Shown here: positions 1 through 64,000 of the stretch, piece after piece
Numbering within the stretch: the stretch's first letter is position 1
How the letters are laid out: each line of letters begins with the position of its first letter
Sequence record: NC_019423.1
Direction: 5' to 3' (one strand)
Length of the DNA stretch: 64,000 nucleotides
Source: Escherichia phage IME11
Notes under the pieces: generated by a model
What the model saw: the letters and a program-made list of their open reading frames with translations, nothing else
Databases searched by the model: none
Told to the model about the DNA's origin: nothing
Position numbers and translations under genes: made by a program

Positions 1-1494
1 ATTCATCTATTTGAGCATCTACGCTTATCTCGCTTTAGTGAGTGCGGTATTAGCAATAATTCCATAGATATGCCATATTTTCGTGTAAGGGATTCAATCT
101 TTTATGGCGGTTTAAATTCCCAAGCTATTGGTGTTTGCGTATCAGGGTTATCTGCCGGGGGTTATATCAGAGATAATTTATTTTCTGATTTACGTTATGG
201 GATTAAATTAGCTATTGGTCGCCAAGGTACTAGCGTAGTTAATGGACCAGCTACTCCGTACAATATTGAAGATAATGATTTTTACCGTACCGGTAATCGT
301 GGTGGCATAGACCCTGATACGCAAAAATTTGTTCAGTATGCATCTTATGATGTATGGATTGAACCTGGGGCTACTGCAACCAACTCTGGGCGTGCTATTA
401 GATTTGCAGGTAATAAGTTTGGTCAGGAGTACCTAGTATCCCCTGATTCTCATGTACTGATTGCCGATGCTGCTGCCCTGGGTGCTACAGACTCCCTCAA
501 TGGGGATAAGGCCCATGTTGAGACATTAAGTGCTGGATTTGTATCTGGTTTACTTTTTGAAGGTAATAACGTCAATTCAGCCAATGGTTCTTATATTGCC
601 CCCTTTATAAGGTCATTTACTCCTAACGTCGGTAACTGCTATGTTGGTGATTTGTATGACAATGATATGCCATCCCGCATTATTGAATACTCACCATTAG
701 TAACCCAAGCATCAATTACTAATCTGGCTCGTACTAACATTTTTGCTCCTAAATCTTGTTTGGGTTTGCAGAAAGGTGTAGAGCCTAAGCTAATTTCTAA
801 CCTAAATGATGTATTCAAAGTTCTGGATACTAATAACTGGTACGCCGGGCATCCACAGGTCCCTACCCCATTGGTAGGTTCTCAACAGTCTAACTTTGTG
901 TCTCTGTATGCAGGGCCAACTAGTGGGTTAACTGTGGCAGATGCTACTAAAACATCTGTTAATAACTCTTATGGAGGTGTATACGAGGCTTCTGAAATAA
1001 CTCTTGCTTCAGGTGGGCGAGCCTTTACTGTTGTATCTGGTATGGTAGCTGGGCAGCAACACTACATTGATTTTGAATTAAAACGCGGAAGCTCTAACCC
1101 AGTACAGAGTGTTAAAGTTGAGATTCTCAGCACAGATACTACAGTTCTGTACCTTCGCAGAATAATTCTTATTGATACAATCTCCAGGTGGCAAAGGGTA
1201 ATATTACCATTTATCCCTTCGGTATCTGGTCAAGTAATTGTAAGATTCACTTCTTCCACCTTTATCGAGGGTTCTGCTACTAACTTCATAGTAGGTAACC
1301 TTAATGTTTATATAAACAACAACCCTATCAATACAGGGCACAATGGTGGGTTAGGTGGAACTTGGTCTATTCAGCACACTGTGAGAGGTAATCGCCATGA
1401 GTGGTATGATGCTTCAGGTAATTTACGTGCTAAAGTAGGTGCTCCAACTTCAGCAACTGATGGGGTTATCATTAGTGCTAATCCTGTGATTTGA
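1..1494 (+). CDS. tail fiber / appendage protein, C-terminal part (gene start lies upstream of the window)
   Basis: Reading frame is open from nt 1 with no stop before the first ATG at 70; Gly/Asn/Ser-rich repeat-like composition typical of beta-helical receptor-binding proteins; coupled to the next ORF by a TGA...ATG junction. Confidence 0.5.
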   Translation: MHLFEHLRLSRFSECGISNNSIDMPYFRVRDSIFYGGLNSQAIGVCVSGLSAGGYIRDNLFSDLRYGIKLAIGRQGTSVVNGPATPYNIEDNDFYRTGNRGGIDPDTQKFVQYASYDVWIEPGATATNSGRAIRFAGNKFGQEYLVSPDSHVLIADAAALGATDSLNGDKAHVETLSAGFVSGLLFEGNNVNSANGSYIAPFIRSFTPNVGNCYVGDLYDNDMPSRIIEYSPLVTQASITNLARTNIFAPKSCLGLQKGVEPKLISNLNDVFKVLDTNNWYAGHPQVPTPLVGSQQSNFVSLYAGPTSGLTVADATKTSVNNSYGGVYEASEITLASGGRAFTVVSGMVAGQQHYIDFELKRGSSNPVQSVKVEILSTDTTVLYLRRIILIDTISRWQRVILPFIPSVSGQVIVRFTSSTFIEGSATNFIVGNLNVYINNNPINTGHNGGLGGTWSIQHTVRGNRHEWYDASGNLRAKVGAPTSATDGVIISANPVI

Positions 1495-1495
1495 G

Positions 1496-1756
1496 GTGAT
1501 TATGGCTTTAAAATTTACTTTTGATTTTAATGGTATTACGGTAAATGATGGTGTACTTACTGTAAGCAAACCCATGATTGATGGGGAATCTGGAACAATT
1601 ACCTTTGGGCTACTGTTCCAAGCAACTAGTGCAGACCCGCTACTGAAATCGGTAACGCTTAGTTGTCCCTATGACCCTTTCGGGGCTGACCCATTCACTC
1701 AGGCATATGCTTATATAAAATCCTTACCAGATTATGAATCTGCTGAGGAAATTTAG
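1496..1756 (+). CDS. hypothetical protein (86 aa), possibly a fiber-associated protein
   Basis: ORF starts 2 nt after the upstream stop; followed by a strong terminator hairpin. Confidence 0.5.
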   Translation: MIMALKFTFDFNGITVNDGVLTVSKPMIDGESGTITFGLLFQATSADPLLKSVTLSCPYDPFGADPFTQAYAYIKSLPDYESAEEI

Positions 1757-1758
1757 TA

Positions 1759-1783
1759 AAAGCCCCGTAAGGGGCTTTTCTTC
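1759..1783 (+). terminator. rho-independent terminator
   Basis: AGCCCC-GTAA-GGGGCT hairpin followed by TTTTCTTC. Confidence 0.6.
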
Positions 1784-1789
1784 TACCCC

Positions 1790-1810
1790 ACTCTACTATA
1801 AATAAGTATT
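1790..1810 (+). promoter_or_regulatory. candidate promoter (-10-like TATAAAT) ahead of the lysis cassette
   Basis: TATAAAT element just downstream of the terminator and upstream of the lysis genes; no convincing -35. Confidence 0.2.
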
Positions 1811-1876
1811 ATCTTCTGGTCAGACTCTTCTGATACGTCCCATATGGGTGTTATTACAAACAATAAGGACTTTCTC

Positions 1877-2209
1877 ATGAGCGATGAATCGACTTCGGTT
1901 CTTCTTGCCCGATTGGAGGAAAGACTGGAAACTTTATTTAAGAACCAAGAAAAGGAAGAGCGTTCTAAGGAGAAGCTGGAACAAACTCTGTCTGGTCTGA
2001 GAGATTCTGTCCAACAGATGGAAGGTCGTCTTAAGAGTGTAGAAGATAGCCTTGCTAAGTCTGAGCCTACTATTGAAGAGTTCATTACCATTAAGCACAA
2101 AGTAGTTGGTGCTGGTATCTTCGGTAAGTGGGTATGGGCAGGAGCAGGTGCAATTATTGGTGTATTGGCTGCTGCAAGACGGGAGATATTCGCATGGTTC
2201 GCAGGCTAA
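1877..2209 (+). CDS. lysis-associated membrane protein candidate (coiled-coil N-terminus, C-terminal transmembrane helix)
   Basis: ORF track 1844..2209; internal ATG at 1877 is preceded by AAGGA; C-terminal hydrophobic stretch VVGAGIFGKWVWAGAGAIIGVLAAA; sits directly upstream of holin/endolysin. Confidence 0.4.
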   Translation: MSDESTSVLLARLEERLETLFKNQEKEERSKEKLEQTLSGLRDSVQQMEGRLKSVEDSLAKSEPTIEEFITIKHKVVGAGIFGKWVWAGAGAIIGVLAAARREIFAWFAG

Positions 2210-2454
2210 AAAGAAAGATTGAGTTAGTACCTAACTGGAAGAAGTCCTGGAAATGGGCATCTGTTCAGATTAGTACGTTTGGGTTAATTCTATTTTCTGC
2301 TGTAGATATTATCCAACCAATGCTAACGGGGCTACCTCGTCACATCCTGGAAGATATTCCACATGGCTCCAGTATTACAATCGCACTGTTTGCTTTAAAT
2401 ATTGTAGGCAGATTAGTACGATTCCAACCGAAGGAAAAATCCCATGAAAGCTAA
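2194..2454 (+). CDS. holin candidate (two predicted transmembrane helices)
   Basis: ORF track 2128..2454; Met at 2194 gives an 86-aa protein with a basic N-terminus and two hydrophobic helices; ends 11 nt inside the endolysin gene. Confidence 0.45.
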   Translation: MVRRLKRKIELVPNWKKSWKWASVQISTFGLILFSAVDIIQPMLTGLPRHILEDIPHGSSITIALFALNIVGRLVRFQPKEKSHES

Positions 2455-3079
2455 ACAGAAACTCGCTGCAAAAGGGGGTGCAGTGGGAGGAGTTGTCGCT
2501 GCTATTCTGGGGGCAGTGTTCTATATGGAGGGGGGGTATGTAAACAATCCTCGTGACCCAGGTGGGGAAACTAATCATGGTATTACCCAATCAGTAGCTA
2601 AGACCCATAAAGAAGTTCTGGCTACTGAGTACGGTTGGGATGGTTCTATGAAGGGTTTATCTAAAGAGATGGCTGCTGAGATATACATTGATGACTACGT
2701 ACTTAAACCTAACTTCGTAGCCTTCGCTGATATATCTCCTGCTGTGACACATAAGCTGGTAGATGCTGGTGTTAATACTGGTGTAACTCGTCCGGCTAAG
2801 TGGTTACAGATATCTCTTAATGAGATGTCCCGTAATGGCAAAGACTACCCTAAAATACAGGTTGATGGTAAAGTCGGTGCAAGTACTGTTAATGCATATA
2901 AAGCATTACAGAAAAAACGAGGCAAAGCTGAAGCATGTAAGGTAATGATTAAGTTACTTGATGCTAAACAACTGAACCACTATACCTCATTAAACATGCC
3001 AGACTTTACGTATGGTTGGGTAGCTAACCGAATAGGCAATGTGCCACTGGAGGCATGTAATGAAGATGCTAATCTCTAG
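2444..3079 (+). CDS. endolysin, N-acetylmuramidase (GH108-like catalytic domain) with N-terminal signal-anchor-release type hydrophobic segment
   Basis: N-terminal GGAVGGVVAAILGAVFYMEGG hydrophobic Gly/Ala-rich segment; GGYVNNPRDPGGETNHGIT motif characteristic of GH108 muramidases (family assignment from memory); position in lysis cassette. Confidence 0.75.
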   Translation: MKAKQKLAAKGGAVGGVVAAILGAVFYMEGGYVNNPRDPGGETNHGITQSVAKTHKEVLATEYGWDGSMKGLSKEMAAEIYIDDYVLKPNFVAFADISPAVTHKLVDAGVNTGVTRPAKWLQISLNEMSRNGKDYPKIQVDGKVGASTVNAYKALQKKRGKAEACKVMIKLLDAKQLNHYTSLNMPDFTYGWVANRIGNVPLEACNEDANL

Positions 3080-3560
3080 AGGTTGGCCTTATCTTCTGGT
3101 GGTGGTCCTCGGGGCCACCATTTACTTTTGGGGTAACTCCAATGGACAGTCTACTGTTCAAAAGAAGTGGGATGCCCAAAAGGTTGAAGACCTTAAGGCA
3201 ACACAAAAATTACAGGACAAATACAATGCTCTCCAAAGAAACCATAGTTATGAAGTCGGGTTACTCACTTCCCGGTTGCAGACGGCTGAGAGTAATTACG
3301 CAAGCGAGCTTGCTCGCGTTAGCAGTGATTATGACAGCCGGATGCAACAGTCTGAAAGACGAGCATCGGTATATCAACGTCAAGCCGAAGCCGGAGCCTT
3401 TGAGTGCAGAAGTCTTGCAAGCCATGCAGCCAGACTCGACAATAGTCTTGAAGAAGGCAGACGTTTGGTTGAAGAACTCCGGGCAACTGTTAGACTCCGT
3501 GACAACCAACTAGTTGAGTTGGGTAAACAAATTCAGGCTGACCGTAAACTTTTTGAATAG
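3060..3560 (+). CDS. i-spanin (Rz-like inner-membrane spanin)
   Basis: ORF track 3039..3560; N-terminal TM helix [17 protein letters not shown] followed by a charged coiled-coil-like periplasmic domain; immediately downstream of endolysin. Confidence 0.6.
3250..3513 (+). CDS. o-spanin (Rz1-like outer-membrane lipoprotein) embedded in the +1 frame of the i-spanin gene
   Basis: Inside ORF 3142..3513; Met at 3250 begins [32 protein letters not shown], i.e. basic n-region, hydrophobic core and a lipobox-like TAGC; Pro-rich short mature part. Confidence 0.5.
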   Translation: MKSGYSLPGCRRLRVITQASLLALAVIMTAGCNSLKDEHRYINVKPKPEPLSAEVLQAMQPDSTIVLKKADVWLKNSGQLLDSVTTN

Positions 3561-3568
3561 GAATAACT

Positions 3569-5839
3569 ATGGAACACCAAGACACTTTTAAGCCTTTGCC
3601 AGACCCGGCTCAATCAGAGAAGTTAACGGACTGGAAGAAGGAACCAAGTATCCAATTACTGAAGGGTGATTTGGAATCTGCTAAACCTGCTCACGATGCA
3701 ATCATGTCTCAGATTCGTGAGTGGAATGACTTAATGGAAGTCAAGGGTAAAGCTAAACCCCCAAAGATTAAGGGACGCTCACAAGTCCAGCCTAGACTGG
3801 TTCGCCGTCAGGCAGAGTGGCGTTATGCACCATTATCTGAACCATTCCTCTCATCCAGTAAACTCTTTAAGCTAACACCTGTTACTTTTGAAGATGAGTT
3901 AGCTGCACGTCAGAATGAGTTAGTTCTTAACTACCAATTCCGTACTCAGCTTAATAAAGTAAAACTGGTGGATGATTACGTGCACAGTATTGTAGATGAC
4001 GGTACTGGTATTGCTCGTATTGGCTGGGAACGTAAGACCGTTAAGATTAAAACAGAAACTCCTGTCTTCCAGCTTTATCCCATTGAGAACCAGGAACAGG
4101 CAGATGTTCTTCAGCAGGCTTTACAACTTCAGGCAGAGAATCCTCGTGAATATGACGAAACTATGCCTGAAGATATTAAGGAAGCTGTTAACTATTTTAA
4201 TGAAACTGGTGAAGCTACCTATGCAATCCAGACTGGAGTTACTGAGGTAGAGGTAGAGAAAGCACTGGTTAACAGACCTACCGTTGAAATGCTTAACCCT
4301 AATAACGTAGTTATTGACCCAAGCTGTAATGGTGATTTGGATAAGGCTCTTTATGCAGTTATCTCATTCGAGACATGCAAAGCAGACCTCATGAAGAACA
4401 AAGACCGTTATCACAACCTGGATAAGATTGATTGGGAAAGCTCCAGTCCTATTACTGACCCAGACCATGAAAGTAAAACTCCTAGTGACTTCCAGTTTAA
4501 GGATGCACTTCGTAAGAAAGTTGTTGCTTATGAGTACTGGGGATTCTACGACATTAATGATGATGGTTCCCTGGAACCAATTGTTGCTACCTGGATTGGT
4601 TCTACTCTTATTCGTATGGAGAATAACCCATTCCCTGATGGTAAGTTACCTCTGGTGGTCGTTCCATACATGCCTCGTAAACGAGAACTCTTTGGTGAAG
4701 CTGATGCTGAACTATTAGGGGATAACCAAGCAATTCTTGGTGCAACTATGCGTGGGATGATTGACCTGTTGGGTCGAAGTGCAAACGGGCAGCGAGGTTA
4801 TCCTAAGGGGATGCTGGATACTCTTAACCGTCGTCGATACGATGATGGACAAGACTATGAATATAACCCAATGCAGGGTAATCCTAGTCAGTCCATTATG
4901 GAACATAAGTTCCCTGAGTTACCCCAGTCGGCAATAGTAATGACCCAGATGCAAAACCAGGAAGCAGAATCATTAACAGGTGTTAAAGCATTCTCTGGTG
5001 GTGTAACTGGTTCAGCTTATGGAGATGTGGCTGCTGGTATTCGTGGTGCACTTGATGCAGCATCCAAACGTGAGATGGCAATCCTTCGTCGATTAGCTAA
5101 GGGTATGGCAGATATTGGTACTAAGATTTGTGCAATGAATGCCGTGTTCTTATCTGAGAAGGAAGTAGTACGTATTACCAATGAACAATATGTAGAGATT
5201 AAACGAGAAGACCTTAAAGGTAATTTCGATATTGAAGTTGATATTAATACTGCCGAGATTGATAACCAGAAATCCCAGGATTTGGGCTTCATGGTTCAAA
5301 CATTAGGTAACACAGTTGACCAGTCTATTACGTTATCTCTTGTAGCTAAGATTGCAGAACTTAAACGTATGCCAGACCTTGCACATGAGTTACGTACTTG
5401 GCAACCACAACCAGACCCAATGGAAGAACAGCTTAAGCAATTGGCAATTCAGAAAGCACAGCTTGAGAATGAAGAGTTACAAAGTAAGATTGCACTCAAT
5501 AATGCTAAAGCTAAAGAAGCTGCTTCTAGTGGTGACCTTAAAGACCTGGATTATCTGGAACAGGAATCTGGTACTAAACATGCTCGTGATATGGAAAAAC
5601 AAAAAGCACAATCCCAAGGAAACCAGAACCTTCAGATAACTAAGGCATTGACAACACCTACTAAAGAAGGTGAAACTACCCCCAACATATCTGCTGCTGT
5701 TGGATATAACACTTTGACTAACGGGAACTCTCCACAAGAACGTGACTTAGCTGCTCAACAAGACCCAGCTTATTCACTTGGTTCCCAATACTATGACCCT
5801 AGCCAAGACCCAGCATCGGCTCTTGGCATGAACCTGTAA
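3569..5839 (+). CDS. portal protein
   Basis: 756-aa ORF between lysis cassette and capsid genes; size and position match the portal gene of N4-like phages (about 760 aa); no motif confirmed by eye. Confidence 0.65.
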
Positions 5840-5852
5840 GGCAGACCTTCAC

Positions 5853-6197
5853 ATGAGTAAAGAATTAACAATCGCTGGACTGGAACATCGACTGGAAGCT
5901 GCTAAAGGTGCAGTTGCACATGCAGAAGATGTACGTAAACTTCTGGAGAATCCACTGTTCCGTAAAGTAATCCTTCGCCAGTTCTGTGTAGAAGATTGTG
6001 CACGTTACGTGCAAGAGTCTGGTGACCCACTGCTTGAAGCTAACAATCGTGCAGATGCACTCAACATGGCACAAGCTGCTGGTCACTTACGTCGTTGGCT
6101 CGACCTCGCCATTCGTATGGGCGAACGTGAAGCTGACGTTATTCTACAGGTAGAAGAAGAACTCGATGTAGTTCGTGCTGAACCTGAAGACGAATAA
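5853..6197 (+). CDS. hypothetical head-module protein (114 aa)
   Basis: ORF in the operon between portal and scaffold candidate. Confidence 0.55.
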   Translation: MSKELTIAGLEHRLEAAKGAVAHAEDVRKLLENPLFRKVILRQFCVEDCARYVQESGDPLLEANNRADALNMAQAAGHLRRWLDLAIRMGEREADVILQVEEELDVVRAEPEDE

Positions 6198-6216
6198 TTA
6201 ACCGGAGATATTTCCT

Positions 6217-7437
6217 ATGACTACGGAAGCTGCAACCACAGCTTCCGACATTCTCGCAATGTCGGATGATGAGATTCTGAATATGGAAGCCCCAGCAGTT
6301 ATCGCTGAGGAAGACACTACCACTCAGAACAACCCTGAAACCAACGGCGTACAGACTCCTGATGAAGAAGTTGACACCTCTGCTGTTGAAGAACTACCAA
6401 CCGAAGAAACCTCCCCTGAACCTGAGCCAGATGAAGAAGATGCAGCAAATACTTTAACTTCTGATAAAGTTGGTGATACAGTTGACAACACAGAAGTTGA
6501 TAGTAACGGTAAGCCGATTACTAAAGCTGAACCTTCTACTACTGAACCAGGCCAGGAACAGAAAGAAGAAGGCAAACAGTCTGAAGGTCTGCCTGCTGAC
6601 TTCAACTATAAGGAGGGTTACGAGAAGTTGATGGCTCCTTTTAAAGCTAACGGCAAAATGATTACTCCCCGTTCACCGGAGGAGGCCATTAGCCTGATGC
6701 AGATGGGTGCTAACTATACTCGCAAGATGCAAGAACTACAGCCGTACCGTAAGGTAATGCTGATGTTACAGAACAACGGTTTAATGGATGAGGATAAACT
6801 TTCTTACCTGATTGACCTGGATAAGAAGAATCCTGAAGCCATTAAAAAGTTGCTGAAAGACTCTGGTACAGACCCTCTGGACTTTAACCCAGAAGAGGAA
6901 ATTAACTACCAGGGAGGCAATCACCGTGTTACCGACACCGAAGCAGATTTTGCAACCGAAATTGACGACTTAAAGTCTACTCAAGAAGGACAAGCTACAT
7001 TAGGTGTTATCGGCTCGACATGGGATGCTGCCAGTAAAGATGCTCTTTATCAGAATCGTGGTTTACTCCAGACTATTCACGAGCAACGTGAGAATGGTAT
7101 TTATGACACTATTGCTAACGAAGTGAATCGTCTACAGATGTTAGGTCAGATTCCGGTAGGTACTCCGTTCATTCAGGCTTATAACCACGTTGGTAATCTC
7201 CTTGCACAGCAAGGTGCATTTAACCAAGTGGCTAAGCCAGAACCGGTACAAGCAGTGAAACCAGTGGTTCAGCCGGTAGTGCGTGTAGCACAACCTAAGC
7301 AGACTCTGGCTAACAGTGAGCAAGCTAAAGCAGCTTCCCCTAGTCGGGCTGCTACACGTAAAGCAACACCTATTGTAAACCCACTCGCTATGAGTGATGA
7401 AGATTTCGCTAAACTCCCAGTACCGGGTAGTCTTTAA
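6217..7437 (+). CDS. scaffolding protein candidate
   Basis: 406 aa, strongly acidic Glu/Asp/Thr-rich N-terminal third and Gln/Pro/Val-rich C-terminus; immediately upstream of the major capsid gene. Confidence 0.5.
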   Translation: MTTEAATTASDILAMSDDEILNMEAPAVIAEEDTTTQNNPETNGVQTPDEEVDTSAVEELPTEETSPEPEPDEEDAANTLTSDKVGDTVDNTEVDSNGKPITKAEPSTTEPGQEQKEEGKQSEGLPADFNYKEGYEKLMAPFKANGKMITPRSPEEAISLMQMGANYTRKMQELQPYRKVMLMLQNNGLMDEDKLSYLIDLDKKNPEAIKKLLKDSGTDPLDFNPEEEINYQGGNHRVTDTEADFATEIDDLKSTQEGQATLGVIGSTWDAASKDALYQNRGLLQTIHEQRENGIYDTIANEVNRLQMLGQIPVGTPFIQAYNHVGNLLAQQGAFNQVAKPEPVQAVKPVVQPVVRVAQPKQTLANSEQAKAASPSRAATRKATPIVNPLAMSDEDFAKLPVPGSL

Positions 7438-7453
7438 ACAGGAATAAGATGAT

Positions 7454-8656
7454 ATGTTAAACTATAACGCTCCAATTGACGGTCAGAAATCTAGTATTGA
7501 TGGTGCTGGTTCCGACCAGATGAATACTTTTTACTGGCTGAAGAAAGCAATTATTCAGTCTCGTAAAGACCAGTACTTCATGCCACTGGCTAACACCATT
7601 AACATGCCGAAGAACTACGGTAAGACTGTTAAGGTGTATGAGTACGTTCCTCTGCTCGACGATAAGAACATTAACGACCAGGGTATTGATGCCAGTGGTG
7701 CTACCATCGTTAATGGTAACCTGTATGGTTCGTCTAAAGACGTCGGTAACATCACCTCTAAACTGCCTCTGCTGACAGAGAATGGTGGTCGTGTTAACCG
7801 TGTAGGCTTTACCCGTCTGTCTCGTGAAGGTTCCATTCATAAGTTTGGTTTCTTCTACGAATTTACTCAAGAGTCCTTGGACTTTGATTCTGATGACCAA
7901 CTGAAAGAACATCTGTCACGTGAACTGATGAACGGTGCTGTACAGTTGACTGAAGCTGTTCTTCAGAAAGACCTGTTGGCTGCTGCTGGTACTGTACTGT
8001 ATGCAGGTGCTGCTACCTCTGATGCTACCATCACTGGTGAAGGTGCTACTCCGTCTGTAGTTTCTTATAAGAACCTGATGCGTCTTGACCAGATTCTTAC
8101 TGAGAACCGTACCCCGACTCAGACTACTATCATCACTGGTTCTAAACTGACGGATACCAAAGTACTAGGTGGTACTCGTGTAATGTATGTTGGTTCTGAA
8201 CTGGTTCCAGAACTGAAAGCGATGAAAGACCTGTTCGGTAACAAAGCATTCATCGAAATTCAGCACTATGCTGATGCTGGTACTCTGATGAATGGCGAAG
8301 TTGGTTGTATCGACAAGTTCCGTATTATTCAGGTTCCGGAGATGCTGCATTGGGCAGGTGCTGGTGCTCAAGCTACTACTAACCCTGGCTACCGTTCTAC
8401 TATGGTTGGTGGGCAAGAACACTACGACGTATTTCCGATGCTGGTAGTTGGTGATGACTCCTTCTCTACCATTGGCTTCCAGACTGATGGTAAGTCTGTT
8501 AAGTTCACCATCATGACTAAGATGCCTGGTAAAGAAACTGCTGACCGTAATGACCCGTATGGTGAGACTGGTTTCAGTTCTATCAAGTGGTACTACGGTA
8601 TTCTGGTTAAACGTCCAGAACGTCTGGCTATGATTAAGACTGTTGCTCCTCTGTAA
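7454..8656 (+). CDS. major capsid protein
   Basis: 400-aa ORF (N4 major capsid protein is about 400 aa), downstream of the scaffold candidate, followed by a strong terminator as expected for a highly expressed gene. Confidence 0.7.
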
Positions 8657-8674
8657 TAGTCCGAAATAAAACAA

Positions 8675-8696
8675 GGGGGACTAATGTCCCCCTCTT
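8675..8696 (+). terminator. rho-independent terminator after the capsid gene
   Basis: GGGGGAC-TAAT-GTCCCCC hairpin followed by TCTTAAT. Confidence 0.55.
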
Positions 8697-8723
8697 AATA
8701 AAACTAAATGAACCACAGGAAAT

Positions 8724-9365
8724 ATGAACATGAGCATTAACGATAAACCGACCACTGACGTAGAACTGAACGTACAGGGCAACGAAGATACCGTTAACGA
8801 TATTGCAATGCCTAGTGAACTTGAAGTTCTTAAGCAACGTGCAACGTTGATGAATATTAAGTTCTCTAACAACATCTCCGTTGAGAAACTTCGTGAGAAG
8901 ATTGAAGCTGCACAAGCAAGTGATGAACCAGAAGTAGAAGAAGCTGCTGTTAACCCACTGGGTGCTAAACAAGAAGCAGGCGTTAAGAAGATGACCCTGG
9001 GTCAGAAGATTCGTGCAGAACAGACTCGACTGATTCGTGTACGTATCCAGAACCTTGACCCTAAGAAGAAAGACCTGCCAGGTGAGATTATCACCGTAGC
9101 TAATGAATATATGGGTACTGTACGTAAGTTTGTTCCGTTCGGTGAAGTAACCGACAATGGTTATCACATTCCGTACTGTATCTATGAGTTCCTTAAAGAA
9201 CGTAAGTTTATCAACATTACGACTCGTAAAGGTAAGAATGGCTTACCGGATATCCGTGCAACAGAAGCACGTGAGTTCTCCATTGAGGTACTGCCACCAC
9301 TGACTGAAGCAGAGCTGGCTCAACTGGCTCAAGCACAGATTGCTGCTGGTAGCCTGAACGATTAA
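8724..9365 (+). CDS. virion structural protein candidate (213 aa)
   Basis: ORF in the structural operon; followed by a terminator. Confidence 0.5.
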   Translation: MNMSINDKPTTDVELNVQGNEDTVNDIAMPSELEVLKQRATLMNIKFSNNISVEKLREKIEAAQASDEPEVEEAAVNPLGAKQEAGVKKMTLGQKIRAEQTRLIRVRIQNLDPKKKDLPGEIITVANEYMGTVRKFVPFGEVTDNGYHIPYCIYEFLKERKFINITTRKGKNGLPDIRATEAREFSIEVLPPLTEAELAQLAQAQIAAGSLND

Positions 9366-9386
9366 CGTATAAGCTACAGTTCAACA

Positions 9387-9423
9387 CGGCTCACTGGGGT
9401 AACTCCGTGGGCCGTTTCTTTTT
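9387..9423 (+). terminator. rho-independent terminator
   Basis: CGGCTCAC...GTGGGCCG imperfect hairpin followed by TTTCTTTTT. Confidence 0.5.
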
Positions 9424-9435
9424 GAACCAAGAGGA

Positions 9436-10278
9436 ATGATTATGTCTTGTTCTGCTGAGGTAGAAGCTAACCGACTCCTAGAAGAGTTAACCAAGGGTGA
9501 TGATTTTACCCTTCCCATTATTGATATGACCGGACCTGAATGGGATATCCCTGGTGGGGATAATTCACCAATCTTTTCAGAAGTACCCCGAATCACTAAC
9601 GAATCCCTTACTACTCGTGAAGTTGGTGGCTCTGGTGTATTTGATGCATTAATGGAATCTGCCGGTAAGCATCTTAAAGCTGAGTTTAAAGAGAACCGAA
9701 TTACAGGTGGTGAGTACACTAAAGCCTATATCGCTACCTTGGAAGCATGTATGGGTAACGCTGTTCAATTCCTTCTGGGTCGTGACTCTGCTTACTTCCA
9801 GGCAGCACTGGCACAGATTCAAGCAGTTACTGCACGTGTTGGTTTGGCAACGGCTAAGGCTCAGTTTGTACTTGCTAAGGTACAGGCACTGTCTACTAAG
9901 TCTGAGTATGCCTTAACTAAGATGAAACTCTCTATTGAGGGCCAGAATTACTGTGCTGCAAAGTTCAATATGGATGAGATTCTTCCAGCTCAGGGGCGTT
10001 TACTGCAAGAGCAATATGAAGTACAACGTGCACAGACTATGGAAACACGTTCTGACTCTTTACCAATCAAAGGTAGTATTGGTAAGCAGAAGGAGTTGTA
10101 TGACCAGCAGATTACTTCATATCAACGTGATGCAGAAGTTAAAGCATCTAAATTGTTTACTGATGCATGGATTACACAGAAGACTATTGATGAAGGCTTG
10201 AATCCACCAAATGGTTTCACTAACGCAAGTATTGATACCATTTTGACCAAGCTGAAGACTAACAACGGGCTGAACTAA
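9436..10278 (+). CDS. virion structural protein candidate (280 aa)
   Basis: ORF with AAGAGGAA RBS; in the structural operon. Confidence 0.5.
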
Positions 10279-10279
10279 T

Positions 10280-12922
10280 ATGGGTTTATTCAGTGGGAAG
10301 ACCAAAGTATACGTAGCATCCTCTGTCTATAACATGGCAGGGGATATACATAAACGTCCAAACTATATGAAGACTGTAGTCATTGGTAATATTATTTCCA
10401 ATACAGGATTCACTATGGCAGATACTATTTCTGATAGTTATCTGAATGGACCGGGTATTCGTATGCGACTGTTCTCTAGCTGGAGTAAGAACCACTATGA
10501 TTCAGAAGTTGGTATGGCAGGTTCTTCATTAGGTGTACTGGCTAAGATTGACCCTACTGTTATAGAGGGTCAAATTACACCTCCTGCTGGAGAGTCTGTC
10601 TATGTTCAGGCAGCAGAGATAGGCTTTGCTGACTTTGAGCAATGGTGTGACCAGTATCTTTATGAGAATGCCCCAAGTCGAATCATGGAACGATTCGACA
10701 TAGACATTGCTGAAGATACCAATGAAATTACTATGACCTCCTTAGATGGAGGCTCTACTATTACATTCACACCTACTAACTTTGAACCAGGTGCTTTGTA
10801 TCTCTATGCTGACTACACATTCTATAAGTCACCTACTACTAATCCACCGGTAGAAGGTCCGACTACTGTCTATGATGATGAGGATGACTTACCCTCCACT
10901 TTATTATGGACTACCGTCTCCAGTGATACGACTGCTAATACAACTAACCTTACCAAGACTATACAGACTCATTCTGTATACTCTGATGGCAGACCGGATG
11001 AAGACAGCACTGTCACAGAACCAAGTGTGGATAACTGGAACTCTTACGTTAAGGTTTATCGCAGAGGATTCACTGAGAAACCTGATGATGTGACTGTAGT
11101 TGTATCTGACAGAGTAATGACTCATACAAAGTTTGGTGAGATTCAATCCAGTACTGCTGTAACTACCAATGTAGTTGATATAGGTGGTGGTGTTACTCGC
11201 ACTGACACAATTACTACAACTACAGAGTCACTGGTTCGCAAGTATTCATCACAGACTACTCGTACTGATACAGAAATGGCTGCTGCTGGTACACCTAAGA
11301 TGCTTATCTATAAACAGAACTCTGGTAACGTTGCACTAGACTCACTGTTTGAAACTGAGGCTACTGATAACCGGTTCTACCCATTCATCCCAATAAGGAA
11401 CGATAAACAATGGGTAGAGAATGACCCAATCTACCCTCACTGCAAGAAGGCTCTTTATAAAGCTACCGGAGGAAAACTCAATAAAGTAACAGCAGAGCTT
11501 AAGAAGAATGATGACATTGGAGATATTCAATACATCTATGGCTCATTCGGTGTATCTCTTAATACACCAGAGGATACTGCTAAGGAATACATCTACCGTT
11601 TCTTTCAGATGGCTACTGAAGCATTCCCACCCGACCCAACTTATCCTACTTTGGAGGCAGTCATTGCAGGTTATCAGGCAGCTAATGATGCAGTTGATGA
11701 CTATGTAGCATGGTGGAACAGGCAGGAAGGCCAGATTGTTGGAGCACCCCCACCGCTACCAGAATACCCGGTCATACCTAAGCGGGAGTTTAGGGTGCAC
11801 AGTAATAAGCAGTACAAGTATGACATGACTATTGGCTGGAACTACGTATCTGAAACTACCCACTCAGGACAAGCATGGGCTGGTGCTAAACAGGGACAAC
11901 TACGAGCCAGGTATGCAGGAGATATAACTCTTACTCGCAAGAACATACGTACAGGTGATAGCAAAAAACTAGAGATTACCCCCACGTTTTACTCTATGCA
12001 GGAGTATGAATTACTTTGGCAGGATAGTAATAACTCTTACCGTAAACTTAGAGTACTGGGCCTACACCATAATAACAGGGTGTATAAAAATAAATCAGTA
12101 AACATTGATGTTGCTGAGGCAATGAGTGACGCAGAAGAGAGTGGATTCATTATTCCACTACATACCAACATCTACCGTTCCATGTCACTGGTTCGTAGCA
12201 CTCAGTTATCTACTGCCTGTTCTTACTTAGTAATGAACTCATATAAAAAGGTTAAGAAAAAGTGGTATCAGTCTTCTGCCTTTAAGATTGTAGTTGTAGT
12301 GGTTGCTGTGGTTGTGTCTGTATTTACAGCTGGTGCTGGTGGTGTAGGTATACTTGGGGCATATGGTGCAGTTGGTGCATCACTAGGTTTTGTTGGATTA
12401 GCTGCTGTAATAGTTGGTGCTGTAGCAAATGCCATTGCTGGAATGATTCTGGTATCCCTTATCACAAAAGTATCCACTTCACTGTTTGGGGATAAACTAG
12501 GCTTTATCGTTGCTGCTATTGCTTCAATGGTAGCTACGAACGTTGGTACTGCTTTGTCTACTGGTACATCATTATCTACCTTAGCAGGTGAAATGATGAA
12601 TGCCCAAAACATCATGCAGCTTACCAGCTCAGTAGGTAATGGTATTAGTCAGTATATTAATGCATCCACGGCTGCTACTATTCAGAAAGCAGAGAGTGTA
12701 ATGCAGCAGTACAATACTGATATGATGGCAATTAATAAGCAGTACGAAGAAATGTTTGGTACTGCTGGACAGGGTGTAATTGACCCTATGCAATTCGTGT
12801 CAATGGAGTCGATGGAATCTTTCTTATCACGTACTCTTATGACTGGTTCGGATATAGCTGACTTGTCTTTAAACATGATTGGCAGCTACTCTGACATGAC
12901 CCTTAATACTGACCTTGCTTAA
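10280..12922 (+). CDS. large internal virion / ejection protein candidate with multi-helix hydrophobic Gly/Ala-rich segment
   Basis: 880 aa; residues about 640-760 are a long Gly/Ala/Val-rich hydrophobic region (VVVVAVVVSVFTAGAGGVGILGAYGAVGASLGFVGLAAVIVGAVANAIAGMILVSL); start overlaps the upstream stop. Confidence 0.5.
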   Translation: MGLFSGKTKVYVASSVYNMAGDIHKRPNYMKTVVIGNIISNTGFTMADTISDSYLNGPGIRMRLFSSWSKNHYDSEVGMAGSSLGVLAKIDPTVIEGQITPPAGESVYVQAAEIGFADFEQWCDQYLYENAPSRIMERFDIDIAEDTNEITMTSLDGGSTITFTPTNFEPGALYLYADYTFYKSPTTNPPVEGPTTVYDDEDDLPSTLLWTTVSSDTTANTTNLTKTIQTHSVYSDGRPDEDSTVTEPSVDNWNSYVKVYRRGFTEKPDDVTVVVSDRVMTHTKFGEIQSSTAVTTNVVDIGGGVTRTDTITTTTESLVRKYSSQTTRTDTEMAAAGTPKMLIYKQNSGNVALDSLFETEATDNRFYPFIPIRNDKQWVENDPIYPHCKKALYKATGGKLNKVTAELKKNDDIGDIQYIYGSFGVSLNTPEDTAKEYIYRFFQMATEAFPPDPTYPTLEAVIAGYQAANDAVDDYVAWWNRQEGQIVGAPPPLPEYPVIPKREFRVHSNKQYKYDMTIGWNYVSETTHSGQAWAGAKQGQLRARYAGDITLTRKNIRTGDSKKLEITPTFYSMQEYELLWQDSNNSYRKLRVLGLHHNNRVYKNKSVNIDVAEAMSDAEESGFIIPLHTNIYRSMSLVRSTQLSTACSYLVMNSYKKVKKKWYQSSAFKIVVVVVAVVVSVFTAGAGGVGILGAYGAVGASLGFVGLAAVIVGAVANAIAGMILVSLITKVSTSLFGDKLGFIVAAIASMVATNVGTALSTGTSLSTLAGEMMNAQNIMQLTSSVGNGISQYINASTAATIQKAESVMQQYNTDMMAINKQYEEMFGTAGQGVIDPMQFVSMESMESFLSRTLMTGSDIADLSLNMIGSYSDMTLNTDLA

Positions 12923-13379
12923 CAGGAGAATCCTCATGGATTTGTCATTCTTAACAGGCAACCAAGCTCCACAGCCAGCGGCTATGTCTTGGATGTCTAA
13001 TAACAATCAGAATTTTAATACCCCGGCTATGAACTACAACCCAGGTGCTGCTATTGGTATGGGGGCAGGTTCGGGAGTAGCTTCCCCTACTTCTTTCATG
13101 TCTGGTTCAGCTAATCAGTTGGGCATGAACGTACCAACCTTCCAACTAGGATTAGGTGCACTTGGTTCATTAGCTAATATTTACAGTGGTTTCCAGGCTA
13201 ATAAGTTAGCCAAAGACCAGTTGAACTTTACTAAGAGTGTTACTAACACTAACCTGAATAATCAGATTAAGTCTTATAACACTGCACTGGAAGACCGTGC
13301 TCGTAGTCGTGCTACGGCAGAGAACCGTGACCAGTCTTCGGCTGATGCTTACATTGCAGCCAATAAACTAACTCGTTAA
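12915..13379 (+). CDS. virion protein candidate (154 aa)
   Basis: ORF overlapping the previous gene end by 8 nt. Confidence 0.5.
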   Translation: MLNRRILMDLSFLTGNQAPQPAAMSWMSNNNQNFNTPAMNYNPGAAIGMGAGSGVASPTSFMSGSANQLGMNVPTFQLGLGALGSLANIYSGFQANKLAKDQLNFTKSVTNTNLNNQIKSYNTALEDRARSRATAENRDQSSADAYIAANKLTR

Positions 13380-13393
13380 TAGGAAACACTATC

Positions 13394-15346
13394 ATGCCGA
13401 TTACATGGAGAAATGTTGATGCACCTAACTTCTCTGGGGTAGGTGACAGCATTCGCACATTTGGTAGCATGATTGGTAACGCCACCTCCGGCTTAAGTGA
13501 TGCACTGGGTAATTTCCAGAACGCTGCCAAGCAGGAGGCTGGCAATGCCGTCATGATGAATGCTATGCAGTACCAAGACCCAACTGAGTATCGTAATGCT
13601 TTGGCATCTGGTGCACTGTTTCAGGGGGTCGATCCTTCTCTGGTAAACCAGCGTACTCTCCAGAATCTGGATGAGCGAGCAGGTACATTACTGACTCAAC
13701 AAGGTCAACAGGGAACCAATGACTACAATGCTTATCGTTTTGGTCGTTTACAGAATACTGACTCTGCATTAGATAATGCTTCTCCTGCTATTCGTTTATT
13801 GTCTGAGGCTTATCAGTCTGGTGACCAGAACCGTATTAATGCTGCATTAGGTCAGACTCGTGAGGCACTATCTGCACTCCCTGCTGACCAACAACTGGAT
13901 ATGTTGGGTAGTCTTCAGGGTCAAGGTGGTCAGGCTATTAACCAAGCACAGAACCGTTTTGATTTGGGTGTGGCTCAACGTAATGATGCTGATAGTCAGG
14001 CAGCTATGGGTGTAATGTCACAGATTACCCGTGGTGCTGAGAACCCTAATGATGCACGTCTGTTGGCAGAGGCATATAGCAAGAACTTGTCTCCAGTTGC
14101 TCAGGCACGTTTGCAGGGATTACTGGCTAGTGCTTATCCTGGTGTATATGGTAATGGTGTAGGTGCTGCATCTGCTCCGGGTACTGCCGGTACTCGTCAG
14201 GGTTCCCCATATGATGTTACTTACCAGTTTGCTGGTACTTCCACTCCTATTACTCAAATGAGTATTGGTGATGTAATCAAGCACCAGGATGGTATGAAGA
14301 CGAACCAAGGTGCTTCACCTGTTGGTGCATTCCAGATTAACCAAGCTACCTTGAAAGACTTTGCTCCCAAAGTTCTCGGTTCAGATTGGCAAAGCCAGCC
14401 TCTTTCTGCTGAGAACCAGGATAAGATTGGTAAGGCTATCTTCGAACAGCGTAAGAATGGCAACCTTAAGGATACTTGGGCTGCACTTCCTAATGCTGGT
14501 GTTGGTGCATATAAGGATATGACCTGGGAAGAGATTAAACCAATTATTGCACAGGCAGAAGTTGGTGCTAATCCGTTAGCTATGCGTCAAACTGCACAGG
14601 GTAACCAAGCTGTATCTACCTTGGCTCAGGGTATGATTGGTACTCGTTCTATGCAGGATAACACCGGTAGTCTTAATACCGACTTCCTTGGTACTGTCAC
14701 TGATAATACCCCGGTAGGTGAGATTGCTAATCGACTGTTGGAAGGTGACTTTAAAGGTGCTGACCGTAACTGGGTACTGAACCGACTAACTGATATTTCT
14801 CAACGTGGGAATATGTCACCAGCTATGGCTGCTGCTGTTATGCAACGTGCACAGACTGGCGTACCGGAAGGTTACATTAGCCGTGCTATTGATGCGGTTA
14901 ACCCATTCATTACCAATGAAGCTGGTAATGGTATGCGTCTTAATGACCGTCAGGTAGAGCAGTTAATTGAGGGTGTACGTCGAGGCGAACCACTGGAAGG
15001 TAGTGTACGTAACCTGAGTCGTGCTCAGGCAGCACAGAACATTCAGGCAGCACAGACTGCTTATGATGCTGCTGTAGCTGCACTGATGAATACCCAGAAC
15101 AAGATTAACACTGGACAAAGTGGTCTTACTGCATTGTTACCTGCACGACAGGAAGCTGTTACTAAAGCTGCTGCAATGCTACAAGCTGCTCAAGGACAAG
15201 TACAAGCAGACCCGGCTAACCTGGCTCCAAGAGGTTTCCAGTCACAGGCTAGTGTGGACAGAGCGCGAGCCAAGGAAGATGAAGAGCGTGCTGCTCGATA
15301 CTTACGTCAGGCACAAGGTTTGCCTGAGTATATGCAACCTCGTTAA
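13394..15346 (+). CDS. internal virion protein candidate (650 aa), Gln/Ala/Gly-rich
   Basis: Low-complexity Q/A/G-rich protein directly upstream of the virion RNA polymerase gene; possible SLT-like segment (VGAFQIN) not confirmed. Confidence 0.5.
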   Translation: MPITWRNVDAPNFSGVGDSIRTFGSMIGNATSGLSDALGNFQNAAKQEAGNAVMMNAMQYQDPTEYRNALASGALFQGVDPSLVNQRTLQNLDERAGTLLTQQGQQGTNDYNAYRFGRLQNTDSALDNASPAIRLLSEAYQSGDQNRINAALGQTREALSALPADQQLDMLGSLQGQGGQAINQAQNRFDLGVAQRNDADSQAAMGVMSQITRGAENPNDARLLAEAYSKNLSPVAQARLQGLLASAYPGVYGNGVGAASAPGTAGTRQGSPYDVTYQFAGTSTPITQMSIGDVIKHQDGMKTNQGASPVGAFQINQATLKDFAPKVLGSDWQSQPLSAENQDKIGKAIFEQRKNGNLKDTWAALPNAGVGAYKDMTWEEIKPIIAQAEVGANPLAMRQTAQGNQAVSTLAQGMIGTRSMQDNTGSLNTDFLGTVTDNTPVGEIANRLLEGDFKGADRNWVLNRLTDISQRGNMSPAMAAAVMQRAQTGVPEGYISRAIDAVNPFITNEAGNGMRLNDRQVEQLIEGVRRGEPLEGSVRNLSRAQAAQNIQAAQTAYDAAVAALMNTQNKINTGQSGLTALLPARQEAVTKAAAMLQAAQGQVQADPANLAPRGFQSQASVDRARAKEDEERAARYLRQAQGLPEYMQPR

Positions 15347-15363
15347 AATACTTCATACTAATA

Positions 15364-15386
15364 AAAGCCCTCCGGGGCTTTTTTCT
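15364..15386 (+). terminator. rho-independent terminator
   Basis: A-run, GCCC-TCCG-GGGC hairpin, then TTTTTT. Confidence 0.55.
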
Positions 15387-15431
15387 TTAACTGGCTTACT
15401 GTAGAGTAAGCTTCCTATATACGATATAAGT

Positions 15432-18400
15432 TTGAACAGGAAACATGCTATGTCAACATTTGACCGTCTGGCAGGTTTCGCAGACAGCATCACTAATGCT
15501 AAGCAAGTCGATGTCTCTACTGCAACCTCTCAGAAGCAAGCTGCACAAGGGCAAAGCCCTTTCCAATTAACCCCAGAGAACGCTTACAATCTCCAAACAG
15601 GACGAGTAGGTAATCTTGGAACTGGTGCATTCGATCCAGGTTCACTTCAGGCTGATTTCACCCAAGCCTCCCCATTAGAAATCATTAATAAGTACGGTAA
15701 TGAGCAAGGTCTACAGATTCTTAATAGCCGAGCTAATGCTGCTGATGTCGTACGTCAGGACTTATCTAAACAGCGTACTAACTCAGAAGCATTTGGCGAT
15801 ACTCTTTCTGGTGTTGGTCTTGGTGTTGCTAATACCCTTGGGGGCATTGCTGCTCTTGGCACAGGTCTGGTCAATGATAATGCCGGGGCATCCATTGCTT
15901 CCGGGATGGATTGGCTGAATGAAGGTGTACATAATCTACAGTCTGATGCACTGAATGCTACTCGTAAGGTTGTTCAGAATCAGAACCAGATTTCTGCACA
16001 AGAGAACCAGAAACTCTATGAAGAAGATATCAAAAATGGGGAGAGCAGTTTGGTTGCCTCCTTGTCTCGCATTGGTCGTGACGCTTTTGATTCTGTTGCT
16101 AATACACTTGATAATGGTATGGCTGCTTCCGATGGACTGAGTGAAGGTGTTGGTTCTCTCTTTACTGGTGGTCCACTTATCCGTGGTGTGTCTGCACTAG
16201 GTAAAGTAATGGTAGGTGGGGATAAAGCTGTTAAGGGTATTACCCTAGCTGCTGAGTTAGGTTCACGTCCTGCACAGGTTGCTCTGTCTGCTGGTCGTGT
16301 TGCTGCACCTGCTGTAGCAATCGGTGGTATGGAAGCTGGTGGAGCATACCAACAGACTGCTTCTGAAATCATGAAGATGTCTCATCAAGAGTTGGCAAGT
16401 AAGTCTCCTGTATATCGACAACATATTGCTGATGGTTTATCTCCTGATGAAGCACGCCGTCAGACTGCATCTGAAACAGGTATTACTGCTGCTGGCTTAA
16501 CTGCTCCAGTTGCTGCTGCTACTGGTCCACTGGTATCTCGTTTTGAACTTAACCCACTTAAGGTAGGTTCACTGGCTGGTGCTGGTTCTAACATGCTCCG
16601 TGAAACTGTAGAAGAGGGTATTCAATCCGGCTTCGGTCAGTTCGCACAGAACACTGCAATTAAGGAAAATGTTGATGCATCCCGTGACACCCTCAAAGGG
16701 GTTGGTGAGCAAGCAGGTCTGGGTGCACTCTATGGCTTTGGTAGTGCTGGAGTTGCTCAAGCTCCTGGTGCAACTGTTAAAGCTGCTGGTGCTGCCGTTG
16801 GTCCTACTGTACGTACTACCTTGGCTGGTGCTTCTCTGGTTGGTAATGCACTAGCAAAAGTAGCTTCTCCTATCACTAACATTCTGGTTCAACGTGGAGA
16901 AGAAGTTGCTAAGCGAAATGAACAAGCATCTCCTGTATCAGATGCTACCGTTAATGCTGCTGCACAAGAAGCTACTGCTCAAGCAGAACAAGCACAAGCA
17001 ACCGTACAGGAAGCAGTAGATGCAATGGATATTTCTCCTGAAGAGAAAGCTGCTGCTACTCAGTATGCTGCTGACTTAACTCAGGCAATGAAGTTTGACC
17101 CAGTAGAACTGGAGCAAGCTAACCCGGCAATCCGTGAAGCTGTTTCTGGTTCCACTAACCGTGTTGAGGCTATCCAGAAGATGGCTGACTTGGTTAATAC
17201 TGCCGAAGACCCTAACATTCAAATGGAAGCTGCTATTCAGATGTATGACAACATCATGTCTATGGATAGCTTCATTAACCGTGACCCAGGTGCACTAGCT
17301 AATCTGGAACAAGGCTCTCCTGCTGCTAATATTGTTGACCAGTTCTCTGGTCTGATGGCTAACGTTCAGAATACACCGAAGGTACTTCGTGCATTCCGTG
17401 CTATTCATTCCATGATTCAGGAACAGGCTGAAGCAGGTAAACTGAAAGCTACTGAAGAAGCTAACCAAGCTCAGGCAAACAACATTGCTATGGCTGCTGA
17501 TATGTCTCCAGAAGTTCTGGATGCAGATTCAGTGAACATGGTTCTGAAACATGCTAGTGAAGGTAAGATTACACTGGGGAATCGTCAACGTGCTGCCCTG
17601 CAATCGGCTGCTGCTGTCTTACAGGGTGCACGTGAGTTCGACGCTAAGGCAGAAGAACTTGGCTTACGTCCTCAAGACATTGTTAGTAAACAGATTAAAA
17701 CTGACGAATCTCGTTCTAATGAAGGCCAGTACTCTGCGTTGCAACATGCGAAACGCATTCGCTCTGCGTACAACTCTGGTAACTTTGATTTGGCCTCCGC
17801 TTACCTTGACGACTTTATGAAGTTCGCCCAGCACATGCAGAATAAGGTCGGAGCGTTGAATGAGCATCTGATTTCGGGGAATGCGGATAAGAATAAGTCT
17901 GTTCACTATCAGGCTCTCTCGCCTTCCCGTGAATGGGTACGTAGTCGTACTGGCCTCGGTGTTAATCCGTATGATACCAAGTCGGTTAAGTTTGCCCAGC
18001 AAGTAGGACTGGAAGCCAAGACCGTAGCTGATATTGCTAATGCACTTGCTACGGCTTACCCGGAGCTTAATGTTTCTCATGTTAAAGTTACTCCATTAGA
18101 TTCACGTCTGGACAAGCCTGCTGCCCAGGTGGTTAAAGAGTTCCGTCAGGGCAATCTTGACGCTGCTCAATCCCAACAGACTAATGAACCAGTGAATCAG
18201 GTTGATGAATCTCCTGCACCAGTGCAAGAGGCCACTACTACTGTACAGCCTAAAACTAAACCAGTGGTAGAAAATAAATCTGCTCCTGTTAAGGATACTA
18301 GTTCAAAACCAGAAGAAGTAACTACTACTGAGTCTGAAACAGTAGATACTGCCCTCACCAATGAGGATACCACTCAGGAAGTAGCTGAAACTAAAACGGA

Positions 18401-21400
18401 AATGGAAACAGTGTTCCCTGTCTATAACAATGACAAGACACCGAGCCAGTTCCTTAAAGCATTTGCTCTGCCGGAAGAACCTAAGACTCGTACCATTGGT
18501 TCTGAATCTCCTTTGACTGATGTTAAGCAAGCACTGTCTTCTGCTGCTCGCTTTGAAGCATTCACACAAAAAGAAAATAACGCTCTCACGGGTGATGTGA
18601 TGAAACGTTATCAAGACTTACTAGGCTTTGGTGAAACTCTGAAGAGTACTCTGTCTGACCGTCTGGCTAAGTTCCTTGCTAACAAGAATGTTGGTAAACG
18701 TTTTGCAGAGGGTACTGAGGCTAACCGTTGGGTAGGTGGCAAACTGCTGAATATCGTTGAGAAAGATGGCGACACCTTTAAGTTCAACGACCAGTTGTTG
18801 GAGACTGCTGTACTTGCTGGATTGCAATGGCGATTAACTGCTACGCAGAATGCTGCCATTAAAGACATGAAAGACGTAGCTGCTATTACTGGTGTAGAAG
18901 TATCCTTGTTACCTGATGGTATTCTGGCTGACTTTGAGAATGCTCAGACCCTGGTTGAAGCTACTAACTCACTGGCCCAAAAGATTGAATCTTACTGGGG
19001 TTTGAATCGTAATCCAAATGCACCACTGGGTTATACCAAAGGTATCCCAATGGCAATGGCTACGGAGATTCTGTCTTCTCTCATTGAGATGGGTGAAGTT
19101 AAAGAGTCTATGCTGGATGTGTCTGAAATTGACCCAGCCTCCAATAAGACTGTTGGTCTGTATACTATTGAGAAGCTGGATGATAATGATGCCATTAATA
19201 ATTTTCCTACTGCTATTGAGGAAGCTGTCCTCGTAGAACCAGAAGAGAAAATGTACTTCGGTGATGATATTCCTTCCGTGGCTCAAACTCAGTTACGTAA
19301 CCCGGCTGTTAAGAATACCCCGGAACAGCAAGCTGCTCTTAAAGCAGAACAGGCTACTGAGTTCCGTGTACACATGCCTATGGTTAACTTCTATGAAGCA
19401 TTGGGTCGTGACAACATTCTGGAACTGATGGGTGCTGGTACTCTTAATCCTGAATTACTGAACGTAAACACTGCTAAATCATTGGAAGGTAAAAACCTGT
19501 CCGTGTCTATGGCATACGATTCCTTGTTTGGGGTAATCAATCAGGTTCAGGAACAGGAGAACGGACTGGATACACCTATTCACTATGGTTACAACATGAC
19601 CCGTGTAGGTCGTATGCAGATGCTTGGTAAGAATAACCCACAATCCAGTAAGCTGGTTCGTGAAGCAATTCTGCCAACCTTCTCTACTATCGACTTGAGT
19701 AATGAAAACAGCCAAACGTTCTCAGACTTCCAGTTAGGTCTGGCTCAGGCATTAGGCATCAAGGTACATAACATGTCCCGTGAAGCTATGTCTGAAAAGC
19801 TGACTAAAGCTCTGGAAGGTAATCTGAAACCTGCTGTTGATATGATGGTTGAGTTTGATAAGTCTGGTCACTTACCTACTGATGCAGTGGATATTCTGAA
19901 GACCTCTTTAGGTGGCGATAAATCATTCGTAGCTCTCATGGCTCTGATGGAATATGCCCGTTACCTGAATAGTAACGACCGTGCTAATTTTAATACCCCA
20001 CTGTACGTTGAAGCCGATGGTGTAACCAACGGACCAATTAACGCAATGGTATTAATGACCGGTGGTAAGTTCACTCCAGACTGGATTAAGAATACTGCTA
20101 AAGGTGGTTTGTTCTTCGGTAAAGCTGGTAAGACTATGAACGAGCATCGTTCACAGGATGACAGTGTTGACCTGTATGAAGCATCTACTAATGGTCTGCA
20201 ACAGGCACTTGGTGAATTACGTAGTACTTACCGTAACAACGTTCCTGTTATGAGCCAGATGAGTCATCTCCAGAAGTTAATGGACCTGTTCATCAAAGAC
20301 TTTAACCTGAATGAAGACGGTACACTGGACCTGAAACGTGGTATCGCTAAAAATCCACTAACCATTACCATCTATGGTTCTGGTGCTCGTGGTATTGCTG
20401 GCAAGATGGTTAGTGCAATTACTGATACCATCTACGAACGCTTCAGCGACGTTCTGCAAGCTCGTGCTGCTGACCCTAGCATTTCCCCGGCTATGGCAAT
20501 GTTTGGTAAGGAGGCTGCATCTGAGGCCGATGCTCAGGCTATGCTGGATACTTTCCTTACTTCTATGGAAGCACTGACTGGTAATGTTCCAGTTATGCGT
20601 AAGGGTGAGTTGTCTATTCAGCAAGCAGAAGGTGCTCTGACTGGTAAGTTAGACCCACAGAAGTTTACTGTATCTGGTAATGCCCTGAAGAACTTACAAG
20701 AGAACATGCTTCACCTGTTCGTTGAACCAATGCGTACTGGTATCCGAAATACTGTTGGTGAAGGTCTGATGCATTCTACTGAGAACTTACAGAAGGCTAC
20801 CCAGATTCAATCTCTGGTATTGCAGGATATGTTCCAACAAGCAGTACAGGCTAAACTGGCAGAAAAAGAAAAAGACCCAACATGGAAGAAAGGTGATTTC
20901 TTAACACAGAAAGAACTGAATGAAATTCAGGAATCATTATCTCCACTGGCTCCAATGATTGAGACTGGCTCACAGACTTTCTACATTGCTGGTAGTGAGA
21001 ACACTGATGTTGCTAACCAAGTACTGGCTACTAACTTAGATGACCGTATGCGTGTGCCAATGAGCATCTATGCTCCTTCACAAGCAGGTGTTGCAGGTAT
21101 TCCATTTATGACCATCGGTACTGGTGACGGCATGATGATGCAGACCCTTTCTACTATGAAAGGTGCTCCGAAGAATACCCTGAAAATCTTTGATGGTATG
21201 AACATTGGTATCAATGACATCACTGATGCAAGTCGTAAAGCTAATGAGGCTGTATATACTTCCTGGCAGGGTAACCCTATCAAGAATGTTTATGACTCCT
21301 TTGCTAAGTTCATGAAGAACGTAGACTTCAGCAAACTGTCTGATGAAACCAAACAGGCTATCGCTAAATCTGCTCTGGAATACGACCAGCGTGAGGGTGC

Positions 21401-24400
21401 TACTGATGACCTGTTACGTATTGGTGCTGAACAGATTGAACGTAATCTGCGTAACATTGCTCTGGGTGTAGATATTCGCCACAAGGTAATGAACCAGGTA
21501 CAGACTACTGTTGACCAGATGGCTGCTGTAGGTGCTCCTTATGTGAACAACGGTAAAATTTCTCTGGAAGGTCTGACTGTAGACCAACAAGTAGCTAAGC
21601 TGAACGAACTGTTTGATGTTGAATTAAACAAGCGTCGTGATGCAGTACGTGCTGCTAAAGCAGAACCAGTGAAAGAAGTACCAGCAATGGAACAGGTTGG
21701 TCGTGTACTGAAGTCTGGTGTACGTCTACTGTCTAATACTGCTATTACTAAGTTGGCTAAAGAGATGACTCCAGAACAGGCTGCTGTACTGAAAGAAGTA
21801 CAGAACTCCCTTGCTGCTAAAGACTACAAGGTTGTTTATGGCACTCCTTCTCAACTGGATGCCTACGCTATTGAGAAGAACATTACTCGCCCAGCACCGG
21901 AAGATATTGAAGCTGCTGAAGCTGGTAATGCATACGGCTGGACTAACTTTGATGATAAGACCATCTACTTAGTTACTCCTTCCTTAGAGACTCTGGTTCA
22001 TGAATTGGTACATGCTTCTACTTTTGAATCTGTACTGGCTCACTATGAAGGTACTCCTAATGAAGCAGTTCAGAATATTGAAGACCTGATGAACCAGTTC
22101 CGAACTCTGGATGTTAAGGATGAATCCCCGGCAGTACGTGAAGCATATGCTGATGCACTCAATACCATTAATGGTCACTTGTCTAATGGCTTTATTGAAC
22201 CAGCAATGGCTAAAGCTGCTGCACTGAATGAGTACATGGCATGGGGCTTAACCAACCGTGAACTGATTGGTAAGCAGAAGAAAACCACTGCACTTAAGGC
22301 CATGGTTCAGTCTGTGTATGAAGCAATCAAACGTCTGGTATTCGGACGTAAGAAAGCCCCTGCTAACGCAGATGATATGTTCTCTGGCTTACTGTTTAAC
22401 TCTTCTGTAGTTATGCGTGGGCAGGCTCCTACTGCTGCTGTAGCCAAGGACACTACTCTGTTCCATAACAAAGCATATGGTGACAATACTCGTCTGGAAG
22501 AGCTAGGGAAGACCTTCGATAAACTGATTACTAACTACATTGGTTCAGAACCAGTACAACAAGTAATTCGTAAAGGTAAGTTCTCTGATGCAGTAGTGAA
22601 TGCAACTAAAGTAACCCGTGATGTTCAGGCTCATGGCTTCACTATGAATATGCAGGAACAGCGTCTCTTTACTAACATTGTTGCTGCACTGGCTACCGAA
22701 GCTGCTATTAGTCCAGCTGCTCTGGCTCGTGCACAAGAATACTATGCACACGTAACCAAGAACCTGACTGTTGAAGCGTTCATGACTGACCCGGATAGTA
22801 CTAACCCTGCTGACCGTTACTACGCACAGCAGAAGTTCGATACCATCATGGGTGCTAACAACATTGAGTTTGATGCACAAGGTCGTTCTTCCTTACTGCC
22901 TACCTTTGTGGCACTGGCAATGGTAAGTGAAGATGTACGTAATGTGCTGGCTGACATTCCTGTTATGAAAGCAGATAAGCAATCCGGTAATACCGTTGAT
23001 GCAATGCTGACTAATATCGGTACTGCTGCAATGGCTAGTCTGAATGCTCGTGTAGCAGGTGATACTAAAGCTACCAATGTACAAGAAGGTATGGATGCAC
23101 TGGCTCAGACCATCATGCAGACCAGTCTTAATGCACAGTCATTCTATGATTCCGTCGCCACTCCTAGTGGTAATGCTATAGACCGTGCTAACCAGTATCT
23201 GGTGGACTCTATTGATGTACTGTCTACCCGTGCTTTAGAAGGTGCTCGTGAAGTTGCAGCTAATACCAAGAACCCGTTGGTTAAAGGTGCTGCTCATGCT
23301 GCACAACTGGTAGCTGCTATTGCTACAGAGAAGAATGGTGCAATCGTAGCTGAAGGTGTTATGGCTGCAATGAACCAGGGTAAAGCATGGCAACCTTTCC
23401 ACGACCTGGTTAATGACTTAACCGGACGTACTAAGAGCAATGCTTCTGTATATGATTTGATTAAAGCAGTTCGTGCACAGGTACAGGCTGACCGTCAACA
23501 GTTCCGTGAACACTTACCTACCACTATCGCATCCAAGTTCAGCCGTAAGCTGACTAATGATGAGTGGAAAGCAATGCATACCGGTATGGGTAAAACTGAC
23601 TTGGCTGTCCTGCGTGACACTATGTCTTTGGCTGAAATTCGTGACCTGCTGACTGACCAGAAGATTGTTGACCGTGAGGTGAATAAGCTGGAAGCAGATT
23701 TACAGAAACAAGCAGGACGTAACTGGCCTTTGATTAGCCGTAAATCTAAGCAACTGGCTCAGTACATGATTAACGGTACAGTCGGTAGTAACCTGCTGCG
23801 TAATGCTACTGCAATTTCTCGTATGCTGGGTGAACGACAGGCTGCACGTTCTACCGTAGATGTGGCTCAACTGGATAAGCTGATTACCTTGTATGCACTG
23901 GAAGCAATGAATAAGACTGACCGTGAGATGTTATCTTCACTGGCTCAGACAGAAATTGAAGGTATGGACTTTGCTACTTCTTATCTGGTTGGGCAGCGTA
24001 AAGATGAAATGGCTAAAGCCAAGTCTGATATGCGTGCAACCTTGAACCAGTACAAAGGACATATCCCCAGTGAAACTAAACAGGGTGTTAACCTGATTGT
24101 TGCTGAAGATAGTCAGTTTGCTGATTTGATTGAGAAGTCCTATGTACGTCTGGGTACTTATCAAGGTAGTTCTGCTAACCGTGGTCCAGCACGTAGCTAC
24201 TACTTTGCACCAGTACAGGCACAGGCTCCATTCTCACAGGGTATATTACAGAACGTTCGCAATACTGCTGGTGGTGTGGACCTTGGTACAGGCTTTACGA
24301 TGGGTTCCATGGTAGCAGGTCGTATCACTGACAAGCCTTCCGTAGACCGTATCACTAAAGCTCTGGCTCGTGGTGAACGTGGTAATGAACCACTGCTGCC

Positions 24401-25802
24401 TGTATATGATGACAAAGGGAATGTGGTTGCTTATGAGCAATCCATTGACCCTAACATGCTGAAGCACATTGAGGGTGAGAACCATCTTGCTCGTGCAATC
24501 GGTGTATGGCGTGGTCGTCAGGTAGAAGAGGCTAAGGCTCAGCGTTTCAACGATATGCTTATTGAGAACCTACATAGCATGTATGAGAACGACATTAAGA
24601 TGTCTGCCTCTAATAAGTCCCAGTACGTTAACCTTCTTGGTTCTAAACTGGACCCAGTAACTGCCGATGCTCTTAAGCTGATGAATAGTGAAACTCGTCA
24701 GAAAGCAGAAAGCCTGTTTGGCCCGGGTGAGTTGTGGGTACGTCGTGATATGCTCAACGATGCTCTTGGTTATCGTGCAGCTTCTGTAGGGGATGCCTGG
24801 TCTGGTAATTCTCGTTGGTCCCCAGAAACACTGGATACCTTCAAGAAAGCTATGCTAGGTGTATTTGGCAATCGTGCATATAAGTACACAATGGGTGGTG
24901 AGAACCTGGTTCAGAACTTAGTTAAAGAAGCTAAGACCCTGATTGTAGTTAAGTCAGTAGTCGTACCTGCAGTTAACTTCCTAGCTAACCTTTACCAGAT
25001 GGTTGCTCGTGGTGTACCGGTTAAGAACATTGCTAAGAGCATTCCACAGAAGACTGCTGAGATTAACCAGTACCTGAAATCTCGTCTACGTCAGGTAGAT
25101 GCAGAAGCAGAATTACGTGCAGCTACTAACCCGAACCAGATTCGTAAACTTAAGGCTGAGATTCAGTCCATCTCTGATAGCCATAAGCGTTTAAGTATCT
25201 GGCCTCTGTTAGAAGCTGGTGAGTTCTCTTCAATTGCAGATGCTGGTATCGGACGTGATGACATCCTTATTACTGAGGGTAAACTTCACGAATACATGGA
25301 TAAGCTGGCTGATAAGCTACCTAAGTCTGTACGTAACGCAGGTCGTTATGCACTTATCACTAAGGATACTGCTCTCTTCCAGGGTATCCAGAAGACGGTT
25401 GAGTACTCTGACTTTATCGCTAAAGCAATCATCTATGATGAACTGACTCAGCGTAAAGGTAAGACTCGTGAGGAAGCACTGGGACGTGTAACGGAAGAGT
25501 TCATTAACTATGATCGTTTACCTGGTCGCTTCCGTGGGTATATGGAAAGCATTGGCTTAATGTGGTTCTACAACTTTAAGATTCGTTCTGCAAAAGTTGC
25601 AGTGTCCATGATTCGTAATAACCCAGTACATGCTGCTATGGCTATGTTGGCTCCAACCCCTACCATGTTTGGTAATGTTGGTTTACCTATTCAGGACAAC
25701 ATCTTCAGCATTGCTGCACAGGGCAATCTCGGTTACTCCTTCGGTTTCGGTCAGGGCTTACGTGCCCATAACCTGAACCCTTGGCTCAATCTTACTAACT
25801 AA
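15432..25802 (+). CDS. virion-encapsidated RNA polymerase (N4 gp50-like vRNAP)
   Basis: Single 3456-aa ORF (10.4 kb); central region has T7-like single-subunit RNAP motifs (motif A-like LYVEADGVTNG, motif B-like KNPLTITIYGSGARG); size matches the roughly 3500-aa N4 vRNAP. Confidence 0.85.
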   Translation: MNRKHAMSTFDRLAGFADSITNAKQVDVSTATSQKQAAQGQSPFQLTPENAYNLQTGRVGNLGTGAFDPGSLQADFTQASPLEIINKYGNEQGLQILNSRANAADVVRQDLSKQRTNSEAFGDTLSGVGLGVANTLGGIAALGTGLVNDNAGASIASGMDWLNEGVHNLQSDALNATRKVVQNQNQISAQENQKLYEEDIKNGESSLVASLSRIGRDAFDSVANTLDNGMAASDGLSEGVGSLFTGGPLIRGVSALGKVMVGGDKAVKGITLAAELGSRPAQVALSAGRVAAPAVAIGGMEAGGAYQQTASEIMKMSHQELASKSPVYRQHIADGLSPDEARRQTASETGITAAGLTAPVAAATGPLVSRFELNPLKVGSLAGAGSNMLRETVEEGIQSGFGQFAQNTAIKENVDASRDTLKGVGEQAGLGALYGFGSAGVAQAPGATVKAAGAAVGPTVRTTLAGASLVGNALAKVASPITNILVQRGEEVAKRNEQASPVSDATVNAAAQEATAQAEQAQATVQEAVDAMDISPEEKAAATQYAADLTQAMKFDPVELEQANPAIREAVSGSTNRVEAIQKMADLVNTAEDPNIQMEAAIQMYDNIMSMDSFINRDPGALANLEQGSPAANIVDQFSGLMANVQNTPKVLRAFRAIHSMIQEQAEAGKLKATEEANQAQANNIAMAADMSPEVLDADSVNMVLKHASEGKITLGNRQRAALQSAAAVLQGAREFDAKAEELGLRPQDIVSKQIKTDESRSNEGQYSALQHAKRIRSAYNSGNFDLASAYLDDFMKFAQHMQNKVGALNEHLISGNADKNKSVHYQALSPSREWVRSRTGLGVNPYDTKSVKFAQQVGLEAKTVADIANALATAYPELNVSHVKVTPLDSRLDKPAAQVVKEFRQGNLDAAQSQQTNEPVNQVDESPAPVQEATTTVQPKTKPVVENKSAPVKDTSSKPEEVTTTESETVDTALTNEDTTQEVAETKTEMETVFPVYNNDKTPSQFLKAFALPEEPKTRTIGSESPLTDVKQALSSAARFEAFTQKENNALTGDVMKRYQDLLGFGETLKSTLSDRLAKFLANKNVGKRFAEGTEANRWVGGKLLNIVEKDGDTFKFNDQLLETAVLAGLQWRLTATQNAAIKDMKDVAAITGVEVSLLPDGILADFENAQTLVEATNSLAQKIESYWGLNRNPNAPLGYTKGIPMAMATEILSSLIEMGEVKESMLDVSEIDPASNKTVGLYTIEKLDDNDAINNFPTAIEEAVLVEPEEKMYFGDDIPSVAQTQLRNPAVKNTPEQQAALKAEQATEFRVHMPMVNFYEALGRDNILELMGAGTLNPELLNVNTAKSLEGKNLSVSMAYDSLFGVINQVQEQENGLDTPIHYGYNMTRVGRMQMLGKNNPQSSKLVREAILPTFSTIDLSNENSQTFSDFQLGLAQALGIKVHNMSREAMSEKLTKALEGNLKPAVDMMVEFDKSGHLPTDAVDILKTSLGGDKSFVALMALMEYARYLNSNDRANFNTPLYVEADGVTNGPINAMVLMTGGKFTPDWIKNTAKGGLFFGKAGKTMNEHRSQDDSVDLYEASTNGLQQALGELRSTYRNNVPVMSQMSHLQKLMDLFIKDFNLNEDGTLDLKRGIAKNPLTITIYGSGARGIAGKMVSAITDTIYERFSDVLQARAADPSISPAMAMFGKEAASEADAQAMLDTFLTSMEALTGNVPVMRKGELSIQQAEGALTGKLDPQKFTVSGNALKNLQENMLHLFVEPMRTGIRNTVGEGLMHSTENLQKATQIQSLVLQDMFQQAVQAKLAEKEKDPTWKKGDFLTQKELNEIQESLSPLAPMIETGSQTFYIAGSENTDVANQVLATNLDDRMRVPMSIYAPSQAGVAGIPFMTIGTGDGMMMQTLSTMKGAPKNTLKIFDGMNIGINDITDASRKANEAVYTSWQGNPIKNVYDSFAKFMKNVDFSKLSDETKQAIAKSALEYDQREGATDDLLRIGAEQIERNLRNIALGVDIRHKVMNQVQTTVDQMAAVGAPYVNNGKISLEGLTVDQQVAKLNELFDVELNKRRDAVRAAKAEPVKEVPAMEQVGRVLKSGVRLLSNTAITKLAKEMTPEQAAVLKEVQNSLAAKDYKVVYGTPSQLDAYAIEKNITRPAPEDIEAAEAGNAYGWTNFDDKTIYLVTPSLETLVHELVHASTFESVLAHYEGTPNEAVQNIEDLMNQFRTLDVKDESPAVREAYADALNTINGHLSNGFIEPAMAKAAALNEYMAWGLTNRELIGKQKKTTALKAMVQSVYEAIKRLVFGRKKAPANADDMFSGLLFNSSVVMRGQAPTAAVAKDTTLFHNKAYGDNTRLEELGKTFDKLITNYIGSEPVQQVIRKGKFSDAVVNATKVTRDVQAHGFTMNMQEQRLFTNIVAALATEAAISPAALARAQEYYAHVTKNLTVEAFMTDPDSTNPADRYYAQQKFDTIMGANNIEFDAQGRSSLLPTFVALAMVSEDVRNVLADIPVMKADKQSGNTVDAMLTNIGTAAMASLNARVAGDTKATNVQEGMDALAQTIMQTSLNAQSFYDSVATPSGNAIDRANQYLVDSIDVLSTRALEGAREVAANTKNPLVKGAAHAAQLVAAIATEKNGAIVAEGVMAAMNQGKAWQPFHDLVNDLTGRTKSNASVYDLIKAVRAQVQADRQQFREHLPTTIASKFSRKLTNDEWKAMHTGMGKTDLAVLRDTMSLAEIRDLLTDQKIVDREVNKLEADLQKQAGRNWPLISRKSKQLAQYMINGTVGSNLLRNATAISRMLGERQAARSTVDVAQLDKLITLYALEAMNKTDREMLSSLAQTEIEGMDFATSYLVGQRKDEMAKAKSDMRATLNQYKGHIPSETKQGVNLIVAEDSQFADLIEKSYVRLGTYQGSSANRGPARSYYFAPVQAQAPFSQGILQNVRNTAGGVDLGTGFTMGSMVAGRITDKPSVDRITKALARGERGNEPLLPVYDDKGNVVAYEQSIDPNMLKHIEGENHLARAIGVWRGRQVEEAKAQRFNDMLIENLHSMYENDIKMSASNKSQYVNLLGSKLDPVTADALKLMNSETRQKAESLFGPGELWVRRDMLNDALGYRAASVGDAWSGNSRWSPETLDTFKKAMLGVFGNRAYKYTMGGENLVQNLVKEAKTLIVVKSVVVPAVNFLANLYQMVARGVPVKNIAKSIPQKTAEINQYLKSRLRQVDAEAELRAATNPNQIRKLKAEIQSISDSHKRLSIWPLLEAGEFSSIADAGIGRDDILITEGKLHEYMDKLADKLPKSVRNAGRYALITKDTALFQGIQKTVEYSDFIAKAIIYDELTQRKGKTREEALGRVTEEFINYDRLPGRFRGYMESIGLMWFYNFKIRSAKVAVSMIRNNPVHAAMAMLAPTPTMFGNVGLPIQDNIFSIAAQGNLGYSFGFGQGLRAHNLNPWLNLTN

Positions 25803-25807
25803 ATAAA

Positions 25808-25832
25808 AAAGCCCCTCTAGTGAGGGGCTTTA
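25808..25832. terminator. bidirectional rho-independent terminator between convergent late and middle transcription units
   Basis: GCCCCTC-TAGT-GAGGGGC hairpin flanked by an A-run upstream and T-rich run downstream. Confidence 0.65.
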
Positions 25833-25834
25833 CT

Positions 25835-26071
25835 TTAGAATCTTTCAATTCGTTTATTTAGTACATATAGATAGGAACCCATAGCTTGATGTTGTAACCC
25901 AAGCAGGTATTTCTCTTCCGGTTCAATATCACGTGCTTTGGGACTGAGTAATAAATCACCTAAAGCTTCATACTTCTCTTTGAGATTATCTCTTTCCACT
26001 AATACTCTTACTTGATATGCTGCAAATGATTTAGTCATGTGTTCTCCACATCTTAGGCTTACGCCCTTCAC
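25835..26071 (-). CDS. hypothetical protein (78 aa)
   Basis: ORF at the distal end of the minus-strand gene block. Confidence 0.45.
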   Translation of the reverse strand: MKGVSLRCGEHMTKSFAAYQVRVLVERDNLKEKYEALGDLLLSPKARDIEPEEKYLLGLQHQAMGSYLYVLNKRIERF

Positions 26072-26264
26072 TTAGGAATTTACCAGTCTCCTTAATCTTC
26101 TGTAGTGTTTCCTCAGAAGGGAACCACAGGAATGAGAAGTAAAGTTTCTTAGCTACGTAACGAGTTACTCCTAGTTTCTCTGCGATTTCATCAAATGAAT
26201 ATGTACGGACGGTATTGTTGAGAATGGCCTCACGAACAACAGAGGTAATAGATACTTGTGTCAT
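26031..26264 (-). CDS. hypothetical protein (77 aa)
   Basis: ORF; overlaps the downstream ORF by 41 nt. Confidence 0.45.
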   Translation of the reverse strand: MTQVSITSVVREAILNNTVRTYSFDEIAEKLGVTRYVAKKLYFSFLWFPSEETLQKIKETGKFLSEGRKPKMWRTHD

Positions 26265-26274
26265 GCTATCTTCC

Positions 26275-26775
26275 TTACAGAATTACCCAGTCTTCTGCTA
26301 ATACATCTGATTGGGATGGAACCCAAGGCATAAACTGGTCATCGACAGTTTTGATTCCCAACCACGGGCGTGGCTTCAGTTCATCAGCAAATCCTGGACG
26401 CTCTAAGCTACTACTGTTCCAATCTTGAGCGTCAACGTACTCAACATACATTCCTTTTCCGTTCCAACCTTTGCGGGCTAGCTTGAATCCTGATTTGAGA
26501 AGCTCTACTGCATGACCAAAGGTACAACCTTTTTCTACGTCATGGTATGCAGCTTCGAATGCAGTTTTAGGTGACCAGCTAATATAGCCACGGAACTGAG
26601 GATGGTTGGACTTCGAGTCTGGATACTCAACTAAGTAACCTACTTCTAGCGGGTCTTCATCTGCTGGTACATCCCAGCCACGAAGTTTGCAGTATGTTTC
26701 TTTGTTCATCCGGAAACCATTTACACACTTGGTTCCGATATAGTTGGTGAAATGGACTTTAATTTCTTCTGACAT
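26275..26775 (-). CDS. two-domain protein; C-terminal region resembles DUF2829 (Tad2-like) family
   Basis: ORF track 26275..26913; Met at 26775 is preceded by GAGGT; C-terminal ARKGWNGKGMYV ... PWVPSQSDVLAEDWVIL resembles my memory of the DUF2829 signature, which I cannot verify here. Confidence 0.35.
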   Translation of the reverse strand: MSEEIKVHFTNYIGTKCVNGFRMNKETYCKLRGWDVPADEDPLEVGYLVEYPDSKSNHPQFRGYISWSPKTAFEAAYHDVEKGCTFGHAVELLKSGFKLARKGWNGKGMYVEYVDAQDWNSSSLERPGFADELKPRPWLGIKTVDDQFMPWVPSQSDVLAEDWVIL

Positions 26776-26784
26776 AACTACCTC

Positions 26785-26811
26785 AAATGATAAAGCCCTC
26801 ACTAGGAGGGC
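26785..26811 (-). terminator. rho-independent terminator
   Basis: GCCCTC-CTAGT-GAGGGC hairpin followed on the minus strand by TTTATCATTT. Confidence 0.45.
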
Positions 26812-26919
26812 TTGTTTTGTTTTGGCTTCTAAAGCCTTACCACATGTCGGGTAGTTCTGTACCTTTCGGTGAAAACTACCATATACCTGTTTGCTAAATG
26901 GTGCAACCACCACTAACTT

Positions 26920-27168
26920 TTATTTAGAATATTGCCCTTTCGTATACTCAATGAAGTATCCGAACTTAGCTTCATACTCTGTAGGGGGATGTTTGCTTAC
27001 ATGGTGTTTAGCCATACTAAGTAATTCCTTTTCCAACTTATTTACATTGATTGTATCTGCTGTTTCCCCAATAGGGAACTTATGGTGGTAAGCTGGTTCA
27101 GAAGTAATTTTTCCGCTTTTAGCTAAAACTTTAACGGAAGCAAACCCAACTTTAGGGTTTATATCCAT
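26920..27168 (-). CDS. hypothetical protein (82 aa)
   Basis: ORF, stop adjacent to the upstream gene. Confidence 0.5.
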   Translation of the reverse strand: MDINPKVGFASVKVLAKSGKITSEPAYHHKFPIGETADTINVNKLEKELLSMAKHHVSKHPPTEYEAKFGYFIEYTKGQYSK

Positions 27169-27617
27169 TAGATTTTACAACCCCCACCTTCACACTCATT
27201 ATTTTCCAGGAAGCCCTTCAGCATTTCTTGGCTCTGAGCTTGCTCATGCAGATTCTGCTTAAGCAGGTAACCTTCCAGTAACCAGACCTTATCGATTGCA
27301 TTTTCATAGGCAATCTTACGCCCAATTTCTTCGTTGAAGTTTCCCGGGGATGCACAGGCAGACTCACCAGTAACAGTGAAGCCATTCTCCAGAACCAGTA
27401 CACAGAAAGTCAGCAGAGATAGTGACTGTACTTCCTGGTTCTTAATGGTTGCTAAGTCTGGTAGTACAGATGCTGCACCATCCAGGCCAGTAAAGAAGTA
27501 AGTACCAAGTACTTTACTCTTGATGTGGTCAGGGGTAATGCGTGGAGCTTTATCAGCACCAGCTTCTTTAATCTGTTGTTCGAGTTCCATAGATTCCTCA
27601 GTGTTTATGTTATTCAA
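27168..27617 (-). CDS. hypothetical protein (149 aa)
   Basis: ORF directly downstream of the tRNA-like cluster and its terminator. Confidence 0.5.
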   Translation of the reverse strand: MNNINTEESMELEQQIKEAGADKAPRITPDHIKSKVLGTYFFTGLDGAASVLPDLATIKNQEVQSLSLLTFCVLVLENGFTVTGESACASPGNFNEEIGRKIAYENAIDKVWLLEGYLLKQNLHEQAQSQEMLKGFLENNECEGGGCKI

Positions 27618-27618
27618 A

Positions 27619-27655
27619 TAAAAAAGTCCCCCAGAGGGGCGACTCTAGGGGACTT
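27619..27655 (-). terminator. rho-independent terminator downstream of the tRNA-like cluster
   Basis: Minus strand reads GTCCCC...CCCCTCTGGGGGAC followed by TTTTTTATTT. Confidence 0.55.
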
Positions 27656-27898
27656 AGTACTATTTACCCATAGCTGGGAGGCTTTTGGTTCTTACCACGA
27701 AGACAGTCCACGCTGACTAGGCTTGGGATTGATAGTCCCGTTCCTGTGGTAATTACTCAGGCTAGGATTTAAGGAGTTCCTATTCTCCAGCGAAATTCCC
27801 GTCGAGGGGAATAACAATACAATAGCAGTCACTGGACTGTCTTACCAGTGTTGTCTTTAGAGTGCTATGCAATCAGGACTATGTTACTGCTGAATGGG

Positions 27899-27972
27899 TG
27901 TCCACTACTGGATTTGAACCAGTGACTTTCCGATTATTAGTCGGTTGCTTTCCCCGTCTAAGCTAAGTGGAC
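27899..27972 (-). tRNA. tRNA gene, apparent anticodon AAT (Ile-reading) by hand folding
   Basis: Minus strand GTCCACT-TA-GCTT-AGACGGGGA-AAGC-A-ACCGA-CTAATAA-TCGGA-AAGTC-ACTGG-TTCAAAT-CCAGT-AGTGGAC-A: 7-bp acceptor stem, D arm, canonical 7-nt anticodon loop with U33, T arm with TTCAAAT loop. Confidence 0.6.
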
Positions 27973-27978
27973 TTATTA

Positions 27979-28054
27979 TGGTTACCCAGGCAGGATTCGA
28001 ACCTGCGTCCTAGTTGGTTTACTAGTGGGGCTTTACCACTAAGCCTACTGGGTA
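27979..28054 (-). tRNA. tRNA-like gene with encoded CCA and non-canonical anticodon arm
   Basis: Minus strand TACCCAG...GCAGG-TTCGAAT-CCTGC-CTGGGTA-A-CCA: perfect acceptor, D and T arms, but the anticodon region (CCACTAGTAAACCAACTAGGAC) pairs only as CTAG/CTAG with a 6- or 8-nt loop. Confidence 0.5.
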
Positions 28055-28292
28055 TTAATAGGGGAGTCATGCCAGGCTTTAACTGGCTCCTTCTTCGCAA
28101 TCCTTACATACCCCTACATAATTATTGCGTTAAGCTTTTTTGTTTAAGTTTAAGTGAAGGCGTTCTTGCTGACTCATTGTTGGATGCTCCCGGGTATCTG
28201 AACTATTGAACGGGTGTTTCCAGCCATGCAGGCGTTCAAGATGTTTGGGAGCATAATTCTTTCAATTCAGAGTAGCACTGTTGCAGTCGTCA

Positions 28293-28370
28293 CTGCCCAT
28301 AGGTAAGGATTCGAACCTTACAATACCGTTAGTTTGCAACGTCGCTGTACCATTTCGCGTTCTATGCAAT
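28293..28370 (-). tRNA. tRNA-like element (possibly degenerate)
   Basis: T arm TAAGG-TTCGAAT-CCTTA on the minus strand; acceptor pairs only 5 of 7 and anticodon loop lacks U33 in my fold. Confidence 0.3.
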
Positions 28371-28383
28371 GCTACTTTGAATT

Positions 28384-28450
28384 GGTTCCGGCGTCTGGAC
28401 TCGAACCAGAACACTCACGTTTGTGCACAACGCTAGTACCTACACCGGAA
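28384..28450 (-). tRNA. compact tRNA-like element (about 64 nt) with encoded CCA
   Basis: Minus strand TCCGGTG ... TCTGG-TTCGAGT-CCAGA-CGCCGGA-A-CCA: 7-bp acceptor (one G-U) and T arm, but only 31 nt between them, too short for normal D and anticodon arms. Confidence 0.3.
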
Positions 28451-29460
28451 TTAATTGCCAGGGATTCCACCTGGCTCTATCTGTTTTTATAGTCACTCAG
28501 ATATCGTCTGGACTTGTTGTGGTGACCGGTACTGATCTCCGGCATAAGGCGCTTATTCGGCGGCGTCGAGCTTGCTTATTCGCTTGAGCCATCCTCGTGA
28601 GTCAGCCACGTCCCACTGCGCATCAGCCTGCACATTCACCACAACGGAAAGAGCACTGATGCGCTCACTTGGGACTCCTTAGCCATAACCCACGGGCTTC
28701 TGGTACACCAATGCTCTTACCTGTTGTGTGCCCATTATTAATCACACCGGGCCAGTGCGCCGAATTTGTTTACAAGGAATCGGAAGACCTTGCTGACTTA
28801 TAGGCTATTACGCCGCCATCAGAACAACATCATCGTTTGCATTTATGTTATTGGTTCGTTTCTAAAAAACCACATAATCGCTTACGAAAACTATCAAAGA
28901 GTACACTTACTCGACTGGTTAAACTACATCTGTCCAGCTCCGCAACAAATATACTCATTGATAGGATGTCATAATAGGGGAGGGAGGACGAATCCCTCTT
29001 TACCCTATGGTTTAGTTTACATGTAAGACCTAACATCTCTATGCTGGATGAATAGCGTAATGAACTATCCGACATCATTGGTTAATGTTGTGCTCAACAT
29101 GAGCGTTAGTTGATAAGGGATCTGAAGCCTTATCCTAAAGATACTAACCTTTGGGATATAGCCTAAGATTCAGAAATGGCCCCTATAGGGAGAGGCCATT
29201 GATTAACCCGAATGTTGCTTTACATTTTCTGTGATAACCCATTCTTAAAATAGTCTACCTGACGGATGGGAGTTAACCCTAGCGTCAGTGCCATACGGCA
29301 AAGATTAAGTTAAGAAAGGTTACGATAGGAGTTCCTATCTCAAAGGATTCTAACAGAACCCTTCACGATATTAACTATTCATTGTGAAATTCTTTGTTTC
29401 CTTCAGCAGGTTCTACACCCAAGAAAAAGCTAACTTTTCCACTTAGTTTAGATTGAACCA
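28451..29460 (-). ncRNA. candidate structured non-coding RNA region adjacent to the tRNA-like cluster (strand not established)
   Basis: About 1 kb with no credible ORF; 28500-28760 is locally GC-rich (about 52-62 percent versus about 38 percent at 29101-29160, hand counts) with a long inverted repeat GTCCCACTGCGCATCAG / CTGATGCGCTCACTTGGGAC; further hairpins at 29120-29350. Confidence 0.25.
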
Positions 29461-29675
29461 ATGGACTTCGGAGAGTATTAAAGCCCACTGGTTCGGTTGT
29501 TGTTGTTACTCTGGCGGCTTGTCACCACCGTGTTTACCACTGCATTTCCACAGGATAATGACAGTGATGATAAAAGCTATGTATGGAGCCGACACGTCTA
29601 TAATCCTGACCAGTAGTAGCATCAGGACTATAAACACTACCACACCTAGCAGCAGCTTCTGAGCCACCTACCAGA

Positions 29676-30116
29676 TTAACTACGTTTCAGGCCAGCGAAC
29701 AGTGAAGGTTTCGCAGCAGGTTTCTCTACTGGTTCTTCAGCCTTAACTTCTTCCTGCACAACTTCTTCTTGTGCTTCTGGTTCAGCTACTGCTTCTTCTT
29801 CAGGTTCCGGCGTAGAACTCTCGTTCTGACCACCAGTAGAGGTCTGGGTTTCTTCTACCTTTACCTCTTCAACTACTTCTTCCGGCTCTGGTTCTACCGG
29901 GCGATGTTTAGCTTCTTGAGGGTTCTTACGAGAACGGCGAGTTTTCTTCTCTACTCCCACGGGTGGAGTATCTTCATGAACCTCTTCGTTGATGCCAACG
30001 GAGGCAGTACCATCTGCATTGATGACAATACTAATGTCACCAGCAAGATTGATTTGATCATCGACATAAGCCTGTACAGCAGCTTCTACTTCGGACTGGT
30101 TCAAAATGATTTGCAT
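29676..30116 (-). CDS. hypothetical protein with small N-terminal domain and long acidic Glu/Pro/Val-rich tail
   Basis: 146-aa ORF; residues about 50-130 are low-complexity acidic repeats; abuts the resolvase gene. Confidence 0.5.
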   Translation of the reverse strand: MQIILNQSEVEAAVQAYVDDQINLAGDISIVINADGTASVGINEEVHEDTPPVGVEKKTRRSRKNPQEAKHRPVEPEPEEVVEEVKVEETQTSTGGQNESSTPEPEEEAVAEPEAQEEVVQEEVKAEEPVEKPAAKPSLFAGLKRS

Positions 30117-30117
30117 A

Positions 30118-30672
30118 TTACGCCTTTAATAACTTAATGAGGTTCTGGAAAGCTGAGAGATTTACACCAGCATGTATTGCACCGATTGCATCTGCTAAGT
30201 GCTCATTCTTATTCAGAAGTTTACCCTTCTTATCAGTGAGCCAGTTGGCTTCAGGATAGATGGCATGAGCAGCACGAATCATCGTGTCTTTGGATGCAGT
30301 TTTATCACCGACCAGTGCAAGTTTGTTTTCAATTGGGGATACTTCAAAGATTGGACAACCCAATGCACGAAATGCACCTATTAATCCTACGCATACGCCA
30401 TATGATTTCATACCGTTAGCAGACTGAGAGCCTACTGGTACTTCTACGAATACTGCTTTAGCAGATCGTAACCATTCTTCACAACCAAGAAACAAATCGT
30501 GAGCGGCTTGTATATCTTTGGAGTTGGTTCGAACTTGTTTGTTGTGGTCAACTTCAGTTTGAACCAGTTTAAGTTCGACCTGCTCGAAGACGCCGGACTC
30601 AATGTCCAGCATCCCACGAGCTAAACCCCAATTGCGGAGACTAATGTCTGCACCGACAATTGGGATTTTCAT
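30118..30672 (-). CDS. RuvC-like Holliday junction resolvase
   Basis: 184 aa; N-terminal IVGADISLRNWGLA (RuvC-like first catalytic Asp region) and C-terminal HLADAIGAIHAG resembling the RuvC DAADA motif. Confidence 0.55.
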   Translation of the reverse strand: MKIPIVGADISLRNWGLARGMLDIESGVFEQVELKLVQTEVDHNKQVRTNSKDIQAAHDLFLGCEEWLRSAKAVFVEVPVGSQSANGMKSYGVCVGLIGAFRALGCPIFEVSPIENKLALVGDKTASKDTMIRAAHAIYPEANWLTDKKGKLLNKNEHLADAIGAIHAGVNLSAFQNLIKLLKA

Positions 30673-31469
30673 TATTTCTTACCGAACAGTGATTTACCAC
30701 CAGCAGGAGTAGTACCTGTGCCAGCACCTGGTTTAGGAGGCAATCCACCTTTACCATTACCACCGGCAGAACTCTTAGTTTTATCACGAGTCTTGCCTTT
30801 GTTCTTCTCCAACCATGCTGCATGGAATACAGCCAGTTCTGGGGTCAGTTCTTTTTCAGCCTTCTCTGCTTCCTGAGCCTCAACGACTGTGACCAGCAGT
30901 TCCGGGTGAAACACTTTCTGAATCTCGTTTACTTCACGGGTTTCACCGGAGTCAACGTAACCGTTGTCACCCTTGACCTGCTTAGCTTCCAGAACCTTTT
31001 CCAGAGCAAAGGTAACAGTCTGTCCAACCAGTTCAACCGGAACCATGACAGACTTATTAACTTCTGCTTTAGCGTCGAAATCGTAGACTTTAACAATCTT
31101 CTCTTCGAAATCTGCTTCAGGCAGTTCAGTACCAGTTGCCATCAGCATCATGTCATTAATGACAGTGTAGCCAGGCAGGAAGTACTCTTTACCGTTCTTC
31201 TCGTAAGTTGGCTTGTTGCCTTTAGCATTACCGGAAGTGAAGTACACCTGGGCACGGAACTCACCGGCAGGTACGCCATCAGAGTTCTTCAAGTTTTCAA
31301 TAATTAACTGCATCCAGTCTGCACCAGAGTCAGCTTTACCTACGTAAGCTACTTTTACAGTACCGGTGTAGATATCGGATTCTTTTGCACCGAAGCCACC
31401 ACCACCCAGGGAGTCTTTAACAGCTTCAACGTTTTTGGTTTTTTCTTTCAGATTACTGAACAATGACAT
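30672..31469 (-). CDS. single-stranded DNA-binding protein candidate (N4 SSB-like)
   Basis: 265 aa (N4 SSB is about 265 aa, from memory); Gly/Pro-rich flexible C-terminal tail GGNGKGGLPPKPGAGTGTTPAGG; position in replication module; no OB-fold motif confirmed by eye. Confidence 0.45.
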   Translation of the reverse strand: MSLFSNLKEKTKNVEAVKDSLGGGGFGAKESDIYTGTVKVAYVGKADSGADWMQLIIENLKNSDGVPAGEFRAQVYFTSGNAKGNKPTYEKNGKEYFLPGYTVINDMMLMATGTELPEADFEEKIVKVYDFDAKAEVNKSVMVPVELVGQTVTFALEKVLEAKQVKGDNGYVDSGETREVNEIQKVFHPELLVTVVEAQEAEKAEKELTPELAVFHAAWLEKNKGKTRDKTKSSAGGNGKGGLPPKPGAGTGTTPAGGKSLFGKK

Positions 31470-31508
31470 ATGATTTTCCTAATAAGTGATTAACAACCAG
31501 GCAAACGC

Positions 31509-32261
31509 TTAAGCGTAGTATTCAGCCAGATGGTCTAAGAGTTTCTGGGCATCGTTGTCGATATAAGTCTCGGACTTATCGAACATACCCATTGGGGAAC
31601 GAAGTCGTTTGCCAACTGACTTCTTGGTTGGACGGGTCTGGAATACGTGCTTATACCCTAAGTCACGTTCTTCTTCCGTAATTTCAAGCATCTTGTTCCC
31701 ATACTTCTCCAGTTCTTTAATGTCTACGCGTTCTGCGTAAACTACTGTAGAGAAGTAGGCTTCAAGTCCGTTATTCTTCAGGGAGCCTTTCACTGGGATG
31801 AATGTTTTAATCACACCAGCAGCTTCATCCAGTTCGTCTTTAGCATGTGCAGTAATGATTACTGGCTTACCAAATTTAACAACTTTCTGTTGTAGCAGTA
31901 CTTTAAAGAATTGTGCAAAGTCCCCCCAAGCCTTTTGCGTATTTGCAGAAGGCAGAACATACTGTGATTCCAGCATGTCCATCATGAAGGTTGCTGAGTC
32001 AATAATGATACCATCAACATCGTCTGCCATTTCTCCACCCGGAGATGCAACATCAAATGCTTCCCAGATTTGATATGGGTCTTCAATGTTATAAGTGTTG
32101 AACTTGTTACGGAAAGGCAGACGCTTACCTGCTTCAGTATTCAGATATAACCAGCGTTCCTGGTTCCGGATGTTGCGCAGTGATGCTGATTTACCACTCG
32201 CTGAGAATCCTGCAATCAGGATTAGCTGAGTGTTCATATCATTGGAGATTTCTTCGGACAT
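31509..32261 (-). CDS. P-loop NTPase (recombination/replication-associated ATPase candidate)
   Basis: 250 aa; Walker A-like GFSASGKS near the N-terminus; Walker B-like hydrophobic stretch ending in D (GIIIDSA). Confidence 0.5.
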   Translation of the reverse strand: MSEEISNDMNTQLILIAGFSASGKSASLRNIRNQERWLYLNTEAGKRLPFRNKFNTYNIEDPYQIWEAFDVASPGGEMADDVDGIIIDSATFMMDMLESQYVLPSANTQKAWGDFAQFFKVLLQQKVVKFGKPVIITAHAKDELDEAAGVIKTFIPVKGSLKNNGLEAYFSTVVYAERVDIKELEKYGNKMLEITEEERDLGYKHVFQTRPTKKSVGKRLRSPMGMFDKSETYIDNDAQKLLDHLAEYYA

Positions 32262-32317
32262 TATTTTTCCTCGTTTAGTTTAGGAGTCCTTCAAACCAAA
32301 GAAAGACTCCTGTTTGC

Positions 32318-34471
32318 TTATTTGCCAGCGAAGCGTTTAGCCACGGTGACCATTACGGTTGCATTCAATTCATCATCCGGCAACGGATTAGCCAGTTTCT
32401 TATTGAATGAGTAGACGGCTTGCTGTACTTGAGCAAAGTCCCAACCACTGTCTACTAATGCCAGTGCGTATTTAATCATTTGATTATTACGATTACCGGA
32501 GGCAATACGACCAGCGAACCAACGCTCCAGATTATCCAACGACTGTACTTCCTTCATCTGGTTCTGGAACTGCTCGTTCTTACTGGTACGAGGAATAAAG
32601 TCACGCACGTCCAACAGATTCGCATCAAGGTTGTAATGATAGGAACCAGTTTCACAGGACATCCACTTCTTGGCTCGTTGGTTAGCAGACTCATCCGTTT
32701 CGAATGGTAGCCAAGCCATAACGTTATTCATGAACTCTTTGTATTCCTCAGTGTCGAGGTGTAACTCATAGTTCATTGGAATAATTAGACGGAAGCGGTT
32801 CTCTTCATTAGAATGACGCTTAGTGGTATAGGTCATGAACTTATATTCCTTCATTAGTTCATGGCACGTATGCAGTGGTACTCCACCATCACAATCAATA
32901 ACAATCATGTTAAATCCTGGAATAACGTTCTCTTCAGAACGATGCCCATTCTTCATGTGATGGTTTACCCAGTGCATACCGGGAGCTTGGGTTAATACAT
33001 GTAGCTGGTCAAACGGTACACGTTCACCAACATAGTCATAAGCAAAGCTATCACTATATGCCACCAGCATCTCATTGGTGTCAGTCTCTTTCAGAGTCTC
33101 ACCACGGAAGAACTCAATACCTTCATTGAAGGTCTTCTTAATAATGATGTGCTGTTTGTAACCCCATGCTGTAGCAAGAGTCATCATCTCATTACGAGCT
33201 GCATTACCACTCTTATAGAAAGGTAAAGACTCCAGTAAGTCAGCATGAGTTACTTCTTTACCTACGGAAGCAATGTACTTAGCCAGCTTCACATAAGCCT
33301 TCTCACGATTGAGGATTGTCTGGAATGCTGCCCCGGATTCCTCTACGAGCAGGATTGCTTGTTTAAGGTGAGTCATTTCAATGAATGAACTCTGGTCAAC
33401 AAACGCCAGTGCACCTGCCAGCTTAAGAGCCTTGAAGTAACGGTGGGATATTTCAGCCTTACGAATTTCTTCGTGGTCAGCCATAGCCTCTGCTTGTTTC
33501 TCACAATCAATTTTGTAAGTAATCAGAGCAATACCCACTGCATCTTCCACAATCATCTTAAAGCCAAACAGGTTTGGGTCAGCCAAACTATGGAAGTGGT
33601 TAGCCCACTTACCAAGAGACTGTACGTTATCCTGCTTAATCAGGTTGCGGTAGATTTCTTCCGGGGTCAGCGTTGCATGTGCTCGTTTGTCTAAGTGCCC
33701 AATGGCAAACAGGCAGCGACGTGCATACCCTGTATCCAGGAAATCATAGAACTGGTCTTCAGTCTGACCACCGTCCAGCAACTTACTTGGAGTACCAAAT
33801 AACAGTAGGTTAGCGGGGGTCTTACCATCCAGTTCTTCGCCACGAACACTTTCAGCAGTGTTCTTGGTTAGTTTCTGCTTAACTTTCCCCTGGTCATACA
33901 ACTCAAGGAACAGGTTAAGAACTTCAACGTTAGCAATGAGGTTGGAACCAATCTCATCAATCTGTAGGTTAATAGCGCCACAACCAGCCATAAGCAGTTT
34001 GTGACGAAGCTGTTTTACAGCAGGTGCTGTACCGGAGTCGAATGTGAATGGGAATGCCCCAGCACGTTTATATTCTGCTTCAACTTTATCAAACTCTTCC
34101 TGCTGGTCAGTGCCCTGACGTGCAGAACGTTCGTTAGCAATCTTCCATAGACGGTCATTTGCAATGACGGGCATGGTGTCTTCCATAAAACGTTTACGGA
34201 AGCCAGTCATGAACCCGTCTTCAATGATATTTACTGAGTGACCTTTACCGAAACCAGATGTAGCCAACGCCATAGCGTAGATGTTTACCGGCAGGTCACC
34301 ACGGTCTTTAGTTACGATGGTTGCACCCATGCAGGATGCCATTTTAGCCAAGAAGTAGGCCACTTCGACACGGAAGAATCCCCGGTCATTATTCTGGGTT
34401 TTATTGCAGAGCACATCTACGATTTCTTCAATCGCTGGATGGTGCACTACTCCGGTAAGGTCAATACTCAT
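32318..34471 (-). CDS. DNA primase-like replication protein
   Basis: ORF track 32318..34528 (736 aa); Met at 34471 forms an ATGA overlap with the upstream nuclease stop; size and position match the primase of N4-like phages; acidic VIDCDGG motif. Confidence 0.45.
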   Translation of the reverse strand: MSIDLTGVVHHPAIEEIVDVLCNKTQNNDRGFFRVEVAYFLAKMASCMGATIVTKDRGDLPVNIYAMALATSGFGKGHSVNIIEDGFMTGFRKRFMEDTMPVIANDRLWKIANERSARQGTDQQEEFDKVEAEYKRAGAFPFTFDSGTAPAVKQLRHKLLMAGCGAINLQIDEIGSNLIANVEVLNLFLELYDQGKVKQKLTKNTAESVRGEELDGKTPANLLLFGTPSKLLDGGQTEDQFYDFLDTGYARRCLFAIGHLDKRAHATLTPEEIYRNLIKQDNVQSLGKWANHFHSLADPNLFGFKMIVEDAVGIALITYKIDCEKQAEAMADHEEIRKAEISHRYFKALKLAGALAFVDQSSFIEMTHLKQAILLVEESGAAFQTILNREKAYVKLAKYIASVGKEVTHADLLESLPFYKSGNAARNEMMTLATAWGYKQHIIIKKTFNEGIEFFRGETLKETDTNEMLVAYSDSFAYDYVGERVPFDQLHVLTQAPGMHWVNHHMKNGHRSEENVIPGFNMIVIDCDGGVPLHTCHELMKEYKFMTYTTKRHSNEENRFRLIIPMNYELHLDTEEYKEFMNNVMAWLPFETDESANQRAKKWMSCETGSYHYNLDANLLDVRDFIPRTSKNEQFQNQMKEVQSLDNLERWFAGRIASGNRNNQMIKYALALVDSGWDFAQVQQAVYSFNKKLANPLPDDELNATVMVTVAKRFAGK

Positions 34472-35448
34472 GATGGAAAATATCTCTCTCTTTGTTTGCA
34501 AATGGACGCGACAGGGCAGTACAGACAACGCTTAACCTGCCCCTCCACGACCTTGATAGCACCCTTGCCACCTTTTTCAGCCATGAAGATACGGGCAGAT
34601 GACATATCGTCAAAGTTTTTAGTACTTCTGGCTCCAGGTACATCTACCTTAGAAGCATCAGAGAAGTATTTGAACTGTGGCTCTGTTCGCCACAACTCCT
34701 CGTCAGTACATTCAGGGATTTGCTCTTCAGGAGCATCCCAGTACTTCTCAATGAGGTGAATCTTCTCTTCTACCCAACGTTCAGTCTTCTCGACAGATAG
34801 CAACGGAATATCCTTATGCATAATACGATTAGCAGGATAATTCGGATTGCTATTAGCCATGTGTTTCATGAAGTCAGTGAAGATGTAGTTAATACGAATT
34901 ACATCCTCGGTAATGATGTCGTTGTGAATCCAACGATACAAGCTACCTTGCATCTTGTGTTCATCATCACGGGAACCAGCAACCCAGGAATAGGTTGAGG
35001 TAGACTTAAAGTCTTGCAACAGACCTTCTGTTACGATGTCGAACTTACCACCGATAGTCCAACCCTTAACTATCTTGGTTCCACGTTGTTCAATGTAGAT
35101 TGGAATAATGTCAGGGTTAGCATCAAAGTCTGCTTTGGTTGGGTTAATGACTACTGCATCAATTACTCGTTGAGGATAACCCAACTTCTTCAATGCAGTC
35201 TTATGACCTAGCTTCCAGGCTTTCTCGATAGAGTCATGTAAGCCAGTACCCATTGATGTGGAGACGAAATCCATAACATCAATAGACTGGTCACTGAAAT
35301 CTACACGATGTTTCATGACAATTTGCTTAAGAGGTTTAAGCAATGTAGTAGCAGACAGATACTTAGGATTGTCTACGTAATCATACTCATCATGCAATAG
35401 CCATACAGCCAGAGCCAGTGAGACATCATGGTTGTTGGTTATCTTCAT
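34468..35448 (-). CDS. PD-(D/E)XK-type nuclease candidate with C-terminal Cys cluster (Cas4/RecB-like exonuclease)
   Basis: 326 aa; C-terminal C-x2-C-x5-C (CLYCPVASIC) as in Fe-S nucleases; central GKFDIVTEG...LQDFK resembles a D...(E/Q)xK core. Confidence 0.4.
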   Translation of the reverse strand: MKITNNHDVSLALAVWLLHDEYDYVDNPKYLSATTLLKPLKQIVMKHRVDFSDQSIDVMDFVSTSMGTGLHDSIEKAWKLGHKTALKKLGYPQRVIDAVVINPTKADFDANPDIIPIYIEQRGTKIVKGWTIGGKFDIVTEGLLQDFKSTSTYSWVAGSRDDEHKMQGSLYRWIHNDIITEDVIRINYIFTDFMKHMANSNPNYPANRIMHKDIPLLSVEKTERWVEEKIHLIEKYWDAPEEQIPECTDEELWRTEPQFKYFSDASKVDVPGARSTKNFDDMSSARIFMAEKGGKGAIKVVEGQVKRCLYCPVASICKQRERYFPS

Positions 35449-35921
35449 CAGAAGGTAATCCTATAACGATAAATATTTTCCCAATTAATGGACTCGAAAA
35501 GGAATCCTCCAGGAAAGCATGTGTATGTTTTACAATGGTCCTTGTACTCATACTCAATCTTCTTCCACTTACGCATGAAGGAAGGTCTTTCATTACTGTA
35601 AACCCAATCGGTACAGGATTCTTCTTCCTTAACTGCTTCAGCACTAGCCTTAGAATCAATGAAAGCTTTAGCAAGTAGACGATTAGTGTAATGAACCAGC
35701 TTCTCACAGTCATACACTGTAGTGTTTCCTGGCTTACCATTACCCATACGGGCAGCAGCATTTCGCCATAGAGCTTTAAAGGCACAACCCTCATCGAAGG
35801 TCATGCCCAGTGCTTGGATAATATCCTCGCACTCTGCTTGATATGGCTCTTGCTCTTTCCGTTGAGGGTGCTTAACTGGTACTACATACCAGTTATTCAA
35901 TCCACCGGAGAGCTTAGTCAT
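35448..35921 (-). CDS. hypothetical protein (157 aa)
   Basis: ORF, stop-start adjacent to neighbours. Confidence 0.5.
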   Translation of the reverse strand: MTKLSGGLNNWYVVPVKHPQRKEQEPYQAECEDIIQALGMTFDEGCAFKALWRNAAARMGNGKPGNTTVYDCEKLVHYTNRLLAKAFIDSKASAEAVKEEESCTDWVYSNERPSFMRKWKKIEYEYKDHCKTYTCFPGGFLFESINWENIYRYRITF

Positions 35922-36226
35922 TATTCCCCCTTGGGAACCATGTTTGCTTGGAACTCTGGTTCAGACATTAGGCCCAGGTTGTTAATAGACAGATAAACAA
36001 TGTCTTTCAAATCAACCGAGGTGTCGAAACGCTGGTCCAGACTAATCTTCAGAGAGTGATTGGCACGAGCCAAATCTTTATAGGTCACATGAGGTTCGTC
36101 AGTGAGCAACATTGTGTTCATAGTAAGCAGGGAACCGTCATCCACCTTAGGAAGCTGGAAGATTACCTGTGCTGCTATCATCCAATGATATTTTCTGACG
36201 ACGGTTTCTTTAGTACTTTTAGTCAT
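35921..36226 (-). CDS. hypothetical protein (101 aa)
   Basis: ORF overlapping the DNA polymerase stop by 4 nt. Confidence 0.5.
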   Translation of the reverse strand: MTKSTKETVVRKYHWMIAAQVIFQLPKVDDGSLLTMNTMLLTDEPHVTYKDLARANHSLKISLDQRFDTSVDLKDIVYLSINNLGLMSEPEFQANMVPKGE

Positions 36227-38802
36227 GCGAATGCCTTTTGAATTGTTTGATGAACTTCTTCTGGGGTAGCGTGATTTGGAATTTCAATCTCGTTAGCCCA
36301 CGTTGGGTAGAACAAGGATAGTTCCCCACCCAAACCAACTTCTGGATGAGCAATATCAGGATGGTCTTGCCAGTTAACAGCCTCAACCAAGTGCTTGTTC
36401 GTGTACTGCAAGGTATCCATGTTGTCACGAATCATGAAGTACTGGGCATCATGAATGTGAATACTAGGACGTATATCTAATCTGAACTCACTGGCTCTGA
36501 CTTTACGCATAAACTCGGAACCCGCACGGTTATTCAGTAGACACCAGCTTTGCCCTAAAGCATTACCAGCGGTTCTGCCTTCAGCTTCTGCTTCATACGG
36601 AGTCTTACATGTCCCACGTAAAACCTGAGCCAGTAAAGGAGTACGCACTCTCAAACCGAATGCGGCAGTAACATAACCAGTTTTGGCAGCTTCGTCTAGC
36701 TTAGCCTGAACCCACCTGTCACTAACTACATAGAGGTCGTGATAACGTTTCTCTGTAGTCTTAGCCTTCTCTTCAGAGAAGCCACAGTTTTTCATTAAGC
36801 CCATATACGTACCACCATAGGTAAGCAAGAAGGTTGGAGCCTTCGAGTCACTACGCAATGATTTGTACTTATGCTGAATGGAGTTAATGGATTCTACCGT
36901 GTCTTCAATGTCTGGCATCTGCTCACCAAAGTAAGCATATGCACGGAGACTGTGCCCATCATAGCCATCGGTATACACCTTAAGCTTCTGTGGGTCTTTA
37001 GTAGTCAGTGCAGAGATTCTGTCTTCCAGCGAGGCGAAATCCAAGCCGCAAAATACCCAGCCAGGGGCTGCTTCGAAACATTTCTTAATCTTCTTGGCAT
37101 ATTTAGAGCCGGATGGAATTGTTTGTAGATTTGGCTCTGAAGCCGATAGCCTACCGGAGACTGTGCCTCCCAGATTGAGGTTGCCGAATAGGTAGTGCCA
37201 ACCATCCGGTCCCGGTTGGGCATTCCTGAAAGCTGGTATAAAGCTAGTGATAATCTTATCCACGAGCTTATAGTCGATAAGTGCATTGAGCAGTTCCTTA
37301 ACATCTTCACTCTGCGTATGTGTACGCAGTGCTTTAATAGTGTCACCGTCAGTAGCAGGTTGCTTGCTCTTAGTAAGACCAAGAACTGGTAAGCCAATAT
37401 AATCAAATAACAGTTTTTGTAATTGTGGACCAGAGTTTGGATTAAACTCGATGTCACAATCAGCAAGTGTTACCTGCTTCTTCTTCAACTTAGCATTCTT
37501 ATCATCTACCCATTCCTGACGAAGCATCAGGGTGAAATTCTTCATGAGCTTAGATTCACGAATAGTTTTCAGAGCCTGGTTCCTGTCAGTTTCCATCTCT
37601 TTAGCTACTTGGTTAACGGTTTCCATATTCATGGGCATACCGGTTAACTGCATCTGAATAATGTCTTCACAGGCTGGTTTAAAGATGTTGTTGTAAACAT
37701 CCAGTTGGTCATCAGCAATGAGAGTATCCCAGTGCTTCTCATAGGTGTACCAAGTACACAAACCATCAATGAGGTTGTAGCGTAACAGCTGTTCATTAGG
37801 AATAAGACGGATGTCTTTAATATCATCCTGAGCATAGTTACCAGCATACTCCTGAGCCTGGTCTTTCAGACTAAGGTGATTACCAGCACAGCTGTTAGTA
37901 GCCAGGTAGGTGATTAACTTAGTACAGTCCCAATTACGTAGCATGATATCCATGCCATGCAGTAAGCCTTCTGTATCAATCAGGTTATCCATGAATAACT
38001 GATAGATGAGTACGTACACGTCATAGCTAATGTTGTGATACATCTGCCGTTGAGTGTACTTAATAAAGAACTCACGTAGAAGATTTCGAACAACATCATT
38101 TCTATTGATACGCCCGTATGGTGCTTCTGTAGCTCCAGGAATCGGCTCGTAGTCCACATTAAAGGCTATGCCTTGTGTCTTACTCCAACAGAATGTAATT
38201 GTTCCTATACCGGCGTTATAGTGCTTTAAACCGAATGCTTCGATGTCTATAGCCAGTGGCTTATTCATCTCAAGCAGCTGGTCTAGCCAGGCTTTAATCT
38301 TCTCTGGGGTATCCGGGTAAGCTTCAAACTCAATGATTCCTTGTCCTGGTTCAGCATACTGTCCACGAATGTGGTTAAGTAATGCATCCATACCTTGAGC
38401 AATCTTGGATTTCACTACAGGTGGGTCATAAAAGACCTGCCTGTAGCTAGGTGCATAGATAACCTTTTGATTACCCCATACTGAATCACAAACATAGCCA
38501 AGGTTAGCCTCTGCTTTAGCTTCTTTAGTCAGTATTTTGAAGTAATCAGAATCGGTACAGATAATGTACTGAGTTTCTGCATCATCCAGTACTTGCTGCA
38601 ATTCCTGCTGTATGAACTCCTTAATCTCCCTTGCAGGAGTCTTCTTCTTGCCTGGGGCAGAATGAAGTTCGATGAAGATGAAATCTTCCATGCTTAGGTC
38701 ATTAGGCAGCAGGTAGGTTTTAATCATCTCCTCCCTTCGGATTTGATGACCGAGGATAGCAATAGGATACTTACCCGTATCTTGAGAGGTGATGTAACGC
38801 AT
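36223..38802 (-). CDS. DNA polymerase, family A (with 3'-5' exonuclease domain)
   Basis: 859 aa; exo motif AIDIEAFGL; Pol A motif A GLDFASLEDRISA, motif B KAPTFLLTYGGTYMG, motif C IHIHDAQYF. Confidence 0.8.
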   Translation of the reverse strand: MRYITSQDTGKYPIAILGHQIRREEMIKTYLLPNDLSMEDFIFIELHSAPGKKKTPAREIKEFIQQELQQVLDDAETQYIICTDSDYFKILTKEAKAEANLGYVCDSVWGNQKVIYAPSYRQVFYDPPVVKSKIAQGMDALLNHIRGQYAEPGQGIIEFEAYPDTPEKIKAWLDQLLEMNKPLAIDIEAFGLKHYNAGIGTITFCWSKTQGIAFNVDYEPIPGATEAPYGRINRNDVVRNLLREFFIKYTQRQMYHNISYDVYVLIYQLFMDNLIDTEGLLHGMDIMLRNWDCTKLITYLATNSCAGNHLSLKDQAQEYAGNYAQDDIKDIRLIPNEQLLRYNLIDGLCTWYTYEKHWDTLIADDQLDVYNNIFKPACEDIIQMQLTGMPMNMETVNQVAKEMETDRNQALKTIRESKLMKNFTLMLRQEWVDDKNAKLKKKQVTLADCDIEFNPNSGPQLQKLLFDYIGLPVLGLTKSKQPATDGDTIKALRTHTQSEDVKELLNALIDYKLVDKIITSFIPAFRNAQPGPDGWHYLFGNLNLGGTVSGRLSASEPNLQTIPSGSKYAKKIKKCFEAAPGWVFCGLDFASLEDRISALTTKDPQKLKVYTDGYDGHSLRAYAYFGEQMPDIEDTVESINSIQHKYKSLRSDSKAPTFLLTYGGTYMGLMKNCGFSEEKAKTTEKRYHDLYVVSDRWVQAKLDEAAKTGYVTAAFGLRVRTPLLAQVLRGTCKTPYEAEAEGRTAGNALGQSWCLLNNRAGSEFMRKVRASEFRLDIRPSIHIHDAQYFMIRDNMDTLQYTNKHLVEAVNWQDHPDIAHPEVGLGGELSLFYPTWANEIEIPNHATPEEVHQTIQKAFA

Positions 38803-38811
38803 AGCTTTACC

Positions 38812-39342
38812 TTAGAAAATCAGATGGGAAGCTGCATAGTACTCAATAGAAGGCAGAATCTTCTCATACTGTTTTATTGCCATAGTATCACCAGCAAGAG
38901 TCCAGGCTGCTTCACGAGTACGTGGCAGTTCCTTGTACTTACCAGTCTGGTCTTGTGCTACCAGGCATTCAGGTAAAGCATCACGTACATCCTGATAGGA
39001 CATACAACCACGAACCAGGCGATATACAGTCTGGTTCACAAGGTGTACTTCCATAATCAGACGACTGGAGGCTTTCAGATACTTGTCCATTGCAGGCCAT
39101 AGTTCTGGATTAAGTGTTAATCGTTCACCGTAGGTTGGAGGTCTGGAAGCATTAGAACGCTGATAGAACTCCCCTTGATAAAGAAATCCAGCTGATACAT
39201 CAATACCATTGATACGGTCATTCTTATCAATGATACCGTTTAACACACTATCAAGACGAACCAGTTCTGCTAAGAACAGGTGTTTGACTATCTCGCTGCT
39301 ATTGGCAACTTGACCAATAGTCGCTGAACCAATCTGAGGCAT
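38812..39342 (-). CDS. hypothetical protein (176 aa)
   Basis: ORF between helicase and polymerase. Confidence 0.5.
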   Translation of the reverse strand: MPQIGSATIGQVANSSEIVKHLFLAELVRLDSVLNGIIDKNDRINGIDVSAGFLYQGEFYQRSNASRPPTYGERLTLNPELWPAMDKYLKASSRLIMEVHLVNQTVYRLVRGCMSYQDVRDALPECLVAQDQTGKYKELPRTREAAWTLAGDTMAIKQYEKILPSIEYYAASHLIF

Positions 39343-39352
39343 ATATCCTCCC

Positions 39353-40663
39353 TTAGAAAGTTAGACCACCATACTTACTGGCAAGATTGCCGTAGAACAC
39401 TACTCGCTTACGGGCACGAGACACAGCGACGTAAAGCAGACGGGCAACCATATCAGGTTGGCGACAGCTTGAGAGGTCATCTGCATCAATGAAGATTGTG
39501 TCGTAAGTAGAGCCTTGTGATTTATGGACAGTACATGCATGAGTAGCACGTAGGTCTGGAATGGTTTCTTTAAGACGGAAGTATGGTTCCCAGTTCTTCT
39601 CTTTACCTAGCCACTTAACCAAACGGTTGAAGTATTCCGGGTCAGTAGGTACTGGAACTTCACTTACGATACCACCGTAACCAAGGTCCAGAGTACTATC
39701 ACGAACTTCCAGTTCCAGGTCACCTGTAACCTTAATCATGCGAGTACTACTGTCCTGGTCAATGAGTTTTACGTCTTGCTCGATAGACAGACGGTCATCC
39801 ACCCCCAAACGAACAGCAGAGTTAGAAACTAACTGTTCACCAATGGAGTATTCACCTACGTAGCCATTGGCTTCACGAATGTAGTTATTGTAATTAATAA
39901 CCTGGTCATTTGTGTAAGCAACAATACGGCTGTTGGTAGGTTGAGTGAAGTGACTGAGAACCAGTTTCTCCATCTCTTCCCCCTGTACCCAGTCAATAAT
40001 GCCTGGAATACATTTAATAGGCAGGAAGCCTGTCTTACCTTCCACCGTATCACGCAATTGCTGGTGCAATGCTTTGAGTTCCGGTGCATCGGTACGCATC
40101 TGTTCAGTCAGATAGTGTGTTGGGATATTACCTGCATACACTGGAGACTTATTCTCTTTAACAGGTAGAAGCTGAGAAGCATCTCCTACGAATACCAGTT
40201 TACACTGGTGAGTACCTTCACGAGCATACTTAAGTAACTGACGGTCAATCATGGATGCTTCATCTACGAAGATAATTTTGTTCTTCTTAATAGTGAATGA
40301 TTTAGATGGCACTACGTTAGCCTCACCAGTCTTAAAGTCATTCTTAACAATCAGACCCTGGAAGGAATGATAGGTAGACGTTGGACGACCTGTAGCTTGA
40401 GCCAGAACTTCAGCAGCTTTGTTCGTGGTCGCAGTCATAACAACTTCGTTATACAGAGGCTTGGTTCCCATTAGAGAACAAGTTTCCATATATGCAGGCA
40501 TAGTGTCATCAATGAGGTGCGACATCAGGAATGTCTTACCAGTACCTCCTGGGCCTGAAATTCCAAATTCGGTAGCATTAGGGTCGAGCAGGAAGTCGAA
40601 GAACTCCTTCGCAACCGCTTCTTGCCCCTTGTTCAGTGGGGCTTTGGTAGGTTTGGAAAACAT
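39353..40663 (-). CDS. SF1 DNA helicase (Dda/RecD/Pif1-like)
   Basis: 436 aa; Walker A GPGGTGKTF; motif II-like VFVGDASQLLPV; C-terminal VHKSQGSTYD typical of RecD-like helicases. Confidence 0.75.
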   Translation of the reverse strand: MFSKPTKAPLNKGQEAVAKEFFDFLLDPNATEFGISGPGGTGKTFLMSHLIDDTMPAYMETCSLMGTKPLYNEVVMTATTNKAAEVLAQATGRPTSTYHSFQGLIVKNDFKTGEANVVPSKSFTIKKNKIIFVDEASMIDRQLLKYAREGTHQCKLVFVGDASQLLPVKENKSPVYAGNIPTHYLTEQMRTDAPELKALHQQLRDTVEGKTGFLPIKCIPGIIDWVQGEEMEKLVLSHFTQPTNSRIVAYTNDQVINYNNYIREANGYVGEYSIGEQLVSNSAVRLGVDDRLSIEQDVKLIDQDSSTRMIKVTGDLELEVRDSTLDLGYGGIVSEVPVPTDPEYFNRLVKWLGKEKNWEPYFRLKETIPDLRATHACTVHKSQGSTYDTIFIDADDLSSCRQPDMVARLLYVAVSRARKRVVFYGNLASKYGGLTF

Positions 40664-40696
40664 TAAAATCTCCAGTAAAAAACCCTCCGTAGAGGG

Positions 40697-41164
40697 TTAG
40701 ATGTAAGGGGTTAAATCCGGGGGAGTATAGTCTTTCCCTTTCATAACTTTCATATTCTCATTGAAGACAGGTTCCCCATCTTCAAACTTAGAATAGTTTG
40801 AGCGATTGACTTCAGCCAATGCTCCGGGGACATTCATCCCAAGGAAAGTACCGACGCCAGTTGCTGTAACAATCTGGTCTGCCAGCGAGTCCAGCAAAGC
40901 TAAGCGATTGCTATTCGCTGGGAAGATAGCCATGTGGTTTGCTTTCATCAGCAGAGATAATTTACCCAAAGCAGCCTGTGCATCGGCTAACACTTGCATA
41001 CTATCCTCACAGGATGGGGTCAACTCATCTAACATTTCACATACTTCTTCCAGATGGCAACCAATCTGGGTACTAATGTTTTTACTCGTTGGATTTGGTA
41101 CTGCTTTCCGGAACCAGGCTTCCGTATTTGCCAGCGTACAAACGGATGAACTTTTCATGTTCAC
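40697..41164 (-). CDS. hypothetical protein (start uncertain; possible nucleotide pyrophosphohydrolase-like)
   Basis: 155-aa ORF overlapping the upstream HTH gene by 83 nt; an internal Met at 41035 preceded by GGAAGAAG would give 113 aa without overlap; weak EExxE pattern (HLEEVCEMLDEL). Confidence 0.4.
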   Translation of the reverse strand: MNMKSSSVCTLANTEAWFRKAVPNPTSKNISTQIGCHLEEVCEMLDELTPSCEDSMQVLADAQAALGKLSLLMKANHMAIFPANSNRLALLDSLADQIVTATGVGTFLGMNVPGALAEVNRSNYSKFEDGEPVFNENMKVMKGKDYTPPDLTPYI

Positions 41165-41477
41165 TCTCTTGGTTAAGGTGGCGATTATTATATGCCTCCA
41201 GAATCAAGTCTCTTACATATGAGCGAATCTCATAAGCAGGACCAACTTGTTCTGACAGCCAATCAGCCACATGGGTTGGTAAAGGTCGTAATACGTTTTC
41301 CATGAACGTCCGACGTGTGTCGGCTGGTTCAATGTTTAGAGAACGCAATCGCAAAGTAACCGTAGTGGGGTGAACCCCCAGCGTCTTAGCGATAGTTGCG
41401 AGGGACAGACCAACAGCATTCATGCGAATGATGTCTTCATCAGTTGCTTTGCGATTACTTCTGAATACTTTAGACAT
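41082..41477 (-). CDS. helix-turn-helix DNA-binding protein
   Basis: 131 aa; GLSLATIAKTLGVHPTTVTLRL is a typical HTH; GAGGAGG RBS 8 nt upstream of the ATG. Confidence 0.55.
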   Translation of the reverse strand: MSKVFRSNRKATDEDIIRMNAVGLSLATIAKTLGVHPTTVTLRLRSLNIEPADTRRTFMENVLRPLPTHVADWLSEQVGPAYEIRSYVRDLILEAYNNRHLNQESEHEKFIRLYAGKYGSLVPESSTKSNE

Positions 41478-41536
41478 AGCTTATTTCCTCCTCAAAATTA
41501 CCCTCACTTTATTACAAGTGAGGGCTTTTGAACAGG

Positions 41537-41704
41537 CTAGGACTGGTTCTTATACCATTCTCCGAACTCTTTCATCGCATCTTCTAGAGACAAGCCTTCA
41601 AAGAATTGACCAAAGTGTCCGTTGTACTTCACACAAATCCTTATAACGGTTTGCTTTAGGGGTGTGATTACTTCCCGTATATCCACCTTATCAATGCTAA
41701 CCAT
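41537..41704 (-). CDS. small ORF (55 aa) translationally coupled to the rIIB-like gene
   Basis: ATG overlaps the upstream TAA (TAATG); below the ORF-track cut-off; followed by an inverted repeat CCCTCAC...GTGAGGG. Confidence 0.35.
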   Translation of the reverse strand: MVSIDKVDIREVITPLKQTVIRICVKYNGHFGQFFEGLSLEDAMKEFGEWYKNQS

Positions 41705-43755
41705 TACTTAGCAGCCTTAACCAGCTTGGTAGCTAACTTAGCTTCTTCCTCAGTCAAACCCATTGCAGTGAATGACTTCTTAGCATGACGCTTATAGTCT
41801 TGCAGAGCATGGCCTTTCTGATAGTCGGAGTACGACGTATCGTTCAGGATGCTACGCAGATTATCAGCGTGTTTACCAGATGGAGCTACTTTAGTGGCAG
41901 CAGCAGAACGCGTAGGTTTAACTGTCTTATCCTGCTTAACAGCTTTAGGTTCTGGTTTACGTGTAGAACGTACATCAGCAATCTTAGCTACTACATCACT
42001 GCCGACACCGAATGCACCCCAAGGCTTTCTGGCTTTGGAACGCAGTTCTACCAGAAGGTCAGCAGCAGCTAACTCATCTTCTTGGGTTGGTGCATTTAGG
42101 AACTCTTTAACCAGTTCCTGGATTTGTTCTTTCACAGTAGGAGCCTTCTTATTAACAGGTTTAAGGTCAGTAGCCTTCACTGGTTCAGTAGCTACAGCTT
42201 CATTCAGTGTCTCTTCCATATTCAGTGCCTCTTTATTAGCAACTGTACGGAATTGTTCTACAGAACCAGATGTAAGATTAGTGTATTTGAGGTTAGTACC
42301 ACGGTGACCACCAACCATAATAAGTGTGGTAGGTGAACTATGGTTCCCAACGATGGCATCATTAAGTAATTTCTTACCTACTTCTGTTTTAGACAGATAG
42401 ATGCCATTGTTAACGTTATTACGTTCTTCTTCCGGCAGTTCAGCAATAATATGATATGCAGATACACGCATCTTATTGGTGCTGTACTGAGGAACAGCAA
42501 ATACATCTTCCGGTGCTACTTTACCAAGGATAGTTACGTTACCACCGAAGCTACGGATATAACTCATGGATGCTACATGCAGACCATTTGAGCAGTCCTG
42601 ACGACGGTCAGGGTCTACCAGGTCTTCACGCACTTGCACTTTACAGCCTACCCATTGACGGATATTGCCTGAATGACAGTCAACGAATACACGACGTTTG
42701 TGTTCATCTTCTCCTTTATACTGAAGACGTTTCAGGAACAGGATTGAACCATCATCAGCAATAGGCAGTTCAGCAGTCTCCATGAATTTCATCAGGTCTT
42801 CCACTGAGTGCAGACGGTCTTTAATAACCGGAGCCAGACGCTCAAGGAACTTAGTAAAGCCTTTGTAGTCTTTCAGCTTGGCAGACTGACGTAGGTGACG
42901 TTGTAGGTTTTCAACTCCAGGGATAACCCCATTGTTGGTGACAGCAACAACTACTTCATCTTCCCTCACATCAGTGTGGAAGTTAGCATCATCGGTACTA
43001 ATAGCCCCCAATGCAGCTAACTTCTCAGAAGCAGCAGCCAGTTTATCCTGGTTCGTAGTTTTAGTTACTTCTACGTAAGGAAATGGCGTTTCATCACGAT
43101 TGGTAAATACAACGTGTACTCCTTTGATGTGCTTGGCTTGTTTAGAAAACTCACCCATCTCATCATCGGATACTGCACGAATTGCAATAGGCCATTCTTG
43201 TGCAAGAGTACGGTTGGTATGGTCATAACCACAACGCAGTACGTCATTGATAAAACGAACCAGTGCAGGATGGTTGTGGTCCTTATCCCAGCCAGTAACC
43301 CACATCAGATTGTCACGTCTGTCATAATAGCCATCTGTTACTGTTACTTCTGGTTCATTAGCCTGTACAGCCAGGAAGGTATCCATAGCTTTAGATACTA
43401 ATGTTTTAGTAGGATTGCCTAGCTTAATATCAGAAACGATACGGGCAGGTGGAGCACCTGTACCATCTTCGAAGAACTCTTTCAGTTTAGCTTTTGCTAC
43501 CTTGAAGAAACGGACGAATCCGTTAGTGTTCTTCTCTGCTTCCAGATATTCAGTACGTAGTTCTACTTCTGGTGCAATGTTTACTTCTACTTGGTCTTTG
43601 GTAGTTCCCAGACCTTTGGTTTGTGCTTCAGATACAATACGAGCAACCCGTGGGTCGCTCTGTGGATATACAACCGTGGAGCCATCTGGCTTCCACAGTG
43701 TAAGGTTACGACTGTCAACTGCCAGTGCGATGATAGAAATCAGTTCGATTTTCAT
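41704..43755 (-). CDS. rIIB: rIIB-like protein
   Basis: 683-aa ORF immediately downstream of the rIIA-like gene (4-nt gap); assignment by gene order only. Confidence 0.45.
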   Translation of the reverse strand: MKIELISIIALAVDSRNLTLWKPDGSTVVYPQSDPRVARIVSEAQTKGLGTTKDQVEVNIAPEVELRTEYLEAEKNTNGFVRFFKVAKAKLKEFFEDGTGAPPARIVSDIKLGNPTKTLVSKAMDTFLAVQANEPEVTVTDGYYDRRDNLMWVTGWDKDHNHPALVRFINDVLRCGYDHTNRTLAQEWPIAIRAVSDDEMGEFSKQAKHIKGVHVVFTNRDETPFPYVEVTKTTNQDKLAAASEKLAALGAISTDDANFHTDVREDEVVVAVTNNGVIPGVENLQRHLRQSAKLKDYKGFTKFLERLAPVIKDRLHSVEDLMKFMETAELPIADDGSILFLKRLQYKGEDEHKRRVFVDCHSGNIRQWVGCKVQVREDLVDPDRRQDCSNGLHVASMSYIRSFGGNVTILGKVAPEDVFAVPQYSTNKMRVSAYHIIAELPEEERNNVNNGIYLSKTEVGKKLLNDAIVGNHSSPTTLIMVGGHRGTNLKYTNLTSGSVEQFRTVANKEALNMEETLNEAVATEPVKATDLKPVNKKAPTVKEQIQELVKEFLNAPTQEDELAAADLLVELRSKARKPWGAFGVGSDVVAKIADVRSTRKPEPKAVKQDKTVKPTRSAAATKVAPSGKHADNLRSILNDTSYSDYQKGHALQDYKRHAKKSFTAMGLTEEEAKLATKLVKAAK

Positions 43756-43759
43756 CAGA

Positions 43760-46324
43760 TTAGTTACCTTTCAGTTTATTTAGACGATTACGGTAGAGGG
43801 ACTTAAACCCAGGAATATCCTCTGGATTCTTCTTAAGGTGTTTTACCAAACTACCTAAGTCCAGCGTCTGTAGGATGTCATTTTTATTCCAGCTATAGCT
43901 GAATAACTCTTTGTAACCATTAAGTATCTCATAGTACTTATGGTTACGTGGATTAACCATCTTTACATATGGCTCTAAGTCATTCACTGACTTAATACAA
44001 CCCATTTCAACAAGTTTTTCTTTGTTGTTGAGTGGTCGATTACGTAAAAAGTCATATGCCCATTCATACTCTGGTTTAAAAATCAGATTCTGTAATGGTT
44101 TGAATGTTAGACCTAGTATGTTGAGGATTTCCCAATACTCTCTGTCATCCAGTCCTATGTATTCCAGAATATCGATGCGGTGTTCAGTAACATATTTCTT
44201 GAAGCCTTTACTGGTAATAACTGACATCAATTCACTAAAGCGAACATCATCAATGTGGATAGCACCTCGTCGTTTGGCCTTGTTAGCTTCGATTTGATTA
44301 CGGCAGACAACTGTCTCTGCTTTCATCTCATCGGTCAGCTCATACCATTTCCACATGGTTCCAATCTGAGCAGTTACAGAACTACCCGAACCAACCTGAT
44401 TGGCTAGTACGTAGTACTTAGGTTGCTCCACTTCAACGAAACCGTGCTTCTCATGACGACTTGGGTCAGCAAATCCCTTGTCAATGAATGGCTTATATAT
44501 CAAATCACCGCTCTTATCCCATCCAAGAGTAGTACCAAGAACTGCATTCAATGAAATCAGTGCATTAGTTTTACCTTCTGCTTTGGTTTTATTGGCAGCT
44601 ATTGTCTTAGCCCGTTTCTCAGCAGCCATCTTAGCCTGTTCCCTGCGGAAGTTAGTTGGTTTGTCCCACTCATTATATTGAGTAAGGTCAATTACCCGAT
44701 AACCCATAGCAGTGAACTTAGCTACAGCCTCTTCTGCTGCACCCTTCTTAGGACCAACGACGTGAACAAAAGCTGTACGCTCCAGGTCACCTCGGTTGTA
44801 CTCAGGGAAGTATGAGAAAGAGTCTGCACAATCAGATAAACGTCGGGTAACTACAACATTCTTGGTAGTGAATATGCCAATACTCTGGTGGGAGTTATGG
44901 TAAATCTTAAAGTAGTCAGTAAGTTTACCTTTCACCAGGTCTACAGTGTTACCTTGATTCATTATGTAACCAGACCACTTAACACCAGAAGCTTTTAAAG
45001 CAGCAAGCTGGGGTAAATGTAGATGACGGTATACTAAATCCTGAAATAAGGTTGCACAGTCTGCACGTGTATGTTTAAGAGCACCCATAGCCTTACTATA
45101 TAGTTTTTTAAGTCCTGCATATTCAGGACGGGCTAATAATGCCTTATTGGATAAGTTACGCCAGTGCTTGATGTGGTGCTTACGTTGCTTAGCCCATAAA
45201 CTGGAGGACATATAGCGTTGAACAATTGGGTCTGTAACAGCACCCAGGAAAGAAGGATATTCCCAGAAGCGAGTAGAGGATTTAGAGGCATATTCTTCAA
45301 CCTGCTTAATAGCTTCAGGAATCTTAGCCTTAATCTCTTTCTCCATACGGTCTACTAAATCTACACATAGAGTAGTAATACCATCGTCGGTTAACTTCTG
45401 GTTAGATAGTGTTTCTCGACTAGGAGCAATAGCCAGCGTATCTGGTGCAGCCTGAACTACTAAATTGTCAGCACCAATAATATTCATGAAGTTGAGGATA
45501 AGACCTACAGCCTCTTCACTAGCTGGGCTGGATACAATTGGGTACATTACGTTACCGTAGCGAACGTATATGTTACTGCTTCCCATATAGCCTTGATACC
45601 AGCTATCAGACATATCATATGAACCAGGCTCAAATGACATGCCTAGTGTACTCAGTAGAGTGTAGTCGCCCTGCTGAATACTATTACTCTCGTCTGTTCT
45701 AATGAGTTTGGGGGTACTTAGCTCAGCTTTAATCTCACCGTTAAACACGATTGACTTGATGTAATGTACAAAGGTATTTACATCATGCTTACCTAGCTGG
45801 AATTTAACTTCCAGACCAGATTCCTTAGTAGGAATATTAGTAACAATAGGAACAATACCAGGCTTACCATCATTCTCAATCGCAGCCTTAGCTACGTTAT
45901 ATACAGACATCTTTCCTTGGTTCCATGAAGTAACCTGGAAGCTATCTGTATAAGCGAATGGGGATTTACATCCCAGACCAAAGCCACCAGTAACACTACT
46001 GTTGGACTTCTTAGTAGATGCACCATAGACACCATAGATGGAACCAATGAGTTCATCTGGGATTCCGTTACCGAAGTCACGGAAGGTAATAAAGTTGTCT
46101 GTATCAATGGTAATACGGATAGGGGTATCAGTTTTACCTGCTTCAATATGAGCATCCCAACTGTTACAGATAGTCTCACGAACTACTGCCAGAGTAGGAT
46201 TGTTATACAGGGAAGTACTTAATACATGAAAGAATGCCGGGTCATCAGAGATGCCAAAGGCAATAGTTTCTTTGCCACCCAGTGTCGCTGAGGTAGCTAC
46301 TTCATTGGTATCTGCAACTAACAT
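43760..46324 (-). CDS. rIIA: rIIA-like protein with N-terminal GHKL-type ATPase fold
   Basis: 854 aa; N-terminal ETICNSWDA (N box), DFGNGIPDE (G1 box), GGFGLGCKSPF (G2 box) as in histidine-kinase-like ATPases, the domain found in phage rIIA. Confidence 0.6.
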   Translation of the reverse strand: MLVADTNEVATSATLGGKETIAFGISDDPAFFHVLSTSLYNNPTLAVVRETICNSWDAHIEAGKTDTPIRITIDTDNFITFRDFGNGIPDELIGSIYGVYGASTKKSNSSVTGGFGLGCKSPFAYTDSFQVTSWNQGKMSVYNVAKAAIENDGKPGIVPIVTNIPTKESGLEVKFQLGKHDVNTFVHYIKSIVFNGEIKAELSTPKLIRTDESNSIQQGDYTLLSTLGMSFEPGSYDMSDSWYQGYMGSSNIYVRYGNVMYPIVSSPASEEAVGLILNFMNIIGADNLVVQAAPDTLAIAPSRETLSNQKLTDDGITTLCVDLVDRMEKEIKAKIPEAIKQVEEYASKSSTRFWEYPSFLGAVTDPIVQRYMSSSLWAKQRKHHIKHWRNLSNKALLARPEYAGLKKLYSKAMGALKHTRADCATLFQDLVYRHLHLPQLAALKASGVKWSGYIMNQGNTVDLVKGKLTDYFKIYHNSHQSIGIFTTKNVVVTRRLSDCADSFSYFPEYNRGDLERTAFVHVVGPKKGAAEEAVAKFTAMGYRVIDLTQYNEWDKPTNFRREQAKMAAEKRAKTIAANKTKAEGKTNALISLNAVLGTTLGWDKSGDLIYKPFIDKGFADPSRHEKHGFVEVEQPKYYVLANQVGSGSSVTAQIGTMWKWYELTDEMKAETVVCRNQIEANKAKRRGAIHIDDVRFSELMSVITSKGFKKYVTEHRIDILEYIGLDDREYWEILNILGLTFKPLQNLIFKPEYEWAYDFLRNRPLNNKEKLVEMGCIKSVNDLEPYVKMVNPRNHKYYEILNGYKELFSYSWNKNDILQTLDLGSLVKHLKKNPEDIPGFKSLYRNRLNKLKGN

Positions 46325-46351
46325 TTATTTACTCTCTAGATTAAATGTTGC

Positions 46352-46543
46352 TTACATTAGAACTTGTTTACATTTATCAAAAATAGCCTTACGAAGTTCA
46401 GCTTCTTCCCGTGGTTCATCATTGGGATGGTGACCCACTGGACTATTTTGAAAAGCATTCATTAGGAATAAGACCTGATACTCGGTTAATCCATTAATCT
46501 GAATGCTATACGTTTTCTCTGAGGCGATATTTACATTAGCCAT
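46352..46543 (-). CDS. hypothetical small protein
   Basis: ORF track 46352..46600; trimmed to Met at 46543 to avoid overlapping the upstream gene. Confidence 0.4.
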   Translation of the reverse strand: MANVNIASEKTYSIQINGLTEYQVLFLMNAFQNSPVGHHPNDEPREEAELRKAIFDKCKQVLM

Positions 46544-46910
46544 TACGTTTACCTGCCATTGCTTGCAATACAAACACAGCCATATCTGATGCCATGTCAT
46601 CTGTTATATCGTTGACAGTCCCATAAGGGAGTGGGCCATTCTCTTCCCAGTTATCTAACGTGTTTTGCACTTCAGCTAAACCAGCCAGTACCATTTCCTT
46701 GCTTGGTTCCAGCCATAATTTACGTTCTTCTGCCAGTGCAGCAATACACATACGGAGAGAAGCAATATTTGCAGGGCAAGCAGCAATATCTCCAGTTACT
46801 GCAATCTCACTAAGTGGTACAGCCTTACCGGTTTTACTATGAATTACTTCAGGATTTATCATGAATTTGCTCCAGGTTATGGGCAGGAATAGGGAAGCAT
46901 GGATAGTCAC
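46536..46910 (-). CDS. hypothetical protein (124 aa)
   Basis: ORF. Confidence 0.45.
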   Translation of the reverse strand: MTIHASLFLPITWSKFMINPEVIHSKTGKAVPLSEIAVTGDIAACPANIASLRMCIAALAEERKLWLEPSKEMVLAGLAEVQNTLDNWEENGPLPYGTVNDITDDMASDMAVFVLQAMAGKRNG

Positions 46911-47067
46911 CGGTAGGGTCCAGTGTTACTGATACATGCAGTGTATTGGTCATTTGGGTTAGCATCTGGGCAGCATTGAAGTCATCCTGAATACAGGCAT
47001 ACACAATGTCACCCTTCTCACCTTCACACATTACGGGTGTGTCTTTGATACGGTATTTAGCAGGCAT
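46849..47067 (-). CDS. hypothetical protein (72 aa)
   Basis: ORF directly after a terminator. Confidence 0.4.
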   Translation of the reverse strand: MPAKYRIKDTPVMCEGEKGDIVYACIQDDFNAAQMLTQMTNTLHVSVTLDPTGDYPCFPIPAHNLEQIHDKS

Positions 47068-47095
47068 ATGCCCTCCTGAAAGAGTTAATTGAAAC

Positions 47096-47121
47096 CAAAA
47101 AAAGACCTCCCGGAGGAGGTC
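47096..47121 (-). terminator. rho-independent terminator
   Basis: GACCTCC-TCCG-GGAGGTC hairpin followed on the minus strand by TTTTTTTGG. Confidence 0.6.
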
Positions 47122-47127
47122 TTAGGT

Positions 47128-47367
47128 TTACTTACTATTTTCTTCAATGAAGCGTCTCATACGTTCCTTTGCTTCATCATGTTCACGAATTGCTTCATAA
47201 TCACGAGCAAAGTAGTAAATGCACCACAAACCAATTTCACTTACAAAGAGCAGAATGCTGGCTCGAATGAACTGCATATCTGTTTCTAATACAAAGGCTA
47301 CTTTGTATGCGAAGATTAGTGTGAGTAAGGCACTAGTTAGCATTGTGTACAGAGCTAGTTTTTTCAT
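47128..47367 (-). CDS. small membrane protein (79 aa)
   Basis: Two hydrophobic helices (LALYTMLTSALLTLIFAY; LLFVSEIGLWCIYYF). Confidence 0.5.
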   Translation of the reverse strand: MKKLALYTMLTSALLTLIFAYKVAFVLETDMQFIRASILLFVSEIGLWCIYYFARDYEAIREHDEAKERMRRFIEENSK

Positions 47368-48308
47368 TCAGTAATAGTCTCACCGGGGATTAACTTACGG
47401 AATTGGATAAAGTGAAGCAGGTTACCTGAATACAGATTCCCTTCTTTATCCATGGATGTAACACCTTGTTCCCAGGTAACTGGGTTCATGTTATTCACGT
47501 ACTTCTCACCAAGGTTCATAGGCGTAGCTTGATGTTCCGTTGGAGAAGCATGAATAGGTTGGTTTTCCACTAACTTAGCGAACAAGCCGAGGTCTTCTTC
47601 GATAGTAGAAGGGCGTCCTTCAAAGTTGTTATAGGAAGCTCGTGCACAACGTGCAGCACTCACTTTGAGAAGTAATCCATACATTTCTGCAATACTTGGT
47701 TCATCGCGTGTAACTCGATTACGTTTGCAGAAATTATAAGCCCCAACACGGTCACTATGAGTAATATATGGCAGATGCCAATGTCCATGCGATAGTGTTT
47801 TTGGTGAACTCTCTTCTTGTGCCTTACGCATTGCTTGAGCCAGTTCACGAATTTCTGGTTGTGCATCTTTGTGGTCACGCAGTCCATAGAAGTTAGCCCA
47901 GCTTGTTGAAGTTACCACTACACGGATATGTGTGAATGGTTCCAGAATACGGTTAACAATCTGCTTATGTACTTGCCCACGACGCAACATTTCAGCATAG
48001 GTGGCAACACTGGATGCAGCCTGTTCCCAGATAAAAATTGCATCACTGCGTTGGTCTTCTGATAGCTCTTCAAATGCTTGCATACCTTTCTGGTTCTTAC
48101 CCCAGTGACTTGGCATCACTGGTTCATTACGAACTTGTTCGATGAACTTAGCAGTGGGGATAGCACGACTACTTGAAGCATTACGGTTGAATACACGGTG
48201 GGTCATAAACTCACTGTGAATGAATCGGGGATAAACCAATTCAAAGGTTGTGATACGAGTTCCTGTTTCTGGATGAACGGAATCTGCAATTACTGATGCC
48301 TTAATCAT
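47364..48308 (-). CDS. thyX: flavin-dependent thymidylate synthase candidate (ThyX-like)
   Basis: 314 aa; SEFMTHRVFNRNASSSRAIP resembles the ThyX R-H-R-x7-S-x-R signature (first Arg replaced by Thr); lies in a nucleotide-metabolism cluster. Confidence 0.45.
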   Translation of the reverse strand: MIKASVIADSVHPETGTRITTFELVYPRFIHSEFMTHRVFNRNASSSRAIPTAKFIEQVRNEPVMPSHWGKNQKGMQAFEELSEDQRSDAIFIWEQAASSVATYAEMLRRGQVHKQIVNRILEPFTHIRVVVTSTSWANFYGLRDHKDAQPEIRELAQAMRKAQEESSPKTLSHGHWHLPYITHSDRVGAYNFCKRNRVTRDEPSIAEMYGLLLKVSAARCARASYNNFEGRPSTIEEDLGLFAKLVENQPIHASPTEHQATPMNLGEKYVNNMNPVTWEQGVTSMDKEGNLYSGNLLHFIQFRKLIPGETITE

Positions 48309-48751
48309 TAGAATGACCTTAGATAGTTGGTGATACCACTTCTCGTCTCTGTGATTCTCTTAACCTGAACGTATACCAGCTTAAACTCACTACGAGGTAG
48401 TTCTTGTAATACTGCTACACCTTCAGTAAGGGCCACAGAACACGCTACAGCGGTTTCTTCTTTAAAGGAGTACAAGTCTTCATACATGAGGGCTTCATAC
48501 TCTTTACGGAGCATACAGAGAGCAACTCTTGCCTTATCACTTACTTCTTGTGAACCAGCAGACATAGCTAAGCTGTATATGATAAAGACTTGTTCAAAAA
48601 CAAAGTCCAGTAATCTATCAGGGGTATTAGTACCCATGAATAATTTTGTTGTATAGGAACGAGCTTTACGGTTGAGTTCATACTCATCCTCTATGCCTTT
48701 ATTATAAAGAACAGGATTTCGTTCCCTTTTTCTTAGGAATGGGATACGCAT
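48308..48751 (-). CDS. hypothetical protein (147 aa)
   Basis: ORF, stop-start overlap with neighbours. Confidence 0.5.
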   Translation of the reverse strand: MRIPFLRKRERNPVLYNKGIEDEYELNRKARSYTTKLFMGTNTPDRLLDFVFEQVFIIYSLAMSAGSQEVSDKARVALCMLRKEYEALMYEDLYSFKEETAVACSVALTEGVAVLQELPRSEFKLVYVQVKRITETRSGITNYLRSF

Positions 48752-49137
48752 TAGTATTTACTACCTCTTCTATACCAGGGGTAGTGGTGAGTAGTACTCT
48801 TACCCTTGAACAAGTCACGAGTAATGGGATTCTTTCGTAACTGCTCCAGGTATAGGTACATGTGACCTTCTCCTGGATATGCCCAGAACTTATCTATGAT
48901 ATGGTCTACCTTAGATTTCAGATGCGGTTCTGGGGGAATGTATGAGGTGGTATTAAAAGGTCTTCCAGTAGTCCATCCTTTCTGAACAAGAACCTGCATT
49001 GTTGTATAAAGATCTAATTCACTTTCATTCTCTACTTGGTCATGAATAGTTTTACCCAAAGTAAGCATTGCAGTTTGTTCCAGCTTACTTAAGTCCAGCC
49101 CATACAAGATAGACTTACCATTTCGTCTGTTTGACAT
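48751..49137 (-). CDS. hypothetical protein (128 aa)
   Basis: ORF downstream of a terminator. Confidence 0.5.
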   Translation of the reverse strand: MSNRRNGKSILYGLDLSKLEQTAMLTLGKTIHDQVENESELDLYTTMQVLVQKGWTTGRPFNTTSYIPPEPHLKSKVDHIIDKFWAYPGEGHMYLYLEQLRKNPITRDLFKGKSTTHHYPWYRRGSKY

Positions 49138-49143
49138 ACGAGT

Positions 49144-49168
49144 ACCTGTAATTAAAAAAGCCCACGGG
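49144..49168 (-). terminator. rho-independent terminator
   Basis: GCCCAC-ATAACCC-GTGGGC hairpin followed on the minus strand by TTTTTTAATT. Confidence 0.6.
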
Positions 49169-49252
49169 TTATGTGGGCTTGGATTAGGAGAAGGATAAGC
49201 AATGAGCTGGAAGCAACTTCCAGAAGTACCCTCTTAGGGATACTTCGGTTAG

Positions 49253-49531
49253 TTACTCTGCTTTACTGCCACCATTGGTTTGAACAACAGTTACATTTGT
49301 AACCTGGTTCTGACCTTTGTTGGACAGTGCCCAAATAAGTGCTACTACCCAGAAGACTAAAGACCAGCCTAATACGATATTAAGCACACCAATGCCCCAC
49401 TTAGAGGCATGGCCTCGTGTAAAAGCGATGATAGTAGGGATAAGGTATACAGCTAATACAAATAACAGAACAAGGATTGCTGCTAAAGATTCCATGATGG
49501 TTCCTATGTAGGGTTGAGTTAGTTTCTTCAC
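49253..49531 (-). CDS. small inner-membrane protein (superinfection-immunity-like topology)
   Basis: 92 aa with two long hydrophobic helices (LAAILVLLFVLAVYLIPTIIAF; GIGVLNIVLGWSLVFWVVALIWAL). Confidence 0.45.
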   Translation of the reverse strand: MKKLTQPYIGTIMESLAAILVLLFVLAVYLIPTIIAFTRGHASKWGIGVLNIVLGWSLVFWVVALIWALSNKGQNQVTNVTVVQTNGGSKAE

Positions 49532-49568
49532 AAATAGCCCAACTATGCTGGGCTATTTAGGCAGCTAC

Positions 49569-49778
49569 TTACTCAGAGTCTTTGCTTGCAGGTGTAAGAG
49601 CTTTCTTCAGGTAATTGCGTACTGAACGATAGGTTTCTTTGGTTTCTATATAGTTATTATCTACAAATATGACGCGTGCATGGTCAGACTGTGGAATCTG
49701 TTCTACTGCAATTACATTTGCAGCATTAATGGTTAAGCGTACATCTGAGGTTGCATGAGTTACTTGAAATACTGACAT
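49569..49778 (-). CDS. hypothetical protein (69 aa)
   Basis: ORF. Confidence 0.4.
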   Translation of the reverse strand: MSVFQVTHATSDVRLTINAANVIAVEQIPQSDHARVIFVDNNYIETKETYRSVRNYLKKALTPASKDSE

Positions 49779-49787
49779 GAGTTTTCC

Positions 49788-50294
49788 TTATTTACTGCTT
49801 CTTGCAGCTACTGGTTTGTTTTCCTGGTTCTGATACTTGCCATTGTAATTAGCAGGTTCCTGAACCAGATGAAATAATACTTGAGCTATCCCAGAACCAG
49901 CCGGGATATGCAGTTTTTTACGACCATGATAGACCAATTCGAGGGTAAGATACCCTTTCCATCCTGGTTCGATTACTGTATTAAATACGGATAATGCACG
50001 TCTTGCCCATGTAGACTTGTCGTGAACGATAGCCACACAGGATGGTGACATGTTGAACTTCTCAATTGCTGAAGCCAATGCGAATTTACCGAGATGGCGT
50101 GATACTTGATCTCCATCAACGACCTTCACCATTGGAATCAACCCAAATAAGCAATAGAAGGTAATATCTTGTTTGATGCGAATATCATAACCAGCTTCAC
50201 CTAATCCATAGCTTACACCATGTTCGGATACCTTACGGTCTGGTACATCCAGCAACTGAGATGAACGATATAGAGAATTACCATTAACAACCAT
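49788..50294 (-). CDS. dcd: dCTP deaminase-like (dUTPase-fold) enzyme
   Basis: 168 aa; GYDIRI and VIEPGWKGYLTLELV resemble the conserved dCTP deaminase/dUTPase motifs (from memory). Confidence 0.55.
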   Translation of the reverse strand: MVVNGNSLYRSSQLLDVPDRKVSEHGVSYGLGEAGYDIRIKQDITFYCLFGLIPMVKVVDGDQVSRHLGKFALASAIEKFNMSPSCVAIVHDKSTWARRALSVFNTVIEPGWKGYLTLELVYHGRKKLHIPAGSGIAQVLFHLVQEPANYNGKYQNQENKPVAARSSK

Positions 50295-51469
50295 TATTTC
50301 ATTCCTTTAGGGATATGAACTACCTCCCCAAAAGGTACGGTAGCATTGGGATTATTCAGAACACACCAGATGATAGGGATATCAAATGGTAATTCTTCCA
50401 TTGGACGAACATACATATCAGAGAATATGATTGCAGCGGTTGGCTTATTCTTAATAATCCAATCTCGTACTGGTTCAAGGTTTGTACCACCACGGCCTGT
50501 AATCTTAATCTCTTCGAAAGTATCTTCTTCAGTGATGTCTATTTCTTCCTGAATAATATCGTCGAAGGTAATTAAGGACATCTTCTTAGGATTAAACTGG
50601 CTCTTAACATAGGCAACCTCTGAGTTAAAACGCAGAGAGTCAGCACTACTAATAGAACCAGATACATCCTCAAAGTAGGCTAAGTGTCGTAAGCGTCCTT
50701 CATCATCTTCCAGGGAAGGTAGATAAATGTCAAAGAAACGACGGTTAGGTCTGGCCCACGTATAATGTGTGTCATCAATGTCGGTAAAGAAGTTCATCAG
50801 AACTTCCTGCCAGGGAACCACTGGTTTAAGGAATTGGGTAATAACCTCTTCCATGCGACCAGCACCTTTACCGGGCATTGTTCCACCAGCCATCTTCTGG
50901 CTCTGCATTGCACGTACTACGTTGTTGACAACAGCACCCTGGGACTGCCCCGAAGAGGGAGCTTTCATGTCGCCAGCAAGACCTGCTCCAGCACCCCCAG
51001 ACGGCTTCTGCCTTTTCTGAGGGTTCTTCATCAGGTCATCGTAGATGTCTTCTTCGACCCATCCTTTATATTGAGGGTCTTTGCAAATACCTTTATCAAT
51101 GCCAGTGAACTTATAACCATCTTCCTCTAACTGAAGGTTAATGAAGTGATCACATGCCTGGTTCCAGACTTCCGGGTCACGGCTTCCACAACGGATGCCA
51201 TGTAGATATGCTACATGCCAGAGTTCGTGCATTAACACTGTTTCCCTTGCATCTGGGCACATCCAGATAAAGAAATCTGGGTTGAAATGGAGTTCTATCC
51301 CATCAGTACATGCAGTGGGACAATCCTCACGTTTCCATGAGAACTTAAGACTACACAGCAATGAACCAAAAAACGCTGCACTGCGTCCTAGGAAAGCGTT
51401 GGCCTGAATACGGTCATACTCACGCAAGAGTTGTTCATCACTAAGTGTGTGCTGAGGTATCTGGTTCAT
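50294..51469 (-). CDS. VWA-domain protein with N-terminal HExxH metallopeptidase-like motif
   Basis: ORF track 50294..51553; Met at 51469 avoids overlap with the ATPase gene; HELWHVAYLH motif; C-terminal half has a VWA-like pattern; paired with the upstream AAA ATPase. Confidence 0.5.
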   Translation of the reverse strand: MNQIPQHTLSDEQLLREYDRIQANAFLGRSAAFFGSLLCSLKFSWKREDCPTACTDGIELHFNPDFFIWMCPDARETVLMHELWHVAYLHGIRCGSRDPEVWNQACDHFINLQLEEDGYKFTGIDKGICKDPQYKGWVEEDIYDDLMKNPQKRQKPSGGAGAGLAGDMKAPSSGQSQGAVVNNVVRAMQSQKMAGGTMPGKGAGRMEEVITQFLKPVVPWQEVLMNFFTDIDDTHYTWARPNRRFFDIYLPSLEDDEGRLRHLAYFEDVSGSISSADSLRFNSEVAYVKSQFNPKKMSLITFDDIIQEEIDITEEDTFEEIKITGRGGTNLEPVRDWIIKNKPTAAIIFSDMYVRPMEELPFDIPIIWCVLNNPNATVPFGEVVHIPKGMK

Positions 51470-51476
51470 AGTGTGA

Positions 51477-52529
51477 TTACCCGTGAATGTAACGAGAGAT
51501 ATTAGCAGCAGCCTTACGCCATTCAGGAGTAGCCTGAAGATCTGGTAATGCATTGCCTACTGTACGGAAGTACAGAATCTTATGGGTGAATGTTTTAAAG
51601 CGTTCAATATACTGAAGAACATCAGCAAAGTTTTCTTCAGTAGTTTTGTTAGCCAGATGGTTAACGGTAGCCCAGCACAGGTTGTTATCTTCCGGTAGTG
51701 CACAGCCCATAGGGTCTTTAACTACCTTCTCAATCGTAATCATACGATTGTACACCTGAGTAAACTGAACAAATTCTGTAGCTTTACCAGCAGTAACGTG
51801 ACCTGCATAGTAGATAGAATCTTCATCAGGCAGAGCACCTTCTGGCAGGTTCTTGAGGTCTTTGTTAACAAAGTCCCAAGTACGAGGACAACAGAACGTT
51901 TTGTTTTTATGAGCAGGGTCGAAGTCATGTAGATAACCAGGGTTAGCATGTAAGAATGCAACCAGACGTTCATCCCATTGCTGAGGAACCATTACGTCTT
52001 CAACAAAGATGTCGAAGTTAAGTTCCATTTCAAAGTGAACCACACGAGACTGCATTGCAGTACCTAGTGGGTTAACAATGGCACGGTCGGTAGCTTTGTT
52101 ACCAGCACATACAATCATCACATTAGGATGAAGTTTTTTCTGACCTGTCATACGGTCCAGAATCAGTTTGTATGCAGCAGCTACTACTTCTTTCTTAGCT
52201 GAGTTGAACTCATCAAGGAATAAGAGCCAGCCATTATACCCTTCTGGTAATTCATCCCCCTCAATAGGAAATAAGTCAGCGAATGGGATAAATTCTGCAC
52301 GGTCACCATTACGAAATGGTAAGCCAGAAAGGTCTTCCGGGGCAGAAGTAGACAGACGGTGGTCTATCAGCTTCATACCAAATTCTTCTGCAACAGAACG
52401 AATAATTGCAGATTTACCCATGCCCGGTGATGAAGTCAGGAACGGTACGTTACCTGCTCTAAGGGCACGGATAATAAAGTTACGAGCTTGACGTGTATTA
52501 CATACGGTCAAGGAGTCAATGCTTGCCAT
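51477..52529 (-). CDS. AAA+ ATPase (MoxR/CbbQ-like)
   Basis: 350 aa; Walker A SPGMGKSAI, Walker B LLFLDEFN, sensor-like VCAGN. Confidence 0.7.
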   Translation of the reverse strand: MASIDSLTVCNTRQARNFIIRALRAGNVPFLTSSPGMGKSAIIRSVAEEFGMKLIDHRLSTSAPEDLSGLPFRNGDRAEFIPFADLFPIEGDELPEGYNGWLLFLDEFNSAKKEVVAAAYKLILDRMTGQKKLHPNVMIVCAGNKATDRAIVNPLGTAMQSRVVHFEMELNFDIFVEDVMVPQQWDERLVAFLHANPGYLHDFDPAHKNKTFCCPRTWDFVNKDLKNLPEGALPDEDSIYYAGHVTAGKATEFVQFTQVYNRMITIEKVVKDPMGCALPEDNNLCWATVNHLANKTTEENFADVLQYIERFKTFTHKILYFRTVGNALPDLQATPEWRKAAANISRYIHG

Positions 52530-52563
52530 TTACTTACTCTCCTAAAGTTAATGGAATTACTAA

Positions 52564-52893
52564 TTAAGATTTGGTGCAGGGATATGCCTTGTGTACTGAG
52601 TACACAACAATTTGAGATGTATTCTTCAATTTGAGGATTGCAGAGTCATAAATAACTACTTTGGCAATCTTAGGCAGAATGTCTGAATACTTAATACCAT
52701 CTGGAACACAGTTATCAGTGTTCTCGATGTAAGCAATCATACTGCCCATGAAGAATCCTTGTCCGAATGCATCACGAGTGTCATCCAGGTAAGCCTGAGC
52801 ACCTTCCAGAATTGGTTCTGGTTCAATTGCTTGTGCATTTGGGGCCAAAGCTATCAGTGCAGCTACGGTAAAACCTTTAAGTAAAGTTTTCAT
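52564..52893 (-). CDS. secreted/periplasmic small protein
   Basis: N-terminal signal peptide MKTLLKGFTVAALIALAPNAQA with AxA cleavage-site-like end. Confidence 0.5.
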   Translation of the reverse strand: MKTLLKGFTVAALIALAPNAQAIEPEPILEGAQAYLDDTRDAFGQGFFMGSMIAYIENTDNCVPDGIKYSDILPKIAKVVIYDSAILKLKNTSQIVVYSVHKAYPCTKS

Positions 52894-53079
52894 TTAGTTA
52901 CCTTTCATTTCATTGAGATGAAGTACACCGATAGGGGTTAATGACCACCCAAGACCAGCATTGAACTGTACTAAGCCCAGCTTCTTAAGAGACTGTGCGG
53001 TTTTGTTATTACGGTTGCTGGTGGCAGAGCCACCTTGAACCATACGAAGGAAGATTGCTTGGGACTGAGTTAATTTCAA
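52894..53079 (-). CDS. hypothetical protein (61 aa)
   Basis: ORF, stop-start adjacent. Confidence 0.4.
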   Translation of the reverse strand: MKLTQSQAIFLRMVQGGSATSNRNNKTAQSLKKLGLVQFNAGLGWSLTPIGVLHLNEMKGN

Positions 53080-53285
53080 AGGTAATATCCTTCCAGGTTT
53101 ATTGGTGTTACGAATGTACTTGCTGATAGACAGAAAGACTTACCAGTCTCTACTGCAACAGCAGCAGGTTTACCATCAGGTAGGTGAATCTTTAGACATA
53201 CCGTCTGGTTATAAATAAAACCATTAGCAGGCTGCACATCACCAAAAGTTACCTCATTGTTCTCAGAACGATTTGTTACTTTCAT
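53076..53285 (-). CDS. hypothetical protein (69 aa)
   Basis: ORF, 4-nt overlaps with neighbours. Confidence 0.4.
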   Translation of the reverse strand: MKVTNRSENNEVTFGDVQPANGFIYNQTVCLKIHLPDGKPAAVAVETGKSFCLSASTFVTPINLEGYYL

Positions 53286-53503
53286 TTCTTCTCCGGTACG
53301 AACTGCATTACACAGTTTTGGTTACGAGGGATATTCAATTCACATTCATGCTTGAGGGTTTGTGTTACAGAGTTTGGAGTAGAACCAAAGTAGGTATTAG
53401 AAATAGCTACAAATCCTGCACCTATTAAACCACCCAGTAAGAATGAGAAAAATGCAATCTCTTTATACATTTCCTGGCTCCAGATGTAGAAAACCCCAGT
53501 CAA
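53282..53503 (-). CDS. small membrane protein (73 aa)
   Basis: Hydrophobic helix IAFFSFLLGGLIGAGFVAI. Confidence 0.45.
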   Translation of the reverse strand: MTGVFYIWSQEMYKEIAFFSFLLGGLIGAGFVAISNTYFGSTPNSVTQTLKHECELNIPRNQNCVMQFVPEKK

Positions 53504-53531
53504 TGCTGGGGTTTATCTATCAGTTTATGCT

Positions 53532-53792
53532 TTATAGACCGTGTGGTCGGCATAGGCTGCCCGAACCAAAGGAACGGTGTCCAAGTCGGCCCAGTATTAG
53601 ATTGCTTACTTCAGCAGCAGCACGACTGAATGCTTTAAAATCAAAGGTTACAATACCGAAGAGTGGGGCTGCGATAGCAGCTGCCATGACTGGCGTCAGG
53701 TCAATCAATGACATACCCAAGATTAAGTGGGCAGCGTAGGCAATAAGGCCCATTACAGCACCACAACCGTATCCAATAGCAATTTTACGCAT
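53532..53792 (-). CDS. small membrane protein (86 aa)
   Basis: Two to three hydrophobic helices (VMGLIAYAAHLILGM; VMAAAIAAPLFGIVTF). Confidence 0.45.
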   Translation of the reverse strand: MRKIAIGYGCGAVMGLIAYAAHLILGMSLIDLTPVMAAAIAAPLFGIVTFDFKAFSRAAAEVSNLILGRLGHRSFGSGSLCRPHGL

Positions 53793-53851
53793 AGTTACCT
53801 TCTTAGTTAGTAGGTTGATTTACATATTTATATAACAGACAAACAATAGTC

Positions 53852-53881
53852 AAAAAAAGACCTCCCTTCAATAGGGAGGTC
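53852..53881 (-). terminator. rho-independent terminator
   Basis: GACCTCCC-TATTGAA-GGGAGGTC hairpin followed on the minus strand by TTTTTTTG. Confidence 0.6.
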
Positions 53882-53926
53882 AAACTTGAGGGTTTCATTT
53901 CAGGGTTTATAACCCCAAGAAAGCAA

Positions 53927-54241
53927 TCATACTTGCTTGGTTAGATAATTCAGATACTCTTCCGGGTCATCAAAGAAATCATCTTCAGTTTCAATATACC
54001 AATCCACCCAACGGTCTTCTAAACCCATCTCCACTAGTTCTTGATCAGAGATAGTCTCATCCCACATCTCAATACCGTTAGCATTAGCATAATTGCCTTT
54101 GACATTGTTCTCATACTGAAATAGGTCATAGTCTGCTAATGCATTCTTAATCTTAACAGCTTCCTGAAGACTATCTGTCTCTACATGAAATGCCTTCATT
54201 GGCACTTGAGGAATGTGCCATACACGCAATTTTTGTGTCAT
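53927..54241 (-). CDS. hypothetical acidic protein (104 aa)
   Basis: ORF; Asp/Glu-rich C-terminal half. Confidence 0.5.
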   Translation of the reverse strand: MTQKLRVWHIPQVPMKAFHVETDSLQEAVKIKNALADYDLFQYENNVKGNYANANGIEMWDETISDQELVEMGLEDRWVDWYIETEDDFFDDPEEYLNYLTKQV

Positions 54242-54255
54242 TTTTACTCTCCTAT

Positions 54256-54285
54256 AAATACAAGAAAGCCCTCACAAGGAGGGCT
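54256..54285 (-). terminator. rho-independent terminator
   Basis: AGCCCTC-CTTGT-GAGGGCT hairpin followed on the minus strand by TTCTTGTATTT. Confidence 0.5.
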
Positions 54286-54307
54286 ATAACCACGAAAAGA
54301 AATACAC

Positions 54308-55141
54308 TTACTCTGCAACAGTAATAGCGATGGTTACATCGACAGTACCATTGGTAACTACTACAGAAGTAGCTTCACCAGCAGCCACTGGTTTAACTGT
54401 CAGCACATTACCAGCAAGGGTAGCTGTAGCACGAGCAGAATCCGGAGCAGTTTTGATAGTCAGCGTACCAGCAGAAGAACCAACAGGCATAGCAGCAATT
54501 GTTACGGTCTTACCGGCAGCGGTATCAGCAGCAACAGACAGAGCCAGTGAATCAGGAGTAGCTACCAGTGAGCTTGCTTCGTAGTAGCCTACAGCCAGCA
54601 ATGAGGTATCTTCTACAGTGGTTCCATTAGCATCAGTAACAATTACTTTATAAGTACCAGCAGAAGCAGCTGTTACGTCATTAAGAGTCAATGTTGCAGT
54701 AATAGCAGATGCGTTCTCACCTGAATCAATATCAGCGAATACTGCACCAGCGGTATCAGCTTTAAATTGCCATTTATAAGTAAATGGTGCTTTACCACCT
54801 GCTACATCAACATGCCAGTTAATATCTTCACCTTCGATAGCGGAGATTACACGAGGCAGTTTGGTAGCAATAGTCAGTCGTGGAGTTGCTTTCATATCAA
54901 TAGAGATAGACTGCATATCCACGATGTTGTTAGGCCAGAAACCTGCTTCAGCAGGGTTTTTAGCAGAGCGTTTATACAGCAGATCACGTACACCGTGATA
55001 GATAACTAAGCTATCAGGGTAAGTGGCATCTGGGTGTACAAAGGTTCCTACTTCTACTGAACCACCGGGGATAGAACCACCGGCATCCAGTACAGTTGCG
55101 ACATTAGTGGTTTTGTTAAAACCTACTTTCAAAGTTGGCAT
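54308..55141 (-). CDS. Ig-like domain protein (candidate capsid decoration protein)
   Basis: ORF track 54308..55204; Met at 55141 preceded by GAGGA; Thr/Ala/Val-rich beta-strand repeats (TYKVIVTDANGTTV; TVTIAAMPVGSSAGTLTIKT) typical of Ig-like/Big domains; N4-like phages carry a decoration-protein gene outside the late operon (from memory). Confidence 0.45.
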   Translation of the reverse strand: MPTLKVGFNKTTNVATVLDAGGSIPGGSVEVGTFVHPDATYPDSLVIYHGVRDLLYKRSAKNPAEAGFWPNNIVDMQSISIDMKATPRLTIATKLPRVISAIEGEDINWHVDVAGGKAPFTYKWQFKADTAGAVFADIDSGENASAITATLTLNDVTAASAGTYKVIVTDANGTTVEDTSLLAVGYYEASSLVATPDSLALSVAADTAAGKTVTIAAMPVGSSAGTLTIKTAPDSARATATLAGNVLTVKPVAAGEATSVVVTNGTVDVTIAITVAE

Positions 55142-55215
55142 ATCAATTTCCTCATAAGTAAATAGCAGGGTTAGTATACACGATGGGTAAAAATAAAAAC
55201 CCACCTAGTGGTGGG

Positions 55216-55398
55216 TTAGTTGATTACACAGTAGAGAGCAAAAGCCATCCATCCTGCCATTACAAAGCAGCCAAATGAATATGCCCCATAGTAGCAATAG
55301 GCAAACTTAGACTTGTGGGCACGAACTATCGTAGCCAGAACCAGTACAGATAAAACTATCAGTATTAGCTGAAAGATTACTTCAAAATTGATTAGCAT
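55216..55398 (-). CDS. small membrane protein
   Basis: ORF track 55216..55431; Met at 55398 preceded by GGAGGT avoids the terminator hairpin; hydrophobic helices. Confidence 0.45.
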   Translation of the reverse strand: MLINFEVIFQLILIVLSVLVLATIVRAHKSKFAYCYYGAYSFGCFVMAGWMAFALYCVIN

Positions 55399-55415
55399 AG
55401 TTGTTACCTCCAAGC

Positions 55416-55449
55416 AAAAAATAAGCCTCACTCCCGAAGGAATGAGGCT
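55416..55449 (-). terminator. rho-independent terminator with CUUCGG-type loop
   Basis: AGCCTCA...TCC-TTCG-GGA...TGAGGCT hairpin followed on the minus strand by TTTTTTGCTT. Confidence 0.5.
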
Positions 55450-55582
55450 AGTTTACTAACACACTTGCACAGTCCAACCATTGTAGGAATCTACGAAGGC
55501 AATCCAGTCATCTTCTGACCAGAAGATAGAACAAACTCCTGGGGCTTTGAATCTATATAAACCTTGTCTATAGGCTTCTTTT

Positions 55583-56800
55583 TTAACTAAGGGCATAATC
55601 AGTCTCCAGAATGTCCTGCCAGAGGCTGTCATCCAGCTTACCAGCAGAGAACTCTTGCCCCAATACCTGAGACAGGATGAAGCCCAGCAGGTCACTCTTA
55701 GCGATGTCAGACAGAATCTGATTGTACTGACGACGCAGGTCATTACCGTAGTTAGGATGGCAACGGAAGCAGTCATGCACAGTCATTACAGGGAATGGTT
55801 TCTTAGGCAGAGTGTCAATCATATCTGCTACTACCTGACGGTCTACATAAGCAATAGTACATGGGTCAAGATAATCAATGATTGATAATGATAAGAAGCC
55901 AGATTTCTCATAGTGGCTCCATAGCTCTTGTACCTTCTCCAGATTACCTACAATCTCCCCATATTCTGATGGACCTTCATCACAGAGTTCTCTCACAGCT
56001 TCCACTAAGTCACGGTCGAAGTTACAACGACGCAGCATCTCACGTACCACCATCCCATCAATTGAGTGAGTGATGTTAGCAGAGAGCATACGAGTCTTCT
56101 CTTCAGTACCCTGAACCATACGAGTGATGTCGAATGGCTTACCTAAGAAGTTAACAGTCTGTACTTCAGGAACCATTACCTTAATGACAGCGTGGAAGTT
56201 GTCAGGCAGTACCCATATATAACGGTTGGCATCCGGGTTACCACATTGCAGTAAGAACTTGTTCAGTGCCCAAGGACCACTTGCAACAGTTTCCATTACA
56301 TTCTCAAAAGTCTTGAGACGAATACCTTCACCGAATACCTCTTTGGGCTTGGCTTCTGAGCCGTAGAATGCAGTCATAACTGCTTGCTTGGTGTCACTAC
56401 GTTTAATACGGGATGCTTCACCAAGGATGTCCAGCATCTTGTGATAGATGACTGTATAAGCATCACGACGTAATGGCTTACCATTCTCTCCCATGTAGTT
56501 AACTACGTTACACAGTTCAGCAGCAGAACGGTCACCAGTCAGGCAGGCCAGTAACTGCAAGCCTGATGATGTAGCATCCAGAGCTACGGCATAACCGATA
56601 GGCTTACCTGCTTTCATATCTTTCCATGCGTTTACACCAGCAAAGAACAGTGCAGATTCTTCAGCCTCATCTACCAGATTAAGCAGGTTAGTTTCGTTCT
56701 CATCGAACCAAGCAATACGCTCATCCCATGTCTTCTTATCTAAGCCATAGTTATTGGCGATATCTACTTTCAGGTATTCACGAGCGGTTAACAGTTGCAT
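55583..56800 (-). CDS. phage RNA polymerase II, catalytic subunit (T7-like single-subunit RNAP palm/fingers)
   Basis: 405 aa; motif A ALDATSSGLQ (compare T7 DGSCSGIQ), motif B RSDTKQAVMTAFYGS (compare T7 RSVTKRSVMTLAYGS), motif C VMTVHDCF (compare T7 HDSF); T7 sequences quoted from memory. Confidence 0.7.
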   Translation of the reverse strand: MQLLTAREYLKVDIANNYGLDKKTWDERIAWFDENETNLLNLVDEAEESALFFAGVNAWKDMKAGKPIGYAVALDATSSGLQLLACLTGDRSAAELCNVVNYMGENGKPLRRDAYTVIYHKMLDILGEASRIKRSDTKQAVMTAFYGSEAKPKEVFGEGIRLKTFENVMETVASGPWALNKFLLQCGNPDANRYIWVLPDNFHAVIKVMVPEVQTVNFLGKPFDITRMVQGTEEKTRMLSANITHSIDGMVVREMLRRCNFDRDLVEAVRELCDEGPSEYGEIVGNLEKVQELWSHYEKSGFLSLSIIDYLDPCTIAYVDRQVVADMIDTLPKKPFPVMTVHDCFRCHPNYGNDLRRQYNQILSDIAKSDLLGFILSQVLGQEFSAGKLDDSLWQDILETDYALS

Positions 56801-56857
56801 TTTATGTTCCTTTTGCTTCTTGGCTCCCCACTATGGAGAGCCTGCTTATTGGATGGA

Positions 56858-57097
56858 TTAGCCAGCATTAAATGATGCCAATACTATTCCTGGTTCCACA
56901 CCTTCGGTGGCAATGCCCAGATATTCAACGTTTACTTTGTCAGGGGAAGAGCACCAAGCGGAGTATAGTTTCCATTCCCCGTCTGGGTTAATAAGGCGAG
57001 CTTCCTCTTCAGTTTTAGCCGCTACTACAGCAGAATCGTATGAATCCCATCCCGTATTTTCTTCCTGGCTAATAAGCCATAGTTTTAATCTACTCAT
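56858..57097 (-). CDS. hypothetical protein (79 aa) between the two RNAP II subunit genes
   Basis: ORF with AAGGAG RBS 8 nt upstream of the ATG. Confidence 0.55.
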   Translation of the reverse strand: MSRLKLWLISQEENTGWDSYDSAVVAAKTEEEARLINPDGEWKLYSAWCSSPDKVNVEYLGIATEGVEPGIVLASFNAG

Positions 57098-57116
57098 CGT
57101 TTACTAGCTCCTTATC

Positions 57117-57278
57117 TTAGATGGTTACTACGTCTGCAGTTAGTTTGTAAATTATGGTTTTACTCTTAGGGTTCTGTAGCTTGTAAAGCTTCTCAAAGTA
57201 TAAGCACTTCACATATGTACCTGAGTAAATACACTCTTCATTAACCCATAGCTCATAGGAGCCAATGTTAGTCTTCAT
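57117..57278 (-). CDS. small ORF (53 aa) between the two RNAP II subunit genes
   Basis: Below the ORF-track cut-off; AAGGAG RBS 8 nt upstream of the ATG; start overlaps the upstream stop by 11 nt. Confidence 0.4.
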   Translation of the reverse strand: MKTNIGSYELWVNEECIYSGTYVKCLYFEKLYKLQNPKSKTIIYKLTADVVTI

Positions 57279-58086
57279 TTACTAACTCCTTATCAGCGAA
57301 CTCCAGCACAGCTTTGTTGTAACTGGTTCCCTGATAGTTGATGTGGTAGCCACAGGCATATGTACGCCCACGTTTGTCATATTTGTGAGCCAAGGAGAAG
57401 TTATTGCCTTCTTTGGTTACTAGCTCCATTACTTCCTTAGCTGTACGACTGTACTTCTCAAAGGCTTTAACACGTTTCTCATAGTCCTGACGGGTTTCAC
57501 CTTCTTTGGGTTTATCCATGTTAGGACGAGAGTCTTTTACGTAGTTAGCAACGTCCCAGTTAATGCAGAGACGTTGATTATTCATACGGTTGATGTGGTC
57601 AAGACAGACGTCCATCTCATGATGGTTCTTCTTGAGGATGATGCTTCCTTTGCTTTCGTAGTAACCGGTGTCACGGTTACTCATAACAGGCTTAGGAGCA
57701 CTTACGATAGGCAATGGGTACTGGAATGCTTCCAGTTCCATCTGTACATCTTCACCAATCTCATAAATAACACCGAACTTGTCGATGGTAGGGTCATAGT
57801 TGAAGCAGTCATTCTCTGCCATCTTATACAGACAGTCAGCGATGTACTGAGCATCATCTGAGTGACTCATGAGGGAGCCAATCATAGTTTGAATGTCAGC
57901 TCGTTTATGTAGGGCAATCTGCACCATTGCATCAATGAGCAGCTTATAATCAATTTCTAAATAGGCAGCGAATGCCTTAAAGTCAATTTCTTTGGAGTCC
58001 TCGAATTCCTTCCTCATGCGAGGCAGGAGCTGATTTTTATTGAATAGTACTTCGAGTTGCTTCTGATGTTCGATTGACGAGTACAT
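57268..58086 (-). CDS. phage RNA polymerase II, N-terminal-type subunit
   Basis: 272 aa; C-terminal YDKRGRTYACGYHINYQG resembles the T7 RNAP D-x-x-G-R region (DWRGRVYAVSMFNPQG, from memory). Confidence 0.55.
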   Translation of the reverse strand: MYSSIEHQKQLEVLFNKNQLLPRMRKEFEDSKEIDFKAFAAYLEIDYKLLIDAMVQIALHKRADIQTMIGSLMSHSDDAQYIADCLYKMAENDCFNYDPTIDKFGVIYEIGEDVQMELEAFQYPLPIVSAPKPVMSNRDTGYYESKGSIILKKNHHEMDVCLDHINRMNNQRLCINWDVANYVKDSRPNMDKPKEGETRQDYEKRVKAFEKYSRTAKEVMELVTKEGNNFSLAHKYDKRGRTYACGYHINYQGTSYNKAVLEFADKELVNED

Positions 58087-58139
58087 CGCTTATTCTCCTA
58101 AATGTGATTAATAACCAAAAGCTGCGGAGCAGCTATTAC

Positions 58140-58400
58140 CTAACGCTTAGTCCAAAAGGTAATACGAATACTATTTTCATTACCAATGTAGTCGATACGT
58201 ACATGCAAGCCATTACCATTAAACTCATTGCTTTTATTCTGATAAGGCCAGACTAGGCTAGTCATAGGTATTTTAATGAAACCTGATATGTGTCCTAGTT
58301 TAGTACGGCTCTTTAATTCGTTCTGTAATGCACAATAGATATCGTGTCGTGTAAGTGCTCTGGCTCTGACTTGAGCAGACCATAATTCTTCATAAGTCAT
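58140..58400 (-). CDS. hypothetical protein (86 aa)
   Basis: ORF. Confidence 0.45.
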   Translation of the reverse strand: MTYEELWSAQVRARALTRHDIYCALQNELKSRTKLGHISGFIKIPMTSLVWPYQNKSNEFNGNGLHVRIDYIGNENSIRITFWTKR

Positions 58401-58402
58401 TA

Positions 58403-58753
58403 TTAACTCCAGTAGTTGTAAGCATCGCCTAAGTGTTTACGCCATGCTTCTGGTAACAGTACATTTCCAGTTACGTTAATGAATTGGTATGGGTCCAGAT
58501 AGTCATTACTCATAACTTTGAAATCCCATTGTGGATTAGAAGATGCATAGGCAATGAAACCTTCAATGAAGCCATAGATAGCACCCTCTTTAATCCGGTT
58601 ACCATAACCATCCTTTACTGGAATGGCAAAGCTATTACCATAATGACCATAGGCCATACCCCAGCGAGCACCATGCTTCTTATATGCTAATTTGGCAGCA
58701 GCATTATTATGCTGCCCAAGTAAATTGGTAGTGAATACTAAGATTTCTTTCAT
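58403..58753 (-). CDS. hypothetical protein (116 aa)
   Basis: ORF with N-terminal beta-alpha pattern (ILVFTTNLLGQHNNAAAKLA); family not recognised. Confidence 0.5.
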   Translation of the reverse strand: MKEILVFTTNLLGQHNNAAAKLAYKKHGARWGMAYGHYGNSFAIPVKDGYGNRIKEGAIYGFIEGFIAYASSNPQWDFKVMSNDYLDPYQFINVTGNVLLPEAWRKHLGDAYNYWS

Positions 58754-58756
58754 GAA

Positions 58757-59137
58757 TTATCCTTTTGGATTTTCTACAAAGTAGTTATACATAGCCTTTA
58801 CTAGCTTCTCTTTAATAACTTCACCATGACATGGTTTTGGATAGCAGAAGCACTGTAAGGCTAATCCTTTCTCGTCAATGGCTTTATTACCAAGACGATT
58901 AAGTTCATCCAGCACAACTGGATTACCTTTATCAATCTGTTCTTGTAACCAGACTCTATACTTAGCAATTACTTGCTCTCTGGTTCCATGTTTACCAATG
59001 ACGAATGGATTGCCTAATGGTGAGCCACGTCCAATATACTCACCGGATTTACCGTGATGTTTATTAACAATAATGATTGGACGTGCAGATACACCTAGTA
59101 AAGCATTGGTGTCGTCACCTAATGACATAATCTTCAT
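58757..59137 (-). CDS. DUF4326-like protein
   Basis: 126 aa; IGRGSPLGNPF ... YRVWL ... LQCFCYPKPCHGEVI matches my recollection of the DUF4326 signature (GNPF, C-x-C, CHG). Confidence 0.45.
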   Translation of the reverse strand: MKIMSLGDDTNALLGVSARPIIIVNKHHGKSGEYIGRGSPLGNPFVIGKHGTREQVIAKYRVWLQEQIDKGNPVVLDELNRLGNKAIDEKGLALQCFCYPKPCHGEVIKEKLVKAMYNYFVENPKG

Positions 59138-59448
59138 GGTTTAAGTACCTGAAATGCAAACACAGGACGTTTACTACGCCACTGGTTCATAGCTAATTCA
59201 CTAGTTTCAGAACCATCATGTAAGTCATAGATAAATGAGATTACATAGTCTGGTTCCTCTGGGAAGTTCTCTGTAGAGAATGGTAGACCTGATTCCTTAA
59301 GGATTGGAACTAGTGGTGATTCAGCATTGCAGTACAGAGTAAACTCTTCATTGAATGCTTGGCTTGTCTGAGATACATAATCAATATTACGCATCATCTT
59401 ATCTACATCAGTAAATGTAGAATCATGAATTACTAGAATAGTTTTCAT
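59134..59448 (-). CDS. hypothetical protein (104 aa)
   Basis: ORF with 4-nt overlaps to neighbours. Confidence 0.45.
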   Translation of the reverse strand: MKTILVIHDSTFTDVDKMMRNIDYVSQTSQAFNEEFTLYCNAESPLVPILKESGLPFSTENFPEEPDYVISFIYDLHDGSETSELAMNQWRSKRPVFAFQVLKP

Positions 59449-59699
59449 ACCTTTCTCAATGTCCCATAGATGTTATTATTGACAATACTCAAATCACAGA
59501 AACCAATCTCTTCTTGTCTCCCAGCGGATACCCAGATATTGTTTTCTGTTAGCTTAGGTTTCTTAGAGAATCCTATTAATGAGGTATTAGCACTCTTATA
59601 CTGTCGGGTATATAACGCTATATACTTAACCCAGTGAGGCACTTGAATAGTATGTTTCATATACTCCACAGTCTTGCCTGTAGGATATGTAATAATCAT
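59445..59699 (-). CDS. hypothetical protein (84 aa)
   Basis: ORF with 4-nt overlaps to neighbours. Confidence 0.45.
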   Translation of the reverse strand: MIITYPTGKTVEYMKHTIQVPHWVKYIALYTRQYKSANTSLIGFSKKPKLTENNIWVSAGRQEEIGFCDLSIVNNNIYGTLRKV

Positions 59700-59917
59700 T
59701 TCTGATACCCTTCTATGAAGTTAGTACGACGAATGAGCTGAGTAGATGCCTTAACAGCCGTCTTCTTGAACTCATCTTTGTGTTGGTTTTCCAATATCTT
59801 ATCCCATTCTTTCTGGTTCCGGCGTTTCTGTAGAATACGACTACACTTCTTATGATTAGCAACTCCTTTACGTTTATTACATATAGGGCAAACACCATAA
59901 TCAGTTGAGTACATCAT
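59696..59917 (-). CDS. small basic Cys-containing protein (73 aa)
   Basis: CPICNKRKG...HKKCSR pattern, Lys/Arg-rich; possible zinc ribbon (only three Cys seen). Confidence 0.4.
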   Translation of the reverse strand: MMYSTDYGVCPICNKRKGVANHKKCSRILQKRRNQKEWDKILENQHKDEFKKTAVKASTQLIRRTNFIEGYQK

Positions 59918-60222
59918 TGGCTTAAAGCCTCCATTAATATTTTACGAATAACGTTAACATCAGATTCAGTACCAATTAAGCCAACAGGTTTACCTGTACT
60001 ATCTGTTACAAAGGATGCAATCCTTTCCATCTCTGCTATAATTAACTTGTCACCACTAATAAGACGATTACGAAGGTAAGCTTCATAAGCTACCTCTACA
60101 TCTTCTACCGTGGTTCTTTCATTACGAGAGAATGGATTACTTAATGGAAAGGGTAAATGTACCCTTATATTCCTGTCAGCTACCTTAGCTAAATGAGGAA
60201 GTATACATACTATTTCATTCAA
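59914..60222 (-). CDS. hypothetical protein (102 aa), TTG start
   Basis: ORF begins with TTG preceded by AGGAGAAATAACC; downstream of a terminator. Confidence 0.45.
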   Translation of the reverse strand: MNEIVCILPHLAKVADRNIRVHLPFPLSNPFSRNERTTVEDVEVAYEAYLRNRLISGDKLIIAEMERIASFVTDSTGKPVGLIGTESDVNVIRKILMEALSQ

Positions 60223-60261
60223 GGTTATTTCTCCTATTTAAATACATATCTAACTATTCAA

Positions 60262-60292
60262 GAATAAAAAATAGAAGCCCTCCTAATGGAGG
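60262..60292 (-). terminator. rho-independent terminator
   Basis: CCTCC-ATTA-GGAGG hairpin followed on the minus strand by GCTTCTATTTTTTATTC. Confidence 0.45.
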
Positions 60293-60304
60293 ACTCCTTA
60301 CAGT

Positions 60305-60517
60305 TTAGGAATATAGCTTGAATAGTTTTACTAATAACTCCATTACAAACCAAATCGTATAACCAATAGTTACACCACTGAGTAATGAACTGAAGTAACC
60401 CAATACAACAGCAGCAATATAATTATCACTGTTTTTAAGTGCACATAGTGCTTCTTTACCATTACGCTTCTGCCAACCATTCATGATTAGCAGTGTTACT
60501 AAGATAATAATTTCCAT
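60305..60517 (-). CDS. small membrane protein (70 aa)
   Basis: Two hydrophobic helices. Confidence 0.45.
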   Translation of the reverse strand: MEIIILVTLLIMNGWQKRNGKEALCALKNSDNYIAAVVLGYFSSLLSGVTIGYTIWFVMELLVKLFKLYS

Positions 60518-60702
60518 TAGTTGTTTCCTAAGATTGATGGATGGTTGAAGGTTACGATACGAGCTTTACTTTGTTTAAGTCCTGCATCAATGAACTCTTG
60601 TAATTGTTCATTGGTCATGCTGAGTGCCCGTTTACTTGCTACATTACGATTACGCATACGTGATACGTCTTCTTTGGTTCCCATGATTAATGACTTACGC
60701 AT
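60517..60702 (-). CDS. hypothetical protein (61 aa)
   Basis: ORF. Confidence 0.4.
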   Translation of the reverse strand: MRKSLIMGTKEDVSRMRNRNVASKRALSMTNEQLQEFIDAGLKQSKARIVTFNHPSILGNN

Positions 60703-60858
60703 GATTTAGTTGTCCACATAAAACGTTGAGGGTTACTGTTACGTACAATACGCACAGCAATGAGATGACCTTTCTGTACCAGACCATAATGTCTTATCTG
60801 AGGACCACTGGTCATACGATACATAGCTTCTTCAATAGCAGCCTCTATATCGGTGAAC
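60685..60858 (-). CDS. small ORF (57 aa) filling the 60703-60859 gap
   Basis: Below the ORF-track cut-off; ATG overlaps the upstream TGA (TGATG). Confidence 0.4.
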
Positions 60859-60859
60859 A

Positions 60860-61078
60860 TCACTGGTTCCTCTTAGCATAGTCTTCTGCTTCCTTAGCCC
60901 AGAGTTGCTTACGAACTTCTTTAGCTACGATGGAAGCAAACAGACACTTAACGAATACAACTGGTAGCTTACAGATAAGTACCAGCTTAGTGATTACCCA
61001 CTTGGCTCCATTGAGGATGTAACCACGTAGGCGATACAGCACATAACAGAGTATTACAAACGCAATGAAGTCCAACAT
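60860..61078 (-). CDS. small membrane protein (72 aa)
   Basis: N-terminal hydrophobic helix FIAFVILCYVLY. Confidence 0.45.
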   Translation of the reverse strand: MLDFIAFVILCYVLYRLRGYILNGAKWVITKLVLICKLPVVFVKCLFASIVAKEVRKQLWAKEAEDYAKRNQ

Positions 61079-61082
61079 AGTC

Positions 61083-61268
61083 TTACTCCTTATGGAGTTT
61101 ACGGATTTGTTTACGGGTAGGTTTAGTTACAAAGAAGTGGTCATAGCAACGACCATTTTCATCTTTTACAGATACCTGCCAACGAGCATTCAATGTCATC
61201 TTACTGCCCCAAGGCTGTAATGTAACAATCAACTTCTGTGAGTTATAACGGTTACATACTGTACGCAT
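61083..61268 (-). CDS. small basic protein, paralog of 61922..62128
   Basis: C-terminal FFVTKPTRKQIRKLHKE shares KPT(R/K)KQIRKL with the 68-aa ORF at 61922..62128. Confidence 0.5.
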   Translation of the reverse strand: MRTVCNRYNSQKLIVTLQPWGSKMTLNARWQVSVKDENGRCYDHFFVTKPTRKQIRKLHKE

Positions 61269-61373
61269 AATGGTTACTCCTTCATCTAATATAAATCTAT
61301 ATCTATTGAGTTACTGTTTCAGTACCCTTCGTCTAAAGATACTCAAAAAGTAGAAATAGCTTATCGTCTAGTT

Positions 61374-61402
61374 AAAAATAAAAGACTCCCCGAAGGGAGT
61401 CC
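61374..61402 (-). terminator. rho-independent terminator with CUUCGG-type loop
   Basis: GACTCCC-TTCG-GGGAGTC hairpin followed on the minus strand by TTTTATTTTTAAC. Confidence 0.6.
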
Positions 61403-61411
61403 AGTGGTTGA

Positions 61412-61795
61412 TTAGAAAGTCAGTTTACGAGCATATTTATTCTCGTCTGCTGGGATGTCAGCAGCCTCTGCTTTCACTCGACGAAGTTGAACTTGCAGGT
61501 TAATGATACCTTCTTCACCTGGTTCCAGGTTCTGAGCATATTCAATTAACTGTTCCAGCAAGTCGTTCTGTGCACAACGCATAGCACGGAAGTCAGCATT
61601 GCTGCTATTAGTAGGCAGTGGTTCCTGAGTATCCAGTGGAATACCAGTGGGCAAAGAGATGAACTTCTCTTCTTCAGAGCCTTCATTAGCTACATAACCA
61701 ATGTTTAACCAGAACTGTGCCTTAGGCTTAGCAGCTTTAGATTCAGTAGAAGCAGCAGCGTTAGATTGACCGAAAGTGAATTTTTGAATAGACAT
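61412..61795 (-). CDS. hypothetical early protein (127 aa)
   Basis: ORF track 61412..61888; Met at 61795 preceded by GGAGAG RBS. Confidence 0.5.
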
Positions 61796-61902
61796 TTTGT
61801 ACTCTCCAGATTTATGTGATTTACGGGTGAACTCGTCGGTGAGAACACCCAAACAAAAGGATAAAAGTTCAATGATTAGTGGATGCATTTACATCATCCA
61901 TA

Positions 61903-61917
61903 AGACGCGGAGCGTCT
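61903..61917 (-). promoter_or_regulatory. candidate virion-RNAP (N4-type) early promoter hairpin
   Basis: Template (+) strand AGACGC-GGA-GCGTCT: 6-bp stem, 3-nt GGA loop, upstream of 61412..61795; one of three near-identical hairpins. Confidence 0.45.
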
Positions 61918-61921
61918 AGTT

Positions 61922-62128
61922 TTAGATTGCTTCTTTACGAAACTCTCTACGCAATTTACGGATTTGTTTCTTGGTAGGCTTAGCAGGGAATGAATGACAA
62001 GCAACATAGTGCTGTCTCTCTGTTACGTTAGTAATCTCTGAGAACCAAAGATTCCACTGAGCATCCATCTTACCTAACAATCCACCATTGTTACTCTTGT
62101 TTGCAAACAGGGAAGTTTGAATACGCAT
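61922..62128 (-). CDS. small basic protein, paralog of 61083..61268
   Basis: C-terminal FPAKPTKKQIRKLRREFRKEAI; GGAG RBS. Confidence 0.5.
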   Translation of the reverse strand: MRIQTSLFANKSNNGGLLGKMDAQWNLWFSEITNVTERQHYVACHSFPAKPTKKQIRKLRREFRKEAI

Positions 62129-62161
62129 AGCTTAATCTCCAATAGTTAAATGATAGCCAAT

Positions 62162-62176
62162 AGATGTGGAGCATCT
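62162..62176 (-). promoter_or_regulatory. candidate virion-RNAP (N4-type) early promoter hairpin
   Basis: Template (+) strand AGATGT-GGA-GCATCT: 5-bp stem plus T.G, GGA loop; 34 nt upstream of the ATG of 61922..62128. Confidence 0.45.
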
Positions 62177-62182
62177 TGGTTT

Positions 62183-62383
62183 TTAAGGAATGTAAGAAAA
62201 CCAGGTTAGCAGTTCAGCTTTAGCTTTCTGATACTTACTGTCTACATTTTCATCTGAGATATCTATGTCTGATTCTCCATAATGATGGAGGTCAGACTGA
62301 TATTGTTCTTGCTGACGAACGGCTTCTTCAAAGCGTTCTAAAGCTTCTTGTGGAGATTCAGATTTGCAATCTGTTAGAGACAT
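62183..62383 (-). CDS. small acidic protein (66 aa)
   Basis: ORF; Glu/Asp-rich. Confidence 0.45.
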   Translation of the reverse strand: MSLTDCKSESPQEALERFEEAVRQQEQYQSDLHHYGESDIDISDENVDSKYQKAKAELLTWFSYIP

Positions 62384-62385
62384 AC

Positions 62386-62568
62386 TTATTCCTTAGTTAG
62401 TTCAACTATAAAGTTATCTAGTTTCTGCCTAGCTATTTCACACGATTCTACTATTGATTCATAGTCATCAGGGTCTGCTGAACCAGCCCAACTATCTGCA
62501 ATTGCTGATTCTGCGTAGTTACTAATTAGCTTTTTAAGCTTCTCTGCTTGCTTAGGATTAAGGGACAT
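62386..62568 (-). CDS. hypothetical protein (60 aa)
   Basis: ORF with AGGAGAAG RBS. Confidence 0.45.
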   Translation of the reverse strand: MSLNPKQAEKLKKLISNYAESAIADSWAGSADPDDYESIVESCEIARQKLDNFIVELTKE

Positions 62569-62621
62569 TTTACTTCTCCTAAAGTAGATAGTTATCTACT
62601 TTTGACTATCTATCTAATGTT

Positions 62622-62649
62622 CAAAACAGGAGACTCCGAAGAGTCTCCT
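62622..62649 (-). terminator. rho-independent terminator with CUUCGG-type loop
   Basis: AGGAGACTC-TTCG-GAGTCTCCT hairpin followed on the minus strand by GTTTTGAAC. Confidence 0.5.
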
Positions 62650-62656
62650 AGGTGAC

Positions 62657-62980
62657 TTAGTCTTTAGTCAGGATGTCAATTACTTTAGAATATTCTGCGT
62701 TATAGATACGAGCGTTCTCTGAATCTTTGCAGAAATCTTCGATACTTTTCTTACGCAGAGTCTCGTTCCTAGCTGTTTCCTCTGCCAGTTTATTAACAAA
62801 GGTATGCATTTCTAATTTAGTACGAATGGCTTGTTTCTCTGCCATAGTACTTACATATGAATTAAGCATACCTACTGCTTTAGTTGCTGTACCAAATGTA
62901 TCTGCAACAGTAGTAGCAGCTGAGTTAACAGTACCAAGTAAAGTTCCTGCGGTCATACGTACAGTAGCGGTAGTAGTCAT
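62657..62980 (-). CDS. hypothetical early protein (107 aa)
   Basis: ORF with GGAG RBS; first gene downstream of the 63023-63037 hairpin. Confidence 0.5.
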   Translation of the reverse strand: MTTTATVRMTAGTLLGTVNSAATTVADTFGTATKAVGMLNSYVSTMAEKQAIRTKLEMHTFVNKLAEETARNETLRKKSIEDFCKDSENARIYNAEYSKVIDILTKD

Positions 62981-63022
62981 GATGATAGCTCCAATAGTTG
63001 ATGATAGGACGACATGTCCATA

Positions 63023-63037
63023 ACATGCGGAGCATGT
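63023..63037 (-). promoter_or_regulatory. candidate virion-RNAP (N4-type) early promoter hairpin
   Basis: Template (+) strand ACATGC-GGA-GCATGT: 6-bp stem, GGA loop; about 50 nt upstream of the ATG of 62657..62980. Confidence 0.45.
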
Positions 63038-63062
63038 GTAACGTGTAAGGTGGGGTAGGGTA

Positions 63063-63181
63063 GTGGCTACACCGTCAACATACCGGGGGGGCTAGTTGAG
63101 TGTAAGGGTGTAGCCCCAGCCACACCACTGTAGCCATACATAGCTATCATCATTTTGGTATGCAAAAATACCATAGCTATC
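63063..63181. repeat. cluster of inverted and direct repeats in the 230-bp early intergenic region
   Basis: Inverted repeat GGCTACACC (63065-63073) / GGTGTAGCC (63107-63115); direct repeat CATAGCTATC at 63139-63148 and 63172-63181 flanking a TGGTAT/ATACCA hairpin; partial direct repeat GTGTAAGG(G)TG at 63036 and 63099. Confidence 0.5.
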
Positions 63182-63213
63182 CTACTTATAAGCAGTTAAA
63201 TAGGAGGAAGCTT

Positions 63214-63534
63214 TCAGGTGATTATGCGTGCTATACCAGGGTAATAGTCCGGATGGTTAGGATTACCACTACTATTCCTTACGGTAGCATCTTTGATAAA
63301 TACATGGGCATAATCACCGTATGGTATGAATACTGACTCACCATTTTGCAGGATAACTATCTCTGCATTACTGTTAGTAAGTAGCTTATGTCCCTGTGCA
63401 AAGTCTGCTAACTCTCCTGGCTCCATTATTAGTGTAGAAGTTCCATGGGTCATAATGTGGATGATTGCTTTTTCTGGTACAGAGGAATAATGCAGTAAGT
63501 CCGTACCTTTCATTCCTAATAGTTTAACGTTCAT
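63214..63534 (-). CDS. hypothetical early protein (106 aa), possibly cupin-like beta-barrel
   Basis: ORF; beta-rich sequence with His residues (HIMTHG, YAHVF); fold guess only. Confidence 0.4.
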   Translation of the reverse strand: MNVKLLGMKGTDLLHYSSVPEKAIIHIMTHGTSTLIMEPGELADFAQGHKLLTNSNAEIVILQNGESVFIPYGDYAHVFIKDATVRNSSGNPNHPDYYPGIARIIT

Positions 63535-63838
63535 GCTTCAGTACCTGTTTAAGAAGACTATCCATGTAATAGCAGTATGCCTCGGAGTTATCATCGTTGA
63601 TTGGTAATCCAATGAACCCGAAGGTGTATATACAGAAGTGATTAAGTTCATGAACCAAGGTGATAGGGTCACTATCTTGTGCATAGATAAGTACCGAACC
63701 ATCAGATAGCAGTGTAGTTACACCTTTGCTTTGTTCCTCTGGTTCACAGCCCTTAGCTTTCTTGTACTTCTTAATGAAGGTATCCCAGTCGAATACTACC
63801 TCTAACTGTACCGGATAGGGGGATGTGTTTAGTTTCAT
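63524..63838 (-). CDS. small HExxH-motif protein (104 aa)
   Basis: ORF containing LVHELNHF; ATG overlaps the upstream gene stop (ATGA). Confidence 0.45.
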   Translation of the reverse strand: MKLNTSPYPVQLEVVFDWDTFIKKYKKAKGCEPEEQSKGVTTLLSDGSVLIYAQDSDPITLVHELNHFCIYTFGFIGLPINDDNSEAYCYYMDSLLKQVLKHER

Positions 63839-64000
63839 AGAGATACCTTTGGATAAATGGTGCGTACTCTTTTAAAATCTTTATTAGGTCTACCATCTAT
63901 AGTAAGCCCAACAAACCCTTCTTCTATCCTTGGTTCAAAGAACAAGAATGCAGATTCACCAGCAGGTATCTTTATGGATTCCCCTGGATTAAGGATGGTT
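63835..64000 (-). CDS. hypothetical protein, C-terminal part (gene start lies beyond the window end)
   Basis: Minus-strand frame open from the window edge to a TGA at 63835 that overlaps the next ATG; not in the ORF track. Confidence 0.4.
   Translation of the reverse strand, partial: TILNPGESIKIPAGESAFLFFEPRIEEGFVGLTIDGRPNKDFKRVRTIYPKVSL

What the first reader, a model, noticed from the sequence alone, without database searches (positions are those of the whole stretch)
26275..26775. Possible Tad2-like (DUF2829) anti-defence domain fused to an unknown N-terminal domain
The C-terminal half (ARKGWNGKGMYVEYVD ... PWVPSQSDVLAEDWVIL) resembles my recollection of the DUF2829 family, which includes the Thoeris anti-defence protein Tad2. 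The 80-aa N-terminal domain is unassigned. If confirmed, this phage may carry a nucleotide-signal sponge against host signalling-based defence.
Basis: inference. Interest (0 to 1): 0.55.

Follow-up and report, generated by a model that had tools for sequence, protein, structure and literature searches.

The report
Tad2 sponge with sponge-associated N-domain
This phage gene encodes a confirmed Tad2-type protein predicted to soak up bacterial immune alarm molecules, joined to a small uncharacterised domain that occurs almost only attached to such "sponge" proteins and so is a good lead for a new anti-immunity module.

Summary
Window 26275-26775 (minus strand) is a 166-aa gene with a GAGG ribosome-binding site. 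Residues 84-166 are a Tad2 (PF11195/DUF2829) domain: Pfam E=4.8e-24, phmmer E~3e-21 to the ModTad2 and Tad2 crystal structures, and a predicted fold that matches Tad2 structures. Eight of the ten SPO1 Tad2 gcADPR-contact residues are identical. The gene lies in the published N4-like "anti-signalling hotspot" between the primase and virion RNA polymerase genes, next to an Acb4-like and a Sequestin-like sponge gene. Close relatives are already annotated as DUF2829/Tad2-like, so this part is a new member of a known family.

The N-terminal domain (residues ~10-80) is more interesting. It has no Pfam, NCBIfam or PDB match. It is a confident small SH3/Tudor-like barrel and belongs to a family of 2,634 representative clusters. 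About 100 of the best 150 members are fused to known sponge domains (Tad2, Sequestin, Acb4, Acb2/Tad1). Lockin and RyR Tad fusions also exist, as do stand-alone forms. It is homologous (hhalign 96.5%) to the "unknown fold" N-domain of RyR Tad, which forms a domain-swapped dimer and showed no anti-type I Thoeris activity alone. Its function is unresolved. The ligand of the Tad2 domain cannot be read from sequence.

The parts
26275..26775 (-). Complete CDS (166 aa plus stop) of the two-domain N-domain/Tad2 protein
   Evidence: Full-length match to phrog_872, E=1.4e-65. 2,727 homologues.
26278..26526 (-). Tad2-like sponge domain, residues 84-166
   Evidence: PF11195 E=4.8e-24, residues 85-165. 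PDB Tad2 hits. Foldseek E~6e-7 with TM 0.73-0.88 normalised to the target. Pocket residues W104, N105, I141, T143, D145, W151, S154, S156, D157 mapped from SPO1 Tad2. W104, N105, T143, W151, S154 and D157 are invariant in 30 homologues.
26536..26748 (-). Sponge-associated N-terminal domain, residues ~10-80 (beta-beta-alpha-beta-beta-alpha, small SH3/Tudor-like barrel)
26781..26784 (-). Shine-Dalgarno GAGG, 5 nt upstream of the ATG
   Evidence: Read directly from the sequence.
26793..26813 (-). Terminator-like G+C-rich hairpin followed by a T-rich run, between the upstream 82-aa ORF and this gene
   Evidence: Nine terminator-like sites found in the region against 2.2 expected.
25835..26038 (-). 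Neighbouring Sequestin-like (PF21825, crAss001_48) gene, 67 aa from the internal ATG; the mechanical ORF extends to 26071
   Evidence: PF21825 E=7.2e-17. PF21825 is the Sequestin 3'cADPR sponge according to bioRxiv 10.1101/2025.07.12.664507.
27168..27617 (-). Neighbouring Acb4-like (PF13876, N4 gp49/Sf6 gp66 family) gene
   Evidence: PF13876 E=1.2e-29. PDB 9e4w Acb4, E=7e-4. PF13876 is equated with Acb4.

Best explanation
The gene encodes a two-domain anti-signalling protein in the hotspot that N4-like phages keep between their primase and virion RNA polymerase genes.

Shown: the C-terminal half is a member of the Tad2 family and retains the ADPR-signal pocket.

Inferred from solved Tad2 proteins: it assembles as a homotetramer and sequesters TIR-made ADPR-derived alarm molecules, so the Thoeris effector is never switched on. 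The most likely ligands are His-ADPR and/or 3'cADPR. A second pocket for a cyclic mononucleotide, as in ModTad2, is possible.

Shown: the N-terminal half belongs to a large, highly conserved family that occurs alone or fused to at least six unrelated sponge families. It is homologous to the N-domain of RyR Tad.

Inferred: it forms a domain-swapped dimer, as in the RyR Tad crystal. My leading guess is that it is an autonomous module with a binding activity of its own, most plausibly for a small conserved ligand. That would make this a dual-function protein like the known Acb4-Tad2 fusions. I put this last step at about 0.3 on its own. The confidence given below refers to the Tad2-sponge core.
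For: Tad2 core:
- Pfam 85.1 bits against a cut-off of 25.
- phmmer 3e-21 to ModTad2/Tad2 and 4e-14 to SPO1 Tad2.
- Foldseek returns only Tad2 structures at E<=1e-3.
- SPO1 contacts W25, N26, I63, T65, D67, W73, S76 and D79 are identical in the query, T78 becomes S, and H71 becomes M. The HgmTad2 residues whose mutation abolishes gcADPR binding (W21/N22; S90/T92/D93) correspond to W104/N105 and S154/S156/D157.
- Nearest tested relatives are ModTad2 at 50% identity and SPO1 Tad2 at 47%.

Context:
- The primase-to-vRNAP hotspot is described as holding Tad2, Acb4 and Sequestin. The window has an Acb4-like and a Sequestin-like gene flanking this one.

N-domain:
- 2,634 representatives.
- Of the best 150: PF21825 40, PF11195 39, PF13876 14, Acb2/Tad1 hairpin 6, and only 3 other Pfam hits. 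My own reclassification gives Tad2 49, Sequestin 40, Acb4 14, and 9 stand-alone.
- phrog_9467 is N-domain plus Acb4, and phrog_32732 is N-domain plus Sequestin.
- Lockin fusions appear in Table S4 of Tal et al..
- RyR Tad homology: hhalign 96.5%, E=7.5e-10. That domain forms a domain-swapped dimer in the crystal.
- One stand-alone copy is followed 3 nt later by an Acb4 gene.
- Eight invariant polar residues (K16, E40, E50, D53, N57, S66, S68, K70) are conserved among 14 sequences, the window's domain plus 13 stand-alone homologues. Homologues occur in phages of hosts ranging from Escherichia and Vibrio to Clostridium.
Against: - There are no binding or plaque data for this protein or for any N-domain/Tad2 fusion. 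All 18 Tad2 proteins tested by Hadary et al. lack the N-domain motif.
- Tad2 specificity cannot be predicted from these residues: ModTad2 keeps the same core yet does not block type I Thoeris.
- For the N-domain, the only experiment on a homologue is negative. gp68_N (residues 1-86) had no apparent activity against type I Thoeris, and gp68_C alone was sufficient. That homologue is divergent, however, and in the hhalign alignment it lacks several canonical invariants such as E50, N57 and K70.
- Tal et al.'s structure-guided sponge pipeline did not report this family, and it is absent from their table of tested candidates.
- No multimer model or pocket analysis could be run.
- The linker between the domains is only about 5 residues, so compatibility with the Tad2 tetramer interface along helix alpha-1 is assumed, not shown.
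Confidence: 0.75

Rival explanations
1. The Tad2 domain is the only active part. The N-domain is a passive domain-swapped dimerisation or stabilisation scaffold that cross-braces sponge oligomers and has no target of its own.
For: In RyR Tad the homologous domain contributes to dimerisation by strand swapping, had no activity alone, and was dispensable for type I Thoeris inhibition. According to the cited papers, all partner families form even-numbered oligomers (Sequestin dimers; Tad2 and Acb4 tetramers; Tad1 and Acb2 hexamers; Lockin hexamers), which a dimeriser could brace.
Against: Stand-alone 73-90-aa genes are maintained in many phages, some with no recognisable sponge neighbour. Eight polar or charged residues are invariant among the window's domain and 13 stand-alone homologues, which is more than a scaffold needs. 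The negative experiment used a divergent member and, as reported, only one defence system.
Confidence: 0.3
2. The N-domain is a protein-binding inhibitor in the manner of Tad3-Tad8, which bind ThsB TIR domains or Thoeris effectors. The fusion would then attack signalling at both the enzyme and the signal.
For: Tad3-Tad8 are described as direct binders of TIR domains or effectors. Tad3 is listed among the residents of the N4-like hotspot. The weak fold neighbours include protein-binding Tudor/SH3-like domains such as the CarD and Mfd RNAP-interacting domains and the UvrD C-terminal domain.
Confidence: 0.12
3. The N-domain is a counter-counter-defence module that deals with a liability shared by all sponges, for example triggering decoy-signal systems such as Panoptes. 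That would explain why it travels with every sponge family.
For: Panoptes is activated when Acb2, Tad1/2 or Acb4 sequester its decoy 2',3'-c-di-AMP. The N-domain's partners are exactly those families plus the other sponges. This is the only property the partners are known to share.
Against: This is purely inferential. Stand-alone copies without a nearby sponge exist. No mechanism is evident for a 70-aa domain.
Confidence: 0.07
4. The protein is an anti-CRISPR of the AcrIIA7 type, as DUF2829 proteins and neighbouring genes are labelled in some GenBank records.
For: phmmer hits PDB chains named AcrIIA7 or 'Inhibitor of Type II CRISPR-Cas system' (9kzr 1.8e-11, 8kbi 5e-11). Related phages carry 'anti-CRISPR protein' annotations in this locus.
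Against: The Tad2 papers state that Cas9 binding was never demonstrated for the DUF2829 protein and that multiple DUF2829 proteins are gcADPR sponges. AcrIIA7 itself, as HgmTad2, binds gcADPR and cGG. The 'anti-CRISPR' label in PV933157 sits on the Acb4-family gene, not this one.
Confidence: 0.03

Closest known systems
ModTad2 (Myroides odoratus prophage Tad2; PDB 8v3e apo, 9eib with His-ADPR)
   Same: Best sequence match to the C-terminal domain: 50% identity over 80 residues with one single-residue gap, phmmer E=3e-21. Same fold. The insertion after strand beta-2 is of similar length.
   Different: ModTad2 is an 88-aa single-domain protein. [quoted passage not shown] Whether the window protein shares that specificity is unknown. 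The window protein has an extra 80-aa N-domain.
SPO1 Tad2 (gp34.65; PDB 8sme/8smf/8smg, 8wje)
   Same: 47% identity. Eight of the ten named gcADPR-contact or water-coordinating residues are identical and one is a conservative change. TM-score up to 0.88 normalised to the target.
   Different: SPO1 Tad2 is 89 aa with a single domain. H71 becomes M149 and T78 becomes S156 in the window protein. It comes from a Bacillus myovirus.
RyR Tad (gp68 of Pectobacterium N4-like phage vB_PatP_CB1; bioRxiv 10.64898/2026.06.04.730250)
   Same: Same N-terminal domain family (hhalign 96.5%, E=7.5e-10, 69 columns). Same two-domain logic of an N-domain followed by a sponge domain. Same primase-to-vRNAP hotspot.
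   Different: Its C-terminal sponge is a ryanodine-receptor Repeat12-like helical domain, not Tad2. Its N-domain is divergent (about 30% identity) and lacks several residues that are invariant in the canonical family.
Sponge-sponge fusions: Acb4-Tad2 (Pasteurella phage Pm86), Tad2-Sequestin, Acb4-Sequestin (Ab09 gp59)
   Same: One polypeptide carries a Tad2 or other sponge domain plus a second small module. They are encoded in phage anti-defence loci. The Acb4-Tad2 fusion is active against both targets.
   Different: In those fusions both modules are proven sponges. Here the second module has no demonstrated ligand.
DUF1653 (PDB 3be3) and Tudor/SH3-like RNAP-interacting domains (CarD, Mfd, UvrD C-terminal domain)

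Membership tests
Tad2 (Pfam PF11195 / DUF2829) | Matches the family profile above the curated gathering score | tested here: met
   85.1 bits against a cut-off of 25, E=4.8e-24, profile positions 2-72 of 73.
Tad2 (Pfam PF11195 / DUF2829) | [quoted passage not shown] | tested here: met
   AF2 model with pLDDT 87.7. The 24 Foldseek PDB hits at E<=1e-3 are all Tad2-family chains, with TM 0.60-0.88 normalised to the target.
Tad2 (Pfam PF11195 / DUF2829) | Conserved ADPR-signal pocket (SPO1 W25, N26, I63, T65, D67, H71, W73, S76, T78, D79; HgmTad2 W21/N22 and S90/T92/D93) | tested here: met
   Eight identical, one conservative (T to S) and one changed (H to M), by the alignment and the residue lists. 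W104, N105, T143, W151, S154 and D157 are invariant in 30 homologues.
Tad2 (Pfam PF11195 / DUF2829) | Homotetramer with ligand pockets at protomer interfaces | not testable with these tools
   No multimer prediction was available. Assumed from homology.
Tad2 (Pfam PF11195 / DUF2829) | Binds and sequesters an immune signal, and expression cancels the cognate defence | not testable with these tools
   Needs biochemistry and plaque assays. No N-domain-bearing Tad2 was among the 18 tested homologues.
N4-like anti-signalling hotspot (Fedorova et al. 2026) | Located between the DNA primase-polymerase and virion RNA polymerase genes, together with other signalling inhibitors | tested here: met
   vRNAP at 15432-25802. 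A PriCT_1 primase at 32318-34528 and an AAA_24 protein at 31509-32261. Acb4-like and Sequestin-like neighbours. Definition of the hotspot.
RyR Tad N-terminal domain family (unnamed) | Sequence homology to gp68 residues 1-70 | tested here: met
   hhalign probability 96.5%, E=7.5e-10, 69 aligned columns. BLASTP of the window domain against gp68 gives E=7e-5.
RyR Tad N-terminal domain family (unnamed) | Domain-swapped dimer through strand beta-1 | not testable with these tools
   Only a monomer model could be made. It has the strands needed for a five-stranded sheet.
Immune-signal sponge (criteria of Tal et al. 2025), applied to the N-domain | Short phage protein that also occurs fused to known sponges | tested here: met
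   Stand-alone forms of 73-90 aa. Fusions to Tad2, Sequestin, Acb4, Acb2/Tad1, Lockin and RyR.
Immune-signal sponge (criteria of Tal et al. 2025), applied to the N-domain | Homo-oligomer with positively charged pockets at protomer interfaces, and ligand binding | not testable with these tools
   No multimer model, coordinates or binding assay. The only related experiment (gp68_N against type I Thoeris) was negative.
Lockin / Acb5 / TadIV-1, considered for the N-domain | Sequence membership in the published homologue sets, or matching distribution | tested here: not met
   The N-domain motif is absent from the Acb5 table and from the tested-candidate table. In the Lockin table it occurs only as an extra N-terminal module on two proteins. 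Tal et al. found no Lockin in INPHARED genomes, whereas the N-domain is in 120 phage records. TadIV-1 is described as two-helical and confined to Straboviridae.
Tad3, considered for the N-domain | Similarity to the Tad3 protein of Yirmiya et al. 2025 | not testable with these tools
   The paper is not held and no sequence was available. Indirect evidence against: Fedorova et al. annotate Tad3 but call the gp68 N-domain an unknown fold.
DUF1653, considered for the N-domain | Match to the Pfam family profile | tested here: not met
AcrIIA7 anti-CRISPR | Inhibition or binding of Cas9 | not testable with these tools
   Sequence similarity exists, but the literature reassigns the family to signal sponges.

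The most novel reading that the evidence does not exclude
The conserved N-terminal domain (motif GYLVEY...GYISWSPK..FE.AY) is a new, widespread anti-defence module in its own right. It could be a further family of immune-signal sponge for a ligand its partners do not cover, or a universal sponge accessory. It was missed so far because it has no Pfam model, and because the only homologue tested was a divergent one assayed against a single system. If so, the roughly 44 of 150 family representatives whose fusion partners match nothing known would be a ready list of further undiscovered sponge families.
Probability: 0.3. Interest if true: 0.8.

Novelty: new variant of a known kind. Interest (0 to 1): 0.55.

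Why it matters
The Tad2 assignment adds one more sponge to a coliphage locus that already holds Acb4-like and Sequestin-like genes. That is useful for predicting which signalling defences (Thoeris, Pycsar, CBASS) this group of therapeutic-candidate N4-like phages can evade.

The larger point concerns the N-domain. Fusion to known sponges is the criterion that led to the discovery of Sequestin, and this domain meets it more strongly than any other family seen here: about two-thirds of its best representatives are fused to four to six unrelated sponge families. Yet it has no name, no Pfam model and no assigned function. It can be tested directly with existing assays, and a close homologue is present in the BASEL collection phage AlfredRasser.

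Tried and rejected
- I first recalled that the N-domain was the N4 gp49/Sf6 gp66 family (PF13876). That was wrong: PF13876 hits the separate neighbouring gene at 27168-27617, not this domain.
- PDB profile searches with A2 and with the N-domain-only A3 gave only coiled-coil noise or nothing.
- NCBIfam and PADLOC gave nothing.
- The published Nature paper on His-ADPR and the Cell paper on Tad3-8 are not held. As a result, the residues of the ModTad2 His-ADPR pocket and the Tad3 sequence could not be compared.
- I tried to infer ligand specificity from the nearest tested Tad2 homologues. The top matches have different specificities at similar identity, so this was inconclusive.
- The sigma-70 promoter scan of the locus found no more sites than expected by chance.
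- Clustering the unknown fusion partners gave mostly singletons and some truncated known sponges, with no dominant new family.

Full report
**1. The observation**

The finding's coordinates describe a real gene on the minus strand. The mechanical ORF runs 26275..26913 from a GTG. The start supported by homologues is the ATG at 26775, which has GAGG five bases upstream. A terminator-like hairpin at 26793-26813 sits inside the longer reading frame.

A search of 5.8 billion proteins returned 2,727 homologues at E<=1e-3. All but one of the 120 best cover at least 92% of the query at 46-93% identity. The two-domain protein is therefore a conserved, widespread entity. PHROGs has a full-length family for it, phrog_872, with E=1.4e-65.

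**2. Source of the window**

The adjacent 3,456-aa ORF (15432-25802, plus strand) is a virion RNA polymerase. The closest records by megablast are G7C-like Escherichia, Shigella and Klebsiella phages of the genus Gamaleyavirus, family Schitoviridae. In those records the orthologue is annotated "DUF2829 domain-containing protein" (phages 24-32N and ECBP1) or "Thoeris anti-defense 2-like protein" (Shigella phage Moonfish gp18), and otherwise "hypothetical protein".

**3. The C-terminal domain is Tad2**

- Pfam PF11195 (Tad2-like) matches residues 85-165 at 85.1 bits against a cut-off of 25, E=4.8e-24.
- phmmer against all PDB chains hits ModTad2 (9eib) and M. odoratus Tad2 (8v3e) at about 3e-21, SPO1 Tad2 at 4e-14, AcrIIA7/HgmTad2 at 1e-11, and SptTad2 at 6e-9.
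- An AF2 model of the whole protein (pLDDT 87.7) finds only Tad2-family chains in the PDB at E<=1e-3, with TM-scores of 0.60-0.88 normalised to the target.
- The Tad2 paper names ten SPO1 residues that contact 1''-3' gcADPR or coordinate pocket waters. By the alignment they map as follows:

| SPO1 Tad2 | Window protein |
|---|---|
| W25 | W104 |
| N26 | N105 |
| I63 | I141 |
| T65 | T143 |
| D67 | D145 |
| H71 | M149 |
| W73 | W151 |
| S76 | S154 |
| T78 | S156 |
| D79 | D157 |

Eight are identical and one is a conservative change. W104, N105, T143, W151, S154 and D157 are invariant across 30 diverse homologues. The HgmTad2 mutants that lose gcADPR binding (W21A/N22A and S90A/T92A/D93A) hit the equivalent positions. 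On every test available here, membership of the Tad2 family is met.

**4. Which signal it binds**

This cannot be decided from sequence. Tad2 proteins have been shown to bind 3'cADPR and 2'cADPR (SPO1), His-ADPR plus cUMP/cCMP (ModTad2), N7-cADPR (Tad2_71), and cGG/cGAMP (HgmTad2, SptTad2).

I aligned the window's Tad2 domain to every tested homologue in Table S2 of Hadary et al. The ranking was ModTad2 first (50% identity), then SPO1 Tad2 (47%), then Tad2_82 (type I Thoeris), then Tad2_71 (types I, II and IV). ModTad2 does not block type I Thoeris although it shares the same core residues, so specificity must depend on finer detail.

By my reading of the alignments, the insertion after strand beta-2 is about 24 residues. 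That resembles ModTad2 and SPO1 Tad2 and is shorter than the 35-41 residues Li et al. associate with cyclic-dinucleotide binding.

**5. The locus is a sponge island**

A 2025 preprint shows that PF21825 (crAss001_48) is "Sequestin", a 3'cADPR sponge. It also equates PF13876 (N4 gp49/Sf6 gp66) with the Acb4 anti-CBASS sponge, and reports that Tad2, Acb4 and Sequestin are often fused to one another.

In the window, a PF13876 protein lies two genes upstream at 27168-27617 (E=1.2e-29; PDB Acb4 9e4w, E=7e-4). A PF21825 protein lies two genes downstream at 25835-26038 (E=7e-17).

A 2026 preprint defines an "anti-signalling hotspot" in N4-like phages between the primase-polymerase and the virion RNA polymerase. 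It lists Tad2, Tad3, Acb4, Sequestin, Bes1 (RuvC-like) and Bes2 as residents. The window matches this layout. Reading from the primase towards the polymerase, all genes on the minus strand:

| Coordinates | Gene or feature |
|---|---|
| 32318-34528 | PriCT_1 primase |
| 31509-32261 | AAA_24 protein |
| 30672-31469 | 265-aa ORF, no Pfam hit |
| 30118-30672 | 184-aa ORF, equivalent by position and length to the "RuvC-like resolvase" of phage 24-32N |
| 29676-30116 | 146-aa ORF, no Pfam hit |
| 27897-28054 | two tRNA genes |
| 25835-27617 | the sponge cluster (Acb4-like, 82-aa ORF, N-domain/Tad2, 77-aa ORF, Sequestin-like) |

The locus ends at a hairpin shared with the convergent polymerase gene.

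**6. The N-terminal domain**

Residues 1-83 have no hit in Pfam (E<=10), NCBIfam or PADLOC. Neither the single sequence nor an N-domain-only profile hits any PDB chain at E<=10.

The sequence is strikingly conserved. In an alignment of the window's domain with 13 stand-alone homologues, the invariant residues are Y12, K16, M23, Y28, W34, P37, E40, G46-E50, D53, N57, G63, Y64, S66-K70 and F73. Homologues occur in phages of Escherichia, Vibrio, Klebsiella, Pseudomonas, Rhizobium and Clostridium hosts, among others.

**7. The N-domain travels with sponges**

- A word-indexed search with residues 1-83 found stand-alone proteins of 73-90 aa (for example in Erwinia phage phiEaP8), many ~140-aa fusions to PF21825, and fusions to PF11195.
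- PHROG cross-matching shows that phrog_9467 is N-domain plus Acb4 and phrog_32732 is N-domain plus Sequestin.
- An exhaustive hmmsearch with an N-domain-only profile against 1.84 billion representatives found 2,634 proteins at E<=1e-3 and 1,320 at E<=1e-10.
- Pfam scanning of the best 150 gave PF21825 in 40, PF11195 in 39, PF13876 in 14, the Acb2/Tad1 hairpin (PF24729) in 6, and only three other hits (WDGH, AP2, HNH).
- My own iterative classification found Tad2 in 49, Sequestin in 40, Acb4 in 14 and Tad1-like in 4. Nine were stand-alone and about 44 had partners that matched nothing. It also found triple fusions such as N-domain plus Acb4 plus Sequestin, and cases where the domain is C-terminal or internal. 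Several of the "unknown" partners look like truncated Tad2, Sequestin or Acb4.
- The supplementary tables of Tal et al. contain 94 occurrences of the SWSPK motif in the stored part of the Sequestin homologue table, and two proteins with a variant N-domain in the Lockin homologue table. There are none in the Acb5 table or the tested-candidate table.
- One stand-alone copy is followed 3 nt later by a 94-aa Acb4 gene, a split form of the fusion. Two others have no recognisable sponge neighbour.
- N-domain/Tad2 fusions also occur outside N4-like phages: in the P22-like phage Kapi1 and in Vibrio phage 36E38.1.

**8. What is already known about the N-domain**

The 2026 preprint characterises "RyR Tad", gp68 of the N4-like Pectobacterium phage CB1. 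[quoted passage not shown] It reports that gp68_N (residues 1-86) had no apparent activity against type I Thoeris, whereas the RyR-like C-terminal half sufficed. In the crystal the N-domain forms a domain-swapped dimer through strand beta-1.

I fetched gp68 and compared it with the N-domain profile. hhalign gives 96.5% probability, E=7.5e-10, over 69 columns spanning the whole domain. The BFVD fold search had independently hit the related Yersinia phage TG1 RyR-domain protein. So this is the same family, and RyR becomes a further sponge partner.

gp68's copy is divergent (about 30% identity) and lacks several canonical invariants such as E50, N57 and K70. As reported, it was assayed against one system only. 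I therefore treat the negative result as informative but not decisive for the canonical family.

I found no paper that reports the domain's near-exclusive association with sponge families. [quoted passage not shown] None of the 18 Tad2 proteins they tested carries the N-domain motif: 17 are 60-108 aa, and the one longer protein (Tad2_73, 158 aa) has a different N-terminal extension.

**9. Mechanism**

*Shown:* Tad2 family membership with an intact pocket; location in the hotspot; N-domain homology and its fusion pattern.

*Inferred for the Tad2 domain:* it tetramerises and sequesters a TIR-derived ADPR-type signal, preventing activation of the Thoeris effector. Relevant systems exist in Escherichia: a type IV Thoeris in E. 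coli 328, a Pycsar in E. coli E831 and a CBASS in E. albertii.

*Inferred for the N-domain:* it dimerises. Three observations lead me to favour an autonomous binding function, most plausibly for a small conserved ligand, at roughly 0.3:
- it is maintained as a stand-alone gene;
- it keeps many invariant polar and aromatic residues;
- it occurs in phages of very different hosts.

The alternatives are a pure scaffold (about 0.3), a protein-binding inhibitor of the Tad3 type (about 0.12), and a module that offsets a shared cost of sponges such as triggering Panoptes (about 0.07). No multimer modelling, coordinates or assays were available to separate these.

**10. Verdict**

The Tad2 part is an ordinary new member of a known and increasingly well-mapped family, and it is already annotated as such in related genomes. 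The added value lies in the N-domain: a large, unnamed family whose members are overwhelmingly fused to immune-signal sponges. That is the same kind of evidence that led to the discovery of Sequestin, and its function is still open.

Noticed in passing
window 25835-26071 (-): Sequestin-like gene (PF21825, crAss001_48; E=7e-17). It probably starts at the ATG at 26038, giving 67 aa. The orthologue in Shigella phage Moonfish is annotated 'putative ATPase subunit of terminase', which looks like a misannotation.
   Followed up: partly
window 27168-27617 (-): Acb4-like gene (PF13876, E=1.2e-29; PDB 9e4w Acb4, E=7e-4). The orthologue in phage 24-32N is annotated 'anti-CRISPR protein'. Together with Tad2 and Sequestin, this makes three sponge families within 1.8 kb.
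   Followed up: partly
window 26031-26264 (-) and 26920-27168 (-): Two small ORFs (77 aa, phrog_9565, with weak HTH-like Pfam hits; 82 aa, phrog_29724) lie between the sponge genes. Neither matches Pfam above threshold, NCBIfam or PADLOC. By position they are candidate anti-defence genes.
   Followed up: partly
window 25808-25831, 26793-26813, 27624-27655 (-): Similar G+C-rich hairpins followed by T runs flank the sponge genes (nine terminator-like sites against 2.2 expected). Related phages share different subsets of this 1.9-kb stretch. Both features suggest cassette-like, mosaic exchange within the hotspot.
   Followed up: no
window 27897-27972 and 27979-28054 (-): Two adjacent tRNA genes inside the hotspot. 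One is tRNA-Ile with anticodon AAT. ARAGORN could not assign the anticodon of the other (Rfam tRNA score 42.8 bits).
   Followed up: no
window 30118-30672 (-): A 184-aa ORF that corresponds by position and length to the 'RuvC-like Holliday junction resolvase' of phage 24-32N. It is possibly an orthologue of Bes1, the RuvC-like broad signalling-evasion protein of Pseudomonas phage Ab09. Pfam and NCBIfam gave no hit.
   Followed up: partly
L005:2495-2740 (Erwinia phage Fifi051 gp23): An 81-aa stand-alone N-domain gene directly beside the vRNAP gene is annotated 'virion RNA polymerase' in GenBank, evidently a misannotation. It occupies the same end of the hotspot where the window has Sequestin.
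   Followed up: partly
proteins P0239/P0346, P0256/P0342, P0270/P0330, P0322/P0345 and about 35 singletons: C-terminal partners of the N-domain that match no known sponge family or Pfam model. Given the company the N-domain keeps, these are candidates for undiscovered sponge or anti-defence families.
   Followed up: partly
Table S1 of bioRxiv 10.1101/2025.07.12.664507 (Pseudomonas prophage Sequestin homologues): A short variant of the N-domain of about 45 aa (IGTKQI.AWEQDKDGQPGY.VKYADGY.SWSPKDVFE.AY) lacks the helix and the RGW.VPADE loop. It is fused to Sequestin, so the family has a minimal form and an extended form.
   Followed up: no
PDB entry listed as 35tm_A: A 139-aa 'Ryanodine receptor Ryr domain-containing protein' whose RyR-like part starts at about residue 70. 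It may be a solved phage or bacterial RyR Tad relative. The N-domain profile did not hit it.
   Followed up: partly

Follow-up and report, generated by a model that had tools for sequence, protein, structure and literature searches.

An unannotated tmRNA-like RNA gene with its messenger part ahead of the tRNA-like domain in Escherichia phage IME11

Results

An ORF-free stretch of the IME11 genome is a minus-strand cluster of RNA genes

The window analyzed here is a 64,000-nucleotide stretch of Escherichia phage IME11 (NC_019423.1), for which an earlier note, made from the sequence alone, had reported a long region without a credible ORF. This claim was borne out: ORFs of at least 60 aa within the gap gave no PHROG match below E = 0.0096, and a protein-coding reading of the 76-, 86-, and 80-aa ORFs was rejected, as they matched no significant PHROG family. 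The gap runs from about 27618 to 29374, i.e., between a minus-strand gene starting at 27617 and a small ORF, and thus measures approximately 1.76 kb rather than the 1.85 kb first given, because ORFs of 37 and 53 aa on its far side match PHROG families (Table 1). The marginal match to phrog_26260 (E = 0.0096) runs antisense to the tag and pseudoknot region described below, and this family may be an ORF family built on mis-annotated copies of the tmRNA-like RNA.

The stretch is a minus-strand cluster of RNA genes, and what had been described as a single feature is actually three: a tmRNA-like gene (28956-28516), a separate upstream stretch (29345-28957), and a group of tRNAs, closed by a strong intrinsic terminator. 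A sigma-70-like promoter match ahead of them could drive the cluster; promoter-type matches were no more numerous than in shuffled controls. The hairpins pointed out at 29120-29350 are real (z = -4.9 for 29345-28957), but belong to the upstream stretch, which was present in only 71 phage records, nearly all of them Gamaleyavirus. An STnc100-like Rfam match within it (29167-29262) was sub-threshold, at 29.7 bits vs. a gathering score of 47.

The presence of four elements with T-arms was confirmed using ARAGORN and Rfam, all on the minus strand. Two of these (27972-27897 and 28054-27979) exceeded the Rfam tRNA (RF00005) gathering score of 29 bits, whereas two degenerate elements did not, that at 28295-28380 giving no Rfam tRNA match. 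Compared by eye, the anticodon stem of the Cys(GCA)-like element differs on both sides from that in St11Ph5. At default ARAGORN settings and Rfam gathering thresholds, the window yielded two tRNAs and nothing else.

Table 1. Features of the RNA gene cluster and its borders in the window (tmRNA-like gene parts in 5' to 3' order).
Feature	Coordinates	Strand	Remarks
53-aa ORF	29506-29667		PHROG family match
37-aa ORF	29375-29488		PHROG family match
Sigma-70-like promoter match	29347-29374	-	TTAATA-16-TGnTAGAAT; consensus match only
Upstream hairpin-dense stretch	28957-29345	-	389 nt; MFE z = -4.9; separate from tmRNA-like gene
tmRNA (ssrA)-like gene core	28956-28516	-	Unannotated
H_a, 5' copy of helix H	28899-28956	-	GAGUAUA 28956-28950 / UGUACUC 28905-28899; 44-nt insert
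Family-wide 5' motif	28884-28895	-	GAUAGUUUUCGU
Two small hairpins, then AUAAAU	28841-28883	-	UCG-UAAG-CGA; UUAUG...CAUAA; AUAAAU 28846-28841 before resume codon
Tag frame	28805-28840	-	GCA AAC GAU GAU GUU GUU CUG AUG GCG GCG UAA UAG
Helix 5 analogue	28793-28822	-	CUGA 28822-28819 / UCAG 28796-28793; stop codons in loop
Pseudoknot A, stem 1	28760-28792	-	CAAGG 28792-28788 / CCUUG 28777-28773; 3/5 pairs compensatory, 99% paired
Pseudoknot A, stem 2		-	Loop CCGA 28783-28780 / UCGG 28763-28760; 2/4 pairs compensatory, 100% paired
Pseudoknot B, stem 1	28730-28759	-	CGCAC 28759-28755 / GUGUG 28747-28743; 2/5 pairs compensatory, 100% paired
Pseudoknot B, stem 2		-	GCCC 28752-28749 / GGGC 28733-28730; 3/4 pairs compensatory, 73% paired; length variants poorly aligned
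H_b, helix H	28650-28717	-	AGAGCAUUGGUG 28717-28706 / CAUCAGUGCUCU 28661-28650; 44-nt insert
3' tRNA-like domain	28516-28645	-	7-bp stem directly abutting 5-bp stem
Degenerate tRNA-Cys(GCA)-like element	28383-28449	-	Reduced D-arm; ACCA ending 28383; relaxed ARAGORN only (28461-28387)
Degenerate tRNA-like element	28295-28380	-	Good T-arm, mismatched acceptor stem, no CCA; relaxed ARAGORN only
tRNA with abnormal 6-nt anticodon loop	27979-28054	-	Encoded ACCA; ARAGORN; Rfam tRNA 42.8 bits
tRNA-Ile, anticodon AAU	27897-27972	-	ARAGORN; Rfam tRNA 65.6 bits
Intrinsic terminator	27624-27655	-	13-bp stem, then UUUUUUAUUU; strong; closes RNA cluster

A ten-codon tag frame marks the RNA as tmRNA-like

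tmRNA is the bacterial RNA that rescues stalled ribosomes and tags unfinished proteins; it is considered to be almost universal among bacteria and to be rare among phages. The region had been given as one of unknown identity, but it contains a tag reading frame that was missed at first and that marks the RNA as tmRNA-like. From 5' to 3', the gene comprises a motif, a hairpin, AUAAAU, the tag frame, a stop-codon helix, two pseudoknots, helix H, and a tRNA-like domain.

The tag frame encodes ANDDVVLMAA followed by two stop codons, and has no start codon, with an in-frame UAG lying eight codons upstream. As in tmRNA, it is a short frame that opens at an alanine resume codon and closes with a hydrophobic end and a stop. 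All 129 family members have exactly 10 tag codons, whereas the other two reading frames of the region vary in length. The tag consensus is AN[DE][DENS]xx[LR][AMVQ][AV]A, with L at the [LR] position in 128/129 members. Synonymous variation was found at codons 3, 7, and 10: alanine at codon 10 is specified by GCC, GCU, GCG, or GCA, leucine by CUG or UUG, and all three stop codons are used across the family. The pattern of change in the tag is like that of a translated degron of 10 residues, of the AANDENYALAA type found in enterobacteria.

Upstream of the tag, the pairing of H_a is preserved in relatives despite base changes, i.e., as GAGUACAC/GUGUACUC in 24-32N and as a 13-bp version in St11Ph5, and its arms are also paired in the Rfam alignment. 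The 5' motif GAUAGUUUUCGU is the most conserved unpaired segment of the family; where members have a promoter of their own, it lies at the predicted RNA 5' end. The core of the motif, UAGUUUUCGU, perfectly matches the reverse complement of nt 97-106 of E. coli K-12 ssrA, a match that, at E = 0.10, is to be read as a lead only. This complementarity spans 10 nt, or 11 nt in some members, and its target lies directly after the 8 nt GCAAACGA common to the host and phage tags. No partner for the motif was found at the 3' end of the RNA. The second leader hairpin is 90% paired family-wide, mostly in a register other than that of the window copy.

Downstream helices and pseudoknots covary across the family

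The stop codons lie within a helix that is followed by two H-type pseudoknots, an arrangement typical of tmRNA (Table 1). For the helix 5 analogue, compensatory changes were observed in 2/4 pairs, with 95% of cells paired. The loop of pseudoknot B, GAUUAAUAA, is invariant. Family-wide, 92.7% of cells were paired, vs. 34-46% when the partners were slid. Comparison with other phages, which had been proposed as a check for covariation, revealed compensatory changes in 13/31 pairs, both pseudoknot stems included; the observed values were reached by none of 500 shuffles. The idea of a large structured ncRNA adjoining the phage tRNA genes was thus upheld, as the RNA is conserved with covariation in other phages.

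Helix H forms in the MFE fold of the window. Its flanks are conserved and covary, e.g., AUGGCACU/AGUGCCAU and GCUGCUUG/CAGGCAGC, and a G.U wobble is conserved three base pairs away from the insert. The insert itself is hypervariable, the smallest being a 9-nt loop and the largest exceeding 200 nt. We considered whether helix H could be an acceptor stem opened by excision of the insert to give a two-piece RNA. This was rejected: there is no NCCA after the first strand, and in some FelixO1-like phages the insert is a 9-nt loop, with the two inner pairs missing.

The helix H insert and the tRNA-like domain together make up the GC-rich, inverted-repeat segment that had been flagged earlier. GC enrichment there is real (0.56 at 28500-28699), but had been overstated, since the flanks have values of 0.42-0.46, not 0.38. 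Likewise, the inverted repeat is present (28610-28626 / 28656-28675), but is not conserved in the wider family, where the same bases form other, covarying helices.

The tRNA-like domain is self-contained and lies 3' of the tag

In the 3' domain, a 7-bp acceptor-type stem (28643-28637 / 28524-28518; 9 bp in the window copy) abuts a 5-bp stem (28543-28539 / 28529-28525), and the loop CUGAU (28626-28622) of a hairpin at 28633-28618 is complementary to AUCAG (28536-28532). The 7 bp of the acceptor-type stem are invariant and 100% paired, whereas the flanking positions are not. The hairpin and the loop-loop pairing each show compensatory changes. The MFE fold of the window gives the same multi-arm shape, with a 9-nt loop and the 3' tail A-CAA, not A-CCA; the window copy, like other virulent-phage copies, has no encoded CCA. 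Prophage relatives have canonical D- and T-arms, with CCA 1-2 nt past the stem, and ARAGORN draws a cloverleaf for the relatives' domain once introns are allowed. The interior of the domain is GC-rich and hypervariable.

A G3:U70 pair is needed for alanine charging. The acceptor stem carried U3-A70 in all 17 type-II domains examined; FelixO1 proper was the sole copy with a G3:U70/A73/CCA tRNA-like element at the domain's position. FelixO1-like phages have no such tRNA-like domain, and instead carry an ordinary tRNA-Arg(UCU) or an odd tRNA-like element after helix H. A tRNA or tRNA-like element always directly follows the messenger part, although its kind varies.

The two acceptor strands (28643-28637 and 28524-28518) are both located 3' of the tag. 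Instead of being nested in the tRNA-like domain, the tag module thus joins it at the acceptor 5' end. A one-piece layout, for which a 5' acceptor strand was sought upstream of the leader, was rejected: the consensus -35/-10 boxes of three phage lineages stop 6-7 nt short of the 5' motif, leaving no room for such a strand. A P2-like trans helix between the leader and the tRNA-like interior was also rejected, as duplex energies in 45 members were as in shuffled controls (mean z = +0.16). In the 55989 prophage, this helix had looked promising.

The family is widespread in enterobacterial phages and escapes existing models

The core was present in 759/50,697 phage records and in 137/5,426 complete E. 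coli genomes, as well as in at least 120 IMG/VR contigs, and was almost never annotated. Carriers include FelixO1-like, Vi1/CBA120-like, and G7C/N4-like phages and Klebsiella phages of roughly 45-50 kb; P1-like phages possibly carry the element also, judging from partial matches only. P22-like prophages with the element occur in about 2.5% of complete E. coli genomes. P22 itself is without it and was therefore rejected as a reference. In these prophages, the element lies between Q and the holin gene, immediately past a terminator similar to tR' of P22, and the genomic settings of the element in other phages are quite different.

The family covariance model scored 81-194 bits on sequences outside its training set and 178.5 bits on the window core. 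E. coli ssrA scored 12 bits, with similarity confined to the tag, and recent capture from the host was rejected on these grounds. ARAGORN made no tmRNA call in the window and left 127/129 relatives uncalled, and RF00023 gave no match in the window at E values up to 10. A sub-threshold Rfam tmRNA_permuted (RF04321) match was centered on the tag (33.1 bits, E = 2e-4, threshold 47); RF01849 reached 21.1 bits in the window vs. a threshold of 50, and RF01850 about 19-20 bits in relatives vs. a threshold of 84. ARAGORN's call of a "permuted tmRNA" in Moogle was rejected, since the tRNA domain of this call combines an orphan T-arm with the 5' half of a tRNA-Lys and is separated from the tag by approximately 530 nt that include three tRNA genes. 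A literature search on the tag peptides and on phage tmRNA-like RNAs found neither a description of the family nor published expression or tagging data for it.

Discussion

The messenger part of this RNA comes first and a self-contained tRNA-like domain, which does not enclose it, comes last. This order of parts has not been described before. Selection acts on every element in hundreds of unrelated phages, and the pattern of conservation is that of an RNA, with compensatory base-pair changes and a codon-constrained mini-ORF. We think it reasonably probable, therefore, that 28956-28516 is a phage tmRNA variant of new architecture, with a rearranged domain order, which is used during infection. 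The RNA would be made as a late transcript in lambdoid prophages and from its own promoter in other phages. Host tRNA enzymes would recognize the tRNA-like domain, with RNase P acting at its 5' side and trimming or CCA addition occurring at its 3' side. Stalled host ribosomes would then decode the tag frame; unfinished proteins would receive a phage-specified degradation tag, and the ribosomes would be recycled for phage translation. The tRNA-like domain would either deliver the RNA to the ribosome or merely set the 3' end of the messenger part.

Several findings speak against a tmRNA reading, namely U3-A70, the missing CCA in the window copy and other virulent-phage copies, the FelixO1-like phages without the domain, and the lack of an ARAGORN or Rfam call. 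Moreover, known structures of tmRNA and the ribosome suggest that an uncut RNA of non-nested geometry would be difficult to accommodate in the steps that involve EF-Tu and the ribosomal A site. Should RNase P cut at the acceptor 5' end, no link between the resulting pieces was found, leader/interior pairing included.

It is possible, though we consider it unlikely, that the mature RNA has no acceptor domain and is an anti-tmRNA or decoy directed at host ribosome rescue. The sole role of the tRNA-like domain, or of the true tRNA in FelixO1-like phages, would then be to offer RNase P a site for generating the 3' end, as with mascRNA and MALAT1; the seed UAGUUUUCGU would pair with codons 3-6 of the host ssrA tag, or the RNA would titrate tmRNA-binding factors, and the freed tRNA-like piece could additionally soak up SmpB. 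Consistent with such a role are the exposed and highly conserved 5' motif with its perfect match to ssrA just after GCAAACGA, the constant presence of a tRNA or tRNA-like element of varying kind directly 3' of the messenger part, and the hypervariable tRNA-like interior without alanine identity. A TLD-only RNA is known from mycobacteriophage DS6A, and tmRNA inhibition by such molecules has been described (PMC4131195). A decoy or antisense RNA leaves unexplained, however, that the 10 tag codons behave in evolution as a translated degron in which synonymous changes are free. The 10-nt match on its own has an E value of 0.10, and the motif is unchanged among phages of E. coli, Salmonella, Klebsiella, Citrobacter, and Erwinia. 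The Salmonella ssrA tag presumably reads ETY, which would mean one mismatch to the seed. For covariation of the seed with the host tag in Erwinia, a scan with a guessed ANDENF sequence gave no Erwinia genome among its matches. A virus-host hybrid appears rather improbable to us. Here, RNase P would remove the tRNA-like element, and the tag-and-pseudoknot RNA, then lacking an acceptor domain, would dock by UAGUUUUCGU on codons 3-6 of the host tmRNA tag frame, just past the GCAAACGA common to the two tags. Ribosomes recruited by host tmRNA would switch to the phage template and end with the phage tag, such tag-swapping amounting to a second template switch in trans. In a milder version, the non-nested tmRNA architecture may work in trans-translation unaided.

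A functionless remnant in this phage, i.e., a captured and scrambled ssrA fragment with tRNA debris in a recombination-prone tRNA cluster, is very improbable. The cluster is indeed mosaic among close relatives, two adjacent tRNA-like elements are degenerate, the window copy is without an encoded CCA, and prophage members show partial helix H duplications and a collapsed tRNA-like hairpin. Neutral decay would not, however, yield a core that scores 178.5 bits against the family model, retains every covarying helix and an intact tag frame, and is kept in at least six unrelated phage groups plus prophages. The earlier proposals of a large ncRNA of unknown class, an intron-like element, or a replication origin fit a hairpin-rich, locally GC-rich, ORF-free region beside tRNA genes, yet we regard them as having scarcely any chance of being correct. 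Rfam models of group I/II introns, GOLLD, ROOL, RNase P, and other large RNAs gave no match at E ≤ 10 on either strand of 27400-29700, and neither a tRNA nor a gene next to the element is interrupted. The compensatory substitutions and the codon constraint on the mini-ORF point to conservation as an RNA and are not properties of an origin. Furthermore, the element sits in quite different genomic settings in other phages.

If the phage tmRNA variant that we favor does tag proteins, phages would reprogram ribosome rescue and protein quality control with a degron of their own. If tagging proves impossible, the RNA would be a means by which phages naturally inhibit or hijack trans-translation, and this pathway is being explored as a target for antibiotics. 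In both cases, many phage genomes contain several hundred bases, now blank or wrongly annotated as tiny ORFs, that become assignable, the family needs its own Rfam model, and the need for nesting the tag module within the tRNA-like domain becomes directly testable.

To our knowledge, only two tmRNA architectures have been recognized, one-piece and circularly permuted two-piece; the present family would add a third gene order, which is not a circular permutation, in hundreds of well-studied enterobacterial phages. With canonical one-piece tmRNA (RF00023, e.g., E. coli ssrA), the phage RNA shares the alanine resume codon GCA followed by AAC GA, a 10-residue ANDxxxxxAA-type tag with a hydrophobic end, a helix with stop codons in its loop, pseudoknots after the tag, and what appear to be acceptor and T-type stems in the tRNA-like domain. 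It differs in that a closed tRNA-like domain follows the tag module instead of flanking it with its two halves, the leader has simple hairpins in place of PK1, two pseudoknots and helix H stand in place of PK2-PK4, U3-A70 replaces G3:U70, and the window copy is without an encoded CCA.

The best Rfam matches were to the two-piece permuted tmRNAs of alpha- and beta-proteobacteria, cyanobacteria, and marine phages such as Melnitz (RF01849, RF01850, RF04321). In both, the gene order departs from the standard, the RF04321 consensus and the phage RNA have the AUAAAUGCAAACGA context in common, and ARAGORN labels the Moogle-type lineage "permuted". In known permuted genes, however, the acceptor piece (T-arm, 3' strand, CCA) is upstream, and the coding piece starts with the 5' acceptor strand. 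Neither in the window nor in most members does a T-arm or CCA precede the leader, and the tag is followed by both acceptor strands; the arrangement is therefore not a circular permutation.

By analogy, MALAT1/mascRNA and the 3' structures of plant viruses (TYMV, BMV) also place a tRNA-shaped element at the 3' end of a longer functional RNA. These elements are recognized by tRNA enzymes, i.e., RNase P, the CCA-adding enzyme, and synthetases. They differ from the phage RNA in being eukaryotic systems with no tag template.

The catalogued phage tmRNAs, i.e., those of the mycobacteriophage Bxz1 group and Bacillus phage G and the TLD-only RNA of DS6A, are likewise phage-borne derivatives of trans-translation RNA (PMC4131195). 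The DS6A RNA indicates that phages can carry just part of a tmRNA. No enterobacterial phage is listed in the exhaustive RefSeq survey of phage tmRNAs (PMC4131195). The catalogued RNAs either have the standard architecture or are without a tag module, whereas in the family described here the tag module is the conserved core.

Genomic setting of the RNA cluster

The source phage, a Gamaleyavirus, belongs to the G7C/N4-like coliphages; its nearest relatives in GenBank are 90-97% identical across parts of the region. No credible ORF was found between the gene starting at 27617 and a small ORF at 29375-29488, and ORFs of 76, 86 and 80 aa within this gap matched no PHROG family below E = 0.0096, whereas those of 37 and 53 aa at its upstream edge did match PHROG families. 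The ORF-free stretch described in an earlier note is therefore real, although it measures about 1.76 rather than 1.85 kb. The minus strand is the direction of the genes surrounding the RNA cluster, which is bracketed by a promoter-like site and a strong terminator (Table).

All four T-arm elements listed in that note were recovered on the minus strand using ARAGORN and Rfam. The tRNA-Ile, whose anticodon is unusual, and its neighbor with a 6-nt anticodon loop, to which ARAGORN gave no assignment, are both kept in related Gamaleyaviruses. The anticodon stem of the Cys(GCA)-like element reads GCGUU/AACGU in the window and GUGUC/GGCAU in St11Ph5, and the alteration of both sides hints that this tRNA is still under selection. 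GC content reaches 0.56 at 28500-28699 against 0.42-0.46 nearby, a genuine enrichment but a smaller contrast than had been counted by hand. The long inverted repeat flagged in the same segment (28610-26/28656-75) is present but not conserved, and competes with conserved helices. This GC-rich segment is the helix H insert and tRNA-like domain of a tmRNA-like gene.

Table. Features of the tmRNA-like gene and of the RNA cluster around it (window coordinates)
Feature	Position	Strand	Evidence or remark
Promoter-like site	29374-29347		Upstream bracket of whole cluster
tmRNA-like gene	28956-28516	minus	
Helix H, extra upstream copy	28956-28899		
Invariant 5' motif UAGUUUUCGU	28884-28895	minus	
Predicted tag ANDDVVLMAA	28840-28811	minus	Rfam permuted tmRNA alignment
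Two stop codons after tag	28810-28805	minus	
Helix H, copy around insert	28717-28650		
Helix H insert	28705-28662		
tRNA-like domain	28645-28516	minus	
Degenerate Cys(GCA)-like tRNA	28461-28387 (ARAGORN); 28449-28383 with ACCA	minus	Relaxed ARAGORN settings only; reduced D-arm; encoded ACCA ending at 28383
Degenerate tRNA-like element	28380-28295	minus	Relaxed ARAGORN settings only
tRNA with 6-nt anticodon loop	28054-27979	minus	42.8 bits; encoded ACCA
tRNA-Ile(AAU)	27972-27897	minus	65.6 bits
Strong terminator	27655-27624		Downstream bracket of whole cluster

A ten-codon tag frame

The Rfam search proposed in the earlier note, run at permissive thresholds, aligned the minus strand of 28808-28956 with permuted tmRNA below threshold (33 bits, E = 2e-4) and gave a second, weaker match to alpha-proteobacterial tmRNA. 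The stretch carrying the alignment, AUAAAU GCA AAC GAU GAU GUU GUU CUG AUG GCG GCG UAA UAG, reads as a predicted tmRNA tag with two stops. The tag of E. coli tmRNA is ANDENYALAA. Neither a start codon nor a Shine-Dalgarno sequence for the tag frame was seen in the window sequence, and an in-frame UAG lies eight codons upstream.

The tag was exactly 10 codons long in 129/129 sequences, the remaining two frames being of varying length. Codon-by-codon comparison of the 33 distinct nucleotide versions revealed invariant GCA AAC at codons 1-2, D/E/N (S once) at codons 3-4, variable and for the most part hydrophobic residues at codons 5-6, Leu by CUG or UUG at codon 7 (CGA/Arg in one of the 33), and Ala at codon 10 in every version, with all four Ala codons in use. 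UAA, UAG and UGA all occur as terminators. The peptides, including ANDDVVLMAA, ANDNVFLAVA, ANEEMYLAVA and ANDEQFLAVA, resemble the enterobacterial degron at both ends. Judging from this codon pattern, the tag is under protein-level selection.

A plus-strand ORF at 28766-29026, antisense to the tag and pseudoknot region, has a marginal match to phrog_26260 (46 residues, function unassigned; E = 0.0096), a family that may have been assembled from ORFs miscalled across the tmRNA-like gene.

Structure of the messenger part and helix H

The structure read from the sequences, comprising a pre-tag hairpin, a helix whose loop contains the stop codons, and a pair of H-type pseudoknots, was then tested on an alignment of 28 diverse members. 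Paired cells amounted to 92.7%, compared with 34-46% when partners were slid by 1-3 columns, compensatory changes were present in 13 of 31 pairs, and none of 500 shuffles matched the observed values. Pairing reached 99-100% in pseudoknot A (stems 1 and 2) and in the first stem of pseudoknot B, with two or three compensatory pairs per stem. The covariation across relatives that the earlier note had suggested looking for is thus present. A covariance model built from this alignment scored 81-194 bits on sequences outside the training set, among them an Erwinia phage (103 bits) and Gamaleyavirus relatives whose pseudoknot region no longer aligns by BLAST; on E. coli ssrA it scored only 12 bits, over the tag.

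Helix H (GGUAAGAGCAUUG / CAGUGCUCUUUCC) lies 3' of the pseudoknots, with both strands conserved and covarying. Its interior is hypervariable among otherwise near-identical RNAs; the shortest form is a loop of 9 nt, the longest exceed 200 nt, and certain inserts hold tRNA fragments, including sense or antisense T-arm pieces. Insert types recur in unrelated phages, the window and family member L048 having one in common. A conserved U.G wobble lies three base pairs away from the insert.

A tRNA-like domain follows helix H

The domain 3' of helix H is tRNA-like. The copy in the E. coli 55989 prophage consists of GUUGUGGUG, a D-arm, about 75 nt, GCCGG-UUCGAUU-CCGGC, CGCCACAA, C and CCA, and ARAGORN with introns allowed gave a cloverleaf for this copy and for the related locus L121. 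Across members, UGUGGUG and CACCACA form an invariant, 100% paired stem of exactly 7 bp, properties that its flanking positions do not share. This stem directly adjoins a 5-bp stem, thereby matching the 7+5 geometry of the tRNA acceptor/T stack. With U-A at position 3:70, it lacks the alanine identity pair. In the window, the domain takes a "type II" form, in which AUCAG, part of the 9-nt loop on the 5-bp stem, complements CUGAU, part of a small hairpin's loop; this loop-loop pairing, as modeled, would mimic the tRNA elbow. The pairing shows a double compensatory change in L048, the small-hairpin stem has compensatory changes in two members, and the window domain folded alone adopts the same multi-arm shape. 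Temperate members encode CCA 1-2 nt past the stem, followed by AA; the window (tail A-CAA-G) and other virulent phages have no encoded CCA.

No canonical T-loop motif was found within 1.6 kb in many members, and ARAGORN called no tmRNA in 127 of 129. Its two "permuted" calls, in Citrobacter phage Moogle and an identical contig, were rejected, having been stitched from an orphan T-arm and half a tRNA-Lys about 530 nt from the tag. The Moogle piece used (L007, ~939-1030) is an orphan, permuted-looking tRNA fragment that runs T-arm, ACCCUUC-G-CCA, AACA and finally GAAGGGU, the 5' acceptor strand that matches, plus a D-arm.

Distribution and gene order

Sensitive BLAST with 28480-29060 matched 802 phage records, in nearly all of which the core DNA is unannotated. 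The common core retains 70-87% identity in phages with no relationship to the Gamaleyavirus source, namely FelixO1-like myoviruses, Ackermannviridae, several 45-60 kb Klebsiella/E. coli phage groups and Erwinia phages. The core alone (28720-28900) was found in 759 of 50,697 phage records and in 137 of 5,426 complete E. coli chromosomes, PGAP annotating it in none; an exact-pattern scan of IMG/VR gave at least 120 contigs. The element lies within the tRNA gene cluster in FelixO1 and, in P22-like prophages, between the Q antiterminator and holin genes, right after a terminator resembling P22 tR'; it is absent from P22 itself. Weak partial matches in the P1-like phages MH422554 and ON470615 (74% identity over 78 nt), spanning the pre-tag hairpin and tag, suggest that some P1-like phages contain a related element. 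A prophage-like IMG/VR contig (L057, 1709-1862) carries a Sib antitoxin RNA (Rfam SIB_RNA, 98.6 bits) a few hundred bases from its tmRNA-like element.

Gene order differs among family members. Own-promoter members begin at the 5' motif, which in three lineages is preceded, at a distance of 6-7 nt, by the end of a TTGACA-17-TAnnnT box. Members read through from upstream (the window, Ackermannviridae, prophages) have an extra helix H copy ahead of the leader and sometimes also a collapsed tRNA-like hairpin. In FelixO1-like phages, including Moogle-type relatives, an ordinary tRNA-Arg(UCU) comes right after helix H. Salmonella phage FelixO1 proper (L003, ~1695-1773) has a tRNA-like element after the core with the alanine identity set G3:U70, A73 and CCA, a tRNA-Arg(UCU) anticodon loop and no normal D-arm (Rfam tRNA, 31.7 bits); in Bp4 and UE-M6 a degenerate "tRNA-Cys" occupies this position. 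What stays constant across these sequences is a tRNA or tRNA-like element directly 3' of the messenger part.

The hairpins noted earlier at 29120-29350 are real, but they belong to a distinct region some 390 nt long (29345-28957, minus strand) whose folding is unusually stable (z = -4.9). It is present in only 71 records, nearly all Gamaleyavirus, and may be a leader, another RNA or a regulatory element. Within it are a minihelix with a T-loop-like hairpin (~29012-28982), a segment weakly similar to further N4-like coliphages (29140-28969; EK010, Bas88), and a segment resembling the Salmonella sRNA family STnc100 below threshold (29167-29262, minus strand; 29.7 bits), mainly over a terminator-like hairpin. 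Klebsiella phage KP6 has a full STnc100 match above the gathering score (L004, 2737-2950; 49.7 vs. 47), about 1 kb downstream of its tmRNA-like gene.

Possible function and relation to known tmRNAs

Given that all tmRNA parts are present and under selection in the phage RNA, with the tag evolving as a translated degron, the best-supported reading of the sequences is that, in infected cells, it supplies the ribosome-rescue pathway with a tag specified by the phage. The RNA would be expressed during infection, RNase P would process the tRNA-like domain on its 5' side, CCA would be added to its 3' end, the domain would be charged, and the tag would be added through ribosome rescue. Connectivity is the main difficulty. 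Left uncut, the RNA would have its messenger part attached to the 5' end of the acceptor, a connection difficult to square with EF-Tu/A-site geometry; RNase P cleavage would leave two pieces, and no link holding these together was found, base pairing of the leader with the interior of the tRNA-like domain being at the level of shuffled controls.

In the main rival explanation, the tRNA-like element merely makes the 3' end, and the mature RNA, lacking an acceptor, exerts its effect on the host system. Such an action might involve the invariant 5' motif, which is perfectly reverse-complementary to nt 97-106 of E. coli K-12 ssrA (ACGAAAACUA, codons 3-6 of the host tag frame), a stretch overlapping by one nt the end of the GCAAACGA common to host and phage tags. 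This complementarity is a lead in favor of the rival; however, the 10-nt match alone is compatible with chance (BLAST E = 0.10), the motif is unchanged across host genera, and a pure decoy leaves the codon pattern of the tag unexplained.

The viral entries in a curated RefSeq survey of tmRNAs are confined to mycobacteriophages, Bacillus phage G and the TLD-only RNA of DS6A, enterobacterial phages being absent (PMC4131195), and a later ARAGORN census gave tmRNA calls in 2.3% of phage genomes (PMC9004378). The "ssrA" reported from ARAGORN in the Moogle genome announcement (PMC4319497) is the spurious permuted call. No description of the family was found in full-text literature on six of the tag peptides, tmRNA-like phage RNAs and phage tmRNA (subscription papers and the tmRNA Website being outside this scope), it is absent from a paper on non-circular RNA permutations, and Rfam 15 had no family at threshold for the window and 12 related loci. 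For want of a literature description or an Rfam family, we take the RNA to be a probable new form of tmRNA. Its order is leader, hairpins, tag, stop helix, two pseudoknots, helix H and closed tRNA-like domain, which places the tag module outside and 5' of the tRNA-like domain, whereas in canonical, one-piece tmRNA it is nested between the two tRNA-like halves. The two-piece permuted genes known so far have the acceptor piece upstream, whereas in the phage RNA the tRNA-like domain lies downstream of the tag.

Follow-up and report, generated by a model that had tools for sequence, protein, structure and literature searches.

The tRNA and ncRNA island of phage IME11

The window analysed here, a stretch of 64,000 nucleotides from Escherichia phage IME11 (NC_019423.1), belongs to a Gamaleyavirus (N4-like coliphage) and shares 94-96% identity with Gamaleyaviruses. 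It contains a tRNA/ncRNA island (positions 27618-29675), a gap of approximately 2 kb without ORFs that is read leftwards from the minus strand, on which all RNA features described below are located. The counterpart of this gap in N4 is the gp47-gp48 interval, which encodes canonical tRNA-Asn, Ser, Thr and Pro together with a copy of one of the elements discussed here (E4). The island ends in a strong intrinsic terminator (27655-27624) with a 13-bp stem and a U tract, and the PhAPEC7 record annotates a terminator at the matching place. Upstream of the island we found a candidate sigma-70-like promoter (29347..29374, TTAATA-16-TGnTAGAAT) that matches the consensus only; the number of promoter patterns was not above shuffled expectation, and the assignment is weak because N4-like phages have their own RNA polymerases. 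The six ORFs around the island belong to the N4 gp49 family, are Tad2-like or crAss001_48-like, or are without assignment, and the genes directly downstream include those for a protein with a Tad2-like anti-defence domain and for the N4 gp49 family. No SmpB domain was detected in these six flanking ORFs.

A preliminary description of this locus had listed four tRNA-like elements (E1 to E4), all of which were recovered at their reported positions on the minus strand. It had overlooked their setting, an N4-like tRNA island with further tRNA-like modules and a tmRNA-like module. The island is a mosaic: among 16 Gamaleyavirus loci, E1 and E4 were each present in 11, E2 in five and E3 in four, and from this patchy presence each module is dispensable. 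Part of the island has been annotated before. The annotated tRNAs of Escherichia phage UE-M6, which are listed in PMC11927229, are 100% identical to elements 1 and 2, and the records of relatives as well as that publication give them as tRNA-Ile-AAT and tRNA-Undet. Records of this type contain tRNAscan output only, leaving the A at anticodon position 34 (A34), the defective arm and elements 3, 4 and 5 without analysis. Our literature search on phage tRNA-Ile(AAU), or on tmRNA-like RNA in these phage groups, returned only this bare listing (PMC11927229).

A conserved tRNA-Ile with anticodon AAU

Element 1 (27897..27972) was called tRNA-Ile(aat) by ARAGORN at default settings and matched the Rfam tRNA model RF00005 with 65.6 bits (gathering score, GA, 29; E = 5e-12 over the whole window). 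Both programs confirmed the loop CUAAUAA with AAU at positions 34-36 that had been proposed from hand folding. The loop (C32 U33 A34 A35 U36 A37 A38) has 7 nt, with U33 and a purine at position 37, and A34, A35 and U36 correspond to positions 27938, 27937 and 27936. There is no encoded CCA (the 3′ end is A-CCC) and an A27-A43 mismatch is present; the minimum free energy (MFE) fold is a cloverleaf. In an alignment of 14 homologs, 94.7% of cells were paired and 10 of 21 pairs showed compensatory changes, a conservation of pairing that was matched by none of 500 shuffles, and the anticodon AAU was kept in all 12 Gamaleyavirus copies. Judged by sequence, element 1 is a genuine, conserved and probably working tRNA-Ile(AAU).

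The closest match in E. coli was a prophage tRNA-Ile(CAU) in an Ile-Arg-Arg cluster (77% identity). The body of element 1 is akin to tRNA-Ile2 (anticodon CAU, lysidine-modified, ileX/ileZ type, often annotated as tRNA-Met), and the 85 phage tRNAs that share its anticodon-arm context carry C (66), A (18) or T (1) at position 34, such that 66 phage CAU tRNAs match its whole anticodon arm with the exception of this position. We suggest that element 1 derived from a phage/prophage lineage of ileZ-like, lysidine-dependent tRNA-Ile2 (CAU) by a change of C34 to A34. A34 was found on two backbones, the Gamaleyavirus tRNA and a tRNA of 47-kb siphoviruses. Sibling loci of the latter have C34, and the pattern indicates that the C34-to-A change arose independently in the siphovirus tRNA. 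An exact-pattern scan of one genome per species in 185,579 bacterial species revealed no A34 variant.

Charging of element 1 by IleRS is likely, because A73, C4-G69, U12-A23, C29-G41, A37 and A38, which we take to be the IleRS identity positions, are all present in the alignment. In contrast to tRNA-Ile2, which has C34 and reads AUA, element 1 offers TilS no substrate and has AUU as its predicted cognate codon. It would thus be freed from the need for the host lysidine enzyme and may decode AUU, the dominant Ile codon of these phages (59-69%), by Watson-Crick pairing. Supplementation of AUA decoding was rejected as a role, since AUA makes up only about 8% of the phage Ile codons. As the host tRNA-Ile(GAU) already reads AUU, any benefit of an AAU tRNA is hypothetical.

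Bacteria generally avoid unmodified A34, which could misread, and to our knowledge A34 tRNAs are almost absent in bacteria apart from tRNA-Arg(ACG). An encoded A34 is shared by element 1 with bacterial tRNA-Arg(ACG), in which TadA generates ICG, and with eukaryotic tRNA-Ile(IAU). If A34 were deaminated to inosine, element 1 would read all three Ile codons and would decode like the eukaryotic tRNA. E. coli TadA is reported to need C35-G36 within the loop U33-A34-C35-G36. The loop of element 1 departs from that of tRNA-Arg2 (CUACGAA) exactly and only at positions 35-36, where it carries A-U. The large ORFs of the window contain no deaminase motif (H/CxE...PCxxC).

tRNA-like elements without a usable anticodon arm

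Element 2 (27979..28054) matched the Rfam tRNA model with 42.8 bits (GA 29). Its acceptor (UACCCAG/CUGGGUA) and its D and T arms are intact and A-CCA is encoded, in agreement with the preliminary description. The anticodon region is aberrant: ARAGORN reported a 'tRNA-???' with a 2-nt 'anticodon', and 18 nt were left unaligned in the Rfam tRNA alignment. This region forms a central hairpin, CUAGU(28025-28021)-AAACCA-ACUAG(28014-28010), with 5 bp and a 6-nt loop or, when the closing U-A pair is opened, a CTAG/CTAG stem with an 8-nt loop, which are the two loop sizes proposed earlier. The hairpin is offset by about 3 nt from the canonical site and spans positions 30-45 instead of 27-31/39-43, and the MFE fold is a cloverleaf with this displaced hairpin (z = -2.8). 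The acceptor shows a compensatory change in CU10EC. The central hairpin is invariant in the three distinct sequences available, which neither support nor refute its stem. Full-length copies occur in only 22 phage records, and neither 50,697 phage records nor the loci examined yielded a canonical tRNA related to it.

The E3 module (28262..28383) carries a tRNA-like core at the tip of a long helix (AGUAGCAUUGCA/UGCAACAGUGCUACU) and has a fold z of -4.05. The core (28366-28298) comprises D-like, central and T arms and an acceptor-like stem of only 5 bp (CAUAG/CUAUG) that is embedded within the longer helix. The T arm, GUAAGG-UUCGAAU-CCUUAC, is good and covaries (GUAAGG/CCUUAC versus GUGAGG/CCUCAC), as does the acceptor-like stem, which reads CACAG/CUGUG in Salmonella phage TR2. 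The E3 module of this phage forms a hairpin tip directly 5′ of the tmRNA-like PK1 and tag described below.

Element 4 (28383..28449, about 66 nt) is a CCA-ended tRNA-like RNA in which the D arm is absent. A 7-bp acceptor (UCCGGUG/CGCCGGA) with A73 and encoded CCA is combined with a long central hairpin and a T arm (UCUGG-UUCGAGU-CCAGA). The acceptor has C3-G70 rather than G3:U70, its sole wobble pair being U6-G67. Among 13 homologs, including that of N4 (92% identity), 100% of cells were paired and the central hairpin had two compensatory pairs, a covariation that consists of two sequence variants only and possibly reflects one event. The variant in the window has a 7-nt central loop (GUGCACA) with U at '33' and a pyrimidine at '37'. 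In nine of the 13 homologs, including N4, the loop has 6 nt and can close to a UGCA tetraloop; because this size prevails among the relatives, we do not regard it as an anticodon loop. Directly upstream, a conserved two-hairpin element (28450..28514, including CCAGG-UGGAAUC-CCUGG; fold z = -2.5) is kept alongside E4 in N4 and occurs alone, with a covarying stem, in Klebsiella phage KP13-27. E4 and its partner are the only portion of the segment still alignable to N4 (93.5%), the flanks having diverged beyond blastn, and copies of E4 in different genera, among them N4 and N4-like phages of Klebsiella, are 92-100% conserved.

Elements 3 and 4 gave no RF00005 match at E <= 10 and were not called by the mitochondrial (D-armless) mode of ARAGORN; this program reported them only at an 80% threshold (-ps80) and with poor stems. 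The hand folds of the preliminary description, good T arms with a defective acceptor in E3 and a missing D arm in E4, were thus upheld, and software folding recovered no canonical anticodon arms.

Two further structures had not been listed before. E5 (28177..28258) is a structured hairpin RNA of 80 nt (fold z = -4.8). Its homolog in the Klebsiella myovirus VIK251 (80% identity) is the spacer located exactly between tRNA-Gly and tRNA-Glu, and its closing stem covaries (GCUCCC/GGGAGC versus GCCCCU/AGGGGC). An interpretation of E5 as a decayed tRNA-Gly was rejected, as the Klebsiella match is the spacer beside the tRNA-Gly and not the tRNA itself. An acceptor/T-arm 'minihelix' without CCA (28974..29008, AUAGGG-UAAA-GAGGGA-UUCGUCC-UCCCUC-CCCUAU) was read from the sequence and folded, and a homologous region is present in 15 of the 16 Gamaleyavirus loci.

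A tmRNA-like module upstream of elements 1 to 4

Upstream of elements 1 to 4 we identified a tmRNA-like module (28728..28964) that reached 33.1 bits with the Rfam model tmRNA_permuted, below its GA of 47. It begins with a hairpin (28964-28891) and a PK1-like region, followed by a tag ORF (28840-28808; GCA AAC GAU GAU GUU GUU CUG AUG GCG GCG UAA, encoding ANDDVVLMAA and a stop) in a resume-type context, with AUAAAU directly before GCA, and by a hairpin at the stop codon. Helix H5 (28793-28772), PK2 (28783-28780 with 28763-28760) and PK3 (28759-28754 with 28748-28743, and 28752-28749 with 28733-28730) complete the module. The tag resembles that of E. coli tmRNA (ANDENYALAA), and the upstream structure, resume context, 10-codon tag, stop hairpin and pseudoknots are all shared with tmRNA (ssrA, including permuted two-piece forms).

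Matches to a core segment occur in 766 phage records, and none of those inspected carried an RNA annotation for it. Tags found by blastn, and therefore free of pattern bias, were ANDDVVLMAA, ANEEAYLMVA, ANNETYLMVA, ANEEMYLAVA, ANDNVFLAVA, ANDNTFLAVA and ANDAQFLAVA, and many of the changes among these ORFs are synonymous. By this substitution pattern the tag ORF is under coding selection and ends in a hydrophobic ...AA or ...VA before the stop. A set of 136 loci, gathered with a search pattern in which part of the tag was preset, contained 17 tag variants. H5, PK2 and PK3-S1 were 93.4% paired, versus 36-46% when slid, with compensatory pairs in 11 of 16, and PK3-S2 stems of 3-8 bp were found in all 18 representatives. 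The PK1 pairings are plausible; their registers differ among groups and the Felix O1-type version resembles a plain hairpin. In the Erwinia, Felix O1-type, siphovirus and lambdoid-prophage loci inspected, the module lies within or beside tRNA clusters. The distance from the tag to the downstream A34 tRNA-Ile is 386-599 nt in the siphoviruses and 871 nt here.

In contrast to tmRNA, the module has no enclosing or adjoining tRNA-like domain (TLD) with G3:U70 and CCA, and none of the Rfam tmRNA families gives it a score that reaches the GA (copies in other phages score 26-31 bits). A scan of T arms and acceptors in 21 representative loci detected no TLD (G3:U70 acceptor, T arm, CCA) enclosing the tag, and ARAGORN at default settings missed the module in the window and called no tmRNA in 23 loci. 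Permuted two-piece tmRNAs proposed by ARAGORN at 70-85% thresholds were rejected, as their 'tRNA domains' lack a T arm and Rfam scores were below GA; a search of the 21 loci for a one-piece form (T arm, 7-nt acceptor and CCA with a distant 5′ partner) likewise gave no consistent candidate. In the window, 7 nt of the 3′ strand of E4 match the PK2 region, but other lineages do not conserve this match. When positions 28380-28960 were compared by blastn with 5,426 E. coli genomes, no ssrA was among the matches listed, which comprised prophage or phage-plasmid copies and short weak ones, e.g. to mdtP.

Between this module and E4 lie a repeated hairpin module (28641..28727, ACAAC-AGGUAAGAGCA...UGCUCUUUCC-GUUGU), of which RNA islands of other phages contain one to three copies before and/or after the tag module, and a tRNA-like '3′ domain' (28516..28645) closed by GUUGUGG(UGA)/(UCA)CCACAAC. 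The latter is conserved in the siphovirus and Klebsiella phage copies, and the unit enclosed by the GUUGUGG/CCACAAC helix in one locus (L062) has genuine D and T arms. An exhaustive survey in 2014 reported phage ssrA only from mycobacteriophages and Bacillus phage G (PMC4131195).

Possible functions of the tRNA-like elements

Of the three interpretations offered earlier, namely unusual decoders, pseudo-tRNAs or processing signals, the first held for element 1 but not for elements 2-4. Decaying pseudo-tRNAs are a poor fit, as elements 2-4 keep their pairing by compensatory substitutions, and a role as processing signals or structural mimics is by inference the reading most compatible with the data. 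We consider it probable (roughly 60%) that element 1 is a working tRNA while elements 2-4 are non-decoding mimics serving as punctuation for processing and stability. Elements 2, 3 and 4, E5, the minihelix and the GUUGUGG/CCACAAC domain are all read here as tRNA mimics rather than decoders. They retain the features on which tRNA-processing enzymes act, namely an acceptor stem stacked on a T arm and, in E2 and E4, an encoded CCA, and have lost a usable anticodon loop. As suggested by their anatomy and position only, they could act as punctuation for RNase P, 3′-end processing and the CCA enzyme and as stabilising modules, and might in this way release stable small RNAs, the adjacent tmRNA-like RNA among them, from a long transcript of the island. 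The MFE folds of elements 2-4 and E5 match the proposed shapes (z -2.0 to -4.8), and the positions of the E5 homolog between two tRNAs, of the E3 homolog 5′ of the tmRNA-like module in TR2 and of the tmRNA-like module itself at tRNA clusters in the loci inspected speak for punctuation. Mitochondrial tRNA punctuation, mascRNA-type elements and YrlA domains are likewise non-decoding acceptor/T-arm modules between RNAs of one transcript, whereas the present elements are assigned from sequence features and gave no significant Rfam match (YrlA 17 bits, E = 3.4).

The main alternative, which we regard as rather unlikely, is that the mimics are decoys that titrate host factors, for example SmpB or the nucleases of tRNA-targeting defence systems. 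In that case E4 would be comparable to the mini-tmRNA of mycobacteriophage DS6A, which consists of a TLD only and presumably inhibits host tmRNA; a TLD-only phage RNA and tmRNA inhibition by this kind of molecule are both on record (PMC4131195, PMC11915505). E4 resembles the DS6A RNA in that the D stem is absent, a long helix takes the position of the anticodon arm, and a T arm and an A73-CCA end are present, and both the tmRNA-like module in the same island and the Tad2-like anti-defence and N4 gp49 family genes directly downstream would suit such a role. However, the G3:U70 alanine identity pair is replaced by C3-G70, E4 matches no tmRNA model, and N4 has E4 without a detectable tag module.

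A broader and tentative possibility, to which we give a similarly low probability, is that the island represents a phage takeover of ribosome rescue. The tag module would work with separate CCA-ended mimics (E4, E3) as a multi-piece or rearranged tmRNA of an undescribed kind or, alternatively, would redirect tagging while the mimics block host tmRNA-SmpB. In this reading the tag module is phage-specific, widespread in enterobacterial phages and without an alanyl TLD of its own, and the A34 tRNA-Ile is carried in the same mobile cassette.

The narrower proposal that E3 and/or E4 is the TLD of the neighbouring tmRNA-like RNA, together forming a phage tmRNA, split or rearranged, that adds ANDDVVLMAA to proteins, appears doubtful. 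Apart from the TLD, the tag module resembles tmRNA in all respects, E4 is TLD-shaped and CCA-ended, and in TR2 E3 is fused directly upstream of PK1 in a unit of roughly 380 nt that ends in a terminator. But G3:U70 is absent from E2, E3, E4 and the minihelix, E3 is joined via its acceptor end and has no CCA, and the Rfam permuted-tmRNA model does not align to E3 of TR2. Furthermore, no acceptor pairing encloses the tag in the 21 representative loci, and most phage groups with the tag module lack E3 and E4.

We likewise think it improbable that elements 2-4 are decaying pseudo-tRNAs, functionless relics of a canonical array like that of N4. Such an origin would agree with the canonical tRNAs in the same gap of N4, the patchy distribution among close relatives, the rejection of E3 and E4 by the Rfam tRNA model and the missing canonical relative of E2 in the 50,697 phage records. 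Relics would not be expected to maintain pairing by compensatory substitutions, as seen in E2, E3, E4 and E5, nor to be conserved as E4 is across genera between diverged flanks and E5 (80%) in an unrelated myovirus, and E2 and E4 have kept their encoded CCA. Unusual decoding by E2 (frameshift or quadruplet reading with its 6- or 8-nt loop) or by E4 as a D-armless tRNA-Cys(GCA) is highly improbable in spite of their aminoacylatable-looking ends (7-bp acceptor, discriminator A, CCA) and the 7-nt loop with U '33' of E4 in the window, as the displaced E2 hairpin has no U33 in its AAACCA loop and lies only 3 nt from the T stem, while E4 has a 6-nt loop in most homologs, a pyrimidine at '37' and no call in D-armless mode.

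Implications

A fixed A34 in a phage tRNA-Ile, together with a second, independent backbone, provides a natural test case. It raises the questions of how far unmodified or deaminated A34 is tolerated on E. coli ribosomes, whether host TadA acts beyond its known target, and whether phages escape from the host lysidine enzyme TilS. As the conserved non-decoding mimics show, RNAs under selection can go unrecognised behind 'tRNA-Undet' or 'pseudo' labels in phage genomes. If translated, the tmRNA-like module would represent the first RNA for tmRNA-type tagging from enterobacterial phages and the first such RNA without a recognisable TLD, and would bear on how the template of trans-translation is delivered to ribosomes.

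The tRNA island

Positions 27600-29600 of the window are 94-96% identical to genomes of Gamaleyavirus (N4-like coliphages, Schitoviridae), and the ORF at 15432-25802 (3456 aa) is the virion RNA polymerase. A stretch of roughly 2 kb (27618-29675) without a substantial ORF, bordered by minus-strand genes of the N4 gp47/gp49 neighbourhood, contains all four tRNA-like elements of the preliminary description, each on the minus strand, and a strong intrinsic terminator (27655-27624, minus) lies at its closing end. The corresponding gap of phage N4, between gp47 and gp48, encodes canonical tRNAs Asn-GUU, Ser-UGA, Thr-UGU and Pro-UGG (50-77 bits; NC_008720 about 32451-33127, 2104-2780 of our comparison locus L017), which makes this gap the family's tRNA island. 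It also holds a copy of element 4, and neither this copy nor the four tRNA genes were in the RefSeq feature table returned for N4. Close relatives have different, mosaic sets of island modules, so that each module is accessory. Just downstream, minus-strand ORFs at 26275-26913 and 27168-27617 encode a Tad2-like (Thoeris anti-defence) domain and an N4 gp49/Sf6 gp66 domain, and the homologue in phage 24-32N carries an anti-CRISPR annotation; the island thus borders an accessory, anti-defence region.

A tRNA-Ile with anticodon AAU

Element 1 (27897-27972, minus) is a real, conserved tRNA with A34. ARAGORN called it tRNA-Ile(aat), in agreement with the anticodon read from hand folding, and it scored 65.6 bits against the Rfam tRNA model. 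Its cloverleaf was 94.7% paired among 14 homologs, with both sides changed in 10 of 21 pairs, and the loop CUAAUAA was invariant in all 12 Gamaleyavirus copies. In E. coli the nearest relative (77% identity) is a prophage-borne tRNA-Ile(CAU), part of an Ile-Arg-Arg cluster that follows a methyltransferase gene. When IMG/VR was scanned for the anticodon-arm context of element 1 with position 34 left free, C was found 66 times, A 18 times and T once. A34 occurred on two different tRNA bodies, namely the Gamaleyavirus tRNA and a tRNA of 47-kb siphoviruses (A34 in 3 loci versus C34 in 14 sibling loci), which indicates that C changed to A at least twice. A scan of bacterial genomes (185,579 species, one genome each) did not find the A34 form. 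The CAU relative, the recurrent C34-to-A change and the Ile codon usage of the phage (AUU 59-69%, AUA about 8%) suggest that element 1 descends from tRNA-Ile2 and would read AUU directly, with no need for lysidine. The large ORFs of the window showed no deaminase motif, and the IleRS identity positions are present in the alignment. Element 1 is predicted to be charged with Ile and to decode AUU.

Conserved non-decoding structures

Elements 2-5 share the island with a tmRNA-like RNA. Their structures are conserved, and none of them qualifies as a decoder. In element 2 (27979-28054, minus; Rfam tRNA score 42.8 bits) the acceptor, D and T arms are perfect and A-CCA is retained, with a compensatory acceptor change in phage CU10EC. 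ARAGORN reported a tRNA of undetermined type. The central hairpin is displaced and its 6-nt loop lacks U33. Full-length copies occurred in only 22 phage records, and no canonical relative was found among 50,697 phage records or the comparison loci. Elements 3 and 4 had been described as defective, and indeed neither gave an Rfam tRNA match at E <= 10, ARAGORN detecting them only at its 80% threshold. Element 3 (core 28366-28298 within a 28262-28383 module, minus) is a tRNA-like core tipping a long helix (fold z-score -4.05), with covariation in the T arm and acceptor-like stem. Element 4 (28383-28449, minus) lacks a D arm, as noted previously; it consists of an acceptor of 7 bp, a T arm, a long hairpin at its centre and A-CCA. 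Its pairing was 100% across 13 homologs, the hairpin occurring as two sequence variants two compensatory pairs apart; element 4 and its upstream two-hairpin partner can still be aligned to N4 (93.5%), unlike the rest of the segment. An assignment of element 4 as tRNA-Cys is not tenable, since the loop has 6 nt in most copies. Minimum-free-energy folding gave the same shapes as the hand folds. Elements 2-4 are not decoders, yet they look selected.

Element 5, which had not been listed before, is a structured RNA of about 80 nt (28177-28258, minus; z = -4.8). A conserved copy in Klebsiella myovirus VIK251 (L146 301-381) separates tRNA-Gly from tRNA-Glu as their spacer, and the closing stem covaries between the two phages.

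In sister phages such as UE-M6 (L001 2700-2779) a tRNA-like gene downstream of the tag module described below is annotated as tRNA-Cys; its published designation, Cys-ACA, would make it a second case of an A34 anticodon. The window has a different sequence in place of this segment. Just upstream of the tag module, 28974-29008 (minus) forms a minihelix of acceptor/T-arm type without CCA (AUAGGG-UAAA-GAGGGA-UUCGUCC-UCCCUC-CCCUAU). The homologous region is found in 15 of 16 Gamaleyavirus loci, with different stems in ECBP1.

A tmRNA-like tag module

The module at 28728-28964 (minus) is tmRNA-like in everything but a tRNA-like domain (TLD), which was not found by ARAGORN, Rfam or locus scans. A resume context AUAAAU|GCA opens a 10-codon frame (28840-28808, ANDDVVLMAA*), followed by a stop-codon hairpin and by covarying helix H5 and pseudoknots PK2 and PK3. 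H5 and the two pseudoknots were 93.4% paired, compared with 36-46% in slid controls, with compensatory changes in 11 of 16 pairs. The module falls below the Rfam and ARAGORN thresholds; the Rfam match, to permuted tmRNA, is sub-threshold and lies upstream of the tRNA-like elements in the same island. Groups found by blastn carry frames such as ANDDVVLMAA, ANEEAYLMVA, ANDNVFLAVA, ANDNTFLAVA and ANDAQFLAVA, with frequent synonymous differences, and a pattern-based scan gave 17 variants in 136 loci, a diversity conditional on a pattern that fixes part of the tag.

The core (about 28700-28895) matched 766 phage records, by shorter portions in more distant groups, including Gamaleyavirus, Felixounavirus and other Ounavirinae, Ackermannviridae, 47-kb siphoviruses, and Klebsiella and Erwinia phages. 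None of the matches inspected carried an RNA annotation. The module is likewise present in phage-plasmids and, flanked by the genes for the Q antiterminator and the holin, in a lambdoid prophage; among 185,579 bacterial species genomes only 2 yielded it. An exhaustive survey in 2014 reported phage ssrA only from mycobacteriophages and Bacillus phage G (PMC4131195).

A near-consensus sigma-70 promoter lies directly upstream of the module's conserved start (GAUAGUUUUCG) in a Salmonella siphovirus (L018 1464-1492) and an Erwinia phage (L021 about 1415-1445), a position which implies that the tag RNA begins there, without a 5′ tRNA-like strand. In Salmonella phage FO1a (Felix O1 type; L020 1695-1773, also L041) a poor tRNA (31.7 bits) lies some 185 nt past the start of the tag. 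Its G3:U70, A73 and CCA are alanine-identity features; the anticodon-like loop reads CUUCUAA, and a proper D arm is lacking. No other G3:U70 candidate was seen close to a tag module.

Association of the modules and possible functions

In Salmonella phage TR2 the element 3 module forms the tip of a hairpin directly 5′ of the tag module, the two making a compact unit, about 380 nt long, with a terminator at its end. The siphoviruses carry a CAU or AAU tRNA 386-599 nt downstream of the tag, and the window has the same order of tag module and then tRNA-Ile. At several other loci the tag module has at its flanks repeated hairpins (AGGUAAGAGCA...UGCUCUUUCC) and a tRNA-like domain with GUUGUGG/CCACAAC closure. 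The window carries both: the hairpin ACAAC-AGGUAAGAGCA...UGCUCUUUCC-GUUGU at 28641-28727 (minus; also L028, L036 and L062) and the accompanying domain at 28516-28645 (minus). The previously described defective tRNAs therefore belong to a family of tRNA-like modules decorating a mobile phage RNA cassette. Other phages have one to three hairpin copies per island, located on either side of the tag module, which leaves room for alternative pairings and for circular permutation of the arrangement. In the E. coli CE10 chromosome an unannotated stretch close to the prophage genes yfdP-yfdR (L025 about 3001-3148), flanked by yfdP and a gene resembling a prophage repressor, matches the 3′ tRNA-like domain (window about 28515-28657) at 88%; matches of this or a similar kind, many of them weak, occur in E. 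coli records.

The mimics probably act as substrates of tRNA-processing enzymes, which would define and stabilise the ends of the island RNAs. They may instead act as decoys or titrate SmpB, as a TLD-only RNA in phage DS6A probably does (PMC4131195), or represent a detached TLD serving the tag RNA. Pure decay is the weakest reading, given their compensatory changes and cross-genus conservation. The preliminary description, which had offered pseudo-tRNAs, processing signals or unusual decoders, was correct in its observation, which is non-random and in part already in public annotation, and partly right in its interpretation: only element 1, with its conserved A34, fits an unusual decoder, a processing role agrees best with the data for elements 2-4, and decaying pseudo-tRNAs fit poorly. 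The locus deserves attention for its recurrent A34 tRNA-Ile and its selected tRNA mimics, and foremost for the unannotated tmRNA-like module adjoining them.
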